Source: a virus | Lineage: Duplodnaviria; Heunggongvirae; Uroviricota; Caudoviricetes | Direction: 5' to 3' (one strand) | Length of the DNA: 27,657 nt | IMG/VR virus record: IMGVR_UViG_2703718778_000008 | Shown here: piece after piece, positions 1-27,657 of the stretch | Numbering within the stretch: position 1 is the first letter of the stretch | How the letters are laid out: each line of letters begins with the position of its first letter | Notes under the pieces: model-generated | What the model was told of the DNA's origin: nothing | Database searches by the model: none | What the model saw: the letters and a program-made list of their open reading frames with translations, nothing else | Program-made: the position numbers and the translations under genes

Positions 1-2
1 AA

Positions 3-164
3 CACAACGAAAAATATCTCGACCCTACAAATGACGAGGACAATATGAGCGACACAACGATCCTGCAAAACAGTACCCAAGTTAAAAAATATCCATCTAA
101 GGCATTGAATTTTATTTGTTTGTTAAATGCTTTGCCTACATATTGCCTTGCTTTGAGAATATAA
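3..164 (+). CDS. 3' end of an unidentified ORF open at the window start
   Basis: Frame is open from position 3 to TAA at 162-164 (ends ...LNALPTYCLALRI*); AT-rich; followed directly by a hairpin terminator. No recognisable motif. Confidence 0.2.
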   Translation, partial: HNEKYLDPTNDEDNMSDTTILQNSTQVKKYPSKALNFICLLNALPTYCLALRI

Positions 165-201
165 AAAGCCCGCAGTTTTTACGCTGCGGGCTTTATTTTT
201 T
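165..201. terminator. Rho-independent terminator, probably bidirectional
   Basis: Inverted repeat GCCCGCAG (168-175) / CTGCGGGC (184-191), flanked by an A-run upstream and TTTATTTTTT downstream; sits between the plus-strand ORF end and the minus-strand Hok-like ORF end. Confidence 0.7.
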
Positions 202-286
202 CTTTGTGACTTGCGTGTGAGGGTGCTACTTTCGGCCTTACCCTGACAACCGATTGACGGGGGATTACTCCCCCGTCGCGGTTTCC

Positions 287-427
287 TTACTGCTTACACT
301 GTAAGAGCGCCGCAAACTCCGCTCCCCAGATGTTCATCCGTATTTCACACAGCGAACCATGTAACATCCAGATGATGAGGATTGCCGTCACGCAGAACGT
401 GATGGCCATAAGCGATTTTTGCGACAT
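287..427 (-). CDS. Hok/Gef-family type I toxin-like small membrane protein (46 aa)
   Basis: Manual translation of the minus strand: MSQKSLMAITFCVTAILIIWMLHGSLCEIRMNIWGAEFAALLQCKQ. Hydrophobic N-terminal helix followed by SLCEIR and EFAA, matching the Hok signature (R1 Hok: ...[20 protein letters not shown]...). AGGAG 8 nt upstream of ATG. Absent from the ORF track because it is under 60 aa. Confidence 0.6.
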   Translation of the reverse strand: MSQKSLMAITFCVTAILIIWMLHGSLCEIRMNIWGAEFAALLQCKQ

Positions 428-560
428 AGCGCTTGCTCCTTTGTTGGAGAGGCGCTAACCTTCCACTTGTCTAGGGTAGGAATGGTTAGGGCCTCGGGTT
501 AAACAATATGTTTGACTCGGGGCCTTTCCACATCCGGCCTTCAGGTTTTCCTTCCAGCCG

Positions 561-863
561 TCAGCCGAAAGGCACCCGCGCGTAATGTACTGGTTTTAAA
601 GCCATACCGCAATCCTCCAGTTGTAGCGTTAACTGACTGCGTCCCTGATGGGATTTGCGCATTGTCTCCCGTGGAATATCTTTATCGTGGAAGATCAACT
701 GAGGCTGGCCAATAATTCTGTGCACACTTTCCATTGTTGAAAATGTGGCGCTGCACTCAAGGTTATTGCACTGATAGTATTTGTAGCGGATGGTGCCGGT
801 ATCATTGGCGGCTTTACTGGTACGGATCCGGGCAGATGCGCCGCAGAATGGACAATGAAACAT
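561..863 (-). CDS. ogr: Ogr/Delta-family zinc-finger late transcription activator
   Basis: MFHCPFCGASARIRTSKAANDTGTIRYKYYQCNNLECSATF... has the C-X2-C-X24-C-X4-C arrangement and strong resemblance to P2 Ogr. Start taken at the internal ATG at 863 (GGGGGT upstream), after the stop of D. Confidence 0.85.
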   Translation of the reverse strand: MFHCPFCGASARIRTSKAANDTGTIRYKYYQCNNLECSATFSTMESVHRIIGQPQLIFHDKDIPRETMRKSHQGRSQLTLQLEDCGMALKPVHYARVPFG

Positions 864-907
864 TGATATACCCCCCTGGCTGAACTGGGGTTGAACTCGT
901 CGCCATT

Positions 908-2032
908 CTAACCATTGCTTTCCTTTTCGGCTATCCACTCGGGTATTCTTGCCTCCAGTTCAAGCCTTGTGGTGAAGCCGCTTCCGTCGATATTGTGTTC
1001 CACTTTTGCAATGAGCCAGTCCTGATTGTCTATTTCGGTTTTAAAGCCGGTTACCGTGCCATGCATTTCAGGGTAAAGCTCCGCTCTGCCCCGGGCCAGC
1101 GTGATGGAGAATTCAGCCGCACCGCGCTGTAATTGCTGCCACCTGGCGGCAGCTGCGCGCTGTGCAGCAATTTCATTTGGGTAGGTTTTTCTCAGAACGA
1201 ACACGTTACCTTCTGCCCCCTCCATGTAGCTGCCTTCCCGGCTGCTGCTCTTTTCAGCGTGAGTTTTTCGTTTTTTTATGTTGACGGCTTTCTTTTTGCC
1301 ATGATTCAAATCCAGCCAGTACGCCTTCACCCCTGTGTATGCCTGGCGATCGGCTATTCTGAACTGGTGACTGTCTCCGTCACTGCGTGCCAGTGCAAAT
1401 GAGGGGAGTGGGCGCCCGTCAGCTGTCACGCCGCCACCCGGCAGAATGAACAGCAGACAGCCATTTTTGACGGTAGTGATGGCTCCCAGCATATCAGCCA
1501 TGCGGGTAAGGAATGACATGTCGCTTTCTTCCGTCTGGTCGGCATGATCGATTTCAATATCCATAAGCATATCGCTTATCTGGGCTTTCAGTCCGTAACG
1601 GTGGGCAATAGCGGAAACCACGCGTTCAACAGTCACGTCGTGCCAGGATACTTCCCGTTTGACGTTAAATTCCTCCCTGAAGTCTGCGCTGTTTGCACTC
1701 AGTGTCAGCCGATCCGGAGGTCCTTCATGAGCGACCTCATCAACAATGTAGGTGCCTTTATCAACCAGAGGCTCTCCCTTCCATCCCAGCATGACTCTGA
1801 TGTGTGTTCCCCGCCCGGGGAGAGCCAGCTGCCCGTCGGCATCATCCAGCACAAGAGTGACCCTGTCTGCTTCAAACCCCCGGTTGTCTGTCATGGAAAG
1901 CGATATCACCCGGTTATTCAGTTCCTGAAGAGTGTTTTTATCCTGCTCCCTGTCCAGTGAAACGCTGAAATCAGGCATTTTCACCAGTTCTTTCAGGGGG
2001 GAATAAACCGTGTTACCGTTCAGCAATACCAT
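908..2032 (-). CDS. D: P2 gpD-like tail protein
   Basis: Long minus-strand ORF with gpD-like sequence throughout. Start set at ATG 2032 (MVLLNGNTVYSPL...), preceded by GGAGGA; the longer track ORF (to 2383) would overlap the FI start. Confidence 0.8.
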   Translation of the reverse strand: MVLLNGNTVYSPLKELVKMPDFSVSLDREQDKNTLQELNNRVISLSMTDNRGFEADRVTLVLDDADGQLALPGRGTHIRVMLGWKGEPLVDKGTYIVDEVAHEGPPDRLTLSANSADFREEFNVKREVSWHDVTVERVVSAIAHRYGLKAQISDMLMDIEIDHADQTEESDMSFLTRMADMLGAITTVKNGCLLFILPGGGVTADGRPLPSFALARSDGDSHQFRIADRQAYTGVKAYWLDLNHGKKKAVNIKKRKTHAEKSSSREGSYMEGAEGNVFVLRKTYPNEIAAQRAAAARWQQLQRGAAEFSITLARGRAELYPEMHGTVTGFKTEIDNQDWLIAKVEHNIDGSGFTTRLELEARIPEWIAEKESNG

Positions 2033-2186
2033 AATTCCTCCGTTTTTCCCGCCACAGTTGCATACCAGAAACACCACCGGAATGAGTTTGGGTTGTATGT
2101 GTATTGCGAGAAACCGCAGTTCGTGAAAAAGCTCCCCGTGTTCGTAAAGATCTCTGCTGAACTCACACCAATGCAGGGTGAATAAT
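2033..2186. promoter_or_regulatory. Divergent intergenic region between D and FI; expected to hold the late (PF-type) promoter for the FI operon
   Basis: 154 bp non-coding gap between two divergently oriented structural genes. No Ogr site (TGT-N12-ACA) could be identified confidently by eye. Confidence 0.35.
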
Positions 2187-3374
2187 ATGGCTGAAACCCG
2201 TTTCCATGGCGTGCGGGTCCGGGAGAATGCGGATCTGGTCACGGCCATTAATGATATTGACTCCAGTGTGATTGGTATCGTGGCTGTTGCTGATGATGCT
2301 GATACAAAAACATTTCCGCTGGATAAGCCGGTGCTCCTGACGCGTGTCATGGATGTGCTGGGTAAGGCCGGAAAAACCGGCACGCTGTATAAAAGTCTGA
2401 AAGCTATTGCCGATCAGGTCAGCACCAGAGTTGTTGTGGTGCGGGTTGCTGCTGCGAAGGAGGGGGATGGTCAGCCGACACAAACGCAGCTTGTTATTGG
2501 TGAGGTCAAAAATGACGGAACCTATACAGGCATGCAGGCGCTCCTGGTGGCTGAACAGAATGAGGCTGTTGGTGTTCGTCCCAGGATCCTGGCCGTGCCA
2601 TCGCTTGACACCAAAGAGGTGGTGGCGGCACTGGTAACCGTCGCGAAAAAGCTGCGTGCCTTTGTGTATGCGGGCTGTCCCGGCTGTAATACCGTGCAGG
2701 AGGCTGTTACCTGGCGCGCCGATCTTGCTCACCGTGAAGTTATGCTGATCTGGCCTGATTTTATCGCGTACAACCCTAACAGTGGCCAGAATGAGGCTTT
2801 TCCTGCATCTGCGTATGCGTGCGGGTTGCGTGCGAAGATTGACCACGAGCAGGGCTGGCATAAATCCCTGTCCAATGTGGCAGTGAATAATGTCCTGGGT
2901 ATTTCTGTGCCGGTGTTCTGGTCGCTCCAGGCAGAGGACAGTGACGCGGAAACCCTCAATGACAAGGAGATCACCACACTCATTAAACGTAACGGCTTCC
3001 GTTTCTGGGGTAACCGGACTCTCGACACCACTACCTACACCTTTGAGACCTACACGCGTACGGCGCAGTCGCTGGCGGATACCATCGCCGAATCGCAGTT
3101 TGAAACCGTGGACAAGCCGCTGACGCCGTCGAACGTGAAGGATGTGTTAAGCGATATCCGGGCAAAACTGAGTGCCCTTGTGACAGCGGGTAAACTTATC
3201 GGGGCAGAGTGCTGGTATGACGTGGTGGATAACGGCACAACGGATCTGCGTCAGGGGATTGTGCGGATCCGCTACAGATATACGCCGGTACCACCGCTTG
3301 AAGATCTGGAGCTTCACCAGACGTTTACTGATGAGTTCTTTGACGGTGCATTTGCATCACTGGGAGGTGAGTAA
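2187..3374 (+). CDS. FI: Tail sheath protein
   Basis: Near full-length similarity to P2 gpFI (e.g. ...TFPLDKPVLLT..., ...GFRFWGNRT..., ...RYRYTPVPPLEDLEL...). ATG at 2187 with AGGG upstream. Confidence 0.9.
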   Translation: MAETRFHGVRVRENADLVTAINDIDSSVIGIVAVADDADTKTFPLDKPVLLTRVMDVLGKAGKTGTLYKSLKAIADQVSTRVVVVRVAAAKEGDGQPTQTQLVIGEVKNDGTYTGMQALLVAEQNEAVGVRPRILAVPSLDTKEVVAALVTVAKKLRAFVYAGCPGCNTVQEAVTWRADLAHREVMLIWPDFIAYNPNSGQNEAFPASAYACGLRAKIDHEQGWHKSLSNVAVNNVLGISVPVFWSLQAEDSDAETLNDKEITTLIKRNGFRFWGNRTLDTTTYTFETYTRTAQSLADTIAESQFETVDKPLTPSNVKDVLSDIRAKLSALVTAGKLIGAECWYDVVDNGTTDLRQGIVRIRYRYTPVPPLEDLELHQTFTDEFFDGAFASLGGE

Positions 3375-3883
3375 TGGCGGTACCAAACAAACTTCGCGTT
3401 TTCACGGTGTACATCGATGGCGAAAACAAGCTGGGGCGGGTGACGTCCTTCACGCCGCCTAAACTGACCCGAAAAACGGAGTCCTTCCGTGGTGCCGGGA
3501 TGCCCGGCAGTGTTTCCGTCGACTTTGGTCTTGATGATGGTGCACTGGATCTCTCTTTTGCGGTAGGCGGCGCAGATGCCCACCTTTTCTCCCGTTATGC
3601 CGGGTCACTTGATGAAGTCTGTCTTCGCTTTTCCGGTGAGTACTATTCGGATGCGGATATCAGATATGTGGATATTGAGGTCCGCGGGCGCATCACTGAA
3701 ATCGATATGGGGGAGGCGAAGCAGGGTGAAGACACTGAGCACAGTTATTCGATGAAAAACACCTGGTACAGACTGAGTGTGGACGATCGGGAAAAAATCG
3801 AATTTGATGTGCTGAATTTTATCTGGCGCATTGACGGTAAGGATGTGCTGCCGGATCGCACCCGCTCGATGCTGGGCTTCTGA
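3374..3883 (+). CDS. FII: Tail tube protein
   Basis: MAVPNKLRVFTVYIDGENKLGRVTSFTPPKL... typical of P2 gpFII; start overlaps the FI stop (TAATG). Confidence 0.9.
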   Translation: MAVPNKLRVFTVYIDGENKLGRVTSFTPPKLTRKTESFRGAGMPGSVSVDFGLDDGALDLSFAVGGADAHLFSRYAGSLDEVCLRFSGEYYSDADIRYVDIEVRGRITEIDMGEAKQGEDTEHSYSMKNTWYRLSVDDREKIEFDVLNFIWRIDGKDVLPDRTRSMLGF

Positions 3884-3930
3884 TTATTGTTTAACAGAGA
3901 ACGGCGGGGATCCCGCCGTGGAGACTGAAA

Positions 3931-4320
3931 ATGGATAAAGAAACGGAAATGGCCACTGACACTGCCGTCAGTAACGGGGAGGCTTCCGCGGTGGCAGTTG
4001 CCGCTACGGCTGCACCTAAGAACGTGGTGAAGCTGACGGTGCCTGTTGTGCGCGGAGATGTGTCGTACAGTGAAATTAAAATCGGACCGCTGGCGAATCA
4101 GGCCGGATCGCTGCGTGGGCTGTCTTTGCTTGCGCTTTACAACATGAACTGTGATGCCATGGTCACCTGGCTTGCGCGTGTGACAGAGCCAAAACTTAAG
4201 GAGGCCGAAATGTATGCCATGAATACGGCGGATTTTACGGCGCTGAGCTCGGCGGCGGTTAATTTTTTCGCACCCTCGGGGTCGAATGCACCGGCACCGG
4301 AGAACACGGCAGAGCCGTAA
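3931..4320 (+). CDS. E: Tail assembly chaperone E
   Basis: Size, position between FII and T, and slippery site near its 3' end are characteristic of P2 gpE. Confidence 0.8.
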   Translation: MDKETEMATDTAVSNGEASAVAVAATAAPKNVVKLTVPVVRGDVSYSEIKIGPLANQAGSLRGLSLLALYNMNCDAMVTWLARVTEPKLKEAEMYAMNTADFTALSSAAVNFFAPSGSNAPAPENTAEP

Positions 4321-4478
4321 CCTGTCTTTGCTTTGACTGCATTGAAGATCCCGTTGCGGATATTGCTGTTATTTTTAACTGGCCGCCCGCAGAGATATTT
4401 GCAATGACGCCTGCAGAGGTGGTCGCCTGGCGTGAGCGGGCGGCTGCCAGAAGCGGAAGTCACAATCATGATGAATAA
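3931..4478 (+). CDS. E': Tail assembly chaperone E+E', product of a programmed -1 frameshift
   Basis: Slippery heptamer T_TTT_TTC at 4263-4269 in the E frame; the -1 frame stays open to TAA at 4476-4478 and encodes ...NWPPAEIFAMTPAEVVAWRERAAARSGSHNHDE, resembling P2 E'. Confidence 0.6.
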
Positions 4479-7260
4479 TCTGCATATCAGGGTTGCTCTG
4501 GCGGCGGCAGACACCCTGACACAACCTCTCAGGCGCGCCCGCGAAACCGTGGGCGCGCTTTCTGATTCCCTCCGTGAAACTCAGGACTCCATCCGCTCGC
4601 TTGAACGGCAGAGTGAAGCCTTTGCTGCGGCACAGACTAAATTTGACGAAGCCACCCGGAAAATTGCCGCTGTTCAGCAGCAACTGAACCGTCTGCAGCA
4701 GGCGGAGCGTGAGGATACCGTGCTCAGTGAACGGCAGCGTGAAATGATGGCTTCGCTGACCACCCGGCTTGAACGTCTGAACCGGGTGAGGGATGTACAT
4801 CAGCGACGCCTGGAGGATTCACGCCGGGAGCTGGAGAGACACGGTATTGCCGCAGAGGGCAGCAGTCAGACCATACAGGCAGCCATTCGCCGGACGGCAG
4901 AGTATAACGAAGAGCTGGCGCGACAGCGGCAGGCACTCGCACAGGTGACCCGTGCACAGCAACGCTATGAACAGGCGCAGGAGCGACTCGGGCGGATACG
5001 TAATGCCGGTGCGGCGGCACTGGCTGCCGGTGCAGCAGGACTTTACGCTGGCGGGCGTGCTGTTGCGCCGGTGATGGATCTCCAGCGTCATGGTGCCGTC
5101 ATTGCGGCTCAGGCAGGAGAGGGCGCGTCAGATGCCGTGGGGTATACCGGGGTTATAAACCACATGGTTCATACCGGTATCACACCGGATGCACAACTGG
5201 CGGCTGAAGCTGTGGGTGCTGTCCGCTCCACTCTGGGTGGGCTGGGGGCGGTTAGTGAGAATGAACTGACCCGAATCACCCGAAAAATGCTGGATATGCA
5301 GGCCGTGATGGGGGGCGATATCCCGCAGCACATTCAGGCGGCTGCCATCATGATCAAAAACGGTCTTGCACGCAGCAGTGACGAGGCGGTTGATCTGATG
5401 GTGGCGGGCATGCAGCGCATGGGGCCGGTTATGCGCGATGAGCTGCCTGAGATCCTTCACGAGTATTCGACCCATTTTCGTAACATGGGGCTGACAGGGT
5501 CGGAAACCATGACGCTCCTTGCGGATATGGCGCAGCAGGGGAAGTTTGCGCTGGATAAAACCGGCGATGCCATCAAGGAGTTCAGTATTCGCGGCTCCGA
5601 TATGTCAAAGGCGAGTGCTGAAGCGTATGCGCTTATCGGGCTGGATGCAGCCAGGATGTCATCGGCTGTAGCCAGTGGTGGAACGGCTGCACGGGCTGCG
5701 CTGCAGAAAACAGCCTCGGGTCTGTTGCAGATCGTCGATCCGGCTGAGCGGGCCAATGCGGCCATCGCACTTTTTGGTACACCGGTTGAAGATCTGTCTG
5801 TCGATCAAATCCCTGCCTTTCTTGGCGCGCTGGCGCGGGTGTCTGACCGTATGGCTGACGTGTCTGGTGTGGCGGACCGGATGGGGCAAACCCTGCGTGA
5901 CAATCTGAGTGGTGATGTGGCGCGGCTTACCGGGACGTTCAGCGCGCTGAGAAGTGGGATTATCGGGGAGATTACGGACGATCTGCGTGGGCTTGTCCGG
6001 ATGGCCACAGCGTGGGGTGAGCGTCTGCAGGCGTGGGTGAATGCGCATCCGGAACTGGTGCGAATGATTGCGCTGACGACGGGAGCGGTGCTGGCGTTAA
6101 CCACAGCGGTGGGGGCGTTGTCCGTTGCGGCCTGGATGGTTGTCGCACCGTTACTGAAACTGCGTCTGGGGCTTGCCCTGCTTCGCGCGATCCCGGCCGG
6201 ACTCTCCGTTGCCGGTACGCTGTTTGGCGGACTGACGGGTGTGATTTCAGCCGTGGGGGCTGCGCTGGGGGCGCTGACCTGGCCGGTTGTGGTGGCGGTG
6301 GGAGCCCTGGTCGGTGGTGCTCTGCTGATCTGGCGCTACTGGGATCGGGTCAGGGCGTTTGTGAGCGGATTTATTGAAGGGGTACAGTCAGCACTGGCGC
6401 CCTTCATGGCGACAGCCTCCCGTTTTGCGCCGCTGCTGGATCTGGTTTCAGGGGCACTGTCCCGTATTCTGGGATGGTTTAAATCCCTGTTAACGCCAGT
6501 CTCCTCCACGCGTGATTTGCTTGAGCAGTGCACCTCTGCCGGGCAGACGTTCGGGAGCACTCTGGCCGGTGCGTTAGCCACGGTTTTTTCGCCCCTGAAA
6601 GCTCTTATTGACGGTCTGGCGTGGGTGCTGGAAAAACTCGGTGTTCTGCCCGGTGAAGCTGAGCGGGTTAAGCGAAAACTGGATGAGGCCCGTAAAACGC
6701 CGGTGGCATGGGAGTGGGATCCGGAACAGAAAAAAATGGTTCAGAAGGCGTGGCACTGGTCGCCTCCTGGTGGGGCCAGTGTGCCTTCCGGCGCCTCCGG
6801 TACACAGCCTCCGCCGGTGGCGCTCCCTGCGGGGATAGCGCCGGACGGTAACCGTAACGTTCTCCGTCACCTGAAAGGCATTGAGGGGAATACCGGTGGT
6901 CTGCTGGCTGAAAACCGTAAACGTATCGGACCCGGAGATATTGTGTTTAAACATCTTCCACGGGCGCTGGCGGTCCGGGGGCAGTGGCATGAACCTGTCG
7001 TTGCGCCGTCTTCCGGCGGAATGCGCGCGCTGCCACAGGAGGAGATTCAGGTGCAGCAATGGCCGACGGCACGCCCGGCGCCACGAATGCACCAGCAGGA
7101 AACCTTCGCCAGCGCCTTTCAGGGGGAGATACATGTGCATCTTCACGGGGTGAGTTCGTATAATCCCCGGGAACTGGCGCGCATGGTTGGTGACGCTGTC
7201 AGGGCGGAAATGAACAGAATGGCACGTGCCGGAACCGGCAGCTTCCGCGATCGCGACTGA
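4468..7260 (+). CDS. T: Tail tape measure protein
   Basis: About 930 aa; coiled-coil N-terminal region and Gly/Ala-rich hydrophobic middle segment; follows E/E'. Start at ATG 4468 (MMNNLHIRV) with GGAAG upstream; the track's earlier start is a GTG. Confidence 0.85.
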   Translation: MMNNLHIRVALAAADTLTQPLRRARETVGALSDSLRETQDSIRSLERQSEAFAAAQTKFDEATRKIAAVQQQLNRLQQAEREDTVLSERQREMMASLTTRLERLNRVRDVHQRRLEDSRRELERHGIAAEGSSQTIQAAIRRTAEYNEELARQRQALAQVTRAQQRYEQAQERLGRIRNAGAAALAAGAAGLYAGGRAVAPVMDLQRHGAVIAAQAGEGASDAVGYTGVINHMVHTGITPDAQLAAEAVGAVRSTLGGLGAVSENELTRITRKMLDMQAVMGGDIPQHIQAAAIMIKNGLARSSDEAVDLMVAGMQRMGPVMRDELPEILHEYSTHFRNMGLTGSETMTLLADMAQQGKFALDKTGDAIKEFSIRGSDMSKASAEAYALIGLDAARMSSAVASGGTAARAALQKTASGLLQIVDPAERANAAIALFGTPVEDLSVDQIPAFLGALARVSDRMADVSGVADRMGQTLRDNLSGDVARLTGTFSALRSGIIGEITDDLRGLVRMATAWGERLQAWVNAHPELVRMIALTTGAVLALTTAVGALSVAAWMVVAPLLKLRLGLALLRAIPAGLSVAGTLFGGLTGVISAVGAALGALTWPVVVAVGALVGGALLIWRYWDRVRAFVSGFIEGVQSALAPFMATASRFAPLLDLVSGALSRILGWFKSLLTPVSSTRDLLEQCTSAGQTFGSTLAGALATVFSPLKALIDGLAWVLEKLGVLPGEAERVKRKLDEARKTPVAWEWDPEQKKMVQKAWHWSPPGGASVPSGASGTQPPPVALPAGIAPDGNRNVLRHLKGIEGNTGGLLAENRKRIGPGDIVFKHLPRALAVRGQWHEPVVAPSSGGMRALPQEEIQVQQWPTARPAPRMHQQETFASAFQGEIHVHLHGVSSYNPRELARMVGDAVRAEMNRMARAGTGSFRDRD

Positions 7261-7270
7261 GGTGAAAAAG

Positions 7271-7762
7271 ATGATGATGATTTATGGGATGTTTGTGTTT
7301 CAGTTAAGTACCCTGCCGCATCAGCAGGTGGAACAGAGTAAACGCTGGCGACACGTCAGTAATGAACGGGTTAACCGTTCATCCTCCTGGCAGTATATTG
7401 GCTCTGGTGAAGATCACATCACGATGTCCGGTGTGCTCTGTCCGGAAATCACCGGCGGGGAGGTGTCACTGACTGCCCTGAACACCCTGGCCTACACAGG
7501 ATTACCTTGGCCACTGATTGATGGTGTCGGACAGATTTACGGGATGTATGTCATTACGGAAATCAGGACCACCCGTCAGGAGCTGGATCGCTATGGCATG
7601 GCCCGCAAAATTGAGTTCACTGTCAGCTTTCAGCGATGCAATGAAGATCTGCGTGAGCGTCTTCAGTCGGGCTCGGTGGGTGATCTGATGGCAGGATTAA
7701 AAAACAGCGCGTCGTCGGCCCTGTCGTCGGCGTCCTCTGCGCTGTCTGGTCTCATGTTGTGA
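7271..7762 (+). CDS. U: Tail protein U
   Basis: MMMIYGMFVFQLSTLPHQ...GVLCPEITGG...GQIYGMYVITEI... closely parallels P2 gpU; ATG triplet at 7271 after GAGGTGA. Confidence 0.85.
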   Translation: MMMIYGMFVFQLSTLPHQQVEQSKRWRHVSNERVNRSSSWQYIGSGEDHITMSGVLCPEITGGEVSLTALNTLAYTGLPWPLIDGVGQIYGMYVITEIRTTRQELDRYGMARKIEFTVSFQRCNEDLRERLQSGSVGDLMAGLKNSASSALSSASSALSGLML

Positions 7763-7772
7763 AGGTCACTGT

Positions 7773-8360
7773 TCAGGCTTCGGCTTCTTTTCCCCAGCCA
7801 ACCTTATAGTCCAGAATCGCCGCCGTATCGTTCAGGGCGGCGATCTCTTTTTTCATGTTACGCTGGCGAATGTGAATTTCCATCCCTTTGGCAAACAGGG
7901 CTTTTGCGGCTGCATCGCTGAGGGCAATCAGCTCATCAGCAGAAACAGGAACATCGTTGTTCTGTGCATCAGTCCAGAAAAAATCCAGCGGCAGGATCCC
8001 CGCTTTTGCGGCAGCAACGGAAGGCTCAAGGCGGGCCTGCGTTGACTTCCCGTAGTCCCATTTCCTGCCGTTATGTTCAAAGGTGTAACTCGCCGCTTCC
8101 ATCGCATTACGCCAGGCGTTGATTTCGTCGTTTTTCAGGCGTCTGGCGTTTTCCCTGTCAGTGTCGTTTTCCTGGTATTCAGATACAGAGCCGTGATTTC
8201 CTGCTTTCAGTTCGCCCCAGAGTTTTTTGCCGTGTGGCGAGTTGTCATATTCGGTTGCCGTATAGGGCAGCCAGCTCTCCTCCCCTTCAAACTGGATCTC
8301 ACAGTCGATAGTGCCGTCACGGTTATAAGCGGCATTTCTTGCTGATTTGATTGTGTGCAT
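7773..8360 (-). CDS. G: Tail fibre assembly protein
   Basis: Lies immediately downstream of H on the same strand; C-terminal region typical of P2 gpG / Tfa proteins. Confidence 0.75.
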   Translation of the reverse strand: MHTIKSARNAAYNRDGTIDCEIQFEGEESWLPYTATEYDNSPHGKKLWGELKAGNHGSVSEYQENDTDRENARRLKNDEINAWRNAMEAASYTFEHNGRKWDYGKSTQARLEPSVAAAKAGILPLDFFWTDAQNNDVPVSADELIALSDAAAKALFAKGMEIHIRQRNMKKEIAALNDTAAILDYKVGWGKEAEA

Positions 8361-8371
8361 GAGTCTCTCCG

Positions 8372-9712
8372 TCAGGCAATGCGCTCAAATATTCCGATTC
8401 CTGCGCCTGCATAAATGTCAGCGCAGGCCCGCCACGTGCCCGGTGGCCTGCGGTTTGTGTTCCAGTTTTGCATGGATTCATAAAAACTGATTTCGAAGTC
8501 GGAATTAGTCATGCTCATCAGTCTGAGTTTACTGCCCGGGCGGGTATCTCCGGGCGCTATATTAATTCTGGCAGGATATACCCCCTCGGCATCCGTTGCC
8601 GCCAGAATAAAGCTGCCCACATCCCAGAGTGTCCGCTGTGTTTTTGCCTGTGCAGCCTCCAGTGCTTGCCGTGCTTTCTGCCCGGCGTTTTCTGCTGCCG
8701 TCATGGCCGTCTTCACAGCTTTTGGTGTGGCAGCCAGCACTTCACTGTCACTGTCCGTTGCGCTGCTTAGCTGAACAATACCTCGCTCTGTCAGGGAGGC
8801 ATCGCCGGTCTGCGTGAGGGGGAGTATGGCAACCTCCTTCCATTCAGACCACGGCCCGTTGCCGGTGAAGTTACCTGTCACTGTCCGGATAAATTTTCGT
8901 GGTGGATTCCAGGCGGTGTATTCCTGCTGGCAGAATCCCCATGCGCCCATCCTGATGGATAATGATCCGGCTGATGTTACCGGGTAGTGATGTGCTGTAG
9001 TGGCGCCGTTGTTGTTGGGCTGATAGTAGTCACCATGATGTTCAGGTCTTCCCAGTGTATCCAGGTCCACGCTGAGGGCGGCTGTTGGTCTTGTTACTGC
9101 CAGCGCCTTAAGTGCTTTTATTGCTTTGGGTGTGGCTGCCCGGGTTTCATCATCACTGTCGGTTTCACTACTGAGCTGAGTAAATCCCTTACTGGTGGTT
9201 GTGGCATCCGGGTGTTTACCGTTTTGTTCATGCTGCTTTATCATTTCTGCCACGCCAGCCTGTGTTGCCATGGTGGTTGATGAGTCGGCTGTCAGATTTA
9301 CAGAGGCTTCGTTGCTCAGCAGAATCACCATGCGGAATACCTGTTCTCTGCCTGAGCCCTCATCAAGCTGCGGTTTGTAACCTTCCGCAACATTACCCAC
9401 GGCGATGAGTGTGCCTTTGCTGTCAAACAGACCGATTTCGCGGATCCAGAATCCTCCTTCATTCGCAGGAATGATCACTTCGGCGGTTAAAAAACTGGTG
9501 TTTTCCGCGTCACGGCTGACCCTGCTGACCTCGCCCCGCCAGACCTCTTTAACGAGAGCGGTTTGCGTGGCCAGTGGTTCTGTGGGTTTACCGTTACCGT
9601 CTCCGACGGCGATATGTGTCAGCGTGATCTTTTCTCCATCCGGTAACACCGCAGCTGCGAGGGCTGCTGTTCCGGCATTTGTGATAATGGTTTTGTATTT
9701 TGCGGCCATCAT
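8372..9712 (-). CDS. H: Tail fibre protein
   Basis: N-terminus MMAAKYKTIITNAGTAALAAA... and duplicated ...TQLSSETDSDDETRAATPKAIKAL / ...VQLSSATDSDSEVLAATPKAVKTA motifs match P2 gpH. Confidence 0.8.
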   Translation of the reverse strand: MMAAKYKTIITNAGTAALAAAVLPDGEKITLTHIAVGDGNGKPTEPLATQTALVKEVWRGEVSRVSRDAENTSFLTAEVIIPANEGGFWIREIGLFDSKGTLIAVGNVAEGYKPQLDEGSGREQVFRMVILLSNEASVNLTADSSTTMATQAGVAEMIKQHEQNGKHPDATTTSKGFTQLSSETDSDDETRAATPKAIKALKALAVTRPTAALSVDLDTLGRPEHHGDYYQPNNNGATTAHHYPVTSAGSLSIRMGAWGFCQQEYTAWNPPRKFIRTVTGNFTGNGPWSEWKEVAILPLTQTGDASLTERGIVQLSSATDSDSEVLAATPKAVKTAMTAAENAGQKARQALEAAQAKTQRTLWDVGSFILAATDAEGVYPARINIAPGDTRPGSKLRLMSMTNSDFEISFYESMQNWNTNRRPPGTWRACADIYAGAGIGIFERIA

Positions 9713-10335
9713 TACTCCTTGTCCGGTCTGATGGTTACTGTGATGCCTTCATAGGTGACTCCACCCGGGTGGATGTCACCACTGACTGACAGCGGGCTTG
9801 TCAGTTCTGCTGCCGGATATACCACGATGGTTTCCCCGGTCAGCGTGGCCCCGGTTATGCGGGATATCCCCCGTGCAACGTAGGTCATTTTCATGGCGGC
9901 AAGGTGTCGGCTTACCGGGCGAACGGTGGTAATCATTCGCTCCATCTCCTGCCGGGTTTCCTCTGTCAGTCCGCGCTCCGATATGTCAATATCCAGCCTG
10001 AATGACCCCGGCGGATCGTTGTTCTCCCACCATTCTGTAATACTCAGTATCGCGCCGAAGGGCTCCACAGCCCGACGCATGGCGCTGATGGTGCCTTTGT
10101 GGCGGTGAATATGCCACGAGTCACGGATGATCTGACGACGTGCCTCTTCACTCCATGTTTCATCCCAGCGGTCAACGGAAAGCGCCCAGGCAAGCCATGG
10201 CAGCAGATGGGCTGGGCAGGTGTCGGGGTTCCAGAGGGTGTTGATATGGATCGGCAGCTCTGACAGGCGCTGAGCGCCCTGTTCCGAATGATGCAGGAAG
10301 GAGGGCGATGATGGCGGCAGCAGTCGGTTATTCAT
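9712..10335 (-). CDS. I: Baseplate assembly protein I
   Basis: ...LWNPDTCPAHLLPWLAWALSVDRWDETW...EWWENNDPPGSFRLDI... matches P2 gpI. ATG at 10335 overlaps the J stop (ATGAATAA) with AGGTGG upstream. Confidence 0.85.
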   Translation of the reverse strand: MNNRLLPPSSPSFLHHSEQGAQRLSELPIHINTLWNPDTCPAHLLPWLAWALSVDRWDETWSEEARRQIIRDSWHIHRHKGTISAMRRAVEPFGAILSITEWWENNDPPGSFRLDIDISERGLTEETRQEMERMITTVRPVSRHLAAMKMTYVARGISRITGATLTGETIVVYPAAELTSPLSVSGDIHPGGVTYEGITVTIRPDKE

Positions 10336-11224
10336 CGGTGCCACCTGCAGAGATGTTCCGGGATGTGCAGCGGGCTGACTGGGTGTTACTGATCACCACA
10401 TTCTGCGCTGGTTTCTTCAGCTCGACTCGCTGAACGCCCGGTACGTGTAGCGTTGCCATAATGGCAGAGCGGGCCACATCACGCCCTATGGCATTCTGAG
10501 TCTTCAGCCATGTGTCAAGTGCATCTCTGGCGGCGGCAAGAATGGGTTCAGATTCCGGGCCAGGATAAAAATAGAGTACGGCCTCAATATCGTAACTGAC
10601 GATGGTCGCACTCTGTACCGTGAGTCTGTCGGCCAGGGGGCGCACAGTTTCACCATTGAGAGCCCGGCTGACGGTCGCGATTAATTCCGGTGACGCTGTG
10701 CCGTCTCCTTCCGTTGAGAGAATGGAGACAATGACCGTCGCAGGTGACGGACTGGTTGCCCGTGCATCGGCAACAAGACCGCTGGCACTGCGGGCAAAAT
10801 ATTCATATGCAGCAGAGGGGCCTGCGACGCTGAAACCTTCAAATCCGGATTGTGCCCGCAGACGGAACGCGCTGTCGCTCTCCATGATGGCAGCTTCTGT
10901 ATCAGTAGCAGGTTTCAGTTCAAGGCGTTTCGCATTCACGATAGCGGCGAGATTATCCAGGTCTGTGGATACGGCATGGCTGAGCATGCACCCCGCCGCT
11001 GCATCGTTGATCCGCTGACGGAGCAGCATTTCGCGAAAGGCGATGGCCTGAGCAATGATGTTGAGTGGCTCTGATTCCAGCGCAATGGCTGCGCTGACGG
11101 CACTGCGCATGTTTTCAGGGAAGGCATCAATCATAAAGGCCTTCACGTCTTTCAGTATGCTCTCATAATCCAGTGATTCAATGATCTGCGGACGTGGTAA
11201 CTGAGACAGGTCAATTGTCGGCAT
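10328..11224 (-). CDS. J: Baseplate assembly protein J
   Basis: MPTIDLSQLPRPQIIESLDYESIL...GETVRPLADRLTVQSA...HVPGVQRVEL... matches P2 gpJ. Confidence 0.9.
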   Translation of the reverse strand: MPTIDLSQLPRPQIIESLDYESILKDVKAFMIDAFPENMRSAVSAAIALESEPLNIIAQAIAFREMLLRQRINDAAAGCMLSHAVSTDLDNLAAIVNAKRLELKPATDTEAAIMESDSAFRLRAQSGFEGFSVAGPSAAYEYFARSASGLVADARATSPSPATVIVSILSTEGDGTASPELIATVSRALNGETVRPLADRLTVQSATIVSYDIEAVLYFYPGPESEPILAAARDALDTWLKTQNAIGRDVARSAIMATLHVPGVQRVELKKPAQNVVISNTQSARCTSRNISAGGTDE

Positions 11225-11576
11225 TACTCCCCCTCAGCGGAATGCTCATCTGTACGGGCTGCATTGTGCGGGTGAGCACGCCTGAGATGGCCAGCAGAGC
11301 GCGTCCGTCAGGCAGCCAGGTGATATCCACCCGGTTAATGGCGATCCGGGGCTCCCACTGTGCGAGCGCCATAACCACCGCGCTCATGCACTGCAGACGT
11401 GTCACGTCGTTTTGTGGCGCATCGAGCAGTTCAGGCAACAGGCTGCCATACTCTCTTCGCATGATGCGACTGCCGCGCGGGGTGGTCAGAATATTGTTTA
11501 CAGAGTGGCGGAGGTGTTCTGTGTCACTGATGCATCCGCTACCATGCGGGTTCATGCCTGTGCATACCGGTGTCAT
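11211..11576 (-). CDS. W: Baseplate wedge protein W
   Basis: ...TPRGSRIMRREYGSLLPELLDAPQ... (gpW-like); overlaps the V stop (ATGA). Confidence 0.85.
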   Translation of the reverse strand: MTPVCTGMNPHGSGCISDTEHLRHSVNNILTTPRGSRIMRREYGSLLPELLDAPQNDVTRLQCMSAVVMALAQWEPRIAINRVDITWLPDGRALLAISGVLTRTMQPVQMSIPLRGSNADN

Positions 11577-12169
11577 TTCGGCCCCCCTGTCATGCTTCCG
11601 CCGGACTGAACACCGTTATGAACGTGCGTATGCACGGTAACACCATTTGAGAGTAAGTTTCCGTTACTGTGTGTGATATCCCCTTTCATGGTGCCACCGT
11701 CAGTCAGTTCAAACGTCCTGGCCTTCAGATGTTTTGTGCACTCTACGGCCGGTGTGTCCAGGGTAATACGTGTTTCCGCAGAGATCTCTGCGGTTTTGAT
11801 TCCTTTCACCGTCAGCGCGCCTTTTTCTGCATCATAGCGTATCTCGGCACCGTCAGGTGCAAGGAGTATCACTTCATTCTGTTTTGTGCCGGGCGCCGGG
11901 TGTTCTTCGCTGTAGAGACTGCCAGCCACAACGGCCATTTCAGGACTGCCGCCCGGGCAGAGCAACAGCACCTGTTCACCGGGGGAGGGGGGCAGCCAGA
12001 TTTTAAACGCCCCGGCGCGTGTGCAGTTCCAGCGGAGCCAGTCCGTTGTCAGTCCGCCGCTGGTAACGCGAATGCGCCAGTTTTTCAGATCCACCTCCGA
12101 AACGACGCCGGTGCGGACCATGTTTTCCAGCAGTCGCATGATTTCAGCATTCAACGGGTGTTTCTCCAC
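11573..12169 (-). CDS. V: Baseplate spike / assembly protein V
   Basis: ...TGGLTTDWLRW...GEQVLLLCPGG...LSNGVTVHTHVHNGVQSGGSMTGGP matches P2 gpV. Confidence 0.85.
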   Translation of the reverse strand: MEKHPLNAEIMRLLENMVRTGVVSEVDLKNWRIRVTSGGLTTDWLRWNCTRAGAFKIWLPPSPGEQVLLLCPGGSPEMAVVAGSLYSEEHPAPGTKQNEVILLAPDGAEIRYDAEKGALTVKGIKTAEISAETRITLDTPAVECTKHLKARTFELTDGGTMKGDITHSNGNLLSNGVTVHTHVHNGVQSGGSMTGGPK

Positions 12170-12795
12170 AGGTTGTTGATAATGATTTCCGTCACTTTCT
12201 GTCTGTCGGCTTCACTGAATCCCAGCAGTTCGCGTTGCGGATAGCGGACGGCATTACCGGCAGAGACCAGTGACACTTCGCCGAACTGATGAACGCGGGC
12301 AATGCGGGCTGCGCGGCCTTCAAATCCCACGCTGACGCCGCCGGGATCGGTTTTTACCTTCAGAAAGCGGTTTGTCCGAAGCTGCTCAAACATGGGTGGA
12401 CGCTTAATGGCGCTCTGCGTTCGCCTGCGGGTGTCAATTTCCAGGTATTCTTCAATATCGGCTTTGTGGAACGAGCGTATTCCCCGGCGCTCCGTGTCGT
12501 AACCGGTGATCATGGGGCCGTACCGGCCGGTTGTTGTCCGCCAGTTTTTCAGTCGTCTCACCTGAGTGCCGTTCCAGATGAACACCACACCTGCCTGGAC
12601 ACGGAATACACGTTTTTTACGGGCGGGCCACCGGTTACCGTCCGGTGATTGTTGCGAACGTATACGCTTTTGTTGCGCGGCGCGGACAGCCTGACCGACA
12701 GCACGTGCTGTTTTGTTTATACCGGCAGCGGACAGACCACTGAGGATCTCCTGAAAGAGACCGTCCAGTCTGTGCAGGTCATCCGGAGCCATCAT
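12151..12795 (-). CDS. S: Tail completion / virion morphogenesis protein S-like
   Basis: Position between R and V. Start moved to the internal ATG at 12795 (MMAPDD...) so that it overlaps R only briefly. About 214 aa, longer than P2 gpS. Confidence 0.65.
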   Translation of the reverse strand: MMAPDDLHRLDGLFQEILSGLSAAGINKTARAVGQAVRAAQQKRIRSQQSPDGNRWPARKKRVFRVQAGVVFIWNGTQVRRLKNWRTTTGRYGPMITGYDTERRGIRSFHKADIEEYLEIDTRRRTQSAIKRPPMFEQLRTNRFLKVKTDPGGVSVGFEGRAARIARVHQFGEVSLVSAGNAVRYPQRELLGFSEADRQKVTEIIINNLWRNTR

Positions 12796-13246
12796 TCTGA
12801 CCCCATGTGACATCTTCGAGGGTGACGTGCCATGCTTCCAGGGCCCGGCTGACAGGCGGCTCTCCGATGTGTTCTGCGTGAACAGTGCCATCATCATTAC
12901 GGCGGATAATCACCCGCTCCCATACCGGGATTTCCAGCAGGATATCGGTGCTGTCGTCGTCATTGATGGCAACAGAAAATTTGATATCCCTGTTTTTCTC
13001 CGGATTAAGCAGGAGATCAGGCTGATTGCGGTACAGCCAGCGCATCAGCGGCACCATCAGTTCATCGAGATCCTGCGTGAAGTCCATGACAAAGATCCCA
13101 AGCGTGTAACGGTAAAGATATGAGGGGGATTCGCCGGTCGTCTCAATGCCTCCGTTATTCACATACACAGTGAATTTCTCCGGGTTGGCGCGACACCATG
13201 GGCAGGCGTCAGTCATGGCGTCGCGCAGGGTGTTAATTTTCAGCAT
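12779..13246 (-). CDS. R: Tail completion protein R
   Basis: MLKINTLRDAMTDA...RYTLGIFVMDFTQDLDEL...NQPDLL...EPPVS... parallels P2 gpR (155 aa). Confidence 0.8.
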   Translation of the reverse strand: MLKINTLRDAMTDACPWCRANPEKFTVYVNNGGIETTGESPSYLYRYTLGIFVMDFTQDLDELMVPLMRWLYRNQPDLLLNPEKNRDIKFSVAINDDDSTDILLEIPVWERVIIRRNDDGTVHAEHIGEPPVSRALEAWHVTLEDVTWGQNDGSG

Positions 13247-13261
13247 GCCCCCTCCTGTGTG

Positions 13262-13435
13262 TTATGGCATGTTCTGGTTGTTCTGTTGTGCAGACTTCTG
13301 ACTGATTTTTTCAGCGGCGCGCTCGTCAATTTTTCGCTGAAAATAATTTCTGATAACACTGTAACCGCCGCTGATCAGATACAGCGCGCAGACTGCAGTA
13401 CAGAAATACAGCATGATCTGATGAATGAATAACAT
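13262..13435 (-). CDS. Small single-pass membrane protein (57 aa), function unknown
   Basis: MLFIHQIMLYFCTAVCALYLISGGYSVIRNYFQRK...; ATG at 13435 with GAGGTG upstream (the track's start is a TTG). Lower GC than neighbours. Sits where P2 has lysA-type accessory lysis genes, but no similarity asserted. Confidence 0.35.
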   Translation of the reverse strand: MLFIHQIMLYFCTAVCALYLISGGYSVIRNYFQRKIDERAAEKISQKSAQQNNQNMP

Positions 13436-13580
13436 AATCACCTCACACAAATGATTGACATAACGATGTCTGGCGTTTTAAAAAAATGAATAACAATAAT
13501 AAACACTCTCCATAATTCCTCTTGCGCTCCCGTCAGGTATCTTCTCCTCTAAGTCTTGCCTGCCGGGAGCCTCTTTTTTC

Positions 13581-15626
13581 TTATGCGGCGTTGCTGTTAT
13601 TGATATCCACCGTCACATACTCAATCAGCACGGGGTAGGTGTCCTGGTTACTGGTGATATCCGTGATCAGCAGTTTGTCGTTATCCAGTCCTGCCGCCGG
13701 GCATTTCGCCAGATTAAAGGCCGCCTGGGTCTGACCGTTGATGACCGGTGTCACGCTGATGCTGTTATTTCCGGCAAACCGGAACACCACGTTGTGCCAG
13801 TTATGATTAAATGCCCCGAAGGTTCCCAGTTTTGCATTCTGTTGTTTGTGCTGCATCAGATTCAGGTTTGCGCTGTCGCTCTGGATGAAGAAGGCGGCCA
13901 GCATATCGTTTCCTGCGCTGCCTTCCAGAACAACGTTTTCAGGTAGCTGAGAAACCGGCCAGTGCAGAGCCATGGCGAAGCGGTTTTCTGCCAGCTGAAC
14001 ACCTTCCGGGATTTTGAAACGAAAGGCAATTTCCCCGCCTTTCTGAAGTAATTCAGCTGCTTTACTTGCAGGCACATCGTGGGCGATTTTCCAGGCTGTT
14101 TGTTGCCCCTGGACTTTTTCCACTCGCATGGCTTTACCGCTCTGAGCAGCAGAGTCATTTACGACGGAGGCTTTTCCATCTGCCCCTGTCCAGCCCTGTT
14201 CTTTCAGTTTCCCTTCCTGTGCGTCTGCGCGATAAGCGACGGCCGTTGTTCTTGCCGGTGATGACTGCGTACCTGCGCCCGGCTGAGGTGCAGGTGTGTA
14301 GGGCTGCGGGCTTTCCGTGGTGGTGCTGTCTGAACCGGCCGTGGCGGGAGGTACTGCGACCACGCTGAACGGTGCGGGTGCACCTTTCAGGAAGGCGACG
14401 GTCTTCCCGGCATGCATCAGGATCGCCGTTGCCAGGCGGTCAGAAATAATGCCGCGGCGGGCCCATGAACTGAAATGCGTGGCGCGATCTGAAGAGGTCC
14501 AGTTTCCGTTACTACGGGATGCAGCACCGTAATAACCGGCTTCTGCCAGGTCAGGATCTTCGGCAGGCAGGTTTGTTGGCGTGTTAGCACCTTTCTCATC
14601 GGTCATCAGGGGCACAAAATAAATTTTTTGCGCTTCTTTGTTCTGATATGCACCGTAAACCACCGGGTACTGAGAGGTATATTGTTGTTTCCAGATATAG
14701 GTGGTATCGCCGCAAATCCAGGGAACAAGTGATGCGTTGCCTCCGGTGCACTGTGCAGCATATGCGCTGAGATCGGCGCGGAACTGATTCACCATGTTCA
14801 GGAATAATTGCGGGTGCTGTGCGTATGTTGCTGATTTCAGATCAAACTCTCCCAGCATCCAGACCACGGATAACAGGACGTTTTTGGGGTTTTTATCCAG
14901 CGCGGCTTTTGTACGGGTAAGCAGATCGTTATACAGCGGTTTGCCGACGCCCCACAGGGATGATTCGGCCGTTGCTCCTGAAGATTCACTGAATGCCCCC
15001 TCAGCGCCGGAAGTAAGCGCTGACCCTCCACGACAGCAAGGTACCAGGAGGATCCCTGCATTTTTCGGGATAAACGCCAGTAATTTTTTGGCAATATGTA
15101 AACCCTGTCCGACGCAGCCATACTGACCTTTTGACAGATCGGCGTTCGGATGATTAAGGCTGCTCATATCCTGTACATCATGGAGACAGTGATCTGCCGG
15201 AATAATATCGTTATAGGTACATGCAGCGCCGCCCGGTGTTACCGTACTGCGACGCGCTAACTGTTTAATTCGTGGATCAGGACTGTCGAATGTATCGGGT
15301 AATGGCAGCCCCTCACCGTATGCCATGCCATTGGACTGACCAGCCAGTGGCACCACATAATAAAACTCTGGCTCAGTTGTGTGTCCAGTGTCGTATCCGT
15401 CGGTAGTGCCCGGTACGGGGTTTTCCTCGCCTTTTGGTACCGGAATGGCTGATGGCAGGTCTCTGTCAGTGACCAGTGCCTGCATCAGGTAAAATGGTGC
15501 TCCCGGCTCTGATGCTGAGACAGGTCCCCCAAGAAGTCCCCATCCTTCCCTGAGCATGGGCGCAAGTTTTTCGGCAAGTTCCTTGTTCGTCATTGCCGTC
15601 ACAAGCTGATAATGTTTCGGTACCAT
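13581..15626 (-). CDS. DUF1737 / sialate-O-acetylesterase (SASA, SGNH-like) domain protein, NanS-p-like, with a C-terminal extension
   Basis: N-terminal ...HYQLVTAMTNKELAEKLAPMLREGWGLLGGPV...YLMQALV (DUF1737-like), then ...YYVVPLAGQSNGMAYGEG... (the GQSN catalytic motif of SASA esterases). Start taken at ATG 15626 (GGAG upstream). Confidence 0.65.
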   Translation of the reverse strand: MVPKHYQLVTAMTNKELAEKLAPMLREGWGLLGGPVSASEPGAPFYLMQALVTDRDLPSAIPVPKGEENPVPGTTDGYDTGHTTEPEFYYVVPLAGQSNGMAYGEGLPLPDTFDSPDPRIKQLARRSTVTPGGAACTYNDIIPADHCLHDVQDMSSLNHPNADLSKGQYGCVGQGLHIAKKLLAFIPKNAGILLVPCCRGGSALTSGAEGAFSESSGATAESSLWGVGKPLYNDLLTRTKAALDKNPKNVLLSVVWMLGEFDLKSATYAQHPQLFLNMVNQFRADLSAYAAQCTGGNASLVPWICGDTTYIWKQQYTSQYPVVYGAYQNKEAQKIYFVPLMTDEKGANTPTNLPAEDPDLAEAGYYGAASRSNGNWTSSDRATHFSSWARRGIISDRLATAILMHAGKTVAFLKGAPAPFSVVAVPPATAGSDSTTTESPQPYTPAPQPGAGTQSSPARTTAVAYRADAQEGKLKEQGWTGADGKASVVNDSAAQSGKAMRVEKVQGQQTAWKIAHDVPASKAAELLQKGGEIAFRFKIPEGVQLAENRFAMALHWPVSQLPENVVLEGSAGNDMLAAFFIQSDSANLNLMQHKQQNAKLGTFGAFNHNWHNVVFRFAGNNSISVTPVINGQTQAAFNLAKCPAAGLDNDKLLITDITSNQDTYPVLIEYVTVDINNSNAA

Positions 15627-15636
15627 AGTGACTCCG

Positions 15637-15912
15637 TTATTTTTCATGAGTGTTCATTCGTGCTGTCCGCTGCCGCTCCAGCCCGGCAATGGCGGCTTTA
15701 TCGGCATTACAACTGTCCAGGGCATCTACCAGTCGGTCTCCCCAGTCAGCCACATCAGCCCATATCATGTGTTGCGGCAGCACCGGTACCGGCGTCTGTC
15801 TGGTCAGACTTTCCGGCACGCTCCCGCAAATGACGCCGGTTTTCAGCGGCGCTGGCGTGTTGTTGCAGGCTGTCAGCAACATCAGCAGGGGGAGAAGTGC
15901 GTGCGCACTCAT
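15637..15912 (-). CDS. lysC: o-spanin (Rz1/LysC-like outer-membrane lipoprotein), nested in and extending past lysB
   Basis: MSAHALLPLLMLLTACNN...: signal peptide with lipobox LTAC. Lies in a different frame overlapping the 3' part of lysB, as in the P2 lysB/lysC arrangement. Confidence 0.6.
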   Translation of the reverse strand: MSAHALLPLLMLLTACNNTPAPLKTGVICGSVPESLTRQTPVPVLPQHMIWADVADWGDRLVDALDSCNADKAAIAGLERQRTARMNTHEK

Positions 15913-16180
15913 CCGCCTGTAAGTTTTTCCGCATCGTTTCACGTCGTTCTTCCCCTCTGGCTGCACGCTCCTGATCTTCGCGCCGGATAGCGGCCAGCGC
16001 TGACTGTGTCTCCGCCGTGGCCTTAAGCAACTCCCGGACGGTCGTATTGCTCTCTTTCACGGCTTTTTCCAGCGCTTCATAACGGGTGCTCTCCTGACCT
16101 GAGCGATAGGCCCGGATGACCACCATTGCCTGCAGCGAAATGGTCAGCAGCAGCGCACAAAGGATAATGTTCAGTTTCAT
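15755..16180 (-). CDS. lysB: i-spanin (Rz/LysB-like)
   Basis: MKLNIILCALLLTISLQAMVV... N-terminal transmembrane anchor followed by a charged, probably coiled-coil periplasmic region; start overlaps the K stop (ATGA). Confidence 0.6.
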   Translation of the reverse strand: MKLNIILCALLLTISLQAMVVIRAYRSGQESTRYEALEKAVKESNTTVRELLKATAETQSALAAIRREDQERAARGEERRETMRKNLQADECARTSPPADVADSLQQHASAAENRRHLRERAGKSDQTDAGTGAAATHDMG

Positions 16181-16728
16181 GGCTGCGCTCCCGCGTCTTT
16201 CAGGCACCAGTTCTTAAAATCATTCCGGCGGTTAACCAGTCCCTGCGTGCGCGTTCCGCCACTGTTCACAAAATCTGTCAGCCGGTAACACATGAGGCGC
16301 CATTGCCGTGTCTGCGCGTGTTTCCAGATGGTGGTGCGTTGCGGCGTGCCGTTTTTGTTTTTAAACCACATCAGATTCCGGCAGCCCAGGTTAAAGGCGG
16401 CGTCCGTCATGGCTTCGAATGCAGACTGCGGCATCTGCTGCCCCCTGAAATTCTGTGTGATGCAGTTCTCAGCGCGGCGCATATCGTTGATCCACCGCCC
16501 GGCCACTTCCTCCTGTGTGTACAGGCGGTTTTCCACGTTACCGGTGGATCCGCATCCGACCGTACCGACCCCCACCAGATCACGGTAGGGTCGGGCCCGG
16601 CACTCCTCCCATGTGGCAATTTTGATTTGTGCCTCGCGGGAGGTTCTCAGTTCTCCGGGAGCCAGGGAGATCCCCAGCGCCACAATGGCGGCCACGGCGT
16701 AACGCTTAGGTCCGGCCATCGTGCTCAT
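16177..16728 (-). CDS. K: Endolysin, GH24 (T4-lysozyme-like) family, possibly SAR-type
   Basis: ...WEECRARPYRDLVGVGTVGCGSTGNVE... matches the GH24 lysozyme catalytic-region pattern; N-terminus YAVAAIVALGISLAPG is weakly hydrophobic and Ala/Gly-rich. Confidence 0.8.
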   Translation of the reverse strand: MSTMAGPKRYAVAAIVALGISLAPGELRTSREAQIKIATWEECRARPYRDLVGVGTVGCGSTGNVENRLYTQEEVAGRWINDMRRAENCITQNFRGQQMPQSAFEAMTDAAFNLGCRNLMWFKNKNGTPQRTTIWKHAQTRQWRLMCYRLTDFVNSGGTRTQGLVNRRNDFKNWCLKDAGAQP

Positions 16729-16990
16729 CCTGCTTCAGAAGCATCATTGCCCGGCGCTCTGCGTCGTTCAGCTCCCTTCCTTCTGACTGCATAAGGATTT
16801 TTTCAATCAGTTCGTTGCGCCTTGCCTGGGCGATCTCCATCCTGCGGCGGTGAAGCCAGGCACGAAGCAGTGACAGCGTTCCCAGCACAAAACCGGCCAC
16901 GGCAATTTTTTCGCTCAGCGTCATCACGCCGATACCGGCTGTCGTCACTGACGCCCAGAACGTGATGTGATCACAAAGCCGCTGAAACAT
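16706..16990 (-). CDS. Y: Holin
   Basis: About 94 aa with hydrophobic helices (ITFWASVTTAGIGVM, IAVAGFVLGTLSLL) and a charged C-terminus; position between X and K. ATG 16990 with GGGGGTGAG upstream. Confidence 0.7.
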   Translation of the reverse strand: MFQRLCDHITFWASVTTAGIGVMTLSEKIAVAGFVLGTLSLLRAWLHRRRMEIAQARRNELIEKILMQSEGRELNDAERRAMMLLKQDEHDGRT

Positions 16991-16992
16991 TC

Positions 16993-17193
16993 TCACCCCC
17001 ACAACTGGATCATTTCACGCCGGGTCTGCCCCTGCAGCTCCGGCAGCTCCACTTCCTGTCCGGCATGCAGAAACATGACGGCTGAAATCCCCGGATTGGC
17101 GGCCAGTACCGCCTCAGTCACCCCCTGCGTGGTGCCGTAATGGCGCTGACAGAGTAAATCGACGGTGTCACCGTCCAGAGCCATTACTTTCAT
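16993..17193 (-). CDS. X: Tail protein X (LysM-like)
   Basis: MKVMALDGDTVDLLCQRHYGTTQGVTEAVLAANPGI...GQEVELPEL matches P2 gpX; start overlaps the L stop (ATGA). Confidence 0.8.
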   Translation of the reverse strand: MKVMALDGDTVDLLCQRHYGTTQGVTEAVLAANPGISAVMFLHAGQEVELPELQGQTRREMIQLWG

Positions 17194-17687
17194 CAGACCA
17201 GCTCCGCATAAATGCGGGTGACACCGCGTATGTCTGATATTGCCCAGCGGGCATCCCGCCACAAATCCTCAACCTGCATGTCCAGCGCGTCAGCCCTGCG
17301 GTCGCCTTTATCGGTGGTATCCACATCCCGGGTGCGCTCCAGTACAAACGCGCGGGTGAGTGCGAAAACGGCCCTGCGGTAGCGGTGGACGTGTACACTC
17401 TCTCCGTTCACCTGCGTGGCCGGAACGTCAGCCAGTGAGGCCGCGCCTTCAGCCATCCGCTCACGTTTCCAGAGCTCCAGTTCGGCGATCACATGGGCGA
17501 CCGCTTCCGTTGCTGCATGTAACAGACGGGTTGTTGTTGTCCTCCCCGGAATGCGGGAAGCCAGGCGAATTTCATGCAGTGAGATCGCCGGCCAGAAGTC
17601 ACCCGCGCTCACCATGGCGTCGCCGTCATCGGTGTCGGTGGTATCTGTGTCAGCGCTGTTCACGCGGGGTCTGGCTATCAGACTCAT
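17193..17687 (-). CDS. L: Head completion / stabilisation protein
   Basis: Size and position between M and X; sequence consistent with P2 gpL. Confidence 0.75.
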   Translation of the reverse strand: MSLIARPRVNSADTDTTDTDDGDAMVSAGDFWPAISLHEIRLASRIPGRTTTTRLLHAATEAVAHVIAELELWKRERMAEGAASLADVPATQVNGESVHVHRYRRAVFALTRAFVLERTRDVDTTDKGDRRADALDMQVEDLWRDARWAISDIRGVTRIYAELV

Positions 17688-17791
17688 GCCTGTCTCCGTA
17701 AAAATCAGGCGGTGGGCAACCGGTAAAAAGAACGCGAAGCCTGTTCAGATCACCGGTTGCGCCGCCTGCCGACGAGGTGCGGTTCGTTAAA

Positions 17792-18589
17792 TCAGTTTGT
17801 TTTGCGCGCGGCTTTTTTCTGGCTGGCAGCGCTTTTCTTTTTTGCGCTGCTCTTTTTCCCGCCGGTGGTGGTTTTCCTGCCCGTTGTGGATGCAGGCACC
17901 ACCTGATTTCCGTCTGCCAGTTTCCTGACCGCGCGCTCCAGCGTGGCAATTTCACGCTTCACTCCCGAAGCCGGATTGATCCGCATGGCTTCACGTAACA
18001 GGCTCAGCGACAGACGCAGATCATCGGGAGAGGAGGAGGCGCGGCGGGAAAATGCGCGTGCCTTGTGCAGTTTTGACCTGACCTGGTCCGGCATATCCTG
18101 CTCACTGACCAGGTGGTTCAGCTCATCAAGCATGGCGGTGTACACAGACAAATCCGCCTCGCTGTCCGTTGTGGCCTGCGTCAGAACGGCGTCAGTAATC
18201 TCTTCAGCCAGTACCGTGGCGGCGTCACGGCCAAAGTTATCCGGCAGCGCCAGACCATGGCGGATCACGTACTCCCCGATACGCAGTGCCAGCGGGTAGT
18301 CACGGCAGTCAATGGCCCACACCATCATGGTGGTGATGACCTCATCCTGGCGTCCGCTGTCTCCAGCCAGGGTGCCTTCAATCCACCCTTCAAAGTCAGG
18401 CAACAGATGTTTTTTAAGCTCTGCCCTGGCGACGTTTGACTGAATACCCTTCAGCTGCATCTGTGCCAGCCTTAACTGGTGAAGGACCTGTTCATGTGCG
18501 GTTCTTTCCCGTTGTGTTTCCCGGGCGTTCATGGTCACCCGGTTGCGGGCCACCGCCTGTTGCACATAGCGTTGTGCCGGTGTCAGCAT
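17792..18589 (-). CDS. M: Terminase endonuclease (small) subunit
   Basis: 265 aa ORF in the gpM position of the O-N-M-L head operon, with a Lys/Ser-rich basic C-terminal tail. Confidence 0.8.
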   Translation of the reverse strand: MLTPAQRYVQQAVARNRVTMNARETQRERTAHEQVLHQLRLAQMQLKGIQSNVARAELKKHLLPDFEGWIEGTLAGDSGRQDEVITTMMVWAIDCRDYPLALRIGEYVIRHGLALPDNFGRDAATVLAEEITDAVLTQATTDSEADLSVYTAMLDELNHLVSEQDMPDQVRSKLHKARAFSRRASSSPDDLRLSLSLLREAMRINPASGVKREIATLERAVRKLADGNQVVPASTTGRKTTTGGKKSSAKKKSAASQKKAARKTN

Positions 18590-18629
18590 TTCTCAGCTCC
18601 TGTTAACGGGCGCGGCGCGCCCGTCCGGG

Positions 18630-19730
18630 TTATGCTTCGGGTTGCGGCTGTCCGCTTTCGGCGTTGTTGTCCGGATCTTCACCTGCGAAGGTGATCCCCT
18701 CAATCAGCGCGCATTTTCCGTAGTCTTCCACCACGTAGCAGTCATTCATGGACTGGTAAGTCGCGATACGGTTGTATTCCGGCTCCTCGCGAATGAAACG
18801 GCGCAGTGAGCCTTTCTGGAAGTAGATCGACAGGTTTTTCAGCGACGTGATGAGCATGGCGTCTTTCGGGAAGTACGGCGCAAGATACGTCTGAAGACCA
18901 CCGACGGTACGGGACGCCACAATCAGCTGCCCGGCAACAAGCTCAGTGTTCGGGTTGGTGGTGCTGATGGCGTTAATCATGGGAAGACGCAGTGTATTGA
19001 ACAGATCCCGCCCCATCAGTACGACCAGATCCGGTGCGTCCTTATGCCATTCATCCAGCACGGATGAGCGGATGTCGTGCACCATGGCATCCGGGTTACC
19101 ATAGTCACCTTTTGCCACCAGTTTGTTTTCATCATCGCGACGGGTCAGGGTCATCCCTTTAACCACGCGGGTGGCAGCCTTGTCGCGGATGTGTTTCAGC
19201 CAGCCCGGGTTGACGTCCTGCAGGAGAGGGTTGGTGGCACGATCGGAAATCAGCGCGTGTGACTCCCCGTTGAAACCAATCATGATTCGATCCAGGGCTA
19301 CCTGGCGGGTGATTTGCGCGCTCAGCAGTTGCTGAAAGTTTTTCTGGCTGCTCCATGCGTCAATCTGTGCGTAGCTGATGAAGGTATCGTAGTTCACCTG
19401 CTCGCAGCGGTAACGGCGTGCATCCAGATCAGCAACTGATGCAGGATTGCGGCGTTTCACTCCGTCGCTCGTTGCGTTCGTGCTGGCAATGGGGCCGCTG
19501 GTGTCAATCAGGACTTTTTCACCTTCCTGGTCATCCACACCGATAAAATTGATTTCCTGTAACAGTCCGGCGCTTTCCTTGATGGCGTTCTCCATCTTCT
19601 GCTGAATGGATGGATCCACGCTGAAGGTTTTACCCAGGCGCTCTGTTGTGATACCAGCCAGCGATGCCTGCTGAATCATATAGCGTTCCAGACTGTCACG
19701 TCCTTCACGGGAAAGGGATAAACGGGCCAT
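18630..19730 (-). CDS. N: Major capsid protein
   Basis: 366 aa; position between O and M; sequence strongly reminiscent of P2 gpN. Confidence 0.9.
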   Translation of the reverse strand: MARLSLSREGRDSLERYMIQQASLAGITTERLGKTFSVDPSIQQKMENAIKESAGLLQEINFIGVDDQEGEKVLIDTSGPIASTNATSDGVKRRNPASVADLDARRYRCEQVNYDTFISYAQIDAWSSQKNFQQLLSAQITRQVALDRIMIGFNGESHALISDRATNPLLQDVNPGWLKHIRDKAATRVVKGMTLTRRDDENKLVAKGDYGNPDAMVHDIRSSVLDEWHKDAPDLVVLMGRDLFNTLRLPMINAISTTNPNTELVAGQLIVASRTVGGLQTYLAPYFPKDAMLITSLKNLSIYFQKGSLRRFIREEPEYNRIATYQSMNDCYVVEDYGKCALIEGITFAGEDPDNNAESGQPQPEA

Positions 19731-19747
19731 AAATTACTCTTCTCCTG

Positions 19748-20584
19748 TCAGAATTCAGCCAGTGTCTGGTCAGTGCCGCCAGCGGAAGTAAAACGCTGCT
19801 GTGGATCGGCATCCTGGTTTCTCAGTTGCGCTTTCAGTGCTGCAAGCTCGAGACTGAGCTCATCCAGCGCCGTTTTGTCGAGGGCATGTTTCTGCTCCAG
19901 AGTGCTGAAACGGTCGATAAGATCTGCATGATCGGATGCGATGTTTTCCACAACGTCGCGCAGCTGGCTGAACTGCTCGCCATCCGCTGTGCGTGTTTTG
20001 CTGATGAGTGCCATGACGCGGCTGAACCACTGACGGCTCTCTTCCGTTCGCTGTTCTGTGGTGGTAAGCATCTCTGCTTCCATGGCGACGGTGAACATGG
20101 GGGGTTCTGTTGTGCACTTACTGAACTGCATGATGCTGGCGCGTTGCTGTGCGGCAAACTCCAGGCGTTCAGTGCCCAGACTTGCTGGCGTGTCGGTCAT
20201 TGCCAGACCCACAATGTAAGGCCCCTTGACGGCGTCCAGCTCAGGCAACATCTCAATGCTCGAATACACTTTTTTCCCGTCAGCAATCATGTTTTTCATG
20301 CGGTCGGTGGGTTCAATTTCGGCATATAACGCTGTACGCCCTGCCAGTTTCCCTTCGGTGATTTCATCAGTTGACAGAGCGATCAGATCACCCACTGCGC
20401 AGAGTTCACTGGATGGCCACATCGAAAGGACGTGCTCAATGTTCACCCGGGAGGCGTAAACGGACGGGTCATAGTTTTCTGCGGCCTGACGCAGCATTTC
20501 ACCAGAAATTTCACGTCCGTCGATGGTTGAACCGGAAACGGCAACGCGAAATTTTTTGCGCTCTGGCGTGTTTTTGCTTCCCAT
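19748..20584 (-). CDS. O: Capsid scaffolding protein
   Basis: gpO-like ORF upstream of N. Start at internal ATG 20584 (MGSKNTPERKKFRVAVSG...) with GGAG upstream. Confidence 0.8.
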   Translation of the reverse strand: MGSKNTPERKKFRVAVSGSTIDGREISGEMLRQAAENYDPSVYASRVNIEHVLSMWPSSELCAVGDLIALSTDEITEGKLAGRTALYAEIEPTDRMKNMIADGKKVYSSIEMLPELDAVKGPYIVGLAMTDTPASLGTERLEFAAQQRASIMQFSKCTTEPPMFTVAMEAEMLTTTEQRTEESRQWFSRVMALISKTRTADGEQFSQLRDVVENIASDHADLIDRFSTLEQKHALDKTALDELSLELAALKAQLRNQDADPQQRFTSAGGTDQTLAEF

Positions 20585-20739
20585 GGAAATTCTCCATAAC
20601 CTGGTCGTTTTTCCCATGATGGCGGCAGATAACGGTGTGTCTCAAGGTGCTTAAGTTGTATGGCGACGGGGACAACGCGGGCTGGTATCAGGCGGTATTG
20701 CTGAGGCTTAATCTTGCCCTGTTAATGTCAGGGGGTGCA
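20585..20739. promoter_or_regulatory. Divergent late promoter region between O and P (expected PO / PP, Ogr-dependent)
   Basis: Non-coding gap between divergent head and terminase operons; contains a partial dyad TGT-N13-ACA (about 20657-20675). Confidence 0.45.
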
Positions 20740-22473
20740 ATGATCCAGGATGTCTTTATTCGTATGCGGGCGAAACAGCTTTACTGGCAGGGGTATACCC
20801 CGGCGGATATCGCTCAGCTGATGGGAATAAACCAGAACACGATTTATTCGTGGAAAAAACGCGATGAGTGGGATGCCACTCCCCCGATCCAGCGGGTCAC
20901 CCAGTCCATTGATGCACGCCTGATACAGCTCACCGCCAAACCGGATAAAAGCGGCGGTGACTTTAAGGAAATTGACCTGCTGACGCGCCAGCTGAAAAAA
21001 CTGAATGACGGTCAGGGAGAACAGGCTGTTTCCGGTAAGAAGCCCCGCAGGCGCAAACTGAAAAATCACTTCACCGAAGAGCAGATTGTCGCTCTCAGGG
21101 AAAAAATCCTGCCGTCACTGGCCTGGCATCAGCGCGAATGGTACGACAACCGCCATCACCGCAACCGCATGATCCTGAAGTCGCGTCAGATTGGTGCGAC
21201 CTGGTATTTTGCGCGCGAAGCACTCCTTGATGCACTGCGTGATGATGTCTCCGCCGGGTACCAGCGCAACCAGATATTTTTGTCCGCATCCCGTCGCCAG
21301 GCGTATCAGTTCAAACACTTTATTCAGCAGGCGGCGCTGGAAGTTGATGTCGAACTGAAAGGGGGTGACAAGATTGTTTTGTCTAACGGTGCAGAGCTTC
21401 ACTTCCTTGGCACATCGGCAGCAACCGCTCAGTCGTATACCGGACACCTTAAATTTGATGAATTTTTCTGGGTCAGTAATTTTGTGCAGTTGCGAAAGGT
21501 GGCTGGCGCAATGGCAACCCTGAAAGGCCTTACCCGTACCTACTTTTCAACGCCATCGGGTGAAACGCATGAAGCTTATCAGTTCTGGACGGGGGATCGC
21601 TGGAACAGTGAGCGTCCCCGCTCAAAACGCACTGAATTCGATGTGTCTCATTCGAACCTGAAAGGGGGCGTGCTCTTCCCGGATAAAACATGGCGGCAGA
21701 TTGTCACCATTGAGGATGCAGTCGCGAACGGGTGGGAATATACGAGCATTGACGATATCCGGGATGAAAACACCGAAAGCGAATTTCGTAACCTGTACAT
21801 GTGCGAGTTCGTGCGTGATGGCGAGGCGGCGTTCAGTCTGAATGCGCTGATCGGCTGTGGTGTGGATGGATACGACGAATGGCCTGACTGGAAACCTTTT
21901 GCTGCGCGTCCGATGGGCGTGCGGGAAGTCTGGCTCGGGTACGACGCCAACGGCAGCAGCGGGAAGGGGGACTGCGGGGCGCTGTCGGTCTGCGTACCTC
22001 CACGGGTTACAGGCGGTCGTTTTCGTACCGTGGAGACGGTCAGGGTGCAGGGTATGGAGTTTGAACAGCAGGCGGCCCTGATTGAGGAATACACCCAAAA
22101 ATATAACGTGAAACATATCGGCATTGATGTGACCGGCGGGAACGGGGAGGGGGTTTATCAGATTGTGAAAAAGTTTTTCCCGATGGCCGTACCGTACAAC
22201 TTCAATATCGCCTCCAAGCGGGCACTGGTCATGAAAATGCTTCAGGTGGTGCGTGCCGGACGCTGGGAGTATGACCGCAGTGAACGTGACCTGATCCAGG
22301 CATTCGCATCGGTGCGAAAAATACAGACACCCGGCGGCTATATCACCTATGACACCGACCGCTCCCGCGGTGTGAGTCATGGGGATCTTGCCTGGGCAAC
22401 CATGCTTGCTGTTATCAATGAGCCAATTGGTGCGGAGCGTGAGGATAATCGCGGCTTTGCAATGGAGTTCTGA
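20740..22473 (+). CDS. P: Terminase ATPase (large) subunit
   Basis: About 577 aa matching P2 gpP in position and size. Start at ATG 20740 (GGGGGT upstream); ATG 20725 is an alternative. Confidence 0.85.
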   Translation: MIQDVFIRMRAKQLYWQGYTPADIAQLMGINQNTIYSWKKRDEWDATPPIQRVTQSIDARLIQLTAKPDKSGGDFKEIDLLTRQLKKLNDGQGEQAVSGKKPRRRKLKNHFTEEQIVALREKILPSLAWHQREWYDNRHHRNRMILKSRQIGATWYFAREALLDALRDDVSAGYQRNQIFLSASRRQAYQFKHFIQQAALEVDVELKGGDKIVLSNGAELHFLGTSAATAQSYTGHLKFDEFFWVSNFVQLRKVAGAMATLKGLTRTYFSTPSGETHEAYQFWTGDRWNSERPRSKRTEFDVSHSNLKGGVLFPDKTWRQIVTIEDAVANGWEYTSIDDIRDENTESEFRNLYMCEFVRDGEAAFSLNALIGCGVDGYDEWPDWKPFAARPMGVREVWLGYDANGSSGKGDCGALSVCVPPRVTGGRFRTVETVRVQGMEFEQQAALIEEYTQKYNVKHIGIDVTGGNGEGVYQIVKKFFPMAVPYNFNIASKRALVMKMLQVVRAGRWEYDRSERDLIQAFASVRKIQTPGGYITYDTDRSRGVSHGDLAWATMLAVINEPIGAEREDNRGFAMEF

Positions 22474-22478
22474 ACACA

Positions 22479-23522
22479 ATGAGTAAACGCAAAAAATACA
22501 CCGGAAAGCGGGGGCAGGATTCGCTACACGATGCACTGAAATCAACGCCTGCACTCAGCGCATTCACCTTTGATGGGCCCTATGAAGTCAGCCGCATGGA
22601 TCTCCTGGATAACATGTCATGTGCAGATAACGGGCGCTACTTTGATACCCCCATGGACTGGAACGCTATCGCCCGTGCATCCCGTCGTGCGTCCTGGCAT
22701 CAGTCGGCTTTGTACTTCAAGCGCAACGCCCTGAACGGGTGCTTTGTTCCTCACCCTCTGCTGTCCCGCCAGGCGTTTTCAGCCTTTGCGCTCGACTGGT
22801 TTGTGTTTGGTAATGCCTATCTTGAAGTGCGGCGTAACAGGCTGGGGGAACCACTCCTGCTTCGCCCGGCACTGGCAAAATATACACGCAGGGGAAGTGA
22901 CCTGGATACCTACTGGTATCTCAACGACGACGGTACGGAGTTCAGTTTCAGGAAAGGGACTGTGTGCCACGTGCTTAATCCTGATATTAATCAGGAGATC
23001 TACGGGATGCCGGAATATATCGGCGGGTTGCTGTCTGTCAGCCTGTCAAACTCAGCGGATACATTCCGCAAGCTCTACTACGATAACGGCTCGCATGCCG
23101 GGTGTATTATCTATGTAGGCACACCTCAGGCGAATGCGGAAAGTGTCGAGGCCATTAAAAAAACGCTTACGGATTCCCGTGGTCGCGGGGCGTTTAAAAA
23201 CCTGTTTCTTCATGCGCCGGGTGGTGGCAAGGATGGTGTGCAAATACTGCCGTTCCAGCAGATAACCGCAAAGGATGAATTCCTGAACATCAAGGGGAGC
23301 GCCCGCGACGATATCCTTGCTGCCCATCGTGTACCACCTCAACTGATGGGGGCAATGCCTGACGGGAATGCGGCGTTTGGTGACGTTGAGAAAGCGGCGA
23401 GGGTGTTTTTCATCAACGAGTTGCAACCTGTCATGGAGGCCATGAAGCATGTCAATGAATGGCTTGGCGTTGAGGTGATGCGCTTTAACCCCTATGCCCT
23501 GCTTCTGGATAACGCCAGCTGA
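22479..23522 (+). CDS. Q: Portal protein
   Basis: 347 aa directly downstream of P; sequence reminiscent of P2 gpQ. Confidence 0.9.
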   Translation: MSKRKKYTGKRGQDSLHDALKSTPALSAFTFDGPYEVSRMDLLDNMSCADNGRYFDTPMDWNAIARASRRASWHQSALYFKRNALNGCFVPHPLLSRQAFSAFALDWFVFGNAYLEVRRNRLGEPLLLRPALAKYTRRGSDLDTYWYLNDDGTEFSFRKGTVCHVLNPDINQEIYGMPEYIGGLLSVSLSNSADTFRKLYYDNGSHAGCIIYVGTPQANAESVEAIKKTLTDSRGRGAFKNLFLHAPGGGKDGVQILPFQQITAKDEFLNIKGSARDDILAAHRVPPQLMGAMPDGNAAFGDVEKAARVFFINELQPVMEAMKHVNEWLGVEVMRFNPYALLLDNAS

Positions 23523-23548
23523 CGCGCTTCGCTTGTCTGCTGCTTCGC

Positions 23549-23573
23549 CGGGGCATAAAAAATTTATGCCCCG
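23549..23573. terminator. Perfect 11-bp stem-loop between convergent Q and the hotspot ORF; candidate bidirectional terminator
   Basis: CGGGGCATAAA (23549-23559) / TTTATGCCCCG (23563-23573). No clear U-run on either side. Confidence 0.45.
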
Positions 23574-23587
23574 ACTCTCCAGCTCTC

Positions 23588-24091
23588 TTAACGGAATGCG
23601 GATGGCGTTCTTCTTTGCAGCTTGCTGATAATATGCATCTTCATACTGTTTACTATCGGCAGCCATTCCCTGTCACCGTCTCCGTTGATGACCACGCGAA
23701 TGGAGGTATCATCTTCCACGCGAACCCGAAGAGATACACCGTCTTTTCCGACGGAATGTAACTCCATTGCCAGGACTATGTTTACCGACTCTCCTTCATC
23801 GTGTGAGTCAACCCATGTTCTTACAGCCATCCGGAATATGTTATCTGTGTCGGTTGCAATCATATTTACCGGAAATGGCCTGAAGTCCCGATCGTTTCTG
23901 CACGGAAACCCCGTATCAACGTAACGATGATGCTCGCCGTCTTTGTCTTCCCATGTCTCTGAAGGCAATTCCAGCCACTGCTCATAAAAAGCAACCAGCT
24001 TTTCAGCCTGATTGCGCAGAATCCCTGTAACCTCCCGCCTCGCGTCCCGGCTCTTTTTGTTTGCCAGGTACAAATCGCGAAAATGGCTCAT
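23588..24091 (-). CDS. Hypothetical protein (167 aa), accessory hotspot gene
   Basis: Strong RBS (AAGGAG 6 nt upstream of ATG 24091). Acidic, no transmembrane segment, no motif I can assign. Confidence 0.6.
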   Translation of the reverse strand: MSHFRDLYLANKKSRDARREVTGILRNQAEKLVAFYEQWLELPSETWEDKDGEHHRYVDTGFPCRNDRDFRPFPVNMIATDTDNIFRMAVRTWVDSHDEGESVNIVLAMELHSVGKDGVSLRVRVEDDTSIRVVINGDGDREWLPIVNSMKMHIISKLQRRTPSAFR

Positions 24092-24711
24092 GTCGCTCTC
24101 CTTTGGTCTGTTTATGCCAGCCTGTATTCTGCGCTCACCTCATATTGTGCGCAAGTTTTCACCCGTGAATGACTGATACTTTAAATTCTATTAACTTTAT
24201 GATTTCAGTGATTTTTGTCTCTCTTTTTTATCCCGTTCGTCACGTCCGTTTCCCTCCCGATCTCCGACCTCGCCAGACGCAATCAGACGCATTCTGACGG
24301 CCTGTTTCCCTGACCATGTTTTGATGTGGTTTTTCAAAACTGGCTTCACTGCGCGCGTATCACGCGCAATACGACCCCAAATAAAGCAACCTGCCTTCCA
24401 CCCCTCAATTCGGGCGCCCTTCCCTCGTCGCCTGCGCGCTGCAATTGCCTCGTTTTTCGTGCACCGTGCAAAGTGGCTTCAGCCCGCGCCGTTACTGGGC
24501 TGAGTGGGGATGAAACACATAAGAAAAATTGTGCAATTTCGTGCACTTTTGTGCAGTTTGAAACGGGTATCTGTTTGACACTGGTACTTACTTTGCGCTA
24601 ACTTTACTCGACCAGAAATTTCAATGAATCGGATGAGGTTGTTTGTCATACGACCTCGGTTAGCTAGGTTGCCTTAATCAAAAGGCATGTTTGATACTGG
24701 AGGAGGTTAAT

Positions 24712-24747
24712 ATGAATAAAGCATTTGACGAATTTGATGGATTCTGA
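24712..24747 (+). CDS. Candidate leader peptide (11 aa, MNKAFDEFDGF)
   Basis: Near-perfect RBS GGAGGAGG (24699-24706) 5 nt before the ATG; followed 20 nt later by an intrinsic terminator. Confidence 0.3.
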   Translation: MNKAFDEFDGF

Positions 24748-24766
24748 ATGTGTTAACCTCGATAAG

Positions 24767-24795
24767 GCGGAGACTGATCTCCGCCTTTTTTATTG
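24767..24795 (+). terminator. Intrinsic terminator / candidate attenuator immediately upstream of the hotspot gene at 24806
   Basis: GGCGGAG (24767-24773) / CTCCGCC (24780-24786), loop ACTGAT, followed by TTTTTTATT. Confidence 0.65.
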
Positions 24796-24805
24796 GTAAA
24801 GAAAT

Positions 24806-25309
24806 ATGGCTATGGACTCAGTAACGATACAAATCATTAGCAATATGATAGTCCTGTTTGGTGTCATTGTTGCTATCTGTACAATTATCTATAACGTTCG
24901 TACGGCAAAAAAAACACAAACCGCTAATTTTTTATTTGAAAGTCGCCAGGATAAGGAATACCTGGAATCATTACATCTCCTCAGGAGAATTCATCGCTCA
25001 GGGAAATCGTTTCGTGCTTATGTTTTTCCTTGTGAAGGCGGGGCTATTACGGAAGAGGAGATGACCGAACGTCGCAAGTTTCAGTACATTCTTAACTTTT
25101 ACGAGAGAGTTGCAGTTAGTATCCGTGAAGGTATTTATGATGAAAGGATGATCAAACGAACGTCCTTTACAACGATTATTACAACTTATGATATTGCAGA
25201 ACCCCTGATTAAGGCTATCAGAGAAGATACTCAATCAAAAACAGCGTACCAGGAGTTTGAATGGCTGGTAAAACGATGGAAAGCTCGTCCTCTTGATAGG
25301 GATGTGTAG
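24806..25309 (+). CDS. Hypothetical membrane-anchored protein (167 aa), AT-rich accessory hotspot gene
   Basis: Markedly lower GC by eye than surrounding phage genes. N-terminal hydrophobic helix IQIISNMIVLFGVIVAICTIIY followed by a charged soluble domain; no recognisable catalytic motif. Confidence 0.6.
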   Translation: MAMDSVTIQIISNMIVLFGVIVAICTIIYNVRTAKKTQTANFLFESRQDKEYLESLHLLRRIHRSGKSFRAYVFPCEGGAITEEEMTERRKFQYILNFYERVAVSIREGIYDERMIKRTSFTTIITTYDIAEPLIKAIREDTQSKTAYQEFEWLVKRWKARPLDRDV

Positions 25310-25324
25310 TTTATTTCTTGCATT

Positions 25325-25351
25325 AGAGCGAGGTTATTGGTGCCTCGCTCT
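25325..25351. terminator. Stem-loop between convergent genes, candidate terminator
   Basis: AGAGCGAGG (25325-25333) / CCTCGCTCT (25343-25351), 9-nt loop. Confidence 0.4.
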
Positions 25352-25356
25352 TTAAA

Positions 25357-25674
25357 TTATCGAGCCGTTCTTGCGCTCATGATGCTTTGCGCCAGCAACT
25401 GCCAGCCCTCTTTCTGTTGCCCGCGCTTGTCCTGATACCTGTTTACCTGCAAGTTTCCGTGCACCAGAATCAGATCGCCTTTTCTGTGTTTTGCCAGTTC
25501 TTCGTGCTGCTTCCCGAATGCAATAAGGTAAAGCCACATTGTGGTTGGCTGTTCTGCGCCATGGCAGGGTAGTGATACCGCCAGTTGTGCCGTTGTGACG
25601 TTGGTTCCTTTGGTTGTTCTCCTTGTGTTCGGGTCTGCTGCCAGTCGTCCCTCTGTTGCAACCTGTGTTGGCAT
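25357..25674 (-). CDS. Short SSB-like OB-fold protein (105 aa)
   Basis: ...MWLYLIAFGKQHEELAKHRKGDLILVHGNLQVNRYQDKRGQQKEGWQ... parallels the E. coli SSB core (...[42 protein letters not shown]...); lacks the acidic C-terminal tail. GGGAGA upstream of ATG. Confidence 0.5.
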   Translation of the reverse strand: MPTQVATEGRLAADPNTRRTTKGTNVTTAQLAVSLPCHGAEQPTTMWLYLIAFGKQHEELAKHRKGDLILVHGNLQVNRYQDKRGQQKEGWQLLAQSIMSARTAR

Positions 25675-25706
25675 ATTTGTCTCCCGTGTTGGTTTTATTG
25701 TTGGGG

Positions 25707-26045
25707 TTAGATGGCTGGCAGATCTCCGCCAGCGCCGTAGATAAACAGAATTCGCTTCATGATTTCGCTGCGCTTACAGGCTTCGATGACTGATTTTTCC
25801 TGTTGCCATTCTGCCCGTTGCGCCAGCTCCAGTCGTTCCTTTTCCGTTAGCTTCCGGTAATGCGTTATCTTGTCCGTGTACCCGTCCACAACCAGCAGCC
25901 CTTCGCGTACCATCTTCCCGGCGGCCTGATTAATGATGGTCCTTTTCACGCCCAGTTTTTCAACCAGCTCTGGTGCGCTGAAGCGTGCGTGCGTTTCCAG
26001 GTAGCGTAAAATGATTACCTTTCCGGTCATTCTGGGTGTCTTCAT
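25707..26045 (-). CDS. Putative winged-helix DNA-binding protein (about 112 aa)
   Basis: ...ILRYLETHARFSAPELVEKLGVKRTIINQAAGKMVREGLLVV... looks like a wHTH. Start set at the internal ATG that overlaps the upstream stop (ATGA). Confidence 0.4.
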   Translation of the reverse strand: MKTPRMTGKVIILRYLETHARFSAPELVEKLGVKRTIINQAAGKMVREGLLVVDGYTDKITHYRKLTEKERLELAQRAEWQQEKSVIEACKRSEIMKRILFIYGAGGDLPAI

Positions 26046-26212
26046 TTGGCGGCTCCTTCGTTGTTCCGGCGTTCGCGGAGTTCGGTCAGTGCTGCCAGTA
26101 AATTTTCCCACCATGTTTCTTCCACAACCGGATTTCGTCGTGAAAGCAGCTGCTGCGCCGACTCAATCATTTTCGTAAGCTCTTTGTCGCTGATCCTCCT
26201 GATGTCGTTCAT
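26042..26212 (-). CDS. Small hypothetical protein (56 aa)
   Basis: Internal ATG preceded by AAGGAG 7 nt upstream: MNDIRRISDKELTKMIESAQQLL... Confidence 0.4.
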   Translation of the reverse strand: MNDIRRISDKELTKMIESAQQLLSRRNPVVEETWWENLLAALTELRERRNNEGAAK

Positions 26213-26260
26213 GGTGTGCTCCTTCGGTTTGCTGTTTCTGGTCATGTTCATGGTCTTTTG

Positions 26261-26665
26261 TTACCTGCGTGATTGCCTGCTGGCGGCCGAATGCACATAG
26301 CGGACAATTGCCGCTTTTCGGTTAACGACGGCCAGCGTTCTTGCCAGTTCTTCGTTGAGTTTTCTGGTCTGTTTTTCGTGGTATGCCTGCATGATTTTTC
26401 CTACGGGAGTCAGTGGTTCAGGCTCTGATATGGCGCGACGAGGGCGCACGGCAACGATGAATGCGCTTCTGTCGGTGTTGATTCTTGCAGTCAGGATGTC
26501 GGTCATAACGGTGTCTGTGCTGCGATCGGGACTGGCGATCGTGATTTCCAGTTCGTCGCCTGGCTGCGGTCGAACACTGACGCCGCTCAGTGTCAGTGCC
26601 GGAATGCGTGCGTTCATGATGGTGCTGAAATCATGGCGCTGGAGTACGCAATGGAATCGTGTCAT
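26261..26665 (-). CDS. Hypothetical protein (134 aa) translationally coupled to gene A
   Basis: ATG overlaps the stop of A (ATGA) with GGAGG upstream; no motif recognised. Occupies the position of P2 orf91. Confidence 0.5.
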   Translation of the reverse strand: MTRFHCVLQRHDFSTIMNARIPALTLSGVSVRPQPGDELEITIASPDRSTDTVMTDILTARINTDRSAFIVAVRPRRAISEPEPLTPVGKIMQAYHEKQTRKLNEELARTLAVVNRKAAIVRYVHSAASRQSRR

Positions 26666-27657
26666 GGGTTAACCTCCGGTTGATCTGCTGCCACCAGGCT
26701 TCGTGATTTTTCATCCCAGTGCACAATCCGCCCGTCAGGCAGGCGAACGCGTGCACCTCTGTGTACGGAAAGTGCTGCGCCACTGTGTAGCTCCTCGCCC
26801 GTCGTGCTCAGTGCCGACTTGATTACGGTGGTGGTGACGTCAGTCAGCGGCAATGCTGTACGCACATGTATGACGTCATCGGGCGTGGTGGGGCCGCCGG
26901 TTTTCACGGTTTTTGTGTCAGATGGCGCATCTTTCAGCTGCCTGGTGAGTTGTTTTCTCTCTGTGGGGGTCAGTGACCTTAACCATTCGCTCAAATCACC
27001 TTCCGGGATGGTCAGTTTTTGTTCTTTCCTGGTTTCCGGTGGTGGGGTTTTACCCTCTCCGGTGTCTGTTTTTTCATCATGGGGACAGTTATTGCCACGA
27101 GTCCAAGGTGCGGCGAAGCCGCCCCCAACGTCAAAATCCTCGTCCGTGCTGTTGTCGGCTTTCGCTTCTTTTCTGACCAGTTTCCACTCGTCCGGATGGG
27201 TGCAGATGGTGTAGCGCTCGCCGAGCGACGGGGCACAAATTCCGTAGATGCGCTGCGGGAATTCGCCGTAGTCGTTGGCCTCATCTGCGGTTTCGTATGC
27301 GGTGCGGATCAGGTACAGGTTGCGCGGAATGAGCACGCCGCCCTGACGGTTGATGTAGGTGGCAAAACACCCCACGTCAGCGGCGGCCAGAATGGCGTCA
27401 ATATGGTCATGGTCCAGGCGCTTCGGTGATGCGGGGTTACGCTCCATTTGTCCGGCAAGGCGGCGGAGTTCACGCCATACCTGGCGGGGCGGGATACCGA
27501 AGAACTGGAACTGCCGGATGCGGTGGAGACTCGCCCAGGCAATGGCGTTTTCCACGGTTTCCGCCATGGTTTTTCCCGCTTCTTTATCGGCGTAAGGTTT
27601 GCCGGTTTTCGGGTCATTGTCGTGAAAGGTGCTGGCGTCCAGGTTCTTGCCAATATA
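26662..27657 (-). CDS. A: Replication initiation protein A (rolling-circle endonuclease), 3' portion only; 5' end lies beyond the window
   Basis: The minus-strand frame is open from the window edge (no stop in 27568-27657) and continues through the track ORF 26662-27567. Assignment rests mainly on synteny and size; no HUH or tyrosine motif falls in this part. Confidence 0.55.
   Translation of the reverse strand, partial: YIGKNLDASTFHDNDPKTGKPYADKEAGKTMAETVENAIAWASLHRIRQFQFFGIPPRQVWRELRRLAGQMERNPASPKRLDHDHIDAILAAADVGCFATYINRQGGVLIPRNLYLIRTAYETADEANDYGEFPQRIYGICAPSLGERYTICTHPDEWKLVRKEAKADNSTDEDFDVGGGFAAPWTRGNNCPHDEKTDTGEGKTPPPETRKEQKLTIPEGDLSEWLRSLTPTERKQLTRQLKDAPSDTKTVKTGGPTTPDDVIHVRTALPLTDVTTTVIKSALSTTGEELHSGAALSVHRGARVRLPDGRIVHWDEKSRSLVAADQPEVNP

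Follow-up and report, generated by a model that had tools for sequence, protein, structure and literature searches.

A predicted hok/sok toxin-antitoxin cassette beside ogr at the edge of a P2-like prophage

RESULTS

A Hok-family gene lies next to ogr

The DNA analyzed here, which we refer to as the window, is a stretch of 27,657 nucleotides from a caudoviricete virus record (IMG/VR IMGVR_UViG_2703718778_000008). Near its beginning, on the minus strand, is an open reading frame of 46 codons plus stop (287..427, ATG to TAA), which is preceded by a Shine-Dalgarno sequence, AAGGAG (436..441, minus strand), placed 8 nt 5' of the ATG; the GGAG of this element is kept in 12 of 12 aligned homologues. 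The initial annotation had described a 46-codon frame with a good ribosome-binding site, as we found, and had recognized in it the signature of the Hok family. The encoded peptide is MSQKSLMAITFCVTAILIIWMLHGSLCEIRMNIWGAEFAALLQCKQ, with a strongly hydrophobic segment at its hydropathy peak (amino acids 4 to 22), SLCEIR at amino acids 25 to 30, and EFAA at amino acids 37 to 40. In the profile search that had been suggested as a check, Pfam HOK_GEF (PF01848) matched with 28.2 bits, above the gathering cutoff of 22 (E = 1.4e-6), and aligned amino acids 7 to 44 of the peptide to profile positions 5 to 42 of 42. The peptide also had a full-length match to PHROG 251 (E = 4.3e-21), a family labeled "MokW-like host killing" and assigned to the moron category. 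Residues M1, C16, T18, L30, C31, E32, and E41 (R1 numbering) are kept in more than 80% of Hok peptides, and an ungapped alignment with R1 Hok places all seven of them in the window peptide, as M1, C12, T14, L26, C27, E28, and E37. We found that dN/dS among the hok homologues is 0.25 to 0.5. The closest NCBIfam model was that of HokA (NF007290), but its score of 30.4 bits (E = 3e-7) fell well short of the equivalog cutoff of 89, and we rejected orthology to HokA.

The frame had been called unannotated, which is true of the ORF track used at the time but not of the public databases, where the identical protein has been annotated by NCBI/PGAP. NCBI lists it as "Hok/Gef family protein," with occurrences on 177 contigs; one RefSeq entry with the identical translation, WP_062896806.1, was annotated by PGAP in Escherichia coli JNEC-KY176, where the gene adjoins ogr in a prophage beside prpB and the locus has 96.7% nucleotide identity to the window. 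The peptide also falls in a known clade, cluster 72 of a catalogue of 44,248 Hok homologues that reported enrichment of hok in prophages (Escalera-Maurer et al., bioRxiv 10.1101/2025.08.07.668861). Two members of this cluster, 72_1621 (P88/Chuche type) and 72_1589 (Stx-phage type), share its 46-amino-acid architecture, MSQKSL...LHGSLCE.R...WGAEFAA.LQCKQ. The window peptide differs from 72_1621 at 4 of 46 amino acids (91% identity) and from catalogue entry 1599 at one, and it has L41 in place of F41. When 45 Hok homologues were tested for toxicity in that study, three were non-toxic; 72_1621 and 72_1589 are both in the test set (Table S2) and are not among the three (bioRxiv 10.1101/2025.08.07.668861).

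An open frame of only 46 codons could arise by chance, short hydrophobic frames being common, and its likeness to the Hok motifs could then be a coincidence. We consider this explanation negligible, given the Pfam and PHROG 251 matches, the former above its curated threshold, the identical or near-identical proteins annotated in hundreds of genomes, the conserved RNA architecture that surrounds the frame (see below), and the toxicity of its close relatives in the catalogue test set (bioRxiv 10.1101/2025.08.07.668861). As judged from its sequence, the 46-codon frame is a genuine gene for a Hok-family membrane toxin, with the toxicity of this exact allele presumed.

The cassette is a moron at the prophage edge

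The gene upstream of hok on the same strand is ogr (561..863, minus strand), which encodes a late-gene activator of 100 amino acids (Pfam Ogr_Delta, E = 7e-16; NCBIfam PRK09678); the same 303-nt ORF is annotated by PGAP in E. coli JNEC-KY176. The distance from the ogr stop codon to the hok ATG is 133 nt, in line with the roughly 130 nt given in the initial annotation. A terminator scan detected none between ogr and hok, so that ogr transcripts should extend across the cassette and reach the terminator at 194-165. The strong bidirectional terminator that had been noted near hok corresponds to this terminator-like hairpin, an intrinsic one that the scan found on both strands 3' of the cassette (165..194). 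It belongs to phage DNA common to the P88-like phages, and phages Chuche and P88 are homologous to the window from position 165 onward.

Prophage-free E. coli genomes matched only positions 1 to 79-84 of the window, annotated there as prpC. This segment of host DNA (1..82, plus strand) contains the spacer that separates prpB from prpC, followed by ~13 codons from the start of prpC. These matches place the prophage junction at about 80-84 and the prophage itself in E. coli prpC. Since host DNA ends there, about 140 nt of prophage sequence separate the cassette from the prophage end, which agrees with the earlier description of a gene at the prophage edge. The remaining window is a P2-like late region, with genes for D, sheath, tube, tape measure, terminase, portal, and gpL. 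A scan for tRNA genes over the whole window was negative. As a moron, the hok/sok cassette occupies the space that separates ogr from the attachment-site end of a P2-like prophage (P88/Xuanwuvirus type).

The predicted hok mRNA has a conserved fold

From homology limits and folding, we predict a full-length hok mRNA of 357 nt (221..577, minus strand), which is also the extent of the mobile cassette. Its putative promoter consists of TTGCGG (612-607), a 17-nt spacer, and TACATT (589-584) (584..612, minus strand); TTGC and TA-ATT are present upstream of every cassette copy compared. Both this promoter and hok mRNA nt 1 to 17 fall within the last 17 codons of ogr. The initial annotation had placed a compact, stem-loop-containing leader in the region next to hok. 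The stem-loop is there, but the predicted leader is about 150 nt long and starts inside ogr, rather than being the 133-nt gap between the genes. The putative hok and Sok promoters are both weak compared to the consensus and went unflagged in a consensus promoter scan, and we assigned the two by conservation and by positional homology to R100. For both hok and Sok, we infer the transcript ends, the promoters, the processing, and the action of RNase III.

The fold of the hok mRNA (577 to 205) had a minimum free energy of -160.8 kcal/mol and a z score of -6.5, with the 5' end paired to the 3' end. Its elements correspond to those of the tac/fbi/ucb/dcb model of R1 hok mRNA (PMC9841398). The tac element, mRNA nt 1 to 15 (GGGUGCCUUUCGGCU; 563..577, minus strand), within which the ogr stop codon TGA sits (563-561), is invariant in 12 of 12 homologues and pairs in the full-length fold with fbi, mRNA nt 341 to 357 (GGCCGAAAGUAGCACCC; 221..237, minus strand). 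A search for tac/fbi-like structure had been proposed as a check on the Hok assignment, and this pairing is what it returned. Of the 15 pairs in the tac/fbi helix (helix 1), 10 are invariant and 4 have one-sided changes, and 96.5% of its cells are paired across the 12 homologues; the helix is backed by conservation rather than covariation, as most pairs are invariant.

Between these ends, an 18-bp hairpin at 488..525 is predicted to form on either strand, as the ucb/GAGG hairpin of the hok mRNA and as the Sok terminator hairpin of the plus strand, and its position matches that of the Sok hairpin in R100. The dcb/anti-SD segment (GGUUAGCGCCUCUCC; 446..460, minus strand), which contains the sequence AGGTTAGCGCCTC, invariant across the 12 homologues, is predicted from the full-length and truncated folds to pair either with the hok Shine-Dalgarno region or with GAGGCCCUAACC (495-484). 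A further hairpin (427..457, minus strand; helix 7, with 11 pairs and 96.2% of cells paired) would sequester both the hok Shine-Dalgarno sequence and the start codon. In an alternative fold, obtained in silico as the RNAalifold consensus and from nt 1 to 331, tac is paired with the ucb sequence GGAAAGGCCCC, and GAGGCCCUAACC is paired with the dcb sequence GGUUAGCGCCUC. The mature hok mRNA is predicted to end in a 3' stem-loop (247..283, minus strand; helices 14 and 15, 98 to 100% paired), presumably the stop for trimming by a 3' exonuclease. Four pairs of this stem-loop have compensatory changes, and its core (255-278) was also picked up by the scan that found the hairpin at 165-194.

The alignment behind these values consists of 12 cassette copies from E. 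coli chromosomes, phage Chuche, an Stx phage, and plasmids of Salmonella, E. marmotae, and E. coli. For the full-length structure as a whole, 90.4% of cells are paired across the 12 homologues, compared to 39 to 43% in slid controls. We also found 19 pairs that have changed on both sides, and the observed covariation score was reached by no shuffle.

A search of the whole window with Rfam at the gathering threshold gave no match. Below that threshold, RF01794 ("sok") matched 577-417 on the minus strand with 44.3 bits (gathering threshold, 59; E = 2.7e-8), and the match covered the model fully (positions 1 to 157). The RF01794 consensus starts with GGGUGCUUGAG and finishes in AUG, and it therefore describes the sense-strand hok leader, not Sok.

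A candidate Sok RNA is encoded opposite the hok leader

On the plus strand, we predict a Sok antisense RNA of about 63 nt (468..530), which is complementary to nt 48 to 110 of the hok mRNA. In its fold (-32.4 kcal/mol, z = -5.3), an 11-nt 5' tail stays single stranded and is followed by a short imperfect stem and the 488-525 hairpin, and it is as part of this RNA that we recovered the stem-loop that the initial annotation had placed at about 489-523. The 5' tail is complementary to the loop that is exposed in the fold of the 3'-truncated hok mRNA. The U tract of the Sok terminator is short. An antisense promoter had also been suggested as something to look for, and there is a candidate, TTGCTC (433-438), 17 nt, and TAACCT (456-461) (433..461, plus strand), although it stayed below the threshold of the promoter scan. 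This putative promoter has the same position and spacing as its R100 counterpart, TTGCGC-N17-TATCCT; the complement of its -10 element, AGGTTA, is invariant in 12 of 12 homologues, and the -35 element is conserved.

Taken with the toxin gene and the hok mRNA, the evidence makes it very probable that the locus is a genuine hok/sok module.

The cassette is widespread and belongs to a known clade

Homology between genomic contexts begins at the promoter (TTGC...TA-ATT) and ends directly after GGCACCC, and the matches in Stx phages span exactly window positions 221-597. From these limits, which run from the -35 and -10 elements to GGCACCC, it follows that the mobile unit is the transcript plus its promoter. 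We found the cassette in P2-like phages, Stx phages, plasmids, and chromosomes. Among complete E. coli genomes it is present in 1,667 of 5,426, at up to 8 places per genome. Cluster 72, an abundant cluster, has the same cassette RNA as the window, with no difference of substance.

The usual arrangement in P88-like P2 phages (P88, Chuche, 500465-2, and Xuanwuvirus P884B11) has ogr followed by hok. Our literature search for a P2-like ogr-hok module did not find a dedicated study. The P88-like phages share with the window the order D, ogr, hok, and terminator, including the same downstream terminator, and have 83% nucleotide identity to it over ogr and hok, the latter labeled "MokW-like host killing." They differ in that their ogr encodes 86 amino acids and ends before the hok transcript, whereas the 100-codon ogr of the window extends 17 nt into the hok mRNA. 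Past the terminator, Chuche has com and a DNA methyltransferase gene, where the window has the prophage end and then prpC.

The "MokW-like" label invites comparison with hokW-sokW of the Stx2 prophage Sp5 in E. coli O157:H7 Sakai, which is toxic, is neutralized by its small RNA in a manner that depends on RNase III and Hfq, and aids phage release (PMC8621323). HokW of Sp5, a lambdoid phage, is a peptide of 51 amino acids (MKQQKAM...YESEK, as read from its primers) that falls in cluster 35 together with HokD. We rejected orthology to HokW, which belongs to this other Hok clade and shares 29% identity with the window peptide over 35 amino acids. Stx phages carry a separate cluster 72 copy (L002), and we therefore read the "MokW-like" label as a family label and not as a statement of orthology. 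HokA of the E. coli K-12 hokA/sokA locus has in common with the window peptide the xQK N terminus, the W-M motif, SLCE, and AAFL-C-K, but it is placed in catalogue cluster 93 and the window type in cluster 72.

Compared with R1 Hok, the window peptide has 35% identity over 31 amino acids, with SLCEIR and all of the family-conserved residues in common. At the RNA level, the window and R1/R100 both have a closing tac/fbi helix, a ucb hairpin with GAGG, dcb, and a 3' hairpin, and the putative Sok gene of the window resembles theirs in the position of its -10 element, its 17-nt spacer, and the predicted make-up of its RNA, a 5' tail followed by a hairpin. The R100 leader is 173 nt long and its peptide 52 amino acids, compared to 150 nt and 46 amino acids in the window. 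While hok/mok/sok (parB) of R1/R100 is a plasmid stability locus, the window copy is a prophage moron.

The cassette lacks a conserved mok frame

In R100, which we used as a control, a mok frame of 70 codons starts at mRNA position +116, 7 nt after GAGG, and overlaps hok. The window retains GAGG in the same hairpin but has CAU at the corresponding place, and no ORF with an ATG, GTG, or TTG start in any of the three frames of the window reaches the hok Shine-Dalgarno sequence or start codon. Neither the 12 homologues nor a larger set of 63 distinct cassette sequences, made up of viral contigs and the other loci, contained a conserved mok ORF. In 36 of the 63, no canonical-start ORF reaches hok, yet the hok ORF is intact in all 63. 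Where cassettes do have a leader ORF, its start varies (AUG at +17, AUG at +45, GUG at +47, or UUG at about +102).

We tried and rejected three candidate mok starts. The first, the AUG at mRNA position +45, is conserved but sits within the tac stem and opens frames that stop after 1, 8, 15, 19, 24, or 40 codons. Conservation was lacking for the other two, a GUG-GAA-GGU-UAG mini-ORF and an AUU codon located 8 nt past GAGG.

With no mok ORF, a different gate on Hok translation is needed, the simplest being the dcb/anti-SD switch. The mean probability that the hok GGAG is unpaired in the 12 homologues was 0.01 in the full-length mRNA, 0.13 in the truncated mRNA, and 0.01 when the Sok target was held single stranded. 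Opening of the Shine-Dalgarno sequence on truncation was consistent in direction in 12 of 12 homologues, and the effect was small. We keep direct unmasking of the Shine-Dalgarno sequence by refolding as a hypothesis only.

These results bear on a different reading, in which the cassette is intact but translationally silent, a decaying passenger whose Shine-Dalgarno hairpin is never opened in the absence of mok. Mutations in the mok start codon of R1 abolish Hok synthesis (PMC9841398), and in the window, besides the lack of a canonical-start ORF that reaches the hok Shine-Dalgarno sequence, that sequence is predicted to be mostly paired even in the truncated RNA. However, the retention of an intact hok ORF in every cassette that lacks a leader ORF, the dN/dS values given above, the conservation of all of the RNA elements, with compensatory changes, and the spread of multiple copies over phages, plasmids, and chromosomes run counter to it. 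A conserved ORF and RNA together with this wide distribution fit selection for an expressed toxin and not decay, and we consider a silent cassette improbable. Silent hok loci do have a precedent, as there are hok loci in E. coli K-12 that have been inactivated by insertion sequences.

DISCUSSION

Our analysis points to an ordinary example from the hok/sok family, a textbook type I toxin-antitoxin system, in the space between ogr and the end of a P2-like prophage. Both the exact protein and the cassette are already annotated and catalogued.

A mechanism can be proposed for the window cassette on the model of its relatives. Transcription from the weak promoter in the 3' end of ogr, probably with read-through from ogr itself, would produce the hok mRNA of about 357 nt. 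In the full-length RNA, pairing of tac with fbi and enclosure of the Shine-Dalgarno sequence and AUG in a local hairpin would make the transcript stable, untranslatable, and inaccessible to Sok. Slow 3' trimming to the GC-rich hairpin (247-283) would then remove fbi, a step for which R1 hok mRNA, with its 3' exonucleolytic maturation, provides a precedent (PMC9841398). The trimmed RNA would refold, with tac paired to ucb and GAGGCCCUAACC paired to dcb, and expose the loop to which the 11-nt 5' tail of Sok is complementary. Sok, which we predict to be short-lived and made constitutively from the plus strand (468-530), would pair with the refolded mRNA, and the duplex would be destroyed; cleavage of the Sok-hok duplex by RNase III has been reported for R1 (PMC9841398), and dependence on RNase III for hokW (PMC8621323). 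If the supply of Sok were stopped or outrun, Hok would be translated, and the 46-amino-acid, single-helix peptide would enter the inner membrane and cause depolarization or lysis.

What the module does for the prophage is less clear than what it is. We infer a role in prophage addiction, in lysis after induction as seen with hokW-sokW, or in both, and our confidence in any one biological role, whether addiction, aid to lysis through ogr read-through, or abortive infection, is far below our confidence that the locus is a hok/sok module. It is possible, though we lean against it, that the module is functional but was selected for lysis and phage release after induction, or for abortive infection, rather than for addiction. 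Defense by abortive infection has reportedly been seen with R1 hok/sok against phage T4. In Sp5, deletion of hokW-sokW halves phage release, and HokW is produced after mitomycin C treatment (PMC8621323). In the window, hok lies directly 3' of ogr with no terminator between them, so that late or ogr transcription could lift the hok mRNA above Sok; in a P2-like Salmonella prophage, ogr transcription was seen under every condition tested (PMC7067206), and PHROG 251 is classed as a moron family. On the other hand, the parallel with HokW is drawn across Hok clades, the hok peptide had no match among the PADLOC defense models, and hok was not found to be enriched near defense systems (bioRxiv 10.1101/2025.08.07.668861). 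The question is in any case one of role and not of mechanism, and a non-addiction role would be compatible with the hok/sok explanation that we favor.

The same family membership limits the discovery value of the locus, which is small; the system is a textbook one, the peptide has a name in NCBI, and the clade has been catalogued and tested. Its immediate use is in annotation. The label hok should be given to ORFs below the length cutoff that adjoin ogr in P2-like prophages. In the window, the predicted hok transcript and promoter overlap ogr, and Rfam at its gathering threshold misses the RNA part of the module.

The sole thread of scientific value at this locus is the absence of mok in the clade. 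We tentatively suggest, from the modeled folds, that in cluster 72 Sok may control hok without a mok leader peptide, with gating achieved purely by refolding of the RNA, although we hold this with less than even confidence. In such a scheme, dcb would mask the hok Shine-Dalgarno sequence unless the GAGG segment held dcb away, and binding of Sok at nt 48 to 110 would free dcb, so that the Shine-Dalgarno sequence would be masked again at the same time as decay was triggered. If this were true, the cassette would represent a naturally occurring form of the textbook hok/sok mechanism that does not depend on mok. That mok is not conserved in so abundant a clade could offer a way to ask whether hok/sok systems in general require mok coupling or whether this need is peculiar to the R1 group.

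Prophage junction and other genes in the window

The 5' end of prpC, which encodes 2-methylcitrate synthase, is the integration site of this P2-like prophage (positions 1 to 164, with the junction at about 80 to 84), such that the prpC ATG at position 45 is followed by approximately 13 native codons and then by phage DNA. A search of 5,426 complete genomes of E. coli found this junction in only 2. The prophage likewise lies directly after prpB in E. coli JNEC-KY176, which carries an identical Hok protein beside ogr.

Elsewhere in the window, a 688-amino-acid open reading frame (ORF; 13581 to 15647, minus strand) combines DUF1737, a SASA sialate-O-acetylesterase domain, and DUF6645. We take this protein to resemble the NanS-p esterases of Stx prophages, and it is unexpected cargo for a P2-like prophage. 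Two genes lie beyond the portal and terminase genes: one on the plus strand (24806 to 25309) for a DUF4760 protein, and one on the minus strand (25357 to 25674) for a short protein of the SSB family. The adjoining ORFs at 25707 to 27567 had no Pfam match, and one of them had a weak PADLOC winged-helix match.

Leader and 3' hairpin of the predicted hok transcript

In R1 and R100, a leader ORF, mok, overlaps hok. We found no conserved mok leader ORF in the Hok clade of the window peptide, either at positions 428 to 577 of the window or in the 63 distinct cassette copies from the collected loci (L001 to L131). In these 63 copies, the variable target-loop region (mRNA positions of about 95 to 112) often contains stops in all frames. 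The Rfam model RF01794 bears the name sok antitoxin, and its match in the window (417 to 577, minus strand) is to the strand that is sense for hok. Since the model consensus spans the tac sequence, an element at the mRNA 5' end, through the hok AUG, RF01794 models the hok leader. This match scores below the gathering score, so this Hok clade is missed by standard Rfam annotation.

When the hok 3' hairpin is read on the plus strand (255 to 278), it is followed by a T-rich run, and a terminator scan scored it as a terminator for transcripts arriving from the prpC side. This predicted terminator could protect the cassette against transcripts that read through in the antisense direction.

Overlap with ogr and other copies of the cassette

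The late-gene activator gene ogr (561 to 863, minus strand) encodes 100 amino acids in the window, compared to 72 in the P2 Ogr profile, with the match limited to amino acids 1 to 59. Within 561 to 612, its last 17 codons overlap both the putative hok promoter and the initial 17 nt of the predicted hok mRNA, and its stop codon falls within tac (563 to 577, minus strand). In contrast, ogr in the P88-like phage Chuche and in a Salmonella plasmid copy encodes 86 amino acids and ends ahead of the cassette. The C-terminal tail of the window Ogr therefore appears to have arisen as a side effect of the insertion of the cassette.

We also observed three tandem hok cassettes of the same family within 1.5 kb in E. 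coli strain Bongo, adjoining serS (L004, 3058 to 4607), which encode three different Hok peptides. The Salmonella copy, a P88-like phage ogr and hok fragment adjoining IS26, is located on pS2122_1, a large IncHI2 resistance plasmid of Salmonella enterica (L005), and is an example of a plasmid capturing a phage copy.

Follow-up and report, generated by a model that had tools for sequence, protein, structure and literature searches.

A sheath-to-U tail operon inverted relative to P2 is standard in a large group of P2-like phages, and D probably still has a promoter

In phage P2 (NC_001895), G, the genes FI to D and ogr share a strand, and the annotation treats FI-D as a single F operon. In the DNA stretch analysed here (27,657 nt, referred to as the window), FI-FII-E/E'-T-U (2187-7762) occupies the plus strand, and ogr-D (561-2032) and G-H-…-O the minus strand; the canonical P2 layout of Peduovirus, Citexvirus and others, in which FI-FII-E-T-U-D are co-directional and form one operon downstream of G, is absent. 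This locus raises the question of whether the FI-U block has genuinely been inverted, whether such an inversion has disabled the prophage, and from which promoter D would be transcribed. The genes concerned are as follows.

561-863, minus strand: ogr, late activator, 100 aa (Pfam PF04606 Ogr_Delta zinc finger, E 7e-16; PGAP in a 99%-identical E. coli prophage)
908-2032, minus strand: D, tail/baseplate hub, 374 aa (phrog_52, E 2e-151; Pfam Phage_GPD)
2187-3374, plus strand: FI, tail sheath, ATG at 2187 (phrog_23, E 1e-118; Pfam sheath domains)
3374-3883, plus strand: FII, tail tube (Pfam Phage_tube, E 3e-48)
3931-4320, plus strand: E (phrog_103)
3931-4478, plus strand: E+E' by -1 frameshift, slippery site T TTT TTC at 4263-4269 (Pfam Phage_P2_GpE on 4341-4478)
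4468-7260, plus strand: T, tape measure protein, start according to PGAP (phrog_28; Pfam PhageMin_Tail)
7271-7762, plus strand: U, tail protein (Pfam Phage_P2_GpU, E 8e-39)
7773-8360, minus strand: tail-fibre assembly gene in the G position, DUF4376 type, lambdoid-like (phrog_1141; Pfam DUF4376)
8372-9712, minus strand: H, fibre gene

Gene identities were assigned by PHROGs and Pfam searches, while the junctions were read straight from the sequence. The window is an E. coli prophage of P2-like type (Peduoviridae), apparently intact and integrated beside serS, and contains the P2-type set Q, P, O, N, M, L, X, lysis, R, S, V, W, J, I, H, FI, FII, E/E', T, U, D and ogr (tail genes, D and ogr identified by PHROG/Pfam; PGAP names from a 99%-identical copy). 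The PGAP annotation of one collinear E. coli prophage comprises the full P2 gene set together with integrase, repressor and replication genes. From T TTT TTC at 4263-4269 and a -1 frame that is open to 4478 and matches Phage_P2_GpE, the programmed frameshift characteristic of Peduoviridae, upstream of the tape measure gene, is predicted. An esterase-like cargo gene is located at 13581-15647, and PADLOC applied to the cargo genes returned no matches.

At one end of the inverted block, the ATG of D at 2032, with GGAGG just ahead of it, is separated from FI by a divergent gap of 154 bp (2033-2186); at the other end, the stop codons of U (TGA, 7760-7762) and G (7773-7775) converge across 10 bp (7763-7772). 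The first-pass annotation had given this gene order, these strands and both gap lengths correctly, and its description of P2, with these genes on one strand and FI-D as a single operon, agrees with the NC_001895 annotation.

That annotation had allowed for either a genuine inversion relative to P2 or a local assembly error, and it is the former that holds. Collinearity with the window extends over ~25 kb in twelve complete E. coli genomes, at 98-99% identity, carriers including E. coli DETEC-S792 (NZ_CP116067) and JNEC-KY208; the D/FI junction was retrieved from 11 and the U/G junction from 12 independent complete E. coli genomes, at 98-100% identity, and the canonical P2 orientation is absent from those 11-12 genomes. 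The notion that an assembler placed the FI-U block in the wrong orientation, for which the tight breakpoints are the sole argument, is rejected because independently assembled complete genomes carry both junctions; the identical layout in 95 of 95 related loci, across phage, genome and IMG/VR records, likewise speaks against it, and its probability is considered negligible.

The arrangement extends well beyond E. coli. A divergent D/FI pair, with U convergent with the fibre genes, is annotated in P88_4B11, Shae_phiSM, Reipivirus, Reginaelenavirus, Novemvirus, Senquatrovirus and many further phage records, so that the window shares its inverted FI-U block with the P88-type layout group. Within Peduoviridae, at least five ICTV genera (Xuanwuvirus, Reipivirus, Reginaelenavirus, Novemvirus and Senquatrovirus) possess the inverted layout, as do prophages residing in Salmonella, Edwardsiella, Citrobacter, Klebsiella and Rouxiella. 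FI lies on the strand opposite to D in all 95 related loci, these being defined by a D at least 60% identical to that of the window and drawn from phage, genome and IMG/VR records; it lies on the same strand as D in 74 of 74 P2-type loci. Considering that phiCTX and HP1 carry all these genes on one strand, the inversion is taken to be a derived state, which is old and arose within an enterobacterial lineage; the comparison consists of a clean split by D identity and these two co-directional outgroups. The inverted block is therefore the fixed, normal layout of a large P2-like phage group, and what the first-pass annotation had named as refuting its reading, namely that the arrangement is the norm in a described P2-like subgroup, corresponds to what was found for Xuanwuvirus and at least four sister genera. 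No explicit statement of the inversion was found in the literature on P88, ΦSM and SEN4/5, in a 2026 survey of P2-like diversity or in a 2026 paper on P2/P4 defence hotspots; the layout is thus already known from deposited genomes and their annotation.

An inversion may be genuine and nevertheless harmful, and it had been suggested that the prophage could be defective. A recent, strain-specific inversion that severed D from its promoter would agree with the rarity of this prophage in E. coli (~12 of 5426 complete genomes) and with the fragmentation of fibre gene H in one carrier. Against such an event stand the occurrence of the layout in at least five ICTV genera and in several bacterial genera, with D identity as low as 60%, and the presence of conserved promoter-like elements that appear to face D. 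Moreover, all tail genes of the window are intact, including the entire FI-U block, which retains the slippery T TTT TTC of E/E', and P88 (PMC5285337), ΦSM (PMC6456863) and SEN4/5 (PMC5261728) all form plaques with the inverted layout. The suggestion of a defective prophage was thereby not sustained, and a recent crippling inversion is regarded as very improbable. A different proposal is that FI-U represents an actively invertible segment, flipped by a site-specific invertase and comparable to the fibre switches of Mu, P1 or Xuanwuvirus, of which one of two orientations happened to be sampled. Xuanwuvirus genomes do contain a DNA invertase adjoining U; this invertase, however, adjoins alternative fibre gene segments rather than FI-U. 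The block ends are without inverted repeats (the best pair, of 23 nt, is located inside D and T), an invertase gene is not annotated in the carrier prophage, and a single orientation was observed across the 95 related loci. A segment of the Gin/Cin/Hin type, which is defined by inverted-repeat crossover sites at its two ends and a serine invertase gene, was rejected on these three grounds, and there is next to no chance that this proposal is correct.

An ancient, fixed inversion still demands that late expression be rewired, as the first-pass annotation had rightly pointed out, and attention thus turns to the D/FI gap, the relevant elements of which are listed here together with the divergent O/P gap used for comparison.

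2033-2186, no strand assigned: D/FI gap, a proposed late promoter region that is bidirectional and depends on Ogr (9 diverged gaps aligned; 86 distinct gaps compared, anchored on the dyad)
2093-2111, centre 2102.5, no strand assigned: TTGT-N12-AGA dyad, candidate shared Ogr site, at a conserved position in the gap comparisons
2146-2151, plus strand: AAAGAT, -10-like hexamer of the predicted FI promoter (predicted start ~2158, dyad at ~-55.5)
2054-2059, minus strand: AACTGT, -10-like hexamer at the mirror position, proposed D promoter (predicted start ~2047)
20585-20739, no strand assigned: divergent O/P gap of 155 bp, with a perfect GTTGT-N12-ACAAC dyad mid-gap (20655-20676)

The consensus of P2 late promoters is TGT-N12-ACA (PMC3931495). 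Ogr-dependent promoters of this kind have the dyad centred near -55, a -10 element and no good -35, and they need Ogr as well as the alpha subunit of RNA polymerase for transcription. The gap displays the corresponding features of an Ogr-dependent late promoter, namely TGT-N12-AGA, with one mismatch (AGA as opposed to ACA, which renders the dyad of the window imperfect), whose centre lies 55.5 bp from both predicted starts. In an alignment of nine diverged gaps that are otherwise only 55% identical, TTGT and A.A form invariant columns, and of 86 distinct D/FI gaps, 85 contain TTGT-N12-A[CG]A, although conservation across homologous gaps does not constitute independent evidence. At +44 to +49 from the dyad centre, the hexamer on the FI side retains A2 in 77, A5 in 77 and T6 in 78 of 85 distinct gaps; at the same distance on the D side, A2 is retained in 81 and T6 in 75 of 85. 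The distance between the D-side hexamer and the D start codon varies from ~46 to 108 bp among 15 gaps, and its distance to the dyad is fixed, which makes the dyad, rather than the start codon, the reference point of this hexamer.

Across the whole window, TTGT-N12-ASA is not enriched (5 found versus 6.4 expected), and the promoter argument accordingly rests on position and conservation. For the same reason, matches at 9774 and 13842 were treated as chance occurrences. A candidate pV-like late promoter within S (TTGT-N12-ACA, 12670-12688) was also dismissed as a chance match, being unconserved in relatives and having no A2/T6 hexamer at the right distance.

A precedent for a shared activator site is provided by P2 itself, in whose RefSeq record one site (3057-3087) is annotated for both of the divergent promoters pO and pP, whose start points, 3016 and 3127, both lie 55.5 bp away from the centre of the dyad. 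The O/P gap of the window has the same architecture as P2 pO/pP, its -10-like hexamers being CATCAT (reverse complement of 20616-20621) and TAATCT (20709-20714), and the same logic is proposed for the D/FI gap. FI-FII-E/E'-T-U, along with its late promoter, was probably inverted long ago and then fixed in a large enterobacterial lineage, an event that would have set the dyad-symmetric predicted Ogr site of the F promoter beside the 5' end of D. The gap may consequently act as a bidirectional Ogr-dependent late promoter, in which a single central TTGT-N12-A(C/G)A is situated ~55 bp upstream of both starts, one start point driving FI through U and the opposite one driving D and probably also ogr. 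Judged from these sequence elements, it is likely that D still has a promoter. The layout, its distribution and the conservation and spacing of the elements were observed directly, and Ogr binding, both start points, D-ogr co-transcription and read-through at U/G are what we infer.

The principal competitor to this bidirectional model accepts that the layout is typical of the clade and supposes that D-ogr is transcribed from an ordinary, Ogr-independent promoter, with the dyad serving the FI promoter only. It draws on the poor D-side hexamer of the window, AACTGT, which is weaker than the AACCAT and AATCAT of relatives, and on a TAGAAT hexamer lying across the stop codon of D, 42-47 nt ahead of the ogr start, so that for ogr at any rate a separate promoter, like that of P2, may exist. 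A consensus scan of 2033-2186, minus strand included, detected no sigma-70-type promoter, however, and this competitor is also at odds with the A2/T6 spacing on the D side, fixed to the dyad and ranging over ~46-108 bp to the D start, and with a geometry that mirrors P2 pO/pP. Ogr-independent transcription of D-ogr is therefore rated as rather unlikely. For the full bidirectional proposal, according to which a one-directional F promoter became bidirectional, so that a single Ogr site would serve both FI-U and D-ogr, ogr would activate itself and the two operons would collide at U/G, the chances are judged to be even. Such regulatory rewiring was not found described in the literature searched.

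The collision point itself was said in the first-pass annotation to lack room for terminators, which is justified for this E. coli lineage alone. No intrinsic terminator fits the 10-bp U/G gap at 7763-7772 (folding z-scores -1.2, -1.6 and +0.6), and on the plus strand nothing convincing as a terminator was detected at the junction (z +0.6), leaving the FI operon with none found there. One weak structure was noted on the opposite strand.

7699-7747, minus strand (strand of the G transcript): weak hairpin followed by U6 in the 3' end of U, a possible though unconvincing terminator of the fibre operon (-19.2 kcal/mol, z -1.7; equally good folds in 10 of 200 shuffles)

Among relatives, the U/fibre junction spans 128-463 bp, and both of those scanned, 3LV2017 and phiT5282H, have a clear intrinsic terminator there. 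The gene in the G position is 75-78% identical at the nucleotide level to Eib and lambdoid phage genes. The 10-bp junction arose later and is peculiar to this E. coli lineage: a lambdoid-type tail-fibre module probably replaced the region that holds the terminator in two relatives (an invertase cassette in Xuanwuvirus), as a result of which the late operons converge without a recognisable intrinsic terminator. Taken jointly, an intact prophage, an ancient fixed inversion, a proposed bidirectional D/FI promoter and a later fibre swap at U/G form the best explanation of this locus, and one that we hold with considerable confidence.

P2 thus does not serve as a template for every P2-like prophage, given that a large group, common in Enterobacteriaceae, has the sheath-to-U operon inverted, and annotators and prophage-integrity callers should not take such a layout for evidence of rearrangement, defect or misassembly. 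A dyad-symmetric activator site seems to have been put to new use by the inversion, yielding another bidirectional late promoter; should this be confirmed, it would illustrate how symmetry in an activator site allows an operon inversion to be tolerated, and ogr would be autoregulated.

Among the closest known systems is Xuanwuvirus with Escherichia phage P88 (P88_4B11, NC_049391; Citrobacter phage Shae_phiSM, OR565851), its order and orientation, Q P | O...H G | U T E' E FII FI | D ogr, being those of the window, and its D/FI gap likewise measuring 154 bp with the dyad and -10 positions as in the window. The D and FI proteins of P88/Xuanwuvirus are 77% and 75% identical to those of the window, whereas at the nucleotide level only ~11-16% of the window aligns, at 72-79% identity, with the best phage records. 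The ICTV guideline for a genus is ~70% identity over genome length, and because of this low coverage the window does not belong to Xuanwuvirus by the whole-genome criterion. Xuanwuvirus moreover contains an invertase and an alternative fibre cassette between G and U, in place of the 10-bp junction of the window, and the esterase-like cargo gene of the latter is absent from P88_4B11 at that position. Klebsiella phages ST16-OXA48phi5.4 and 3LV2017, Enterobacter phage phiT5282H and Salmonella phage SEN4/5, representing Reipivirus, Reginaelenavirus, Novemvirus and Senquatrovirus, share the layout and often possess a perfect TGT-N12-ACA as central dyad, but are more distant, with a D that is 60-72% identical to that of the window. 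P2 (Peduovirus P2) has in common with the window its gene set, the E/E' frameshift, the Ogr activator and late promoters of the TGT-N12-ACA type; its FI...U, D and ogr are, however, co-directional with G, and its D is only 47% identical to that of the window.

The gene map of the window was built from a six-frame ORF list, with gene identities assigned by PHROGs and Pfam and start codons set as PGAP annotates them in an E. coli prophage of 99% identity.

Gene map of the window (coordinates, strand, gene)
561-863, minus, ogr
908-2032, minus, D
2187-3374, plus, FI
3374-3883, plus, FII
3931-4320, plus, E
-1 frame, open to 4478, plus, E'
4468-7260, plus, T
7271-7762, plus, U
7773-8360, minus, fibre assembly gene in the G position
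8372-9712, minus, H
onward to 20584, minus, I, J, W, V, S, R, lysis genes, X, L, M, N and O
20740-23522, plus, P and Q

In the sequence, D starts with an ATG at 2032 preceded by GGAGG and FI with an ATG at 2187, leaving a divergent gap of 154 bp (2033-2186), while the stop codons of U (7760-7762) and of the G-position gene (7773-7775) are separated by 10 bp. In P2, by contrast, G, FI, FII, E, T, U, D and ogr share one strand, and RefSeq annotates a single F operon from FI to D. The first-pass annotation, which described the FI-U block as inverted relative to P2, was accurate in every detail of strand and gap size when compared with the ORF map, the sequence and the P2 RefSeq record.

A query spanning the D/FI junction (1400-2900) was searched against deposited phage genomes, in many of which one joined place covers both D and FI. 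According to full annotation tables, the gene order and orientation of the window recur in five ICTV genera.

Genera with the same layout as the window (genus, phages)
Xuanwuvirus, P88_4B11 and Citrobacter phage Shae_phiSM
Reipivirus, Klebsiella phage ST16-OXA48phi5.4
Reginaelenavirus, Klebsiella phage 3LV2017
Novemvirus, Enterobacter phage phiT5282H
Senquatrovirus, Salmonella phage SEN5

The layout is also found in Salmonella, Edwardsiella, Citrobacter, Klebsiella and Rouxiella prophages, and the arrangement is the norm in a described P2-like subgroup represented by these five genera. Phage and prophage loci were pooled with 80 IMG/VR loci retrieved by a D-protein profile, and only loci containing both D and FI were counted: FI lies opposite D's strand in 95 of 95 loci whose D is 60-100% identical to that of the window, and on D's strand in all 74 P2-type loci (D 46-47% identical). 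Since Pseudomonas phage phiCTX has the P2 gene order and the structural genes of Haemophilus phage HP1 are all on one strand, the inverted state is derived and arose within an enterobacterial lineage. Two contigs with Firmicutes labels, from Vagococcus sp. WN89Y (L003) and a Planococcaceae MAG (L010), carry an enterobacterial-type P2-like tail region with a D 78% identical to that of the window, the former having the full P88-type layout; contamination or mislabelling of these assemblies is the probable cause.

The window falls among the P2-like phages, its layout being common to the P88-type genera (the five tabulated); membership of Xuanwuvirus is ruled out by nucleotide identity, as alignment to the best phage records covers only 11-16% of the query at 72-79% identity. 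RefSeq E. coli genomes already contain near-identical copies and the inverted arrangement is on record across many annotated phage genomes. In the literature searched, the arrangement is nowhere stated as an inversion and its regulatory consequence is nowhere discussed; the only mildly new element is the putative second bidirectional Ogr promoter described below.

Other readings of the inversion were weighed: a local assembly error, a rearrangement private to this prophage, a defective prophage and an actively invertible segment. When window positions 1-25000 were compared by megablast with 5,426 complete E. coli genomes, 12 genomes had a place covering at least 80% of the query, and in the 10 genomes listed one or two alignments account for 97-99% of the query, with identities of 98.3-99.4%. 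The D/FI junction (801 bp) is complete in 11 genomes at 98-100% identity and the U/G junction (751 bp) in 12, the P2 orientation of these sequences being found in none of the complete E. coli genomes; the layout is neither a misassembly nor a private rearrangement. In strain JNEC-KY208, the element is a complete prophage beside serS; its PGAP annotation includes an integrase, a repressor, a replication endonuclease and the whole set of P2-type morphogenetic genes. A defect is unsupported, as the window has every tail gene intact and keeps, for E/E', the slippery heptamer T TTT TTC (4263-4269) together with its open -1 frame. Active inversion is unlikely, given that no inverted repeats were found at the ends of the FI-U block, the prophage contains no invertase gene, and the 95 loci display one orientation. 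The inversion is not an error, does not mark a defect and is usual in its clade; the original interpretation is partly supported, in that the inversion is real and implies rewired regulation.

Infective particles are compatible with the inverted layout: P88 is inducible and lyses its host (PMC5285337), spontaneous release, plaque formation and lysogeny in K-12 are on record for ΦSM (PMC6456863), and SEN4/5 are plaque-forming with Myoviridae-type (contractile-tailed) morphology (PMC5261728). The tail of ΦSM is described in PMC6456863 as long and non-contractile (Siphoviridae), whereas the deposited Shae_phiSM genome (OR565851) encodes a P2-type tail sheath and is classified in Peduoviridae.

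At the convergent U/G junction, a DUF4376-type fibre assembly gene (Pfam) abuts U in the window. In relatives, U and the fibre genes lie 128-463 bp apart; in Xuanwuvirus, this space is occupied by a DNA invertase together with an alternative fibre cassette. Two other relatives carry a clean intrinsic terminator in this space on the fibre-operon strand, at 8819-8833 in L013 (11-bp stem followed by U6, z -3.4) and at 15481-15504 in L014 (z -2.4). No convincing terminator was found at the junction in the window: the plus strand scores z +0.6, and on the minus strand U6 follows a 9-bp stem that has a large internal loop and lies at 7699-7747, within the 3' end of U (z -1.7; 10 of 200 shuffles fold equally well). 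Read-through, Rho-dependent termination or transcriptional collision are possible where the two late operons end. The G-position gene matches genes from lambdoid-type E. coli phages, Eib-carrying ones included, at 75-78% nucleotide identity, suggesting that the fibre module was exchanged between phage families; such an exchange, later than the inversion, would have removed the U/fibre spacer. In the JNEC-KY208 carrier, the H gene is broken into fragments (the fibre region of the window being 7773-9712, minus).

Between the lysis genes and R (13262-15647, minus) lies a gene for a 688-aa protein with DUF1737, SASA esterase and DUF6645 domains, the architecture of the NanS-p type of sialate O-acetylesterase that Stx phages encode; a DUF1378 gene follows it. 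The region encoding the 688-aa protein has 74% nucleotide identity to orf3 of Stx2-converting phage 86, the module is absent at the corresponding position of P88_4B11, and it looks like lambdoid cargo inserted in a P2-like late operon. Just past ogr, at the serS-side prophage end, a Hok/Gef-type toxin gene (~286-426, minus) shares ~87% identity with the hok/mok-like loci that Stx phages carry and is present in two tandem copies in JNEC-KY208; a strong bidirectional terminator-like hairpin occupies 165-194. Where P2 carries old and tin, between portal gene Q and the replication genes, the window has a low-GC segment (23588-25500, 41-45%) with a 167-aa ORF of no assigned function and a DUF4760 gene, which yielded zero PADLOC matches and may represent unrecognised defence or cargo genes.

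A real inversion implies rewired regulation, and D is indeed separated from the F promoter, as the first-pass annotation pointed out. The D/FI gaps of nine diverged relatives were aligned, with column identity averaging 55%. Among the columns without variation are TTGT (2093-2096 in the window) and A.A (2109, 2111), constituting the motif TTGT-N12-A(C/G)A, which agrees with the element TGT-N12-ACA found in late promoters of P2 (consensus cited in PMC3931495). This motif is present in 85 of 86 distinct gap sequences, the remaining one having a single mismatch; the dyad of the window has one mismatch to TGT-N12-ACA, and the window as a whole shows no enrichment of the motif (5 occurrences versus 6.4 expected). 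Gaps were then anchored on the dyad centre (window 2102.5) and hexamers at +44 to +49 were compared on both sides. On the FI side these are of the GATGAT, GATTAT or GAATAT type (A2 77/85, A5 77/85, T6 78/85), with AAAGAT at 2146-2151 in the window; the mirror positions on the D side read AACCAT, AATCAT or GACCAT (A2 81/85, T6 75/85), with a weak AACTGT in the window (reverse complement of 2054-2059). The D-side hexamer is fixed relative to the dyad, while dyad and D start codon are spaced anywhere from ~46 to 108 bp apart in the 15 gaps examined, which argues for a putative promoter element rather than a translation signal.

From position and conservation only, we infer that the inversion placed the F promoter, with its symmetric Ogr site, 5' of D, where a -10 element on the opposite side would complete a second bidirectional late promoter, from which D would be read leftward, probably together with ogr, 44 bp downstream. 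Conservation of the motif, the mirrored hexamers and the pO/pP architecture of P2 make this the most likely mechanism. In addition, ogr may have retained its own promoter, as a TAGAAT hexamer overlaps the D stop codon 42-47 nt upstream of the ogr start, close to the annotated position of P2's ogr promoter.

The divergent pO/pP promoters of P2 have the same architecture as that proposed for the D/FI gap. In RefSeq, only one 'activator binding site; pO, pP promoters' is marked (3057-3087), and the starts are put at 3016 (minus) and 3127 (plus), each 55.5 bp from the dyad centre, which we placed at 3071.5; in the window, with the -10 hexamer set at -12 to -7, the predicted starts at ~2158 and ~2047 both place the dyad centre at -55.5. 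The divergent O/P gap of the window (20585-20739) is, at 155 bp, nearly equal in length to the D/FI gap and contains at its centre a perfect GTTGT-N12-ACAAC with -10-like hexamers at mirror positions, so that this phage seems to use twice the one bidirectional design known from P2 pO/pP.

Follow-up and report, generated by a model that had tools for sequence, protein, structure and literature searches.

A putative NanS-p-family sialate O-acetylesterase as a late gene of P88-like Escherichia coli prophages, combining an N-terminal domain of P2 type with a mosaic payload

The stretch of viral DNA analysed here (27,657 nucleotides; IMG/VR record IMGVR_UViG_2703718778_000008; hereafter the window) carries on its minus strand, as do all genes, domains and tracts of the locus described below, an intact open reading frame at 13581..15626 that encodes 681 amino acids plus a stop codon. 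The frame is identified as a nanS-p-type sialate O-acetylesterase gene by its Shine-Dalgarno sequence and by matches to Pfam, phrog_143, and the PDB structures 3PT5 and 6YP6. The Shine-Dalgarno sequence, GGAG, lies 5 nt 5' of the ATG at 15626; an alternative in-frame ATG at 15647, overlapping the lysC stop codon, is unlikely to be used as the start. The match to phrog_143 spans the full length of the product (E=1e-294), and Pfam returns DUF1737 (E=1.9e-7), SASA (PF03629; E=2.1e-9), and DUF6645 (PF20350; E=9e-40), all three above their curated cut-offs, while an NCBIfam search with the protein gave no match. The AlphaFold2 (AF2) model consists of three domains joined by disordered linkers.

The N-terminal DUF1737 domain (aa 1-58; 15453..15626) is of a P2-lineage subtype marked by the motif ASEPGAPFYLMQA and scores 31.3 bits against PF08410 within the full protein and 37.3 bits when searched alone (aa 4-53), the cut-off being 24 bits. 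Linker 1 (aa 59-84; 15375..15452), predicted to be disordered (AF2 pLDDT about 25), leads to the SGNH/SASA catalytic domain, and the 5' recombination breakpoint described below falls at its end. The catalytic domain (aa 85-405; 14412..15374) carries the GQSN motif at aa 96-99 and is aligned by the NanS structure 3PT5 over aa 84-404 (E=5.5e-119). NanS uses a catalytic Ser19/His301 pair with Gln18 in the oxyanion hole (PMC9063846); the counterparts in the 3PT5 alignment are Ser98, His384, and Gln97, all three invariant in both alignments of homologues (5 and 34 sequences), as are about 200 further columns. Counted from the 3PT5 alignment, the core shares about 62% of its residues with chromosomal NanS, an enzyme shown to act on Neu5,9Ac2, and published NanS-p enzymes are active on both Neu5,9Ac2 and mucin sialoglycans and are co-induced with late genes. 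Judging from this identity and from the conserved catalytic residues, the product would be an esterase acting on Neu5,9Ac2 and the O-acetylated sialic acids of mucin. Linker 2 (aa 406-459; 14250..14411), rich in Pro, Thr and Ser and likewise predicted to be disordered (pLDDT below 50 for residues 416-457), is the most variable region in the alignment of 5 homologues. It is followed by a lectin-like jelly-roll domain (DUF6645; aa 460-681; 13584..14249), which is recognised by Pfam, matches the NanS-p C-terminal domain structure 6YP6 over aa 460-676 (E=8e-60), and is modelled by AF2 as a confident beta-sandwich. By eye, no obvious signal peptide is present at the N-terminus, and lysis would therefore be the protein's only way out of the cell. 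The original prediction, made from the DNA letters, had described a DUF1737-like segment, an SGNH/SASA core with the GQSN motif, and a C-terminal region that could be a carbohydrate-binding module, and had suggested Pfam as a check. Pfam, 3PT5, and 6YP6 agree on this architecture, both DUF1737 and SASA (PF03629) scoring above their cut-offs and the C-terminal region proving lectin-like, and membership of the NanS-p family is supported as well. At the level of sequence, the gene is confirmed as encoding an intact three-domain protein of the NanS-p type, a predicted sialic-acid de-O-acetylase.

The surrounding genes are of P2 type according to PHROG and Pfam (portal, terminase, scaffold, gpN capsid, gpM, gpL, X, holin, lysozyme, spanins, R, S, V, W, J, I, H, and G), and their homologies assign the host element to the P88-like prophages of E. 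coli (Xuanwuvirus-type, Peduoviridae). The order O-N-M-L-X-holin-endolysin-spanins-R-S, all on one strand, is that of the late O operon of P2-like phages, with the esterase gene inside it; gpN is encoded at 18630..19730. Upstream lie a lysB-like i-spanin gene (DUF2570; 15755..16180; phrog_214; PF10828) and lysC, encoding an Rz1-like o-spanin (15637..15846; phrog_456; a weak match to PF23793 LysC; RefSeq annotation in locus L006), after which the minus-strand order continues with the esterase, a small DUF1378 open reading frame, and the tail completion gene R (12779..13246; phrog_65; PF06891). Only 10 nt separate the lysC stop (15637) from the esterase start, and 15 nt the DUF1378 stop from the start of R (13246), exactly where homology to P88 resumes (blastn to P88 and an ST131-type prophage from 13246/13247). 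In phage P88 the lysC-R site is empty, and in canonical P2, as annotated, lysC overlaps R with nothing between them and the O operon extends through S. Simple consensus scans of the gene's strand from lysC to R found neither a sigma-70-like promoter nor anything resembling a terminator. A TGT-N12-ACA dyad at 20657..20674, placed by pattern search (position only), lies between the divergent P and O genes, some 80 nt ahead of the start of O, and is a candidate Ogr-dependent late promoter element, dyads of this kind being no more frequent in the window than expected by chance (3 found against 6.6 expected). Because of the 10-nt and 15-nt gaps and the absence of a promoter and terminator of its own, the esterase gene belongs to the late O-type operon and is no classic moron.

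Between the esterase gene and the DUF1378 frame lies a structured spacer (13436..13580; RNA fold z=-2.8), part of a tract common to the lambdoid copy, in which the stop codon is followed by a GC-rich hairpin, and this by an AU-rich hairpin and then a U7 run. An Rfam search over 12900-16300 (E<=1) returned no match, and hence no known sRNA in the spacer; in lambdoid prophages, sRNAs flank the nanS-p gene. The DUF1378 frame itself (13262..13435; 57 aa; Pfam DUF1378 E=2.7e-27; phrog_494) begins with a hydrophobic stretch that, judged by eye, is a probable membrane helix, and it travels with the esterase, standing 3' of nanS-p in lambdoid phages and occupying the same place in the sister P2-like prophage L127. 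A defence-system reading of the pair was dropped because PADLOC gave no match for either product.

Along the locus the identity profile crosses between two relatives, the lambdoid copy L005 and the sister prophage L127. A recombinant tract of about 2.0 kb (13377..15375), comprising the catalytic and C-terminal domains, the spacer, and the first 20 or so DUF1378 codons, is 94.0% identical in nucleotides to a lambdoid prophage copy from E. coli 2012EL-2448 (blastn over 2011 nt). At the protein level, aa 85-681 are about 96% identical to L005, against about 28% for aa 1-84. The DUF1737 domain and both flanks, in contrast, match L127, which has the same layout, including the esterase-DUF1378 pair, and is 90% identical in the N-domain and 76% in the remainder, whereas the N-domain is only 36% identical to that of L005. 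The DUF1378 frame is mosaic in the same way, resembling L005 in its first 20 or so codons and L127 thereafter, and hybrid P2-like/lambdoid loci have their junction at the esterase gene's 3' end. By these comparisons, the allele is a mosaic whose enzyme part has been exchanged with lambda-like prophages and whose N-domain is P2-specific; as to the direction of the 2-kb exchange, the identity matrices fit a transfer from lambdoid to P2-like phage or the reverse.

The distribution of DUF1737 subtypes extends this pattern. All 36 loci carrying the 'EPG.P[FW]YLMQA' subtype (36/36) are P2-like, and neither this subtype nor any P2 marker occurs among the 80 best IMG/VR relatives (0/80). N-domains of P2 type share 21-45% identity with lambdoid ones, and the DUF1737 loop motif is kept among P2-type variants whose identity elsewhere is about 50%. 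When searched alone against a large protein database, the N-domain returned only its own cluster, and two scans of GTDB species representatives with P2-type N-domain patterns gave no relative, none beyond E. coli/Shigella, and no stand-alone P2-type DUF1737 gene. In these comparisons, DUF1737 subtypes follow the phage backbone, while the catalytic and C-terminal payloads cross between P2-like and lambdoid phages. Linkage alone could yield such a pattern, since crossovers need homology, which is available in the catalytic core and missing in the diverged N-domain. Within lambdoid phages, the association between N-domain subtype and head module is partial only, judged from 26 loci, a small set whose members are not independent.

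Three known groups of esterases provide points of comparison. The lambdoid NanS-p proteins (933W L0105/z1466, phi24B vb_24B_21/gp84) have the same DUF1737-SASA-DUF6645 architecture, full-length identity being 54-58% to typical Stx-phage NanS-p and 86% to one lambdoid allele, and their genes share with that of the window a following DUF1378 frame, an adjoining lysis cassette, and a place in a late transcription unit. They differ in their carrier, a lambdoid phage as opposed to the P2-like myovirus prophage found here, and in their DUF1737 subtype, the P2-restricted 'EPGAPFY' standing against the 'GYGAEF' stretch of gp84 that contains Tyr42. To chromosomal NanS (YjhS, 3PT5), the SGNH type II domain can be aligned from end to end, with the Ser/His pair, the oxyanion Gln, and the GQSN block conserved, but NanS is a single-domain protein of the nanCMS operon without a DUF1737 or lectin-like domain, whereas the esterase has three domains. 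The DUF1737-esterases of other P88-like phages (vB_EcoM-705R2, vB_EcoM-569R5, and ST131 WP_000202148.1), which are annotated merely as hypothetical or DUF6645 proteins, share phage type, lysC-R site, domain order, and the P2-type DUF1737 subtype. Full-length identity to them is about 53%, with 64% over the first 417 aa, 46% in the N-domain, and 32% in the C-terminal domain; unlike the window allele, they have no DUF1378 frame after the gene and no lambdoid-like payload tract.

Of 5,426 complete E. coli genomes, 375 have an esterase at the lysC-R site, ST131 among them. The window's own allele is present in 12 of these 5,426, in an arrangement at least 98.7% identical, and its 90% cluster holds 744 member sequences; STEC17-183 and LZSFT34 are examples of lysogens with this allele. 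The gene is dispensable for the phage, because P88 lacks it and some P88-like prophages (L113, L118, L121, and L126) carry truncated copies. Since the site is occupied so widely and the esterase-DUF1378 pair recurs in the sister prophage, the esterase appears by comparison to be a resident late gene of P88-like prophages and not a new insertion. This bears on the alternative closest to the original prediction, namely recent insertion of a lambdoid NanS-p moron into a P2-like prophage, where it would act in lysogenic conversion, allowing the lysogen to use O-acetylated sialic acids. Such an origin would suit the 94% nucleotide identity of the payload tract to the lambdoid copy, a DUF1378 partner typical of the lambdoid nanS-p-holin interval, and a GC content of the gene below that of its flanks, and published work reports a growth advantage on Neu5,9Ac2 conferred by EHEC NanS-p. 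We nonetheless regard it as doubtful: the junctions of 10 and 15 nt within a late operon leave the gene without its own promoter or terminator, the pair already exists in a sister prophage to which the N-domain and both flanks (the 3' part of DUF1378 among them) correspond, the site is regularly filled, and most lambdoid payloads are more distant from the window's payload than is that of P2-type L127 (85% and 72%), so that transfer could have run either way. The lack of an obvious signal peptide, moreover, would let the enzyme reach its substrate only after lysis. Of the earlier claims, the absence of any gene between lysC and R in P2 agrees with the overlap of the two genes there, and an insertion between lysis and tail genes fits the empty site in P88 and P2 but not as a fresh event. 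Exchange between phage lineages is upheld for the 2.0-kb tract, and with it for the payload only, the N-domain being P2-specific. The term moron is not retained, given a location inside the late O-type operon and no separate promoter or terminator in the consensus scans, although the spacer does contain a hairpin and U7 run; nor is the position equivalent to that in Stx prophages, because lambdoid nanS-p follows Q/stx and precedes the holin gene, upstream of the lysis cassette, and here the gene stands after the spanins, before R.

The function of the DUF1737 domain is approached by analogy with phage phi24B, in which the DUF1737 domain of gp84 is reported to be a capsid decoration domain bound at hexon centres, with a fold of one helix and three antiparallel strands, a Tyr42 anchor loop, and, following residue 54-57 or thereabouts, a SISSP-type cleavage site (preprint 10.64898/2026.04.10.717836). 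The domain studied here shares Pfam membership with it, and AF2 predicts a strand-helix-strand arrangement (strand 6-11, helix 14-26, strand 45-50) at low confidence, with pLDDT 40-60; no DUF1737 chains were found in the PDB. The Tyr42 anchor is not conserved, 'SEPGAPFY' aligning opposite the phi24B-type 'TAGYGAEF', with the aromatic residues Phe45 and Tyr46 lying 3-4 positions downstream of the alignment position of Tyr42, and the SISSP cleavage motif is not conserved either, no SSP being present in linker 1. P2-type capsids differ from the T=9 capsid of phi24B, and for P2 itself we are aware of no reported decoration protein. The two systems differ in capsid type, anchor residue, and cleavage motif, and the capsid-tether step would draw on a single preprint on a podovirus with a T=9 capsid. 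Late expression together with head genes, as for capsid decoration proteins, would hold for the esterase as well, and late expression and the reported capsid binding of DUF1737 together point to a virion-associated or lysis-released enzyme. By this analogy, a capsid-tethered esterase that is freed at lysis would be the likeliest form of the protein.

Taken together, the evidence favours, with a probability of roughly 0.7, a NanS-p-family esterase resident in the late operon of P88-like prophages that would be expressed late, released by lysis, remove O-acetyl groups from sialic acids, and be docked on the capsid by DUF1737. An Ogr-activated O-type promoter would drive the gene along with those for head, lysis, and tail completion, and the gene product, leaving the cell at lysis only, would remove 9-O-acetyl groups from the sialic acids of mucin glycans, guided by the lectin-like domain. 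DUF1737 would attach the enzyme to the phage's own capsid, as reported for gp84 in phi24B, and such docking would keep the N-domain matched to the backbone while leaving the payload exchangeable. The beneficiary may be the virion, through its behaviour in mucus, surviving sibling lysogens that use de-acetylated Neu5Ac, or both; from published NanS-p work, a role in benefiting the host is plausible. Phage T4 Hoc, another decoration protein of hexon centres, is unrelated in sequence. It offers a precedent for the adherence of virions to mucus (preprint 10.64898/2026.04.10.717836).

A virion enzyme acting instead on bacterial glycans, de-O-acetylating O-antigen, colanic acid, or polysialic-acid capsule so as to aid adsorption or stop re-adsorption to debris, has been raised explicitly as a possibility in a review (PMC8065619) and would fit late expression with virion genes and the reported presence of DUF1737 on capsids (preprint 10.64898/2026.04.10.717836). 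The same payload, joined to another N-terminal module, also occurs in a third kind of phage setting, directly after tail-fibre and invertase genes. This target seems improbable, since the core is so close to NanS, with Neu5,9Ac2 as substrate, NanS-p enzymes act on mucin sialoglycans, and an enzyme mounted on the capsid, unlike one mounted on the tail, would be poorly placed for receptor processing. That the gene is a hitch-hiking or decaying passenger with no present function in the prophage, as its absence from P88 and the truncated copies in four P88-like prophages might suggest, is scarcely credible given an intact frame, invariant catalytic residues and about 200 other invariant columns, an arrangement so closely kept in 12 complete genomes and a cluster of 744 members, and a DUF1737 loop motif that outlasts divergence of the P2-type variants to about 50% identity.

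The mucin-directed late esterase may also be one case of a wider scheme, which we put forward tentatively and hold to be less probable than the model for this locus, in which DUF1737 would be a backbone-matched capsid adaptor, and esterase and lectin an interchangeable payload, across P2-like myoviruses, lambda-like siphoviruses, and phi24B-like podoviruses. Each phage type would keep its own adaptor subtype fitted to its own hexons, and the enzyme cassette would be traded through recombination in the conserved stretch that opens the catalytic core. If this adaptor reading is true, the P2-type domain would belong to the first decoration protein of P2-like capsids, and the occupied lysC-R sites of complete E. 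coli genomes, including ST131, would amount to a widespread virion-displayed mucin-modifying activity.

To our knowledge, NanS-p esterases have so far been discussed almost wholly as accessory genes of Stx and other lambdoid phages that aid EHEC in feeding on mucin sialic acids. The analysis shows that members of the family are regularly found as late genes in P2-like prophages too, including those of the pandemic clone ST131. Coupled with the reported hexon binding, it offers a testable model of a virion-displayed, exchangeable glycan-modifying enzyme, and it marks the shared esterase gene as a bridge over which prophages of pathogenic E. coli that are otherwise unrelated can recombine.

PHROG and Pfam assignments place the esterase gene in the P2-type late region of an E. 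coli prophage, where the portal and large terminase genes lie on the plus strand and the minus strand carries, in this order, scaffold, gpN capsid, small terminase, gpL, X, holin, lysozyme, DUF2570 spanin and lysC, followed by the esterase gene, a 57-aa DUF1378 ORF, R, S, V, W, J, I, H and G. The overall architecture is that of P88 (genus Xuanwuvirus, Peduoviridae), in which the FI-U tail block has the opposite orientation to H-G and is followed by D, ogr and hok/gef, an arrangement that differs from P2. In the window, the sheath, tube, E, tape-measure and U block (2178-7762, plus strand) is inverted relative to H-G and the head-lysis genes (7773-20617, minus strand). The 4.1-kb segment around the esterase gene recurs at 98.7% identity or more in 12 of the 5,426 complete genomes, including several human STEC isolates; in one strain, STEC17-183, the prophage adjoins serS and ends there with D, ogr and two hok/gef genes. 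Beyond the portal gene, a low-GC island (24400-25500; 0.38-0.44 versus ~0.55 elsewhere) contains a 167-aa DUF4760 ORF (24806-25309), adjoining an unannotated 167-aa ORF (23588-24091), and may be a further cargo site of the prophage.

The esterase is encoded by a single long ORF on the minus strand (13581..15647). GGAG lies 5 nt ahead of the ATG at 15626, the start used in PHROG, tblastn and public gene calls alike, so the predicted coordinates, 13581-15626, are exact and the product has 681 aa; an alternative ATG, at 15647, overlaps with the upstream gene's stop codon. Pfam matches above the curated cut-offs cover DUF1737 (aa 4-53), SASA (PF03629; aa 163-287) and DUF6645 (aa 527-643), and the GQSN block lies at aa 96-99, which bears out the predicted combination of DUF1737 with an SGNH/SASA core. 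NCBIfam has no model for the protein, and in PHROGs it falls full-length into phrog_143, there of unknown function. The AlphaFold2 model (mean pLDDT 68.7) comprises a low-confidence strand-helix-strand N-domain, a partly confident alpha/beta core and a confident C-terminal beta-sandwich, separated by two disordered linkers (51-83 and 416-457).

Among solved structures, chromosomal NanS/YjhS (3PT5) matches aa 84-404 (E=5.5e-119) and the C-terminal domain of phi24B NanS-p (6YP6) matches aa 460-676 (E=8e-60), the latter agreeing with the suggestion of a C-terminal carbohydrate-binding module. Catalysis in NanS relies on Ser19 and His301, Gln18 belongs to the oxyanion hole, and a catalytic Asp is absent (PMC9063846). 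Aligned with 3PT5, the window protein has Ser98, His384 and Gln97 at the equivalent positions, and none of the three varies in either a 5-sequence or a 34-sequence alignment. Full-length identity to Stx-phage NanS-p is 54-58% (341 phage records). By all sequence-level criteria this is a NanS-p-type enzyme with the activity predicted accordingly, as the original prediction had proposed. The gene itself is an ordinary member of a known family, and it is already abundant in databases under uninformative names.

The supposed equivalence of position to the lambdoid gene does not hold. In annotated Stx/lambdoid phages the order is Q, (stx), nanS-p, DUF1378, DUF826, holin, endolysin, Rz, so that nanS-p lies upstream of the lysis cassette, whereas the window esterase follows the spanins; the two sites are alike only in adjoining lysis genes and belonging to the late transcript. 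Nor does the label of moron fit. Only 10 nt separate the lysC stop from the esterase gene and 15 nt the end of the DUF1378 ORF from the start of R, and a consensus scan of the esterase strand from lysC to R returned no promoter-like or terminator-like site, counts being at shuffle level. The O operon is annotated as extending through S in P2, and the P-O intergenic region contains a TGT-N12-ACA dyad ~80 nt ahead of O, although the total of such dyads is not above chance and only the position of this one counts. On these features, the most fitting reading of the esterase gene is as one of the genes within the late operon.

Canonical P2 has nothing at this site, as first noted, since its lysC and R genes overlap. 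The gene is nonetheless a resident of the P88-like phage group, not a one-off insertion. The best phage matches of the N-terminal 84 aa are P2-like myoviruses (50% identity), not Stx phages, and in these matches, vB_EcoM-705R2, vB_EcoM-569R5 and a P88-like ST131 prophage, a DUF1737-led esterase exactly fills the lysC-R site. That junction occurs in 375 of 5,426 complete E. coli genomes (coverage at least 80%), the sister P2-like prophage L127 has an esterase-DUF1378 pair of identical layout at the same site, and the 90% protein cluster of the window esterase has 744 member sequences. Truncated esterase ORFs (218-286 aa) are found in the P88-like prophages L113, L118, L121 and L126, and P88 itself lacks the gene, its spanin gene-R site being empty; the gene is thus dispensable and sometimes decaying.

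Within this resident gene the sequence is mosaic. Compared with L005, a lambdoid prophage copy from E. coli 2012EL-2448, aa 85-681 are ~96% identical and aa 1-84 only ~28%. Nucleotide identity to L005 is 94.0% along a tract from 15375 to 13377, which opens at the very start of the catalytic core and reaches codon ~20 in the DUF1378 ORF. In a sliding comparison of the window, L005 and L127 the identity profile crosses twice: outside the tract the window is 74-86% identical to L127 and 25-53% to L005, while inside it is closer to L005 (mostly 90-99%). By this profile, the tract is a patch of the gene-conversion kind in an otherwise resident pair of genes. The window payload, that is, the catalytic and C-terminal domains, is also nearer to that of L127 (85% and 72%, respectively) than to most lambdoid payloads, so that the transfer may have gone in either direction.

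The same division is seen across loci. In domain-wise identity matrices N-domains group by backbone (P2-P2 40-60%, 90% for the sister; P2-lambdoid 21-45%), and catalytic and C-terminal domains do not, with cross-backbone identities (catalytic/C-terminal) of 96%/96% for the window and L005 and 81%/70% for P2-type L092 and lambdoid phage 1717. All 36 loci recovered with the P2-type N-domain have it fused to a GQSN esterase that is preceded by P2-family genes for gpN, gpL and spanin; in non-hybrid loci whose contig reaches far enough, R and S come next. The 7 distinct P2-type variants are all bona fide DUF1737 domains and keep an invariant PG.P.YLMQA stretch despite ~40-60% overall identity. Among the best 80 of 572 relatives that a scan with a full-length alignment recovered from IMG/VR, there were no P2 markers and no N-domain of the window subtype, and lambdoid markers were present in those with enough flank; these 80 carry four or more DUF1737 subtypes and one unrelated ~115-aa N-terminal module, all joining the core at one point just before 'EPEYY.VV.AGQSN'. 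Within L011-L090, the DUF1737 subtype of lambdoid loci shows a partial association with the terminase/portal module downstream. In the 26 loci that extend at least 7.5 kb downstream, a small set that is not phylogenetically independent, subtypes B and D go with one head type (7/8 loci) and subtype A with the lambda-like head type and one other (12/12 typed).

The ~115-aa module ('MSDSKWKMLSAMPGEF...'), which has no Pfam match, sits on the same core at the same junction in L082 (8695-10749; protein P0082), L053, L056, L058, L059, L063, L065, L071, L073-L079 and L086. In L082 the gene directly follows baseplate-like and tail-fibre genes and a Pin/Hin-type invertase, and in L073 it precedes DUF1378 and an integrase. 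With these loci, the payload is seen in a third phage setting.

Three independent assemblies contain hybrid loci (L100, 8000-18162; L112; L116) in which head and lysis genes of P88-like type and a P2-type esterase, 93% identical to that of ST131 type, are combined with a lambdoid holin-lysozyme-Rz-terminase segment, up to 95.5% identical to L069, beginning right after the esterase stop (~10879-10965). This suggests recombination of co-resident P2-like and lambdoid prophages through their common gene, the esterase gene serving as the crossover point between unrelated prophages.

The spacer between the esterase and DUF1378 ORFs (13436-13580, minus strand, 145 nt) folds better than shuffled sequence (z=-2.8), with a GC-rich hairpin right after the stop codon and then an AU-rich hairpin and U7. 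It has no Rfam match. Pas sRNA genes have been placed beside the sialic-acid esterase gene in lambdoid prophages (2026 preprint), and the spacer is a candidate for a related sRNA or an attenuator. The DUF1378 ORF (13262-13435, minus strand) has a hydrophobic N-terminal stretch, by eye a probable membrane helix, and a charged tail. Its constant pairing with the esterase beside lysis genes, before DUF826 and holin in lambdoid phages and after the spanins here, suggests an uncharacterised lysis-related role.

A role for the N-domain is offered by phi24B gp84, a NanS-p reported as a virion protein whose DUF1737 occupies, as a hexamer with Tyr42 as its anchor, the pores of certain hexons of the capsid, and whose enzymatic portion is cleaved off later (2026 preprint 10.64898/2026.04.10.717836). 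The L005 N-domain is exactly of the gp84 type (GYGAEF...EGSISSP), whereas the window protein has 'SEPGAPFY' at the loop corresponding to GYGAEF, and its linker 1, between DUF1737 and the core, lacks the SSP motif in the alignment. On the best-supported reading, the P2-like esterase would be made late and, as its N-terminus has no obvious signal peptide by eye, would be released only by lysis; it would de-O-acetylate sialic acids of mucin glycans, assisted by the lectin-like domain. Strong homology and gene position underlie the enzymatic and late-expression steps, and docking on a P2-type capsid through the lineage-specific DUF1737 is probable by analogy with one preprint on a different capsid. 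The N-domain could also track the backbone by linkage alone, crossovers occurring only where homology exists. According to published work, EHEC populations gain nutritionally from NanS-p, which is induced along with the late genes, and such a gain is compatible with release at lysis.

Of the original prediction, the observation, the family and module exchange stand, and the newly inserted moron at an equivalent position finds no support; exchange is supported in a sharper form, in which the enzyme cassette moves between lineages and the backbone-specific N-domain is kept. In the literature searched, NanS-p carriers were only Stx and non-Stx lambdoid prophages, and we found no account of the regular presence of the esterase in P2-like prophages, including ST131, of a P2-specific DUF1737 subtype, of the mosaic structure of the gene or of its part as a recombination bridge between prophages. 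If P2-like virions do display the enzyme on their capsids, the finding would matter more.

What the first reader, a model, noticed from the sequence alone, without database searches (positions are those of the whole stretch)
23588..24091. Second orphan hotspot gene, convergent with portal gene Q
A 167 aa acidic soluble protein with a very strong RBS and no recognisable motif, lying between Q and the region where cos is expected. In P2 the Q stop is only about 120 bp from cos, so either this phage has cargo between Q and cos or the ORF spans the packaging site. Together with the 24806 gene it is divergently transcribed from a repeat-rich 0.7 kb intergenic region, so the two could form a two-component accessory system.
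Basis: partly seen in the sequence, partly recalled or inferred. Interest (0 to 1): 0.6.

Follow-up and report, generated by a model that had tools for sequence, protein, structure and literature searches.

The report
Uncharacterised accessory gene between portal and cos
The 167-residue gene is real and under selection, but it is not an orphan: it is a rare variant of an unstudied, phage-only family of small non-enzymatic proteins that sits in the known variable region beside the DNA-packaging site of P2-like prophages, and its function is still unknown.

Summary
The ORF (23588-24091, minus strand, 167 aa, strong RBS, convergent with portal gene Q) is exactly as described. It is a true coding gene (dN/dS 0.16 against a 77%-identical homologue).

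It is not an orphan: it matches phrog_5091 at E 1e-40, and relatives occur across Enterobacterales. It does not span cos: the probable cohesive-end sequence is at 24414-24432, 322 nt upstream of its start codon. It is not an obligate partner of the DUF4760 gene, because the two assort independently and evolve at very different rates.

The ORF lies on a 654-bp low-GC cassette (23586-24239), inserted next to the Q terminator hairpin and cleanly absent from a sister prophage. Divergent relatives (77, 46, 32 and 24% identity) occupy the same Q-cos interval in other P88-like phages; the 24% variant is in 397 of 5426 complete E. coli genomes. More distant relatives always sit between the antiterminator and the lysis genes of lambdoid prophages.

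The predicted fold is an alpha+beta two-layer sandwich, closest to protein-binding modules, with no catalytic motif and no hit to known defence models. My best guess, at low-to-moderate confidence, is a stand-alone binder protein made in the lysogen that acts in phage-phage or phage-host conflict. This is a new member of a known kind, of modest interest.

The parts
22479..23522 (+). Portal gene Q. Context only; convergent with the ORF.
   Evidence: PF04860 at E 2e-18 and phrog_68 at E 3e-143. RefSeq names it 'phage portal protein'.
23549..23573 (.). Perfect hairpin CGGGGCATAAA-AAA-TTTATGCCCCG between the two convergent stop codons. It probably serves as a tQ-like terminator for both genes.
   Evidence: Inverted repeat I3. 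The surrounding 68 bp are 98.5% identical in four isolated P88-like phages. P2 has an annotated tQ terminator at the equivalent place. There is no T-run after the stem, so the terminator scan did not list it.
23586..24239 (.). Mobile cassette of 654 bp carrying the ORF, its RBS and its putative promoter. It is an insertion/deletion relative to sister prophages.
   Evidence: Window 23400-23585 and 24231-24559 are contiguous in NZ_CP116067; the junction was read. GC is 46.7% against 54.5% for the window. The cassette is present in 11 of 5426 complete E. coli genomes, all at 99% identity or more.
23588..24091 (-). ORF167: a 167-aa soluble protein of an uncharacterised phage-restricted family (phrog_5091).
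24096..24103 (-). Shine-Dalgarno sequence AAGGAGAG.
   Evidence: Read from the sequence.
24126..24154 (-). Putative sigma-70 promoter: -35 TTGCGC (24154-24149), 17-nt spacer, -10 CAGAAT (24131-24126). Inferred, not shown.
   Evidence: Read from the sequence. Both hexamers are kept in the 85%-identical cassette of L008 (TTGCGC-17-GAAAAT) although the spacer differs. It falls below the threshold of the consensus scan. There is no Ogr-type TGT-N12-ACA box upstream.
24240..24559 (.). Conserved cos block, shared by prophages that carry different cargo on either side.
   Evidence: The core 24420-24556 is conserved at 70-75% in more distant P88-like prophages. Seven phages are aligned.
24414..24432 (-). 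Probable cohesive-end (cos) sequence, GGCGACGAGGGAAGGGCGC on the minus strand.
   Evidence: It matches P2 cos (GGCGAGGCGGGGAAAGCAC) at 13 of 19 positions in the expected orientation. The homologous position in L036 reads GGCGAGGCGGGGGAGCAAGC. It is the best-conserved G-rich block in alignment A4. Its spacing to the GTGCA repeats is about 95 nt, as in P2. A 13/19 match on its own is not significant: 13 such sites occur in the window.
24458..24555 (.). GTGCA repeats of the cos region: 24458-24473, then three copies phased 10 nt apart at 24530, 24540 and 24550. They may be terminase-binding elements or part of the promoter of the gene on the far side of cos.
   Evidence: Read from the sequence. 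TTGCACAATTTTT is invariant in all seven phages aligned. P2 has ATGCA repeats at the same distance from cos.
24560..25356 (+). Independent cassette on the other side of cos. It holds a TTGACA promoter-like hexamer (24575-24580), an 11-codon leader ORF (24712-24747), a terminator hairpin (24764-24787) and the DUF4760 gene (24806-25309). It is not part of the ORF167 unit.
   Evidence: PF15956 at E 3e-35. GC is 39.5%. The terminator was found. The leader peptide and hairpin are conserved in Shae_phiSM. Homology to other prophages breaks at 24559/24560.

Best explanation
ORF167 is a self-contained, single-gene accessory cassette ('moron') in the Q-proximal half of the cos-adjacent variable region of a P88-like (Xuanwuvirus-type, Peduoviridae) E. 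coli prophage.

Shown:
- It encodes a real, selected, soluble protein of about 19.5 kDa.
- The protein belongs to a phage-restricted, fast-diverging family.
- The predicted fold is an alpha+beta two-layer sandwich: a long N-terminal helix, an antiparallel sheet and a C-terminal helix. It has no catalytic motif and no constant partner gene.

Inferred:
- It is transcribed from its own weak sigma-70 promoter, away from cos and towards the Q terminator hairpin. It would therefore be made in the lysogen rather than as an Ogr-dependent late gene.
- The protein acts stoichiometrically, by binding and blocking a target protein, most likely of a competing phage. That would be a superinfection-exclusion or defence function of the kind P2 Tin performs, and it would benefit the lysogen and the resident prophage.
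For: Gene reality and selection.

Cassette nature: a clean insertion/deletion against NZ_CP116067, low GC, and a terminator hairpin at the 3' end.

Location: the gene lies in the gpA-gpQ, cos-adjacent hotspot, where more than a third of cloned systems were anti-phage (PMC9122126). In the later study, 6 of 8 randomly chosen unknown-function loci in the sister P4 hotspot were protective, and 15-32% of unknown P2 proteins carried a defence signal (PMC13586616).

Same slot, divergent alleles: 77, 46, 32 and 24% identity. This is the pattern expected of a conflict gene. The gene diverges much faster than the adjacent portal, which is 77-84% identical over its C-terminal part where ORF167 relatives are 32-46% identical.

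Lambdoid relatives: in 12 of the 13 lambdoid contexts examined the gene sits in the classical moron slot between the antiterminator and the holin/endolysin; in the other it lies between the lysis genes and the terminase. Copies sit beside HicAB in Pantoea and a Peptidase_M4_C-domain protein in Salmonella, and the three copies scanned have a terminator directly after the gene.

No Ogr box lies upstream, whereas the O-P late intergenic region has one. The putative promoter hexamers are conserved in the 85%-identical L008 cassette.

Against: - There is no experimental or homology link to any known defence or exclusion protein. PADLOC gave no family-wide hit: none for ORF167, and only two isolated weak single-member matches among 24 members. 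Pfam, PDB sequence, Foldseek PDB and BFVD gave nothing significant.
- Every copy found is inside a prophage or phage. None was found in a non-phage defence island or on a plasmid. That distribution suits a phage-benefit gene, such as counter-defence, at least as well as a defence gene.
- In lambdoid prophages the gene is co-oriented with the late operon, downstream of a tR'-like terminator. This suggests late, Q-dependent expression rather than expression in the lysogen.
- The promoter is only 3/6 + 4/6 to consensus and is not supported by any expression data.
Confidence: 0.35

Rival explanations
1. Counter-defence or host-takeover protein. The binder inhibits a host immune sensor or effector, or sponges an immune signal, for the benefit of the phage during infection or induction.
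For: The family is restricted to phages and prophages. It stays faithful to its slot within each phage lineage and diverges fast, down to 24% identity. It is a small, non-enzymatic, single protein. In lambdoid prophages it is the first gene downstream of the antiterminator, in late-operon orientation. In the P2-like phage it lies only about 320 nt from the left cohesive end, with its promoter on the same end fragment.
Against: It matches no known anti-defence fold in PDB or BFVD. Known anti-defence genes are reported as very rare in P2-like prophages (PMC13586616), although that count covers known families only. It is not acidic or DNA-mimic-like (pI 6.07). No early-promoter context has been shown.
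Confidence: 0.25
2. Host-directed lysogenic-conversion factor unrelated to phages. One possibility is an orphan immunity-type protein that neutralises a bacteriocin or a contact-dependent toxin. Another is a modulator of a host pathway.
Against: No cognate toxin or linked effector lies nearby. The structural similarity is weak. There is no signal peptide or secretion signal.
Confidence: 0.12
3. Accessory factor of the phage's own late functions (packaging/cos, DNA-end handling or lysis timing), which would explain its position next to cos and Q in P2-like phages and next to the lysis genes in lambdoid phages.
For: Its position near cos and portal, or near the lysis and terminase genes, is constant in every context examined.
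Against: The gene is dispensable, since sister prophages and isolated P88-like phages lack it. The lambdoid carriers use unrelated terminase types (Terminase_2/3, Terminase_4 with TerL, GpA). In the P2-like phage the gene lies outside the late operons and lacks an Ogr box. Both positions are generic moron slots.
Confidence: 0.1
4. One reading: one half of a two-gene system with the divergently transcribed DUF4760 membrane protein.
For: Both genes flank cos divergently here, and again (with other alleles) in 226 genomes of the EC958 type.
Against: The two genes assort independently: only 2 of 11 genomes carry both for this allele, and about 171 of 397 carry the homologue without DUF4760 for the EC958 allele. 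DUF4760-only and neither-gene prophages also exist. Alternative neighbours are TumE/HVO_A0114 or no gene at all. The lambdoid loci with Pfam annotation list no DUF4760 gene. The DUF4760 alleles are 78% identical where the partner alleles are 24% identical. The cos site, which is cut in every packaged genome, lies between the two genes.
Confidence: 0.04

Closest known systems
P2 lysogenic-conversion exclusion genes tin and old, and the gpA-gpQ cos-adjacent hotspot of P2-like phages (Rousset et al. 2022, PMC9122126)
   Same: ORF167 lies in the same genomic interval between the replication gene A and portal gene Q, next to cos. It is non-essential and variably present among related prophages. It looks like a stand-alone cassette with its own promoter. 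Tin is likewise a single protein, reported to act by binding a protein of the invading phage (my own knowledge, not tested here).
   Different: There is no sequence or fold relation to Tin or Old. ORF167 lies on the Q side of cos, where P2 has no gene: only 140 nt separate cosL from tQ. tin and old lie on the other side, where the DUF4760 gene lies in this window. No anti-phage activity has been shown for ORF167.
phrog_5091, with WP_000236495 (EC958, ST131 prophage) and URE76763 (phage vB_EcoM-705R2)
   Same: They belong to the same protein family: E 1e-40 to the PHROG and hhalign probability 98.9% to the 705R2 protein. They share the motif Y-x3-L-x-L-P-x3-W-x-D-x2-G-x4-Y-V-x2-G. They occupy the same interval and are convergent with the portal gene.
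   Different: Identity is only 24%. The EC958-type gene is inserted on the Q side of the hairpin, 14 nt from the portal stop. ORF167 is on the cos side of the hairpin. The EC958 type is common (397 of 5426 genomes) and the ORF167 type is rare (11 of 5426). All members are annotated 'hypothetical'.
Lambdoid morons in the Q-S slot (position of stx; Hendrix-type morons)
   Same: Distant family members sit between the antiterminator and the holin or endolysin. A terminator follows directly after the gene in the three copies scanned. Their neighbours are other morons such as HicAB and an IS element.
   Different: The protein is not a toxin, is not exported and has no enzymatic domain. The expression mode, late or in the lysogen, is unknown.
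FP domain of Fbxo7/PI31, CapZ subunits and type III secretion chaperone-like two-layer alpha+beta sandwiches
   Different: Identity is 5-11%. Foldseek finds nothing below E 0.08. This is fold-level resemblance only, and no homology is claimed.

Membership tests
phrog_5091 / ORF167 family (uncharacterised) | Full-length profile match | tested here: met
   phrog_5091 at E 1e-40, residues 1-165 matching profile positions 2-162 of 164.
phrog_5091 / ORF167 family (uncharacterised) | Conserved residues of the family (Y36, L40, L42, W47, G52, Y57, G61, F70, T92, D95, K151, P163) | tested here: met
   These positions are invariant in the 24-sequence alignment A2, which includes the window protein.
Cargo of the P2-like gpA-gpQ cos-adjacent hotspot (Rousset 2022) | Located between replication gene A and portal gene Q, adjacent to cos | tested here: met
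   Q is at 22479-23522, the probable cos at 24414-24432, and the A-like replication endonuclease begins at 26662 and runs past the end of the window.
Cargo of the P2-like gpA-gpQ cos-adjacent hotspot (Rousset 2022) | Presence/absence or replacement among otherwise closely related prophages | tested here: met
   The cassette is cleanly absent from NZ_CP116067. It is present in 11 of about 28 genomes that share the near-identical cos block.
Cargo of the P2-like gpA-gpQ cos-adjacent hotspot (Rousset 2022) | Anti-phage activity | not testable with these tools
   This needs plaque assays. The EC958-type relative WP_000236495 appears 167 times as 'hypothetical' in the hotspot-arrangement table (file 6). 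The held files were not checked for whether it was tested.
Known anti-phage defence systems (PADLOC-DB v2.0.0) | Match to any defence-protein model | tested here: not met
   No hit for ORF167 at E up to 1. Among 24 family members there were only two isolated weak hits, one member each: HEase at E 0.017 and Csx1 at E 0.068.
Moron (autonomous promoter-gene-terminator unit of atypical composition) | Atypical base composition and discrete boundaries | tested here: met
   GC is 46.7% against 54.5% for the window. The junctions were read directly.
Moron (autonomous promoter-gene-terminator unit of atypical composition) | Own terminator | tested here: met
   A hairpin lies at 23549-23573, directly after the stop codon. 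The three lambdoid copies scanned also have a terminator directly after the gene. The window hairpin lacks a T-run, so its function as a terminator is inferred.
Moron (autonomous promoter-gene-terminator unit of atypical composition) | Own promoter, active in the lysogen | tested here: inconclusive
   There is only a weak sigma-70-like site, TTGCGC-17-CAGAAT, conserved in L008 but below the scan threshold. No expression data are available.
Two-component system with DUF4760 | Consistent co-occurrence of the two genes | tested here: not met
   Only 2 of 11 genomes carry both for this allele. For the EC958 allele all four combinations occur. None of the lambdoid loci with Pfam annotation lists a DUF4760 gene.
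Two-component system with DUF4760 | Co-evolution of the two partners | tested here: not met
   The DUF4760 alleles are 78% identical, while the ORF167-family alleles of the same two prophages are 24% identical.
P2-family core protein | Present in P2 and across P2-like phages | tested here: not met
   P2 has no gene between cosL and Q. P88, P884B11 and Shae_phiSM lack it. tblastn of ORF167 against 50,697 phage records gave no match.
FP-domain / type III chaperone-like fold | Significant structural and sequence similarity | tested here: inconclusive

The most novel reading that the evidence does not exclude
The ORF167 family is a previously unrecognised, phage-exclusive class of small binder proteins kept at two fixed 'conflict' positions: the Q-cos interval of P88-like Peduoviridae, and the first position after the antiterminator in lambdoid phages. 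Its highly divergent alleles would encode different target specificities. It would be either a new single-protein exclusion system or a new anti-defence inhibitor with a new fold family. One allele is carried by about 7% of complete E. coli genomes, including ST131.
Probability: 0.45. Interest if true: 0.55.

Novelty: new member of a known kind. Interest (0 to 1): 0.33.

Why it matters
The cos-adjacent hotspot of P2-like phages is an established source of new anti-phage systems, but most of its unannotated single genes have never been tested.

This work shows that the interval between Q and cos, which is empty in P2, is a sub-slot of its own. It is repeatedly occupied by one fast-evolving, phage-restricted protein family. 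That family also occupies the Q-S moron slot of lambdoid prophages, and one allele is present in roughly 7% of complete E. coli genomes, including ST131.

That gives a concrete and cheap experimental target: a cassette of about 650 bp with several natural alleles. It could yield a new single-protein exclusion or counter-defence mechanism. If the phenotype screens are negative, the gene is simply one more hypothetical moron.

Tried and rejected
- **Sequence searches.** Pfam, NCBIfam, PADLOC and PDB sequence searches with the single protein and with family alignments gave nothing meaningful.
- **Repeat-protein hits.** The long cadherin/Ig and beta-propeller hits in the representative search are compositional matches to beta-rich repeats, so I discarded them.
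- **Structure searches.** Foldseek against PDB and BFVD gave no hit below E 0.08. The AFDB library was unavailable.
- **Isolated phages and plasmids.** tblastn of ORF167 against phage and plasmid collections gave no match. The divergent phage copy was found only through the lambdoid homologue.
- **Rfam.** Only two sub-threshold hits came up in 23400-25400, and I rejected both.
- **Late-gene hypothesis.** There is no TGT-N12-ACA box upstream of the ORF.
- **Repeat-rich regulatory region.** Most of the repeats are chance two-copy matches.
- **First cos candidate.** My first candidate (24497-24518) came from the ends of the linear P884B11 record. I demoted it after alignment showed that the block at 24414-24432 is better conserved and reads almost exactly as P2 cos in L036. 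The Gemsvirus record NC_049343 was useless for mapping because it contains host genes.
- **Locus searches.** It worked only with the lambdoid subfamily and returned 7 loci.
- **Literature.** Searches for phrog_5091 and for the protein accessions found nothing. The P88 papers do not map cos. The order in which P2 DNA ends are packaged or injected could not be established from the library.

Full report
**1. The observation**

An ATG-initiated ORF of 167 codons lies at 23588-24091 on the minus strand. The Shine-Dalgarno sequence AAGGAGAG precedes it at 24096-24103. RefSeq annotates the same coordinates as a hypothetical protein in the identical prophage of E. coli JNEC-KY208.

The ORF is convergent with the portal gene at 22479-23522 (PF04860, phrog_68). 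The 65-nt gap between the two stop codons holds a perfect hairpin at 23549-23573.

The protein is soluble (GRAVY -0.63) but only marginally acidic, with a calculated pI of 6.07.

It is a true coding sequence. Against the 77%-identical homologue, dN/dS is 0.157, and 53 of 93 nucleotide differences fall at third codon positions.

**2. The gene is not an orphan**

Pfam, NCBIfam and PADLOC give nothing. The protein does match phrog_5091 (unknown function) end to end at E 1e-40.

An exhaustive phmmer search of 1.84 billion representatives found a small family of proteins of 160-180 residues. It also returned spurious matches to cadherin and beta-propeller repeat proteins.

A profile search added about 20 clusters from Salmonella, Citrobacter, Serratia, Yersinia, Pantoea, Kosakonia, Rahnella and Symbiopectobacterium. 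All are annotated as hypothetical.

The family shares the motif Y-x3-L-x-L-P-x3-W-x-D-x2-G-x4-Y-V-x2-G, plus invariant F70, T92, D95, K151 and P163.

**3. Where it sits, and where cos is**

The phage is a P88-like (Xuanwuvirus-type) member of the Peduoviridae. Comparison with sister prophages splits the region into modules that vary independently:

| Module | Window coordinates | Notes |
|---|---|---|
| Q and its hairpin | up to 23585 | Conserved in sister prophages |
| ORF167 cassette | 23586-24239 (654 bp) | 46.7% GC against 54.5% for the window; cleanly missing from NZ_CP116067 |
| Conserved cos block | 24240-24559 | Shared by prophages with different cargo |
| Second cassette | 24560-25356 | 39.5% GC; carries the DUF4760 gene |

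Inside the conserved block, the minus strand at 24414-24432 reads GGCGACGAGGGAAGGGCGC. That is a 13/19 match to the P2 cohesive end GGCGAGGCGGGGAAAGCAC, in the orientation expected from the position of Q.

The match alone is not significant, because 13 sites in the window score as well. Three other lines support it:
- It is the best-conserved G-rich block in a seven-phage alignment.
- The homologous position in a distant relative reads GGCGAGGCGGGGGAGCAAGC.
- It lies about 95 nt from phased GTGCA repeats, which is the spacing of the ATGCA repeats in P2.

A second candidate (24497-24518) coincides with the ends of the linear P884B11 record but is less conserved.

With either candidate, cos lies more than 320 nt upstream of the ORF's start codon. 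The ORF is therefore cargo between Q and cos and does not span the packaging site. In P2 this interval is 140 nt of non-coding DNA between cosL and the tQ terminator.

**4. The slot is occupied again and again by the same family**

Homologues in the Q-cos interval, all convergent with a P2-type portal gene and downstream of a P2-type cos block:

| Identity to ORF167 | Where found |
|---|---|
| 77% | L008 (P88-like prophage) |
| 46% | L035 |
| 32% | L036 |
| 24% | Isolated phage vB_EcoM-705R2; ST131 strain EC958 |

The 24% member scores hhalign probability 98.9%. It is inserted on the other side of the hairpin, only 14 nt from the portal stop.

The 24% allele is in 397 of 5426 complete E. coli genomes. 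The ORF167 allele is in 11.

Rousset et al. list the EC958-type protein WP_000236495 167 times as 'hypothetical' in their catalogue of gpA-gpQ hotspot arrangements.

The gene diverges far faster than the neighbouring portal. Over its C-terminal part the portal is 77-84% identical where the ORF167 relatives are 32-46% identical.

**5. Distant relatives in lambdoid prophages**

I examined 13 further contexts across Salmonella, Citrobacter, Serratia, Yersinia, Pantoea, Symbiopectobacterium, Izhakiella and Rouxiella. In 12 of them the gene lies between the late antiterminator and the holin or endolysin, co-oriented with the late operon. In the other it lies between the lysis cassette and the terminase.

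In the three lambdoid copies scanned, a terminator follows directly after the gene, and where one was found upstream it sits where tR' would be expected. The neighbours vary (HicAB, an IS4 element, a Peptidase_M4_C-domain protein), so there is no constant partner.

No copy was found on plasmids.

**6. The two-gene idea fails**

- The 24806 gene is DUF4760 (E 3e-35), with an N-terminal hydrophobic segment.
- Only 2 of the 11 genomes with the ORF167 cassette carry it.
- The 77% homologue is paired with a TumE/HVO_A0114 pair instead.
- For the EC958 allele, 226 genomes have both genes and about 171 have only the homologue. Prophages with DUF4760 alone, or with neither gene, also occur.
- The DUF4760 alleles of the two prophage types are 78% identical, while the ORF167-family alleles are 24% identical.
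- The two genes are separated by cos, which is cut in every packaged genome.

The DUF4760 cassette has its own apparent control region. It comprises a TTGACA hexamer, an 11-codon leader ORF with a strong RBS, and a terminator hairpin. The leader peptide and hairpin are conserved in Shae_phiSM with synonymous changes.

**7. Structure**

An AlphaFold2 model built on a 24-sequence alignment is confident (pLDDT 83.7, pTM 0.78). It shows a long N-terminal helix (residues 2-39), an antiparallel sheet, and a C-terminal helix (143-161).

Foldseek against PDB and BFVD finds nothing below E 0.08.

The resemblance is at fold level only. The closest neighbours are non-enzymatic protein-interaction platforms, and the family's invariant residues do not form a recognisable catalytic set.

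**8. Expression (inferred)**

No Ogr-type TGT-N12-ACA late-promoter box precedes the gene, whereas the O-P intergenic region has one at 20657-20674.

A weak sigma-70-like site lies on the minus strand: TTGCGC (24154-24149), a 17-nt spacer, then CAGAAT (24131-24126). Both hexamers are kept in the 85%-identical L008 cassette although the spacer has diverged. It falls below the threshold of the consensus scan.

I therefore infer autonomous expression that is compatible with the lysogenic state, as for other P2 conversion genes. This is not shown. The late-operon orientation of the lambdoid copies points the other way.

**9. Interpretation**

The evidence supports a dispensable, single-gene, phage-restricted and rapidly diversifying moron that encodes a small binder protein. 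It sits in two classical accessory slots.

Published priors for unknown genes of the P2/P4 cos-adjacent hotspots are substantial:
- More than a third of cloned systems were protective.
- 6 of 8 unknown P4 loci were protective.
- 15-32% of unknown P2 proteins carried a predicted defence signal.

My confidence in each reading:

| Reading | Confidence |
|---|---|
| Lysogen-expressed exclusion or defence protein acting by stoichiometric binding | 0.35 |
| Counter-defence or host-takeover inhibitor | 0.25 |
| Host-directed conversion or orphan-immunity factor | 0.12 |
| Accessory to the phage's own late functions | 0.10 |
| Two-gene system with DUF4760 | 0.04 |

The counter-defence reading is favoured by the phage-only distribution and the late-operon position in lambdoid prophages.

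**10. Verdict**

The 'orphan', 'spans cos' and 'two-component' readings are not supported. The 'cargo between Q and cos' reading is supported.

This is a new, rare allele of an uncharacterised family within a known kind of locus. Interest is modest (0.33). The family as a whole would be a reasonable candidate for experimental screening.

Noticed in passing
window 24575-24805: The DUF4760 gene is preceded by a TTGACA hexamer (24575-24580), an 11-codon ORF with a strong RBS (24712-24747, MNKAFDEFDGF) and a terminator hairpin with a T-run (24764-24787). In Shae_phiSM the peptide is MKKVFDEFDGF, with synonymous changes, and the hairpin is conserved. This looks like leader-peptide or attenuation control of a membrane protein gene.
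   Followed up: partly
window 24458-24473 and 24530-24555: GTGCA motifs lie in the cos block, with three copies phased exactly 10 nt apart. TTGCACAATTTTT is invariant in seven P88-like phages. P2 has ATGCA repeats at the same distance (about 95 nt) from its cohesive end, close to where the old-tin mRNA starts. They could be terminase-binding sites or promoter elements.
   Followed up: partly
L005/L006 (NC_049391, Xuanwuvirus P884B11 record ends); window 24497-24518: The ends of the linear P884B11 record fall about 85 nt from the P2-like cohesive-end sequence, next to a second G-rich motif (GGGCTGGAAGGGCA). Either the record termini are not the true cohesive ends, or P88-like phages cut at a different place from the one inferred by homology to P2.
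   Followed up: partly
L037 2992-3516 (vB_EcoM-705R2); L038 3501-4025 (EC958): A 24%-identical family member is inserted between the portal stop (14 nt away) and the conserved hairpin. This is the opposite side of the hairpin from ORF167, and there is no terminator between the convergent genes. It is present in 397 of 5426 complete E. coli genomes, including ST131.
   Followed up: yes
L008 4150-4898 and 5938-6251: In the prophage with the 77% homologue, the far side of cos carries a TumE / HVO_A0114 gene pair (toxin-antitoxin-like). About 240 bp of extra sequence lie between the portal stop and the hairpin, which shows a third point of variation in this interval.
   Followed up: partly
L003 6693-7825 (NZ_CP075652): A stretch of 1.1 kb between ORF167 and the SSB gene has no annotated gene. 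Its start resembles the region that encodes a 178-aa hypothetical protein in NZ_CP116067 (L004 6576-7112). It may be a pseudogene or a missed gene.
   Followed up: no
window 25357-25674 and 25707-26114: The phage SSB is only 105 aa, an OB fold with no evident acidic C-terminal tail. The next gene is a winged-helix protein matching phrog_142, 'Ren-like exclusion protein' (E 5e-28), and weakly MarR_2.
   Followed up: no
window 20657-20674: The only TGT-N12-ACA (Ogr/delta activator-type) box near this locus lies in the O-P divergent late-promoter region. Two others are at 9774 and 12671. The total number in the window is not above chance.
   Followed up: partly
protein cluster of P0001: Many draft assemblies hold truncated copies of this protein (71-148 aa) at contig ends. 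This suggests that assemblies often break inside or beside this cassette, probably because several P2-like prophages share its flanks.
   Followed up: no
L011-L014 (Salmonella) 4585-8139; L025 (Pantoea) 6592-7232: In Salmonella lambdoid prophages the homologue is flanked by an IS4 transposase and a 436-aa Peptidase_M4_C-domain protein. In Pantoea it sits next to HicAB. The Q-S slot therefore collects several morons together.
   Followed up: no

Follow-up and report, generated by a model that had tools for sequence, protein, structure and literature searches.

What is an open reading frame of 11 codons doing directly upstream of an intrinsic terminator, when the gene beyond that terminator has no room for a promoter of its own? 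The question arises in a P2-like prophage, in a 27,657-nucleotide stretch of Caudoviricetes DNA (hereafter the window), in which a Shine-Dalgarno sequence, the short ORF, the terminator and a DUF4760 gene follow one another; these and all other features described below lie on the plus strand. The DUF4760 gene occupies the cos-proximal gpA-gpQ hotspot of P2-like phages, a known defence hotspot (PMC9122126). A sequence-only reading had described this anatomy, every part of which we find in place, and had proposed a regulated attenuation or antitermination switch serving the downstream gene.

The short ORF is more than an accident of the sequence. Its consensus Shine-Dalgarno, GGAGGAGG (24699-24706), can be read directly 5 nt upstream of the ATG, and all relatives keep a counterpart (GGAGG, GGGGG or AGGAG, 5-9 nt upstream of the start codon). 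The ORF itself (24712-24747; ATG AAT AAA GCA TTT GAC GAA TTT GAT GGA TTC TGA) encodes MNKAFDEFDGF in 11 codons plus stop, and for its motif-plus-stop pattern the single occurrence in the window compares with an expectation of 0.01. Near-identical genes of 8-14 codons are found in many unrelated phages, so that, judged by sequence comparison, this micro-ORF is a real and apparently undescribed element, above chance, and not a chance ORF. Literature searches on the motifs DEFDGF, DEHPDF, DEFEGF and DENDGF returned unrelated papers only.

Conservation across related DUF4760 loci indicates that the peptide is what selection has kept. A small ORF was recognised in 37 distinct related loci, at protein identities as low as 33%, and in every one of them it terminates in D-E-x-D-G-F-stop or a near variant of this; it is retained from Enterobacterales to Vreelandella (33% protein identity), and in non-phage contexts as well. 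Only four related loci lack an ORF with the ending D-E-x-D-[GW]-[FL]-stop, exact or slightly varied: L026 is rearranged, L063 reads DQYEEKF, L065 reads QDDYNPTK, and L066 is ambiguous. Among 19 distinct versions of the final codons, the D, E, D, G and F codons vary little or not at all at first and second positions, whereas third positions are divided about 50:50 (D(-6), GAC 9 and GAT 10; E(-5), GAA 8 and GAG 11; D(-3), GAT 8 and GAC 11; Phe, TTC 13 and TTT 5; Gly, GGA, GGT and GGC all used). Because third positions are free and first and second positions fixed, the peptide is under selection, and on this comparison its C-terminal D-E-F-D-G-F, together with the stop, is held by purifying selection. 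Conservation reaches the stop codon itself, whereas the N-terminal length is variable, at 8 to 28 aa; in the enterobacterial clade the micro-ORF always has 11 codons. Codon-position variation and the conserved Shine-Dalgarno thus bear out the earlier description of a strongly initiated leader ORF: it is a genuine, selected coding unit.

Downstream of the micro-ORF lies an intrinsic terminator (24764-24791) with a 10-bp stem, a CTGA loop and a T-run, recovered by terminator scan, by folding and in relatives. Its stem arms are AAGGCGGAGA (24764-24773) and TCTCCGCCTT (24778-24787), its T-run ends at 24791, and a scan of 23500-26000 ranked it first; it has 10 pairs, of which 6 are G-C, and TTTTATTGGT comes next. 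A hairpin with a T-run separates the small ORF from the DUF4760 gene in 37/37 distinct loci, with stem sequences that differ by lineage and include GC to AU double changes, as expected of a conserved intrinsic terminator. Another locus, L064, has the short ORF without any terminator. The distance from micro-ORF stop to stem is a constant 16-18 nt in the enterobacterial clade and 21-46 nt in distant relatives; the hairpin lies 10-54 nt upstream of the DUF4760 start across loci, mostly 17-19 nt. The terminator does adjoin the gene at 24806, as had been noted, although the gap from the end of the T-run is 14 nt rather than about 10. The accompanying point, that no room for a promoter is left past the terminator, also holds, and a conserved promoter-like element stands instead upstream of the short ORF. 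The DUF4760 gene is therefore likely reached, in the normal course, by read-through.

That upstream element is a predicted sigma-70-like promoter (24574-24603), consisting of TTGACA (24574-24579), an 18-nt spacer and TAACTT (24598-24603). We recognised it by conservation: TTGAC and TAnnnT recur at the same spacing in the aligned relatives, including loci outside P2-like phages, and its predicted -10, TAACTT, is too weak for a consensus promoter scan. Transcription from it would start near 24610. The promoter travels with the genes that it would serve. Escherichia coli prophages carrying different cargo match the window only up to about 24559, and relatives at 82% identity have 24524-25309 in common with it; these shared-block boundaries indicate that 24560-25309, comprising promoter, 5' UTR, micro-ORF, terminator and DUF4760 gene, moves as one mobile cassette. 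The alternative cargo starts directly after TTTTGTGCAGTT and comes without the micro-ORF, and we accordingly rejected the idea that the micro-ORF is a fixed part of the P2 hotspot backbone. Just outside the cassette, upstream of the promoter, TTGTGCAATT is repeated 3.1 times (24529-24559). This is the sole repeat found; the leader has none, which excludes a type III toxin-antitoxin locus (toxIN, cptIN, tenpIN), even though a terminator directly precedes the effector gene, as it would in such a system.

Could the two genes be neighbours by accident? The micro-ORF would then be an independent small gene with a terminator of its own at its end, and the DUF4760 gene would be expressed from an unrecognised promoter overlapping the terminator, or from a leaderless or short-leader mRNA. 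The micro-ORF does stand alone in many phages, often with its own terminator, and in T4-like phages a TATAAT element stands between that terminator and the next gene. At DUF4760 loci, however, only 10-29 nt separate stem and start codon in most cases, no promoter-like site lies between stem and DUF4760 start, and the linkage of ORF, terminator and gene survives to 33% protein identity. We consider incidental adjacency improbable.

If the DUF4760 gene is reached through the terminator, the layout, with a leader ORF, then a terminator and then a gene without a promoter, is the textbook one for ribosome-mediated attenuation, in which translation of the leader chooses between terminator and antiterminator and the effector stays off until a trigger arrives. 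Such a switch needs a competing structure, and RNA folding gave none. Neither the MFE nor the centroid prediction for the window contains a hairpin that competes with the terminator for its 5' arm, and the same is true of 30 folds of individual sequences. An RNAalifold consensus built from 24 sequences was no different: apart from the terminator, its one structure was a small hairpin at the stop codon. Nor does the micro-ORF look like an attenuation leader, as what is conserved is an ordered D-E-x-D-G-F peptide rather than a string of codons for a single amino acid. Because the ORF ends 16-18 nt before the stem, a terminating ribosome would, given the usual ribosome footprint, leave the stem uncovered. 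The proposal of a regulated switch thus found no support here, and classical attenuation is highly improbable.

Folding did reveal other structure in the leader. MFE and centroid folds of 24610-24810 (z = -3.2) contain two 5' UTR hairpins (24635-24657 and 24670-24687); a hairpin also occurs at this place in relatives, with another sequence. A further element, GTTAACCTC (24752-24760), is complementary to 24703-24711 and pairs with the Shine-Dalgarno region in the MFE fold of the window and of most relatives. The duplex is predicted at -10.4 kcal/mol, compared with -6.3 for shuffled partners and -9.75 for non-cognate ones; since non-cognate partners pair equally well, this anti-Shine-Dalgarno helix is conserved without covariation. 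A ribosome at the stop codon would cover this element but not the terminator. Predicted sequestration of the Shine-Dalgarno in the finished short RNA is odd for a heavily translated message, and in these models fits a co-transcriptional regulatory role better.

So structured a leader, ending in a terminator with a U-tail, might also suggest a small regulatory RNA, a transcript of about 180 nt acting as RNA with the ORF incidental to it. No Rfam 15 family matched the window at its gathering score; a weak isrP-like match (27.6 bits against a threshold of 45, E = 0.007) covers the terminator only. The 5' UTR sequence is not conserved among relatives, and the variation in the ORF is that of a coding sequence, which makes an RNA-only function extremely improbable.

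The gene at the end of the cassette (24806-25309) encodes a 167-aa protein with an N-terminal membrane helix and a predicted helical bundle (AlphaFold2, mean pLDDT 87). Its sole Pfam match is PF15956 (E = 2.7e-35), a family with 2,153 representative sequences. PGAP places the start at the second ATG, 24812; relatives conserve the ATG at 24806. Neither PADLOC, NCBI names, PHROGs (in which the protein is phrog_2284, listed without function) nor the literature supplied a function: no defence-system model in PADLOC-DB 2.0 matched, and a fold search returned only weak helical-bundle matches, the best being the EP domains of plant EDS1/PAD4 (E = 0.3).

The micro-ORF has a wider distribution than its neighbour. 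A reverse search found M-x-DEFDGF-stop micro-ORFs, together with siblings ending in DEHPDF or DEFEGF, to be widespread. Several lambdoid phages carry them in the late leader, between Q and holin, though the late leader of phage lambda itself does not; epsilon15-like phages carry them ahead of terS, and T4-like phages have them as well. In phiV10-type phages the orphan version reads MHDEFDGF. Most copies have no DUF4760 gene nearby. The micro-ORF is thus not simply the private leader of the 24806 gene, and its distribution counts against a dedicated partnership of peptide and effector. The motif also ends longer proteins (21-81 aa), occurs in tandem, and is sometimes found without a terminator or hairpin or without a downstream co-directional gene. 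As far as sequence can tell, all of these fit a product that acts as a peptide.

Other features of these copies point to a role in cis. In the leaders of other phages (Q-holin, before terS), among them late-operon leaders that contain a terminator, a hairpin often begins 0-6 nt after the micro-ORF stop, and this recurrence in regulatory leaders with abutting hairpins is what would be expected if the nascent D-E-F-D-G-F peptide slowed release at the stop codon, so that a parked ribosome altered the behaviour of the RNA downstream. At our locus such stalling would adjust DUF4760 expression by changing how efficiently the terminator works or how stable the RNA is; elsewhere it could act through +1 frameshifting or initiation at overlapping ORFs, the cassette being a portable cis-regulatory module. 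Short E. coli ORFs that arrest ribosomes at a stop codon are known (PMC11890864). Conservation up to the stop with a variable N-terminus, the strong Shine-Dalgarno, and the fixed length and stop-to-stem spacing in the enterobacterial clade all agree with stalling, and pairing between Shine-Dalgarno and anti-Shine-Dalgarno would limit translation to the nascent transcript. Reading frames past the stop are suggestive as well: the +1 frame is most often open, for at least 30 codons in 29/76 contexts (the -1 frame in 18, frame 0 in 13), and encodes conserved proteins that start exactly at the stop (KYPTRAD..., a-gt.2), T4 a-gt.2 being an in-frame fusion of the two frames.

Against this, no competing RNA structure would connect a ribosome at 24745-24747 to the terminator at 24764, the spacing is lost in distant relatives, and L064 has no terminator to control. 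Stalling would need neither tandem motifs nor motifs at the ends of longer proteins, and some copies have neither a hairpin nor a co-directional gene on which to act. Recoding into the DUF4760 gene is excluded in the window: that gene does lie in the +1 frame relative to the micro-ORF, but the frame closes after 17 codons, at a TAA (24797-24799), and a hop onto the U-tract to reach the gene also runs into stops. We regard a nascent-peptide stalling leader as less probable than the reading given next, yet as a serious rival to it.

The reading that we prefer, at a little under even odds (about 45%), is that the locus is a miniature peptide gene with a terminator that keeps short transcripts well in excess of read-through ones, so that message for the peptide far exceeds message for DUF4760. 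The predicted promoter, about 100 nt of structured 5' UTR, a consensus ribosome-binding site, the 11-codon ORF and the terminator would together make up a complete gene in miniature. The micro-ORF would be translated and its product would matter as a peptide. The bulk of transcription would stop at the terminator, so that an RNA of about 180 nt with the peptide as its sole product would be abundant; the DUF4760 gene, lacking a promoter of its own, would be carried by the minority of transcripts that pass the terminator. On this account the terminator would act mainly as a partial stop that sets a ratio, not as a trp-type switch between alternative hairpins. We infer a functional link between the two products, in which the peptide could keep a DUF4760 effector inactive until peptide synthesis stops; one may speculate that the orphan copies in other phages serve as counter-measures.

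Beyond this locus, we tentatively suggest that micro-ORFs of the form M-x(1-4)-D-E-[FHYN]-x-x-F-stop are an unrecognised portable element of unrelated enterobacterial phages (P2-like, lambdoid, epsilon15-like, T4-like and T5-sized), encoding either a stalling peptide that acts in cis or a decoy. In cis, the element would be a universal nascent-peptide cassette that parks a ribosome at a stop codon and thereby controls terminators, frameshifting or overlapping starts, and would amount to a widespread stop-codon stalling or recoding signal. As a decoy, the 8-11 residues would either neutralise membrane effectors of the DUF4760 type or imitate a protein tail that is acidic and ends in Phe, for instance the tip of SSB or the clamp-binding tail of a polymerase; prophages would then use the peptide as antidote and lytic phages as counter-defence. 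A peptide acting in trans would rank with the smallest functional phage products made by direct translation, and could define a peptide-antidote abortive-infection module with phage-borne counter-copies. Either outcome would give a first functional handle on DUF4760. Annotation pipelines skip genes of 8-11 codons, yet here one is under clear selection, tied to a membrane protein in a known defence hotspot, with near-identical copies at phage control points: late-operon leaders, the region before terS, and T4 accessory regions.

Several known systems share parts of this design. The lambda late-operon leader consists of pR', the 6S RNA and tR', a short terminated leader region, and it is there, between the genes for the Q antiterminator and holin, that several lambdoid phages carry the micro-ORF; the window cassette, by contrast, is not a late operon and has no linked Q-like factor. 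In TnaC and SpeFL, both short ORFs, the ribosome is arrested at the stop codon. PepNL, another such ORF, has in common with the micro-ORF its place upstream of a regulated gene and amino-acid conservation up to its stop (PMC11890864). The micro-ORF resembles none of these three in sequence, however, and the known cases work through defined RNA switches or through Rho access, of which no sign is seen here.

For the peptide itself, likenesses are found among acidic tails. The SSB-Ct tail is DDDIPF, acidic with a C-terminal Phe (PMC5872125), and FDEFDGF and FDDDIPF share an F, a D, an acidic residue and the terminal F; the SSB-Ct proline is missing from the micro-ORF. The RB69 DNA polymerase clamp-binding tail, KKASLFDMFDF, aligns with MKKLFDEFDGF, the version found in locus L018, once a gap is permitted, and this calls for an insertion beside the C-terminus. 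By string comparison alone, the micro-ORF C-terminus matches none of the exact consensus strings DDDIPF, (S/T)LDFLF or LFDMFDF. These are resemblances between low-complexity strings, and we take them as a lead rather than a classification.

In organisation, the cassette recalls toxIN, which has the same order of promoter, antidote, terminator and effector, in which the terminator sets the ratio, and which likewise occurs on mobile elements and in phage-defence contexts (PMC3401426). The parts differ: in toxIN the antidote is a tandem-repeat RNA and the toxin an endoribonuclease, and here they would be a selected peptide and a membrane protein. The mcc operon differs too. MccA is the substrate of the adenylating enzyme MccB, whereas the DUF4760 protein matches the DUF4760 Pfam alone and has no enzyme signature; upstream RNA weakens the mcc terminator and ribosome binding restores it, a structure not predicted here; and mccA and the micro-ORF have no sequence similarity. 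Yet mccA-mccB shares with our cassette a promoter (here inferred from conservation), a tiny ORF (7 codons in mccA, 11 here), an intergenic terminator and a promoter-less downstream gene, and in the mcc operon the mccA terminator yields an abundant short transcript together with a minor long one (PMC4231749).

All of the elements described in the sequence-only reading, a short ORF, its Shine-Dalgarno sequence, a terminator and a downstream gene, are present in the sequence. The Shine-Dalgarno sequence GGAGGAGG (24699-24706, + strand) precedes an ORF of 11 sense codons encoding MNKAFDEFDGF (24712-24747, +), followed by a terminator whose 10-bp stem (24764-24773 and 24778-24787, +) encloses a loop of 4 nt and whose T-run finishes at 24791; it ranks strongest in a terminator scan of 23500-26000. 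The DUF4760 start codon (24806, +) lies 14 nt past the end of the T-run; PGAP begins this gene at 24812, but relatives conserve the ATG at 24806 instead.

We gathered loci of DUF4760 relatives from three sources: viral contigs, a set with one genome for each species, and assemblies. At protein identities of 62% and above, a strong Shine-Dalgarno sequence introduces an 11-codon ORF in all loci but one (a few of these ORFs have 9 or 10 codons), and the ORF finishes with [FYH]-D-E-[FY]-D-[GW]-F-stop. The sole exception is the locus L026 (upstream of 3001), in which unrelated sequence has replaced everything upstream of the terminator loop, leaving the 3' arm, T-run and gene; the micro-ORF has here been lost naturally, which could make the locus informative should its host be obtainable. 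More distant versions of the ORF read MKRIYRDEFEWV in Morganella, MKFRDEFEGF in Serratia and MKKCDEFDGF at a non-phage site in strain R4-368 (L060), and the ORF ends in ...WDENDGF in a viral contig at 41% identity, ...YDENDGL in Vreelandella at 33% identity and ...AADENDGF in a metagenomic contig. When the last eight codons are compared across their 19 distinct versions, the stop codon position is constant and codon positions 1 and 2 of D/E/D/G/F are invariant or nearly so, while the third position varies: GAC 9 and GAT 10 at Asp(-6), GAA 8 and GAG 11 at Glu(-5), GAT 8 and GAC 11 at Asp(-3), GGA, GGT and GGC at Gly(-2), and TTC 13 and TTT 5 at Phe(-1). Judged by these codons, purifying selection acts on the encoded peptide, because wobble positions alone vary; in a conserved RNA or DNA motif, variation would not be confined to them.

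The terminator is conserved in another manner. All 37 distinct loci with a recognised short ORF have a hairpin and T-run between it and the start of the DUF4760 gene, yet the stems are lineage-specific (GGCGGAGA, GGCGGGG, GGTGAGTC, ATGGGGCC, GGGGAGGGC), so it is the terminator that is conserved, not its sequence. Spacing is regular in the enterobacterial clade, where the ORF has 11 codons in nearly all loci, the stop lies 16-18 nt from the stem, and the stem end lies 17-19 nt from the ATG in most; in distant relatives stop-to-stem distances are 21-46 nt. The distant relative L064 (~480-530) has MNLIVRDTDEGF-stop 6 nt before the called GTG start of DUF4760, with no terminator between the two, and in another distant relative, L066, no related small ORF and no terminator can be clearly made out.

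Upstream, TTGACA (24574-24579, +) and TAACTT (24598-24603, +) form a putative promoter: TTGAC(A/T), 17-18 nt and TAnnnT are kept across relatives, including loci outside P2-like phages. The -10 TAACTT is too weak and fell below detection in a consensus promoter scan, so we infer this promoter from conservation. E. coli prophages with other cargo share sequence with the window only to ~24559, and relatives at 82% identity share 24524-25309; in two same-site prophages with different cargo, the cargo begins directly after TTTTGTGCAGTT, with no micro-ORF or terminator. By these boundaries, promoter, 5' UTR, micro-ORF, terminator and DUF4760 gene are inherited together as one unit, and with the promoter upstream within that unit the DUF4760 gene would have to be reached by read-through. 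This bears out the earlier proposal that its transcript must read through the terminator: a scan of 23500-26000 found no promoter-like site between terminator and gene, and the cassette boundaries include the upstream promoter. We suggest, at a probability of roughly 45%, that the region works as a miniature gene for the peptide, with the terminator chiefly a ratio-setting partial stop.

The window is a P2-like (Peduoviridae) prophage whose closest E. coli match is strain JNEC-KY208 (99.7% identity; region searched 24100-25330). Large terminase (20635-22473) and portal (22479-23522) genes lie on the + strand, and an SSB-like gene, a MarR-like gene and the replication endonuclease lie to the right of the cassette on the - strand; this order places the cassette in the cos-proximal gpQ-gpA interval, a defence hotspot of P2-like phages according to Rousset et al. 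(PMC9122126). A 167-residue ORF (23588-24091, -) separates the portal gene from the cos-side intergenic region; it matches phrog_5091, to which no function is assigned, and E. coli annotations call it hypothetical. The SSB-family protein (25357-25674, -) has only 105 residues, ends in ...SARTAR without the acidic Phe-terminated tail of bacterial SSB, and its gene is not a conserved cassette neighbour. Directly left of the cassette boundary, TTGTGCAATT is repeated 3.1 times (24529-24559, TTGTGCA at a 10-nt period); the repeat is kept in P2-like relatives whatever their cargo, and therefore belongs to the phage backbone near cos rather than to the cassette. It may be a protein-binding site.

The sequence-only reading had also proposed attenuation. 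RNA of ~24610-24810 folds better than shuffled controls (z = -3.2), into two 5' hairpins, the terminator and a helix in which the Shine-Dalgarno region (24703-24711) pairs with GTTAACCTC (24752-24760) just past the stop; this arrangement is the minimum-free-energy structure in most relatives as well. The RNAalifold consensus of 24 sequences contains the terminator plus a small hairpin whose loop holds the stop codon, and no structure competing with the terminator. Shine-Dalgarno:anti-Shine-Dalgarno pairing reaches -10.4 kcal/mol versus -6.3 (sd 2.5) for shuffled partners, but non-cognate partners are nearly as good at -9.75 kcal/mol, so the pairing is conserved without covariation. A ribosome at a stop codon protects ~10 nt downstream, and should here cover the anti-Shine-Dalgarno element but not the stem, 16 nt downstream. 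The lack of a competing hairpin, a stem beyond the ribosome footprint, and L064 without a terminator together speak against trp-type attenuation. The attenuation reading has partial support: the architecture and the need for read-through stand, and the hairpin switch does not. The main rival to a peptide gene, a leader whose nascent peptide would act in cis to stall the ribosome at the stop codon, is in our judgement a serious but less likely reading; it better explains the sequestered Shine-Dalgarno, the constant geometry and the leader contexts; stalling has no predicted link to the terminator.

We scanned viral contigs with back-translated peptide patterns. DEFDGF-stop occurs in at least 120 loci (at least 121 matches); 118 of the matches listed sit in frames of at most 45 codons stop-to-stop and represent 51 non-redundant contexts, in 25 of which an ATG yields exactly M-x-DEFDGF. 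The reversed-peptide control gave 20 matches in 8 contexts, nearly all ending one 172-residue protein. DEHPDF-stop (39 loci) and DEFEGF-stop (23 loci) mostly mark short ORFs too, and fused sibling forms occur (for example MFDEFDGFDEHPDF). A DUF4760 gene lies downstream in only 17 of the DEFDGF and DENDGF matches listed; by this count the micro-ORF is not private to DUF4760. We found nothing relevant on DEFDGF-type strings or DUF4760 in a full-text literature search. Of all the results, the one of greatest interest concerns sequence beyond the coordinates first noted: these phage micro-ORFs form a conserved family that has gone unannotated.

Phages of the epsilon15/phiV10/TL-2011b type have an 8-codon MHDEFDGF ORF and an intrinsic terminator between a regulator-like gene and terS (L069, L217 (NC_019445 9867-13417) and ~50 further viral contigs), and the ORF is absent from the annotation of the two such records whose feature tables were checked; the phiV10 genome record starts 17 nt upstream of it. 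In lambdoid phages (L073, L083, L149, L164) the micro-ORF lies between antiterminator Q, of either PF06530 or PF03589, and holin S, 126-148 nt past Q and, in L149, ~350 nt before S (other loci differ), a position that places it inside the late-operon leader; the lambda late leader has no such micro-ORF. Lambdoid copies are sometimes tandem (for example MLDEFEGFDEFDGF) and often hairpin-flanked, the hairpin on the downstream side being TTCCCCCGAATTCGAGGGAA directly after the stop. In T4-like Karamvirus, a version of 8 or 21 residues sits in the interval from a-gt.2 to gene 47; a further copy is found 9 nt upstream of a Tad2-like gene, and some proteins of 63-81 residues finish with the motif. 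Several micro-ORFs follow one another in T4-like contigs of 160-170 kb (L081, L272, L185): MKDEHPDF, MNDEYEKV and MNDEFDGF in L272, and MILDEFDGF then MPCVLDEFEGFDEHPDF in L185. In the loci L086 and L097, a small gene ends within MKKKRMNDEFDGF, which is read in a different frame; the product of this gene (...GPSVYICNECVDLCNEII...) resembles, by eye only, the ClpX zinc-binding N-terminal domain; a hairpin and a 174-residue ORF without assigned function lie downstream.

The +1 frame stays open for at least 30 codons past the stop in 29 of 76 contexts (-1 frame, 18; frame 0, 13), a few of these open frames being chance matches within long genes. In two subfamilies a conserved +1-frame protein starts exactly at the stop. 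The lambdoid KYPTRAD ORF (KYPTRADLAKANPYTERDKLSEEE...; L073, L157, L276, L284, L297) has 45-47 codons and no methionine, and its overlap with the micro-ORF is conserved in the micro-ORF frame only. T4 relatives (L244, L249) have M-x-DEHPDF-stop before a-gt.2, with the conserved protein continuing in +1 from the stop; RB69 (L298 18062-18240) has MHDERPDL-stop at the equivalent place, and in T4 itself a 1-nt deletion has joined the micro-ORF frame in-frame to the +1 frame of the relatives, giving a fused a-gt.2 (L299 12732-12923; MVATVKDEHPTSEIDYNK...). In the T4 family this suggests +1 frameshifting or an overlapping start. The pattern as a whole would fit +1 frameshifting where termination at the stop is slow; a +1-frame ATG embedded in the micro-ORF can account for it too. 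Such frameshifting would fit a stalling leader, as would the motif always abutting the stop, which is partly search design but also true of protein-found loci, and its frequent place in terminator-containing leaders with the hairpin 0-6 nt past the stop. There is precedent in PepNL, which shows that in E. coli a short ORF can prevent release at the stop codon that ends it (PMC11890864).

The DUF4760 protein matches PF15956 (E = 2.7e-35) and phrog_2284 (function not assigned) and has no PADLOC match; the family is uncharacterised and, with 2,153 representative sequences in a profile search, large. In an AlphaFold2 model (pLDDT 87) a long helix at the N-terminus leads into a helical bundle. RTAKKTQ comes directly after the hydrophobic N-terminal segment, which by the positive-inside rule suggests a cytoplasmic C-terminal domain. 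The best Foldseek matches of the model (24806-25309) come from the plant proteins EDS1, PAD4 and SAG101, whose EP domains are helical and bind TIR-derived nucleotide signals; probabilities reach 0.97, but at E ~0.3 and TM ~0.55 the likeness may be helical-bundle similarity only, and we set EDS1/PAD4 kinship aside as too weak to use.

A peptide gene acting in trans is consistent with tandem copies, the motif ending longer proteins, L064 without a terminator, and copies without a downstream hairpin or co-directional gene. Many short transcripts would carry the peptide alone and few read-through transcripts would carry DUF4760. Because linkage persists to 33% identity, peptide and DUF4760 are probably functionally tied; as speculation fitting the layout, the peptide may restrain DUF4760 as a membrane effector, and orphan copies in other phages may be counter-measures.

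The motif's chemistry is a further point for a trans-acting peptide: its acidic stretch ending in Phe is like the SSB tip DDDIPF (PMC5872125) and the clamp-binding tail KKASLFDMFDF of RB69 polymerase (L298 8640-8759, gene 43), low-complexity likenesses that serve as leads only; KKASLFDMFDF and DUF4760-type MKKLFDEFDGF are similar if one gap is allowed, and the equivalent T4 polymerase tail is ...EEKASLDFLFG. In architecture the locus comes close to toxIN-type loci but, having neither tandem repeats nor a ToxN-like protein, is not a member of them. The other of the two closest documented architectures is mccA-terminator-mccB, to which the locus, with no MccB-like enzyme, also does not belong; in mcc, ribosome-controlled termination yields an abundant short and a minor long transcript (PMC4231749).

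Follow-up and report, generated by a model that had tools for sequence, protein, structure and literature searches.

The window, by which the whole analysed stretch of 27,657 nucleotides is meant, is a P88/P2-like prophage of the Xuanwuvirus type (Peduoviridae). Along this 27.6-kb stretch the large terminase gene is followed by the portal gene, a cos module (~24260-24559), a variable hotspot, and the gpA replication gene (Table 1). The layout, with the cos region flanked by the portal gene and the gpA part, is shared with the related loci L004-L006 and with P2, and the interval from the portal gene to gpA corresponds to the defence hotspot next to cos that has been described for P2-like phages (Rousset et al., PMC9122126). 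In a megablast search against the phage collection the portal end is 100% identical to P88-like phages, and this end alone was matched. The large terminase subunit carries an N-terminal HTH of its own (Terminase_5/HTH_23; residues 41-98, window positions 20755-20928), and therefore the recognition of the cos sequence need not rest on the small subunit alone. Sequence searches of the PDB with gpM and the large terminase returned no relatives. The 167-residue open reading frame between the portal gene and cos did not match anything in Pfam and PADLOC. It is missing in the relative L005, where the gap between portal and cos is only about 180 nt, and its site is a second, left-side cargo position comparable to that of ctx in phiCTX. 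A scan of the whole window against Rfam matched no family, so that no known RNA accounts for the region.

Table 1. Coordinates of the genes and sequence features of the cos region and its surroundings in the window.
Feature	Position	Strand	Basis or remark
Small terminase subunit, gpM homologue	17792-18589	-	Pfam PF05944 (7e-41); phrog_74
Large terminase subunit, gpP homologue	20635-22473	+	Pfam Terminase_5, HTH_23, Terminase_6N, Terminase_6C
Portal protein, gpQ homologue; left landmark of the cos region	22479-23522	+	Pfam Phage_portal
167-aa ORF of unknown function between portal gene and cos	23588-24091	-	phrog_5091
Conserved cos module: left arm, predicted cohesive-end sequence, right arm	24260-24559	+	megablast against E. 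coli
Tandem CAGACGCAAT/CAGACGCATT near the left edge of the cos module	24274-24293	+	probably not a functional repeat
Predicted cohesive-end sequence (cosN) GCGCCCTTCCCTCGTCGCC	24414-24432	+	best 19-mer match and intermediates
Proximal site	24453-24471	+	T-run 24453-24457, GTGCA(C) 24459-24464, second GTGCA 24466-24470
Spacer, 67 bp (72 bp start to start)	24464-24530	+	dyad; A-tract 24524-24528 directly ahead of the triple repeat
Distal triple repeat TTGTGCAATT / TCGTGCACTT / TTGTGCAGTT	24529-24558	+	cores 24531-35, 24541-45, 24551-55
Hotspot cargo module, outside cos	24560-25309	+	76.5% identical to the module of Citrobacter phage Shae_phiSM
Promoter-like element	24575-24604	+	TTGACA (24575-80)-N18-TAACTT (24599-604)
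Strong intrinsic terminator	24764-24787		just upstream of the DUF4760 gene
DUF4760 gene	24806-25309	+	
SSB, MarR-like wHTH protein (25707-26114), two unknown ORFs	right of the DUF4760 gene	-	
gpA replication nickase, C-terminal part	26662-27567	-	

The feature under study is an array of short direct repeats at the right end of the cos module. An earlier note, made from the letters of the window, had reported three consecutive 10-bp units, TGTGCAATTT / CGTGCACTTT / TGTGCAGTTT, at 24530-24559, and both sequence and positions are exactly as described there. The units can be written as TTGTGCA with a period of 10 bp. The triple repeat is not due to chance: GTGCA-N5-GTGCA-N5-GTGCA is present a single time in the window, and 100 shuffles that preserved the dinucleotides did not produce it at all. 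The upstream pair CGTGCAC-CGTGCAA of the same note also exists but is located at 24458-24464 and 24465-24471 and not at 24468-24481, which means that it sits 10 nt left of the coordinates first given. It belongs to the proximal site, whose T-run plus GTGCA sequence TTTTTCGTGCA (24453-24463) is found 26 nt from the predicted cohesive end. All repeats lie to the right of this end and in direct orientation, one (plus one) proximal and three distal, and their description as a phased array resembling protein-binding sites is supported. The tandem at the left edge of the module is likewise present, but the significance given to it is not supported: a single pair of adjacent 10-mers with at least 9 of 10 identical positions was observed, compared to 0.73 +/- 0.89 in shuffles, and the relative L005 contains one copy only. 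The CAGACGCA tandem was therefore rejected as a functional repeat because of its chance-level frequency and missing conservation. A GC(G/A)CATTCTG(G/A)CGG-type element recurs in several lineages (at 24290-24300 in the window, also in phiT5282H and L048) close to the left edge of the conserved module, where some 115-125 nt separate it from the predicted cohesive end.

The borders of the module become visible in comparison with related prophages. Megablast against 5,426 complete E. coli genomes matched 29 of them, and in 26 of these 29 the match stops at 24559, where the third repeat unit ends as well; two of the other three run through to the end of the query and one stops earlier. The starts are at 24242 or 24260 for 17 matches and at 24031 for two. 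Both flanks of the module differ among L004, L005, and L006. Beyond 24559, L004 and L005 encode another ORF, and L006 encodes a TumE-type toxin-antitoxin pair that is transcribed toward the repeats. Because the homology of the relatives stops at 24559 with unrelated cargo beyond, the repeats are part of the ~24260-24559 module and do not belong to the cargo. The earlier note had raised the question whether the repeats might be absent from closely related prophages, and the comparison showed that they are present in them. In the conservation profile the information per column is high at the T-run plus GTGCA, at the A-run plus TTGTGCAA, and at the second and third units, although part of this motif conservation is imposed by the anchoring rule. 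The third repeat together with the flanking TT and the A-run are outside this rule and are nevertheless conserved, and directly past the third core the information drops to about 0.1 bit. Among 78 loci the pairwise identity is 0.60 in the module and 0.28 in the 40 nt after the third repeat, a drop to the random level, and 56 kinds of downstream flank were counted in this set. No bases are spare in P2, where the third repeat and the -35 element of the old promoter overlap. The array ends exactly where the variable defence-gene hotspot starts (24560). In one locus (L054, 5250-5720) a second, degenerate cos-like module is located 244 nt downstream of the intact one, which has kept the cohesive-end motif, the T-run, and GTGCA while its distal repeats have decayed. 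It looks like the relic of a recombination between two phages at cos.

The cargo beyond the array has several features of its own. The promoter-like element is kept in all DUF4760 cargo modules examined in the form TTGAC(A/T/C)-N17/18-TA(A/G)(C/T)TT, whereas the copy in the window is not called by a standard promoter scan. Between this element and the DUF4760 gene, in the region 24699-24787, an ORF of only 11 codons (24712-24747; MNKAFDEFDGF and stop) follows GGAGGAGG, which is a strong Shine-Dalgarno sequence. Its homologues in six other loci come in four versions (MKKVFDEFDGF, MRKMFDEFDGF, MTKRFDEFDGF, and MKKMYDEFDGF), and all versions keep (F/Y)DEFDGF through synonymous codon changes. This ORF could be a leader peptide or attenuator, or a micro-protein partner of DUF4760.

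The presence of cos in the region had also been suggested in the earlier note and is supported, as a predicted cos, while the position considered at that time (24250-24280) is not. That stretch matches the P2 19-mer at 11 of 19 positions. From the portal gene to 24900 no ungapped match is better than the one at 24414-24432, about 150 bp away, with 13 of 19 identical positions. The reverse complement of this predicted end reads GGCGACGAGGGAAGGGCGC, and its P2 counterpart GGCGAGGCGGGGAAAGCAC. It is followed by a conserved TGCGCGC and by the T-run plus GTGCA at +26, as in Shae_phiSM and phiT5282H. A direct local alignment of the P2 cos region with the window scores 28, which is not significant compared to shuffled sequences (19.5 +/- 2.6, maximum 32). 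The assignment thus rests on intermediates and on position. The loci L088, L047, L074, L067, L013, and L011 link the end in the window to that of P2 with 14-18 of 19 identical positions at most steps; one step requires an indel of 2 nt, which explains +26 in the window instead of +24. The phage collection contains no Xuanwuvirus record with termini at the predicted site, and the cos is therefore placed by homology only; the record LR595891 starts 85 nt away, within the spacer. With fair confidence, the homology puts the predicted cohesive-end sequence at 24414-24432, with +/-2 nt for the nicks.

Given this end, the repeats of the window can be compared to those of phages whose cohesive ends have been defined experimentally, namely P2, P4, 186, and PSP3. 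In P2, which has the order portal-cos-hotspot, the 19-nt cohesive end is followed by a small dyad, by TTTTAATGCAC 24 nt on, and by three ATGCA. Counted from the cohesive end, the RTGCA sites are found at +24, +96, and +106 in all four phages and the last one at +118 in P2, +119 in both P4 and 186, and +115 in PSP3. The TTTTAATGCA at +24 in P2, P4, 186, and PSP3 is the equivalent of the proximal site in the window, and the distance from the proximal core (24459) to the first distal core (24531) is 72 bp as in these four. The same arrangement, with TTGTGCA units, is present in Citrobacter phage Shae_phiSM, Enterobacter phage phiT5282H, and P88_4B11; in a distant-mode search of the phage collection, Shae_phiSM was matched by the cargo module and phiT5282H by the cos arm.

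A broader sample was obtained from IMG/VR, from which 80 loci were retrieved together with a portal alignment. The strict four-site pattern is present in 47 of these 80 portal-anchored loci, always downstream of the portal gene and on the same strand, and none of the 80 has it on the opposite strand. The third repeat is often degenerate (TTGCA, GCGCA). If this third site is relaxed, 58 IMG/VR loci can be scored, and the spacing is 72 bp in 54, 71 bp in three, and 70 bp in one of them. Most of the remaining loci are truncated or have a degenerate site, and a few lineages (L070, L071, and L075-L077) do not show a clear array. Because the portal-anchored tests used the motif itself as anchor, the loci were re-anchored on the cohesive-end motif alone. 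In the resulting 57 representatives RTGCA is found at +24 to +27 (49), +30/+33 (15), +96 to +99 (49), +106 to +109 (38), and +116 to +119 (27), and only six occurrences fall elsewhere within 230 nt. An independent set of 78 loci, fetched via the cohesive-end motif plus the proximal site, has RTGCA at +72 from the proximal site in 64 loci and at +71 in six, at +82 in 57, and at +92 in 53. In total, the 72-bp spacing is kept in most of about 160 related phage loci.

The arrangement is not restricted to complete phages. Satellites with a GTGCA-type cos were not found in IMG/VR: among 80 loci of this search Psu has no match, 74 contain the portal gene, and none with an adequate left flank is without it. 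Through Psu itself six P4-like satellite loci were retrieved, one of which is P4 (Psu 99% identical); the other five come from Enterobacter, Tatumella, Citrobacter, Kluyvera, and Photorhabdus, and their Psu proteins are 61-65% identical to that of P4. All six have a proximal ATGCA followed by further sites after 72, 10, and 13 (or 9) bp.

The sequence between the proximal and the distal sites behaves differently from the sites. The mean identity of the spacer is 0.40 among 22 representatives, with many pairs at 0.18-0.35, and its length is unchanged. A spacer that has diverged and is still fixed in length argues for selection on geometry. Near its middle the spacer contains a dyad (TCAGCCC, 24479-24485, and GGGCTGA, 24497-24503), whose arms vary by lineage (ACCGCGCC/GGCGCGGT in P4, GCCCCGCCAG/CTGGCGGGGC in L074). 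Its centre is found at +32 to +37 from the proximal site in the window, P4, 186, L047, L057, and L074. P2 lacks the dyad, which might serve as a further site for a protein or belong to the structure of cos.

Taken together, the three GTGCA repeats probably represent the distal end of the right arm of the prophage cos, a terminase-recognition arm similar to cosB. From the sequence comparisons we assign a probability of roughly two thirds (0.66) to this reading. The right arm would consist of the predicted end, 26 nt, the T-run with GTGCA(C) at 24459/24466, the 67-bp spacer, and the three TTGTGCA. By analogy to the R-sites of lambda cosB and gpNu1, the RTGCA sites might be bound by several DNA-binding domains of an oligomeric terminase, with gpM and/or the N-terminal HTH of the large subunit as candidate binders. 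The 72 bp, which correspond to about seven helical turns, and the 10-bp period would put the sites on roughly one face of the DNA, and bending, looping, or wrapping of the DNA could then position the nuclease on the cohesive-end sequence. If the array is indispensable, the repeated replacement of the hotspot cargo would have eroded everything up to the last repeat, and we propose that the hotspot starts at 24560 for this reason. The architecture of the sequence, its conservation, the fixed spacing, and the sharp boundary are direct observations. From these we infer that the array is needed for packaging, and it may act at initiation; the binding protein and the nick positions are likewise deduced.

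The earlier note had left open whether a regulator or a packaging protein binds the repeats, and the packaging protein is the better option. P4 can be packaged by both P2 and 186, and these helpers have different regulators. P4 and its helpers have only the cos or packaging signal in common (PMC9122126, PMC9594776). The retention of the array in P4-like satellites supports the terminase as its reader. According to the accessible parts of the literature (PMC3931495, PMC5694545, PMC9594776, citing Ziermann & Calendar 1990), the P2 family has a conserved cos core of 55 bp. Such a core would cover the cohesive end and the proximal site and not the distal repeats, and therefore the repeats may be stimulatory and not essential. 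Cosmids with longer cos flanks show better transduction (PMC9594776), which would fit a role of the distal repeats.

Several other explanations have to be considered. The array could be part of cos but act at the end of packaging, like a cosQ or termination element, if the DNA enters the head with the portal-gene side first. This would agree with the location of the array on only one side of the cohesive-end sequence, and the conserved left arm (24260-24413) could then be the true binding arm. However, multiple phased repeats beside the nicking site are the established hallmark of initiation sites, as exemplified by the R-sites of lambda cosB, and lambda cosQ is a single short element. A role in termination is therefore unlikely.

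It is quite improbable that the array serves as an attI-like recombination site or as a hotspot directing the exchange of cassettes. The very sharp junction across the 56 flanks and the second, decayed cos module of L054, which indicates that recombination does take place here, would be in accordance with such a site, and it has been speculated that cos ends stimulate recombination (Rousset et al., PMC9122126). However, no recombinase is associated with the array, selection for an essential cos arm would generate the sharp boundary without any site-specific mechanism, and the array is conserved even in the P4-like satellites, whose hotspot is found on the opposite side of the cohesive end (PMC9122126).

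The repeats could also be an operator, or an activator or UP-like element, of the hotspot promoter, with the MarR-like wHTH protein as an example of a binder. The promoter-like element, which starts 20 nt past the third repeat, is kept in the DUF4760 cargo module, and the old promoter of P2 overlaps the third repeat, as described above. Against this, no constant association with a promoter or spacing to it was found: the 56 downstream flanks come in either orientation and include terminators. The array is retained beside unrelated cargo, even if this is transcribed toward it (L006, L009) or ends with a terminator. In the P4-like satellites, which share only the packaging with P2 and 186, it is located between the 3' end of psu and cos, where a promoter is not expected. 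In addition, the distance of the array is fixed to cos and not to any promoter, and the candidate promoter of the window is missed by the standard scan. The regulator or wHTH protein offered as binder in the earlier note thus did not find support, and we regard the operator as very unlikely.

Slightly less likely still is an architectural or insulating element, by which a host nucleoid protein or small hairpins would shield cos from transcription. TGCA is palindromic, GTGCA-N5-GTGCAC scores terminator-like with hits at 24531-24546 on either strand, the array is preceded by an A-tract, and downstream of psu in P4 repeats two and three make up GCCATGCA...TGCATGGC, after which Ts follow. However, the stems comprise only 5 bp, and both the 10-bp phasing and the 72-bp distance to the fourth copy beside the cohesive end would be left unexplained. 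By inspection, the spacer contains neither an exact nor a convincing match to the IHF consensus WATCAANNNNTTR; the best candidates, CATCAAAAAAATTG-type sequences in the relatives and ACATAAGAAAAATTG in the window, are out of register with it.

Iterons of a replication origin or a centromere for plasmid partition (parC), suggested by the 10-bp phasing of the direct repeats and by par-like genes within 1-2 kb in Shae_phiSM and P88_4B11 (parM/parR-like in some P88-like phages), are the least probable explanation, because neither initiator nor ParR/ParM genes are found near the array in the window, P2, 186, and P4, the array is located downstream and not upstream of the par operon and tracks cos, and the replication origin of P2 lies within gene A. 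The parC, iteron, and wHTH-operator readings were rejected given that the array occurs in elements without those genes.

Cos sites with terminase-binding repeats are already known, and the one described here is the cos of a P2-like prophage. The distal triple repeat, the 72-bp spacing, and the coincidence with the hotspot border are not described in the accessible literature, to which the original cos paper of 1990 does not belong, and a search combining cosB, cosN, and P2-like did not find any paper. The architecture is neat and possibly undescribed so far. Beyond the window, we suggest only tentatively, and with more doubt than conviction, that the cos of the P2 family and of P4-like satellites might hold an undescribed bipartite terminase-recognition arm whose last repeat anchors the exchange of defence cargo. 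Equally tentatively, this arm would be composed of one (sometimes two) RTGCA near the cohesive end and three helically phased RTGCA exactly 72 bp off. If this were true, the '55-bp cos core' would be incomplete, and the geometry of cos in a wrapped or looped terminase complex would set the physical border of a major hotspot of antiviral genes.

For the window, the analysis settles on the repeat as part of a packaging signal and not as the operator of a regulator, and shifts the predicted cos by about 150 bp. It also provides a rule for locating cos and the start of the hotspot in P2-like prophages and P4-like satellites: a cohesive end, RTGCA at +24 to +26, 72 bp, and three RTGCA. For delivery vectors based on P2/P4 cosmids, it suggests that the sequence right of the cohesive end should be included over a length of about 125-130 bp. 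The strict 72-bp spacing leads to a specific and testable prediction on the geometry of the terminase-cos complex.

In general, the predicted cos of the window most closely corresponds to those of P2, 186, and P4, which have 19-nt 5' cohesive ends. It shares with them the location between the portal gene Q and the hotspot and gpA, the T-run plus RTGCA at a distance of 24-26 nt from the end, and the triple RTGCA that follows after 72 bp; its predicted GC-rich end sequence appears similar to theirs. In contrast, the core is GTGCA in the window and ATGCA in the others, and the third repeat follows at +10 instead of +9 to +13. Compared to P2, the end of the window, which is placed by homology, is identical at 13 of 19 positions and about 2 nt shorter by alignment. 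In phage lambda, cosB consists of the sites R3-I1-R2-R1, to which the small subunit gpNu1 binds and between which IHF induces a bend. The window resembles it in having repeats on one side of the nicking site, one near it and a group at some distance, separated by a spacer that could be bent. There is, however, no sequence similarity, the window has direct copies only, at a strict period of 10 bp and with a gap of 72 bp, the small terminase belongs to another family (PF05944), and the HTH of the large subunit sets the window apart. Iterons and operators have short direct repeats with a helical period in common with the array. The array differs from them in being without an initiator or regulator gene, an AT-rich unwinding element, or a fixed relation to a promoter, while its position is fixed to cos. 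The more distant P2-like phages HP1 and phiCTX also have short repeated motifs near cos and on the same side of it, but the sequences of these motifs differ. At its right genome end HP1 (L093) has ATTTTCCGTG three times, and phiCTX (L094) has TTTCTGCR with a T-run plus CTGCA about 23 nt from the end; in NC_003278 (phiCTX) the repeats R4-R6 are annotated across cos. Different motifs would be expected if the specificity of the terminases diverged, and the location of the repeats of HP1 and phiCTX on the same side of cos suggests that the architecture is older than the RTGCA motif.

Follow-up and report, generated by a model that had tools for sequence, protein, structure and literature searches.

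The 27,657-nucleotide stretch of Caudoviricetes DNA analysed here, referred to below as the window, carries a gene that we are nearly certain encodes a protein of the DUF4760 family. It is a rare allele, without a partner of four transmembrane segments (4-TM), of a cargo already tabulated as the third commonest in the accessory-gene hotspot of P2-like phages; the family is catalogued but uncharacterised, and an anti-phage role for it would be plausible. The gene itself is as follows.

24806..25309, plus strand: DUF4760 gene, 167 aa from an ATG start, with a predicted N-terminal transmembrane helix and a predicted cytoplasmic, all-helical domain.

The sequence-only reading had called precisely this open reading frame, and its strand, length and start codon were found as claimed; RefSeq places the start at the third codon (window 24812), and the first ATG is the one that matches the homologue alignment. 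The same reading had called the product an orphan, outside any family and undescribed, none of which survived the searches. The protein matches Pfam DUF4760 (PF15956) at E 2.7e-35, with 122 bits against a gathering cut-off of 25, over profile positions 2-141 of 141 and protein residues 14-158, and it matches phrog_2284 (function unknown) at E 2.4e-68, while the NCBIfam scan gave nothing useful. In the prophage of E. coli JNEC-KY208, which is 99.7% identical to the window, RefSeq already labels the product "DUF4760 domain-containing protein", and DUF4760 is listed as hotspot system #3, at 1,102 of 18,150 loci, by Rousset et al. 2022 (Table S5B; PMC9122126).

The architecture common to 64 aligned representatives (~150-200 aa, an N-terminal hydrophobic helix and then a helical domain) is that of the window protein, which also has the conserved motifs of the family, LNxxE…IYDE…T-YQEFE-L…RW. 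Only N97, E100, E113, T146 and W158 are invariant or nearly invariant in the alignment, together with the YQEFE motif, and conserved residues this few do not suggest an enzyme. A word-indexed protein search recovered 112 relatives across Enterobacterales, many of them named DUF4760 by NCBI or UniRef, and repeating it with a profile added almost no further named proteins. With HMMER, 1.84 billion cluster representatives (at 50% identity) yielded 768 at E <=0.001, nearly all of them stand-alone proteins of 150-200 aa, and frame and length were kept across genera. The long members carry tandem DUF4760 copies (e.g. the two-domain P0210) or N-terminal extensions, and one is a possible fusion to a CmpB-like membrane domain; enzymatic domain fusions were absent among them. 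Among 5,426 complete E. coli genomes, 297 (5.5%) had the leader described below together with the gene, every copy being chromosomal; the window allele was found at >=99% identity in only two of these genomes, and 291 had alleles of 60-80% nucleotide identity.

The gene had been described as AT-rich, and so it is: GC is 39.7% for the ORF (GC3 36.3%) against a window mean of 54.6% (sd 4.2%, 504-nt windows), and the region from ~24450 to 24950 is the GC minimum of the entire window. This atypical composition is the one point, with nothing further beside it, in favour of a non-functional ORF arisen by chance in AT-rich junk DNA. We consider that explanation ruled out for practical purposes by the end-to-end match to a curated family, the 768 representatives, the conservation of frame and length across genera and the confident fold prediction given below.

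On one flank lies the portal gene (22479-23522, PF04860), separated from the DUF4760 gene by a conserved minus-strand ORF of unknown function (23588-24091). The other flank is a minus-strand block with an SSB-like gene and a winged-helix gene, and with the replication endonuclease gene further on, as read from the matching prophage. The placement between the portal/cos end and the replication module, and the transcription of this plus-strand gene opposite to the minus-strand SSB and replication genes, agree with what had been proposed from the sequence. Three features mark the limits of the region that varies among related prophages.

24092..24559, no strand assigned: cos-proximal backbone block, 96-98.5% identical in about ten E. 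coli prophages without the gene, similarity stopping at query position 468.
24524..24556, no strand assigned: junction motif AAAAATTGTGCAATTTCGTGCACTTTTGTGCAG, with three GTGCA-containing repeats, common to cassette-bearing and cassette-free P2-like loci.
25325..25351, no strand assigned: 3' hairpin with a 10-bp stem, in the gap between the stop codons of the DUF4760 gene and of the convergent ssb gene (fold z -3.0).

The left edge of the variable slot is at ~24559, where the approximately ten related E. coli prophages diverge, and the right edge of the cassette is at ~25350, where similarity to STEC17-183 resumes, making the moving unit ~24560 to ~25350 (~790 bp), with an upstream leader of ~250 bp. 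The AAAAATTGTGCAATTTCGTGCACTTTTGTGCAG motif is kept in the window, Shae_phiSM, no107 and STEC17-183, lies 5' of the cassette in five further loci (L009, L013, L014, L016 and L091), and was scored as a small hairpin on both strands in a scan. The 19-mer taken as P2 cos had no occurrence at up to 3 mismatches, and the position of cos is one that we infer only.

Comparison of related P2-like loci bore out the suggestion of a variable cargo slot, with flanks that are shared and inserts that differ. STEC17-183 has the same backbone, and its slot holds instead a frameshifted gene for a 3-TM protein, which is "system 4" of the Rousset hotspot. The same cassette was found at the same position in Citrobacter phage Shae_phiSM and E. 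coli no107 (Xuanwuvirus, another P2-like lineage), in both of which a ParM/StbB partition system adjoins it. Window and Shae_phiSM are 82.6% identical over 24524-25309 but only ~72% identical in the terminase/portal backbone, and these values stand behind the earlier suggestion of horizontally acquired cargo at the site where old and tin sit (PMC9122126). The gene lies between gpQ (portal) and gpA (replication), and the slot content varies among related prophages, as in the gpQ-gpA hotspot of P2 defined by Rousset et al. 2022, where old, tin and three further cargo systems were defensive (PMC9122126). Taken together, these comparisons support the view that the DUF4760 cassette is horizontally exchanged cargo of the cos-proximal P2 hotspot.

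The closest catalogued counterpart is system #3, annotated in Table S5B as "1 TM in protein 1, 4 TM in protein 2" (PMC9122126). The window gene shares with it the hotspot, the orientation and the family, and its product is 78% identical to protein 1, each having one TM; with one variant of the system, L009, it also shares a leader mini-ORF and a terminator. The two differ in what surrounds the gene. In the common E. coli variant the DUF4760 gene is followed by one for a 280-aa 4-TM protein without a Pfam match, and ParM/StbB adjoins; the window locus has no 4-TM partner, and its neighbour is the ssb gene.

Upstream of the gene the cassette contains a compact and structured leader, composed of the following elements.

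24575..24604, plus strand: putative cassette promoter, with a -35 box TTGACA (24575-24580) and a weak -10-like TAACTT (24599-24604).
24635-24657 and 24670-24687, plus strand: two 5' leader hairpins, which both the MFE fold and the centroid fold of the window leader contain.
24700-24707, plus strand: Shine-Dalgarno sequence (SD) GGAGGAGG, the strong SD of the mini-ORF.
24712-24747, plus strand: mini-ORF MNKAFDEFDGF-stop, 11 codons, with ATG at 24712 and TGA at 24745-24747.
24753..24760, plus strand: anti-SD box TTAACCTC, complementary to the SD region GAGGTTAA of the mini-ORF.
24764..24793, plus strand: intrinsic terminator, a 10-bp GC-rich stem (24764-24787) and then TTTTTT, 12 nt 5' of the DUF4760 ATG, recognised by a sequence scan and recovered in the folds.

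These elements were compared in 18 enterobacterial loci that had been retrieved through the downstream DUF4760 protein and not through the leader. All 18 had the layout of mini-ORF, then terminator, then gene, and all 18 had the mini-ORF core D-E-[FY]-D-[GW]-[FL]-stop, in variants such as MKKVFDEFDGF, MKKMYDEFDGF, MEAMFDEYDWF and MQLDEYDGF that end at TAA, TGA or TAG; the residue just before the stop was Phe or Leu in 17 of the 18. All invariant alignment columns fall on the first or second position of the D-E-F-D-G-F codons, with variation at the third, a pattern which argues for selection on the mini-ORF peptide. This alignment is unbiased; a separate tally for the leader core, with 60 synonymous and 6 non-synonymous differences, is skewed by the pattern used in the search and has no evidential use. 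At the -35 place TTGAC[ATC] was kept in most aligned loci, although a consensus promoter scanner made no call at 24575..24604 and the promoter is a putative one. A hairpin of other sequence was found at the place equivalent to the 5' leader hairpins in L009 and other loci.

Conservation extended to the RNA helices, which we assessed in 20 sequences. The terminator stem was paired in 97% of cells, with both-sided changes at 2 pairs, and a 5-bp hairpin holding the stop codon in its loop was 94% paired, with both-sided changes at 3 of its 5 pairs; the helix between SD and anti-SD was paired in 74% of cells, with little covariation. The whole leader structure was 88% paired, compared with 37-62% for slid controls. 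In MFE and centroid folds the SD:anti-SD helix encloses the mini-ORF, both in the window (z -3.0) and in L009, an E. coli variant 74% identical to it (z -2.8). No clear antiterminator structure was found in the leader folds or the alignment. The leader was absent from the distant family members in Morganella, Photorhabdus, Halomonadaceae and Pasteurellaceae, and Rfam gave sub-threshold matches only, the best being isrP, whose 27.6 bits fall short of its gathering score of 45.

A promoter between the terminator and the DUF4760 ATG was ruled out, because the T-run ends just 12 nt before the ATG and a promoter cannot fit there; it follows that the gene would be expressed by terminator read-through. 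Leader and terminator together suggest conditional expression, and leader-peptide attenuation is the simplest reading of the layout. With attenuators of the trpL, pheL, mgtL and tnaC types the DUF4760 leader shares conserved RNA helices and a short ORF that has a strong SD and precedes an intrinsic terminator next to the regulated gene; it differs from them in the novelty of its peptide and in that no antiterminator alternative was found. We know of no leader peptide that matches …DEFDGF, and the literature searched described none.

The peptide motif is not confined to this arrangement. Scanning IMG/VR for the pattern FDEFDGF-stop produced 48 matches, 33 of which had a terminator and a DUF4760 gene downstream (hmmsearch E <=1e-41). 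Others were mini-ORFs reading MFDEFDGF-stop or MFDEFDGFDEFDGF-stop, in which the motif occurs once or more; several lie in phage contigs whose further genes we take, from inspection of ORF translations by eye, to be RusA-like and lysozyme-like. A 21-aa FDEFDGF peptide was found just 5' of the gp47/gp46 nuclease genes in T4-like phages, and the remaining matches were stand-alone or degenerate copies.

Such occurrences of the motif apart from DUF4760 (in phage mini-ORFs, at gp47/gp46 and standing alone) raise the idea that the cassette specifies two products, the mini-ORF yielding a functional acidic micropeptide (…FDEFDGF-COOH) and not just a regulatory leader. The micropeptide might then be a labile antidote that holds the DUF4760 protein inactive, in the manner of a toxin-antitoxin pair, or might imitate acidic aromatic C-terminal tails such as the tip of SSB. 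The E. coli SSB tip reads …DFDDDIPF, which …DEFDGF resembles, and the soluble domain of DUF4760 is rich in basic residues (26 K+R). The confinement of changes to third codon positions, with the peptide sequence under selection, and the C-terminal Phe or Leu before the stop would also be expected of a functional peptide. Against this, a peptide of 11 residues would probably be unstable, the fixed order of SD, mini-ORF and terminator 5' of the gene is what one classically sees in a cis-acting leader, and the third-position changes partly covary with bases past the stop, indicating a constraint from RNA structure as well. We consider a two-product module improbable, and keep to leader-peptide attenuation as the simplest account of the leader.

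Turning to the protein, one strong hydrophobic segment was found at residues ~6-29, with a Kyte-Doolittle value of 2.71 over 19 residues against <=0.81 elsewhere; it falls within a predicted helix of residues 3-48, in keeping with the single N-terminal membrane anchor proposed at the outset. The segment is followed directly on its C-terminal side by RTAKK, so by the positive-inside rule the short N-terminus would be periplasmic and the C-terminal domain of ~135 aa cytoplasmic, and the predicted topology is that of a single-TM protein with its N-terminus out and its C-terminal domain in. A holin or lysis role was rejected for a protein with a single TM and a large cytoplasmic domain, encoded far from the lysis genes. 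Separately, a sub-threshold holin match was seen in one distant DUF4760 relative only.

AlphaFold2, run with the alignment of 64 sequences, gave an all-helical model with pLDDT 96.6 and pTM 0.85, its helices spanning residues 3-48, 50-65, 69-72, 83-107, 113-142 and 149-160. When this model was searched against solved structures with Foldseek, chains of the plant immune protein EDS1 took the top ranks, with probabilities of 0.84-0.97 and query TM-scores of 0.52-0.57 at non-significant E-values (>=0.4); the structural alignments covered ~141-156 of the 167 residues at 7-12% identity. The match is presumably to the EP domain, as the query is all-helical and the EP domain is the only all-helical part of those proteins. 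With two methods, Foldseek among them, this putative EP-domain match came out closest among solved folds. Several of the matched PDB entries are titled as complexes with pRib-ADP, pRib-AMP or ADPr-ATP. A fold search of BFVD gave one significant match, which is unnamed.

Sequence comparison did not follow the fold. EDS1_EP (PF18117) was absent from the Pfam scan of the window protein at E up to 1. Searching PDB sequences with a profile returned chance-level matches only, with no EDS1-family chain at E up to 10. An all-helical make-up is what the DUF4760 model shares with the EP domains of EDS1, PAD4 and SAG101; it differs in having no lipase-like domain, only a transmembrane helix preceding the helical bundle in its 167 aa and serving as a membrane anchor instead, in having no associated TIR gene, and in lacking any sequence or profile match. 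The likeness is best regarded as a lead at the level of fold, not as homology. EP domains are described as lacking structural homologues beyond the EDS1 family (PMC6377607), and in the literature we searched no paper ties them to bacterial or phage proteins.

On the strength of the confident model and of the EDS1 chains ranked first, one may imagine the cytoplasmic domain as a prokaryotic counterpart of the EP domain of EDS1/PAD4/SAG101, a membrane-tethered sensor that would bind a small ligand (nucleotide-derived or a peptide), perhaps in dimeric form, and pass the signal on through its anchor. The ligand complexes among the matched PDB entries and the existence of tandem two-domain DUF4760 proteins (P0210) fit such a sensor. 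The absence of similarity to EDS1_EP by sequence or profile, the Foldseek E-values, the lack of a lipase-like domain, and the lack of any TIR or other signal-producing gene in the cassette or among recurrent neighbours all speak against it, and we give it little chance.

The genomic contexts of relatives show that DUF4760 is frequently but not exclusively phage cargo. The gene lies directly 3' of cI in Pseudomonas phage D14E, adjoins the integrase gene in Alteromonas phage P24 and in a gut myovirus prophage, sits inside the tail cluster beside a repressor and an Ant gene in a Morganella prophage, and stands beside BRO genes in Acinetobacter phages; P2-type terminase/portal neighbours occur in several genera. 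For a broader view we took 37 loci, from one genome per species (found with a 13-sequence alignment), and scanned 132 neighbour proteins from 28 of them. These neighbours fell into 121 different Pfam families, of which only P2-type terminase/portal, Bro/Ant, tail fibre and LysR recurred, and neither a conserved partner gene nor, among the recurrent families or in the window cassette, a TIR or other signal-generating enzyme was seen. Because no partner is conserved, the DUF4760 protein appears to act alone. PADLOC recognised about 12 kinds of defence protein among the 132 neighbours, each with 1 or 2 matches and with no recurring family.

Other copies have chromosomal settings. In Succinivibrio the gene is fixed between those for isocitrate dehydrogenase and a peptidase M20 across many samples, and several enterobacterial copies lie among housekeeping genes, namely astB, cstA and an aldehyde dehydrogenase gene. 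Fixed chromosomal copies of this kind weaken a purely defensive reading, and they carry the main rival to it, in which DUF4760 would be a membrane-tethered adaptor or regulator whose accessory or cellular function lies outside defence (in the physiology of the envelope or of stress, for instance, or in controlling how the prophage is maintained or induced) and benefits the lysogen in some other way. The housekeeping synteny in Succinivibrio and the enterobacterial copies between the genes just named are what such a function would lead one to expect, as is the absence of an enzymatic motif in the family; leader-peptide attenuators classically govern metabolic or stress genes, which points the same way. 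The P2 hotspot, moreover, also holds cargo unrelated to defence, including partition systems and cytolethal distending toxin (PMC9122126). What counts against this rival is that positions typical of exclusion genes (beside cI, beside the integrase gene and in the P2 hotspot) recur in unrelated temperate phages, and that DUF4760 turns up often in a hotspot where defence systems abound. We regard a non-defence membrane role as possible, though on the unlikely side.

Phage exclusion or abortive infection is our best guess at the function, held tentatively and with somewhat less than even confidence; the sequence-only reading's proposal of a candidate exclusion gene in a variable slot thus stands as a hypothesis. 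It derives from the positions of the gene in several unrelated temperate phages together with the defence-rich hotspot, and from analogy with single-gene, membrane-anchored accessory proteins of prophages. Lambda SieB, P22 SieA, T4 Imm/Sp and HK97 gp15 are likewise small inner-membrane proteins at accessory prophage positions and under independent regulation; the likeness is one of working only. These proteins are mutually unrelated and had no relationship to DUF4760 in Pfam and PADLOC scans. As to the occupants of the same slot in P2, the Old protein is a soluble nuclease of the ATPase-TOPRIM kind, and the target of Tin is the ssDNA-binding protein of T-even phages. DUF4760, modelled as a membrane-anchored helical bundle, has no detectable relationship to either (PADLOC 0 matches). 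The slot is what they share and, by the sequence-only reading, also the orientation opposite to the early operon; Old and Tin are prophage-expressed phage-exclusion genes (PMC9122126).

Comparison with known defence proteins gave no relative. PADLOC-DB v2.0.0 returned 0 families for the window protein at E up to 1, and the transmembrane effectors of validated P2/P4 hotspot systems (gop, RT-nitrilase 1TM, the AC1 TIR system, hydrolase 3TM and others) scored <=4.6 bits against it. Neither the systems tested by Rousset et al. 2022 (Table S2; PMC9122126) nor the supplementary files searched for Vassallo et al. 2022 (PMC9519451) contained the sequence of the window protein. The literature searched for DUF4760/PF15956 yielded one incidental annotation and no functional study.

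The cassette looks like a self-contained unit, with a putative promoter, a structured leader with its 11-codon mini-ORF, an intrinsic terminator, the gene and a 3' hairpin, in that order. Full-length transcription would have to pass the leader terminator, and expression would probably be low, or conditional through leader-peptide attenuation. If exclusion is the right reading, the protein, whose short N-terminus is predicted to be periplasmic and whose single transmembrane helix leads into a cytoplasmic helical bundle of ~135 aa, would be made from the prophage, act alone at the cytoplasmic face of the inner membrane, and exclude or abort infection by other phages. The sensor and two-product ideas are attractive, if thinly supported, and partly overlap with this exclusion reading. 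They could even be combined with it, DUF4760 being a relative or convergent equivalent of the EP domain whose membrane-tethered sensing of a small ligand (nucleotide-derived or an acidic peptide) leads to phage exclusion and whose synthesis is gated by the …DEFDGF-stop leader, found 5' of other phage genes as well, a combination that we rate as a long shot.

In the literature searched we found no report of either the EP-like fold or the DEFDGF leader of DUF4760. The leader may represent a new class of regulatory peptide, shared by several phage groups, and the EP-like fold, if true, would be the first structural relative outside plants of a key plant immune domain. DUF4760 is among the commonest cargo of the P2 defence hotspot, and thousands of prophage genes would gain an annotation at once if a role for it were demonstrated.

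The DUF4760 gene (window 24806-25309, + strand) is preceded by a conserved structured leader, whose parts run, in order, from a -35-like box through hairpins, a strong SD, a mini-ORF, an anti-SD box and a stop-codon hairpin to an intrinsic terminator:

24575-24793, + strand: conserved leader, 5' of the DUF4760 gene
24712-24747, + strand: mini-ORF within it, encoding MNKAFDEFDGF and a stop codon

This leader was found in 18 of the 18 enterobacterial DUF4760 loci examined, among which variation falls at third codon positions and the stems covary; no Rfam family matched it at threshold. About 90-130 nt 5' of the mini-ORF, comparison loci L014, L016, L018, L042 and L046 carry a palindrome, TTACC-N5/6-GGTAA, which in many loci falls inside the putative cassette promoter, with the -35 element on one side and the -10-like element on the other. 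It looks like the operator of a putative dimeric regulator; the window copy is degenerate.

The FDEFDGF-stop motif is also present where DUF4760 does not adjoin. It forms single or repeated mini-ORFs (MFDEFDGFDEFDGF followed by a stop codon) in phage contigs L053, L056, L057 and L070, and by our own reading several contigs with such mini-ORFs bear RusA-like and lysozyme-like genes. In large T4-like contigs (L058, L061, L062, L072) it is the C-terminus of a 21-aa ORF directly 5' of gp47/gp46-like recombination nuclease genes, and in L091, L067 and L077 it stands alone, in leader-plus-terminator units with no DUF4760 downstream. FDEFDGF-stop may encode a regulatory peptide, or a micropeptide, of general use among phages.

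Three minus-strand genes lie near the cargo slot:

23588-24091, - strand: uncharacterised ORF of 167 aa (phrog_5091, E = 1e-40)
25357-25674, - strand: SSB-like gene (OB fold, PF00436; only 105 aa)
25707-26114, - strand: winged-helix (MarR-like) gene (phrog_142, 'Ren-like exclusion protein', E = 4.7e-28)

Bacterial SSBs typically end in an acidic C-terminal tip, and the neighbouring mini-ORF peptide (…FDEFDGF) is similar to such acidic, aromatic tips. The window SSB-like protein ends in …SIMSARTAR, with no acidic tip; the likeness of the peptide beside it may be coincidence. The winged-helix gene, whose product weakly matches winged-helix components of PADLOC systems, adjoins the hotspot and belongs to the conserved backbone. 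The phrog_5091 ORF, which separates the portal gene from the cos-proximal block, has an identical copy in related prophages with or without DUF4760.

At the left junction of the slot (window 24524-24556) lies a motif with three GTGCA-containing repeats, AAAAATTGTGCAATTTCGTGCACTTTTGTGCAG, conserved across P2-like loci from several genera (L009, L013, L014, L016, L091), which may be bound by terminase or a host factor, or may anchor the recombination by which cargo is exchanged. The STEC17-183 prophage has the same backbone as the window, but the slot equivalent to window 24560-25350 (L003 6354-7084) holds, instead of DUF4760, a copy of the 3-TM protein gene that Rousset et al. list as 'system 4' of the hotspot. 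This copy has no RefSeq annotation and is broken across two reading frames, an apparent frameshifted pseudogene. The common P2 variant of E. coli has a gene for a 280-aa protein 3' of DUF4760 on the same strand (L009 6538-7380; L005 4538-5380); the protein matched no Pfam family and has four TM segments according to Table S5B of Rousset et al. (PMC9122126). Since the window DUF4760 gene has no such partner, the pairing is optional.

Succinivibrio carries a DUF4760 gene (L098-L102, 5001-5486) between the isocitrate dehydrogenase and peptidase M20 genes, a position fixed across many independent samples. Not all members of the DUF4760 family are mobile or phage-borne.

Follow-up and report, generated by a model that had tools for sequence, protein, structure and literature searches.

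The window analysed here, a stretch of 27,657 nucleotides, belongs to a P2-like prophage of Escherichia coli (Peduoviridae) related to phage P88, and carries, directly 3′ of the replication gene A, four small co-directional open reading frames on the minus strand (25357–26665), hereafter g1 to g4. Gene A, of which the 3′ part lies at 26662–27657 on the same strand and which continues beyond the window, matches phrog_91 and phrog_6857 and is named “replication endonuclease” by RefSeq in prophages that are 99% identical. The first gene of the cassette, g1 (26261–26665, minus strand, 134 aa), shares an ATGA overlap with the stop codon of A and has a GGAGG 8 nt 5′ of its ATG. It is followed on the minus strand by g2 (26042–26212, 56 aa), whose ATG at 26212 lies 7 nt 3′ of an AAGGAG within an open reading frame of 69 codons (26042–26251); by g3 (25707–26045, 112 aa), which has an AAGGAG site, shares an ATGA overlap with the stop codon of g2 and belongs to a mechanical reading frame reaching 26114 (135 aa); and by g4 (25357–25674, 105 aa), preceded by a GGAG site and the final gene of the operon. 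Each of the four genes hence has a Shine-Dalgarno site and two junctions (A/g1 and g2/g3) are ATGA overlaps, in agreement with the original prediction of four small, tightly coupled, co-directional genes after A. Its size for g2 is also upheld, as the 56-aa product matches phrog_14672 over 56 of 56 positions, and so is its statement that P2 has only orf91 here, the gene order in NC_001895 being A, Orf91, then tin and old. Beyond g4, a 9-bp inverted repeat (AGAGCGAGG-N9-CCTCGCTCT, 25325–25351) separates g4 from the convergent DUF4760 genes; this hairpin is probably both the terminator and the junction with the hotspot cargo, and a hairpin followed by a T-run, different from that of the window, occurs in three other prophages (L002, L015, and L008).

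The cassette genes are already annotated in RefSeq, and their coding status was assessed against diverged copies from other E. coli prophages. The dN/dS ratio is 0.11–0.33 for g1, 0.20–0.44 for g2, 0.12–0.30 for g3, and 0.23–0.51 for g4; the range of 0.11–0.51 argues against chance open reading frames, and all four genes are under purifying selection (dN/dS <1). The cassette is nevertheless dispensable, some relatives being devoid of g4, others of both g3 and g4, and P88 of all four genes. None of the nearest sequenced phages carries it, megablast giving no match, and no P2-like phage in the searched collection has any of g1 to g4. In tblastn searches of 50,697 phage records, g1 and g2 gave no match, and g4 recovered only distant SSBs of Faecalibacterium and Enterococcus phages.

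The product of g4 belongs to the single-stranded DNA-binding (SSB) protein family, as the original prediction of an SSB-like OB fold had it. It matches Pfam SSB (PF00436) at 55.6 bits over residues 4–98 (cut-off 26) and TIGR00621 at 50.9 bits, slightly under the cut-off of 53.95, aligns with 26 solved SSB structures in the PDB (best E 2e-10), and shares 29% identity with E. coli SSB across 85 residues (E 3e-9). Its 17 NCBIfam matches are all SSB models except for one weak “hypothetical protein” model, and none is a PriB model. Identity with PriB was rejected, BLASTP giving no alignment to E. coli PriB (query sequence verified against PDB 1TXY) at E ≤ 100. The OB domain is common to g4 and to bacterial homotetrameric SSBs such as that of E. 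coli (PDB 1EQQ/1EYG). Of the four aromatic ssDNA-contact residues of E. coli SSB, W54, F60, and W88 align with W47, F53, and Y80 of g4, and the position of W40 falls in a shortened loop of g4 that has no aromatic residue; H55 is not conserved either.

What sets g4 apart is its C-terminus. E. coli SSB continues past the OB domain with a disordered linker and a DDDIPF tip that recruits partner proteins, whereas g4 stops at …SARTAR, level with the end of the E. coli OB core near residue 115, and neither linker nor acidic tip is present when it is aligned with its tailed relatives and with E. coli SSB, which bears out the predicted absence of the tail. The DNA 3′ of the stop codon encodes no tail in any frame continuing from it. 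The nearest relatives of g4 are tailed SSBs of 139–152 aa, 45–56% identical over all 105 residues (about 54% for the nearest), which run on with PGG…PPYDDDF or otherwise end in PPFDDETPF or PPFDDDIPF. They are borne by integrative elements of Klebsiella, Enterobacter, Pantoea, and Edwardsiella, in which, like g4, they lie directly 3′ of a replication gene (here of the DUF927/D5-type primase-helicase kind) and beside variable cargo; unlike g4, they keep the tail. In a genome scan for P2-like prophages with a tailed SSB behind A, with one genome per species, 12 loci were recovered, the protein was tailed in 10/10 full-length matches, and none of the 12 loci had A, an A-type endonuclease or g1 to g3 nearby. 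Because its nearest relatives retain the linker and acidic tip and follow the primase/helicase genes of integrative elements, g4 is a derived, tail-less copy of a tailed SSB from such an element. Proteins of this architecture exist elsewhere: PriB and the competence protein SsbB of Firmicutes are tail-less, SSB-derived, OB-only proteins of about 105–115 aa that bind ssDNA without the SSB-tip hub, and the weak PDB matches of g4 include an SsbB structure (3VDY). The OB-only organization is common to all three, but g4 is a phage-borne protein of recent descent from a tailed SSB of a mobile element.

The missing tail could also mean that g4 is a functionless, decaying remnant, an SSB gene that lost its 3′ end when cargo of the neighboring hotspot recombined beside it. 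The gene does border on the swapping region, where the junction varies between prophages within the last ~10 nt; it is missing from some relatives, one copy carries a 20-codon in-frame internal deletion, and tail length varies among the integrative-element relatives (115, 135, and 138 aa). Yet all four full-length copies compared, together with the database variants P0001–P0003, are 105 aa long and end at the OB-domain boundary, and the full-length copies fetched from E. coli P2-like prophages share this end residue at an amino-acid divergence of 20–25%. The full-length copies also display dN/dS ratios of 0.23–0.31 over dS values of 0.17–0.37 (the 0.51 of the closest pair stems from 8 substitutions only), neither the ribosome-binding site nor the start codon is damaged, and W47 and F53 are invariant among the copies compared. 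Decay is therefore an unlikely account of g4.

The first two genes of the cassette encode proteins to which no function is assigned. The product of g1 matches phrog_14984 (E 5.8e-80), and Pfam, NCBIfam, PADLOC, and PDB sequence searches all returned nothing for it; Pfam searches with eight members of the g1 family at E ≤ 10 yielded only noise, and among 1.84 billion representatives a profile search recovered no more than three related clusters. Two repeat proteins that surfaced as relatives were judged spurious, as they share only a short PGD-x-I-x-Y/I-T-I-like motif with g1. The AlphaFold2 (AF2) model is poor (pLDDT 62.9, pTM 0.29) and no PDB structure matched it below E 1.7 in Foldseek; the predicted shape combines a small alpha/beta N-terminal part with a long C-terminal helix. 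By these searches g1 appears to be an orphan restricted to E. coli. P2 Orf91 (DUF3850) has the position of g1 and the same ATGA overlap with the stop codon of A, but no similarity to g1 in sequence or profile, and an ASCH/DUF3850-like N-terminal domain in g1 was rejected on an hhalign probability to Orf91 of 0.2%. In sliding-window comparisons, the last ~130 codons of A (26662 to about 27050) and g1 form a single divergent allelic block. In P2, the origin is nicked 427 nt before the stop codon of A. Because both segments diverge as one block adjoining the position of the P2 origin, g1 may act together with the last ~130 residues of A. The product of g2 is a helical peptide with a conserved Trp-rich core (EETWWENLLAALTELRERR), which is kept among relatives in which the residues ahead of the ATG at 26212 vary; a PDB search gave no informative match.

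The third product had been predicted to be winged helix-turn-helix-like, and the AF2 model (pLDDT 77) agrees, with an H-S-H-H-wing topology followed by C-terminal helices; the identification can now be refined. BLASTP aligns g3 with nearly the whole of the Ren protein of phage lambda at 42% identity (E 6e-24), tblastn against the phage records gave 170 matches, with lambda at E 4e-15, and phrog_142 (“Ren-like exclusion protein”) is matched over 104 of its 116 profile positions (E 4.7e-28). The two proteins share an MTGK start, an INQAA motif in the recognition helix, and a C-terminal C..S..MKR.L..YG motif, g3 differing by an insert of six residues and an extended C-terminus. Hence g3 is a homologue of lambda Ren with a winged-helix fold, rather than a generic regulator. 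With Ren, the phage escapes the Rex-type abortive exclusion that resident lambdoid prophages exert. Like g3, Ren is a protein of about 100 aa whose gene lies at the far end of a temperate phage's replication cluster; ren comes immediately after the replication genes in lambdoid phages, and nearly all annotated phage matches listed have P or a DnaC-like loader as the neighbor of the Ren-type gene. The settings differ, in that Ren accompanies O and P in a lambdoid phage, whereas g3 belongs to a P2-like phage with the rolling-circle initiator A and is separated from it by two small genes. Interactions of Rex proteins with O and with Ren have been described, as has a likely role of ren in replication (bioRxiv 10.1101/2021.04.19.439022).

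In P2 the hotspot gene tin occupies the equivalent region, and the protein encoded by tin targets a phage SSB. The whole cassette, or perhaps just g3 and g4, could be defence cargo, made in the lysogen to exclude other phages, for instance through a tail-less SSB that poisons ssDNA metabolism in an incoming phage. The gpA–gpQ interval in which g1 to g4 lie is described as a defence hotspot (PMC9122126; PMC13586616); Rousset et al. (2022) treat it as such and already list the cassette, uncharacterized, and the listed hotspot loci include the arrangement “hypothetical + SSB + hypothetical x3”. The gene presence and absence seen among related prophages is the only cargo-like trait of the cassette itself. 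Against this, g1 to g4 share a strand with A, to which translational coupling ties them, and a simple consensus scan of the coding strand from A to the end of g4 turned up neither a sigma-70-like promoter nor a terminator-like site. Their GC content (0.49–0.58) resembles that of A (0.54–0.61) and not that of the adjoining AT-rich DUF4760 cassette (0.37–0.41). PADLOC returned no defence-model match for g1, g2, and g4, and only weak generic winged-helix matches for g3 (E ≥ 2e-4), and homologues of g3 and g4 elsewhere follow replication genes. Finally, homology with other prophages breaks right after the stop codon of g4, which places the start of the swapping cargo 3′ of g4. We regard an origin as lysogen-expressed cargo as improbable.

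An equally improbable proposal is that g3 is an ordinary MarR-type transcription factor that acts on phage or cargo genes through repeats such as the nearby GTGCA cluster (24459–24555): the RefSeq label (“MarR family”), the MarR, ArsR, and MecI folds that head the Foldseek matches of the model (probability 1.0), a Pfam MarR_2 match of 24.7 bits, and the conservation of the cluster in several g3-carrying prophages speak for it, but that match spans residues 33–76 only and stays under the cut-off of 27, the full-length homology of g3 is to Ren, and the winged helix begins near residue 8 of a 112-aa protein (about 140–150 aa for MarR) and lacks the N-terminal dimerization helix of MarR. As for the suggested binding of g3 to the repeats, no association was found, as prophage L009 keeps g3 and is devoid of the cluster in the 10.8 kb fetched, and GTGCA is not over-represented in the whole window (84 occurrences vs. 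89 expected). The cluster lies in a conserved stretch in which synteny places cos; the 19-mer of P2 cos is absent at up to three mismatches. A search of Rfam gave a single sub-threshold match, to isrP, outside the g1–g4 region.

In this P2-like E. coli prophage, g1 to g4 probably close the replication operon, which is a modest refinement and does not reveal a new type of system. We lean towards the view that they are backbone-type 3′ genes of the early operon, made with A during replication, and not A–Q cargo expressed by the prophage. Their best reading is as replication and anti-exclusion accessories of the lytic cycle rather than as hotspot cargo. As part of such a set, g4 would coat the single strand displaced during rolling-circle replication from the nick made by A. 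Without the tip, it would leave out the host SSB partners ExoI, RecJ, RecQ, RecO, PriA, Ung, and Pol III chi, and because none of them would be recruited, the displaced strand may be protected rather than processed. The roles first suggested for g4, as a replication accessory or in interference with host SSB partners, are both plausible. In turn, g3 would work as lambda Ren does, as a small winged-helix protein of the replication module; the comparison transfers a phenotype and not a mechanism.

A bolder version would make the tail-less SSB an active counter-measure that shuts the host SSB hub (ExoI, RecJ, RecQ, RecFOR, and PriA) out of phage replication intermediates by coating phage (and host) ssDNA, and that may also blunt defences which read SSB-tip-dependent ssDNA processing. 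With the Ren-like protein it would form a small anti-defence module attached to the replication operon, while g1 and the C-terminus of A would add a second, origin- or initiator-specific layer; we hold this to be rather doubtful. Loss of the tail as an escape from Retron-Eco8 was likewise considered and is unlikely, since T7 SSB devoid of its C-terminal tail leaves Eco8 activation unaffected (PMC13402713).

These results bear first on annotation and on the limits of the hotspot. The “MarR family regulator” of these prophages should be read as a Ren homologue, and g3 is the first Ren homologue in this analysis to lie outside lambdoid-type replication modules, the 170 matching phage records listed including no P2-like phage. 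In this lineage, the true boundary of the P2 A–Q hotspot would be the stop codon of g4 rather than the end of A, which matters for defence mining that counts all genes between gpA and gpQ as candidate cargo. Lastly, g4 offers a natural experiment, being a mobile-element SSB that has lost its partner-recruiting tail and is still under purifying selection. Phage SSBs trigger the defence systems Retron-Eco8, AbpAB, DARNA, and DRT10, so that a natural variant without the tail would be a useful probe.

The prophage under study is a P2-like (Peduoviridae) element of E. coli, in which the genes follow the order terminase, portal gene Q (22479-23522, plus strand), a gene for a 167-aa protein (23588-24091, minus strand), the stretch where cos is expected, a DUF4760 gene (24806-25309, plus strand; PF15956, E 2.7e-35) and, on the minus strand, four small ORFs (g1 to g4) together with the replication endonuclease gene A. 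The g1-g4 region is 99% identical to prophages of strains JNEC-KY179 and JNEC-KY208, and the late-gene part shares 98-99.5% identity with several other strains; judged on the C-terminal third of A, the closest phages sequenced belong to the P88 group (Xuanwuvirus), at only ~61% identity. The 167-aa gene, which adjoins the portal gene and matches phrog_5091 and no Pfam family, is annotated in most related prophages fetched, whatever cargo they carry in the gpA-gpQ interval, and is therefore regarded as a backbone gene within the nominal hotspot. Elsewhere in the prophage, a 688-aa ORF (13581-15647, minus strand) is likely the gene, annotated by RefSeq as ‘DUF6645 domain-containing protein’, that follows directly on the lysis genes of the E. 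coli prophage L001; P2 is not known to have so large a gene at that place.

The four ORFs lie on the minus strand exactly where the original prediction had placed them. The ATG of g1 (26261-26665, minus strand; 134 aa) overlaps the TGA of A (ATGA) and is preceded by GGAGG. g2 (minus strand) belongs to a 69-codon ORF and measures 56 aa from the AAGGAG-bearing ATG at 26212; this form aligns over the full length of a 56-position PHROG profile, and conservation among relatives sets in at its start. The start of g3 (25707-26045, minus strand; 112 aa) shares an ATGA with the g2 stop and is served by an AAGGAG site, and g4 (25357-25674, minus strand; 105 aa) follows 32 nt later with a GGAG site. A scan of the minus strand from A to the end of g4 returned neither a sigma-70-like promoter nor a terminator-like site. 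Between g4 and the convergent DUF4760 gene lies a 9-bp inverted repeat (25325-25351), and related prophages carry a different hairpin and T-run 3′ of g4. In comparisons with divergent copies from other E. coli prophages, dN/dS ranges from 0.11 to 0.51 across g1-g4, well below 1 for every ORF, and all four are therefore real coding genes.

The g2 product is a small helical peptide whose Trp-rich core is invariant. For g1, no family, defence-model or structure match was obtained, and its relatives among 1.84 billion representative proteins form only three clusters, all from E. coli-type prophages. Orf91 of P2 (DUF3850) occupies the same position and is likewise ATGA-coupled to A, although the two proteins are unrelated. 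A block running from ~26160-26350 to ~27050, which spans g1 and the last ~130 codons of A, shows a nucleotide identity of only 0.56-0.70 to the E. coli prophages L013, L014, L008, and L009, whereas the flanks on both sides are mostly at 0.85-1.0. At the amino-acid level, g1 (identity 0.59-0.63) varies in step with the final 100 residues of A (0.42-0.57), the remainder of the A fragment holding 0.79-0.91 in the same prophages. The origin of P2 is nicked 427 nt ahead of the A stop, and the equivalent window position (~27090) falls at the edge of the divergent block. Since g1 and the end of A diverge together next to this position, the pattern suggests that g1 may cooperate with either the C-terminal domain of A or the origin.

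g4 scores 55.6 bits against Pfam SSB (cut-off 26), matches 26 solved SSBs and shares 29% identity with the core of E. coli SSB, the reference sequence of which was checked against PDB 1EQQ; no similarity to PriB was detected. In the alignment, W47, F53, and Y80 of g4 correspond to W54, F60, and W88 of E. coli SSB, W40 and H55 of the latter are not conserved, and g4 ends at the end of the E. coli OB core, which bears out the proposal of an SSB-like protein devoid of an acidic tail. Its nearest relatives (45-56% identity) come from Klebsiella, Enterobacter, Pantoea, Raoultella, Rosenbergiella, and Edwardsiella. Most of them have 139-152 aa and run on past ...SARTAR into a Gly/Gln-rich linker followed by an acidic tip (PPYDDDF, PPFDDETPF, PPFDDDIPF); a few database relatives, of only 115-138 aa, have no tip. 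In integrase/AlpA islands, these relatives are encoded directly 3′ of primase-helicase genes of the DUF927, Toprim or D5 type, and no A-type gene, g1, g2 or g3 occurs in the neighbourhoods inspected. Because the nearest relatives are tailed and reside in such islands, g4 is a tail-less derivative within a clade of mobile-element SSBs. As tail length varies within the primase-helicase islands (proteins of 115, 135, 138, and 147 aa), erosion of the SSB 3′ end beside swapping cargo may be recurrent.

It is unlikely that g4 is instead a decaying remnant. Some related prophages lack g4, and the copy in E. coli strain Bongo (L008:4999-5256) is reduced to 85 aa by a 20-codon in-frame deletion that falls between two RLA/QLA motifs and removes the first OB-fold strands. 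The full-length copies fetched from E. coli (75-96% identical) all stop at the same position, and the sequence 3′ of the stop varies between prophages and codes for no tail, which argues that the tail was not lost by a recent nonsense mutation.

The gpA-gpQ interval is a published defence hotspot (PMC9122126, PMC13586616), and the supplementary list of Rousset et al. includes an entry ‘hypothetical + SSB + hypothetical x3’, uncharacterised there, in which g1 and g2 of the E. coli prophage L015 appear under identical accessions. That g1-g4 are defence cargo expressed in the lysogen nonetheless seems quite improbable, as several lines of evidence place them on the backbone side of the hotspot boundary: they are coupled to A; their GC content (0.49-0.58) is like that of A, vs. 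0.37-0.41 in the DUF4760 cassette; homology among prophages extends no further than the g4 stop codon, and the genes that follow it alternate between DUF4760, TumE/HVO_A0114 and others; and PADLOC gave no match counted for defence on g1-g4, the weak matches of g3 being to generic winged helices. The g1-g4 cassette is, even so, graded and dispensable, at least 80% of it being present in 27 of 5,426 complete E. coli genomes, while others retain g1-g3, g1-g2 only or g1 only.

On the cargo side, the AT-rich cassette with the DUF4760 gene (24600-25350) occurs only in the two closest prophages; the others fetched have TumE/HVO_A0114 toxin-antitoxin genes, another hypothetical or no annotated gene at this site. 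It contains an 11-codon ORF (MNKAFDEFDGF, 24713-24748) with a strong GGAGG site; after the ORF, and shortly before DUF4760 begins, come a 10-bp GC-rich hairpin and T-run (24764-24787). This element might be a small RNA or serve as a leader/attenuator, and in the same segment (24700-24791) Rfam isrP scores below threshold (27.6 bits vs. a cut-off of 45). In the Enterobacter/Klebsiella integrative elements L017, L019, and L003, a related SSB gene likewise stands at the start of a variable region, which there includes GAPS4-type PDDEXK and Abi_2 genes.

g3 bears the RefSeq name ‘MarR family’ and scores 24.7 bits against MarR_2, below the cut-off of 27. A tblastn search of 50,697 phage records returned 170 matches, most of them annotated ren; among the matches listed, almost every annotated one adjoins P or a DnaC-like loader. 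Pairwise, g3 shares 42% identity with lambda Ren (E 6e-24), M1 of Ren aligning with M6 of g3. The AF2 model (pLDDT 77 overall, 85-92 in the core) predicts a canonical winged helix from residue 8, as had been anticipated for this ORF, then three short helices. Foldseek matched the model to MarR, ArsR, and MecI-type winged helices (probability 1.0), which, with E values of only ~3e-3, is fold-level support only. Toothman and Herskowitz reportedly found in 1980 that Ren is required for the resistance of lambda to Rex exclusion. Lambda Ren is non-essential (PMC10695390) and has been described as likely involved in replication, and Rex proteins interact with O and Ren in two-hybrid assays (bioRxiv 10.1101/2021.04.19.439022).

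Five GTGCA motifs cluster within ~100 bp (24459-24555) between Q and the cargo. The stretch that holds them is conserved across most of the related prophages fetched, and synteny predicts cos here; over the whole window GTGCA shows no enrichment, and the P2 cos 19-mer was not found with up to three mismatches. The idea that g3 is an ordinary regulator binding this cluster is distinctly doubtful, since the E. coli prophage L009 carries g3 and lacks the cluster within the 10.8 kb fetched.

Given the gene structure, homologies, selection, and boundary observed, we lean toward placing the cassette at the far end of the early operon. Its genes would be expressed together with A when the phage replicates lytically, g4 would cover the strand that rolling-circle replication displaces and leave host SSB partners unrecruited, g3 would act as a Ren-type anti-exclusion or replication accessory, and g1 would partner the C-terminus of A. 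The g3 and g4 families are both known and the cassette is already annotated and catalogued; what is new here is the Ren identity of g3, the derived loss of the SSB tail, the exact hotspot boundary, and the co-variation of g1 with A.
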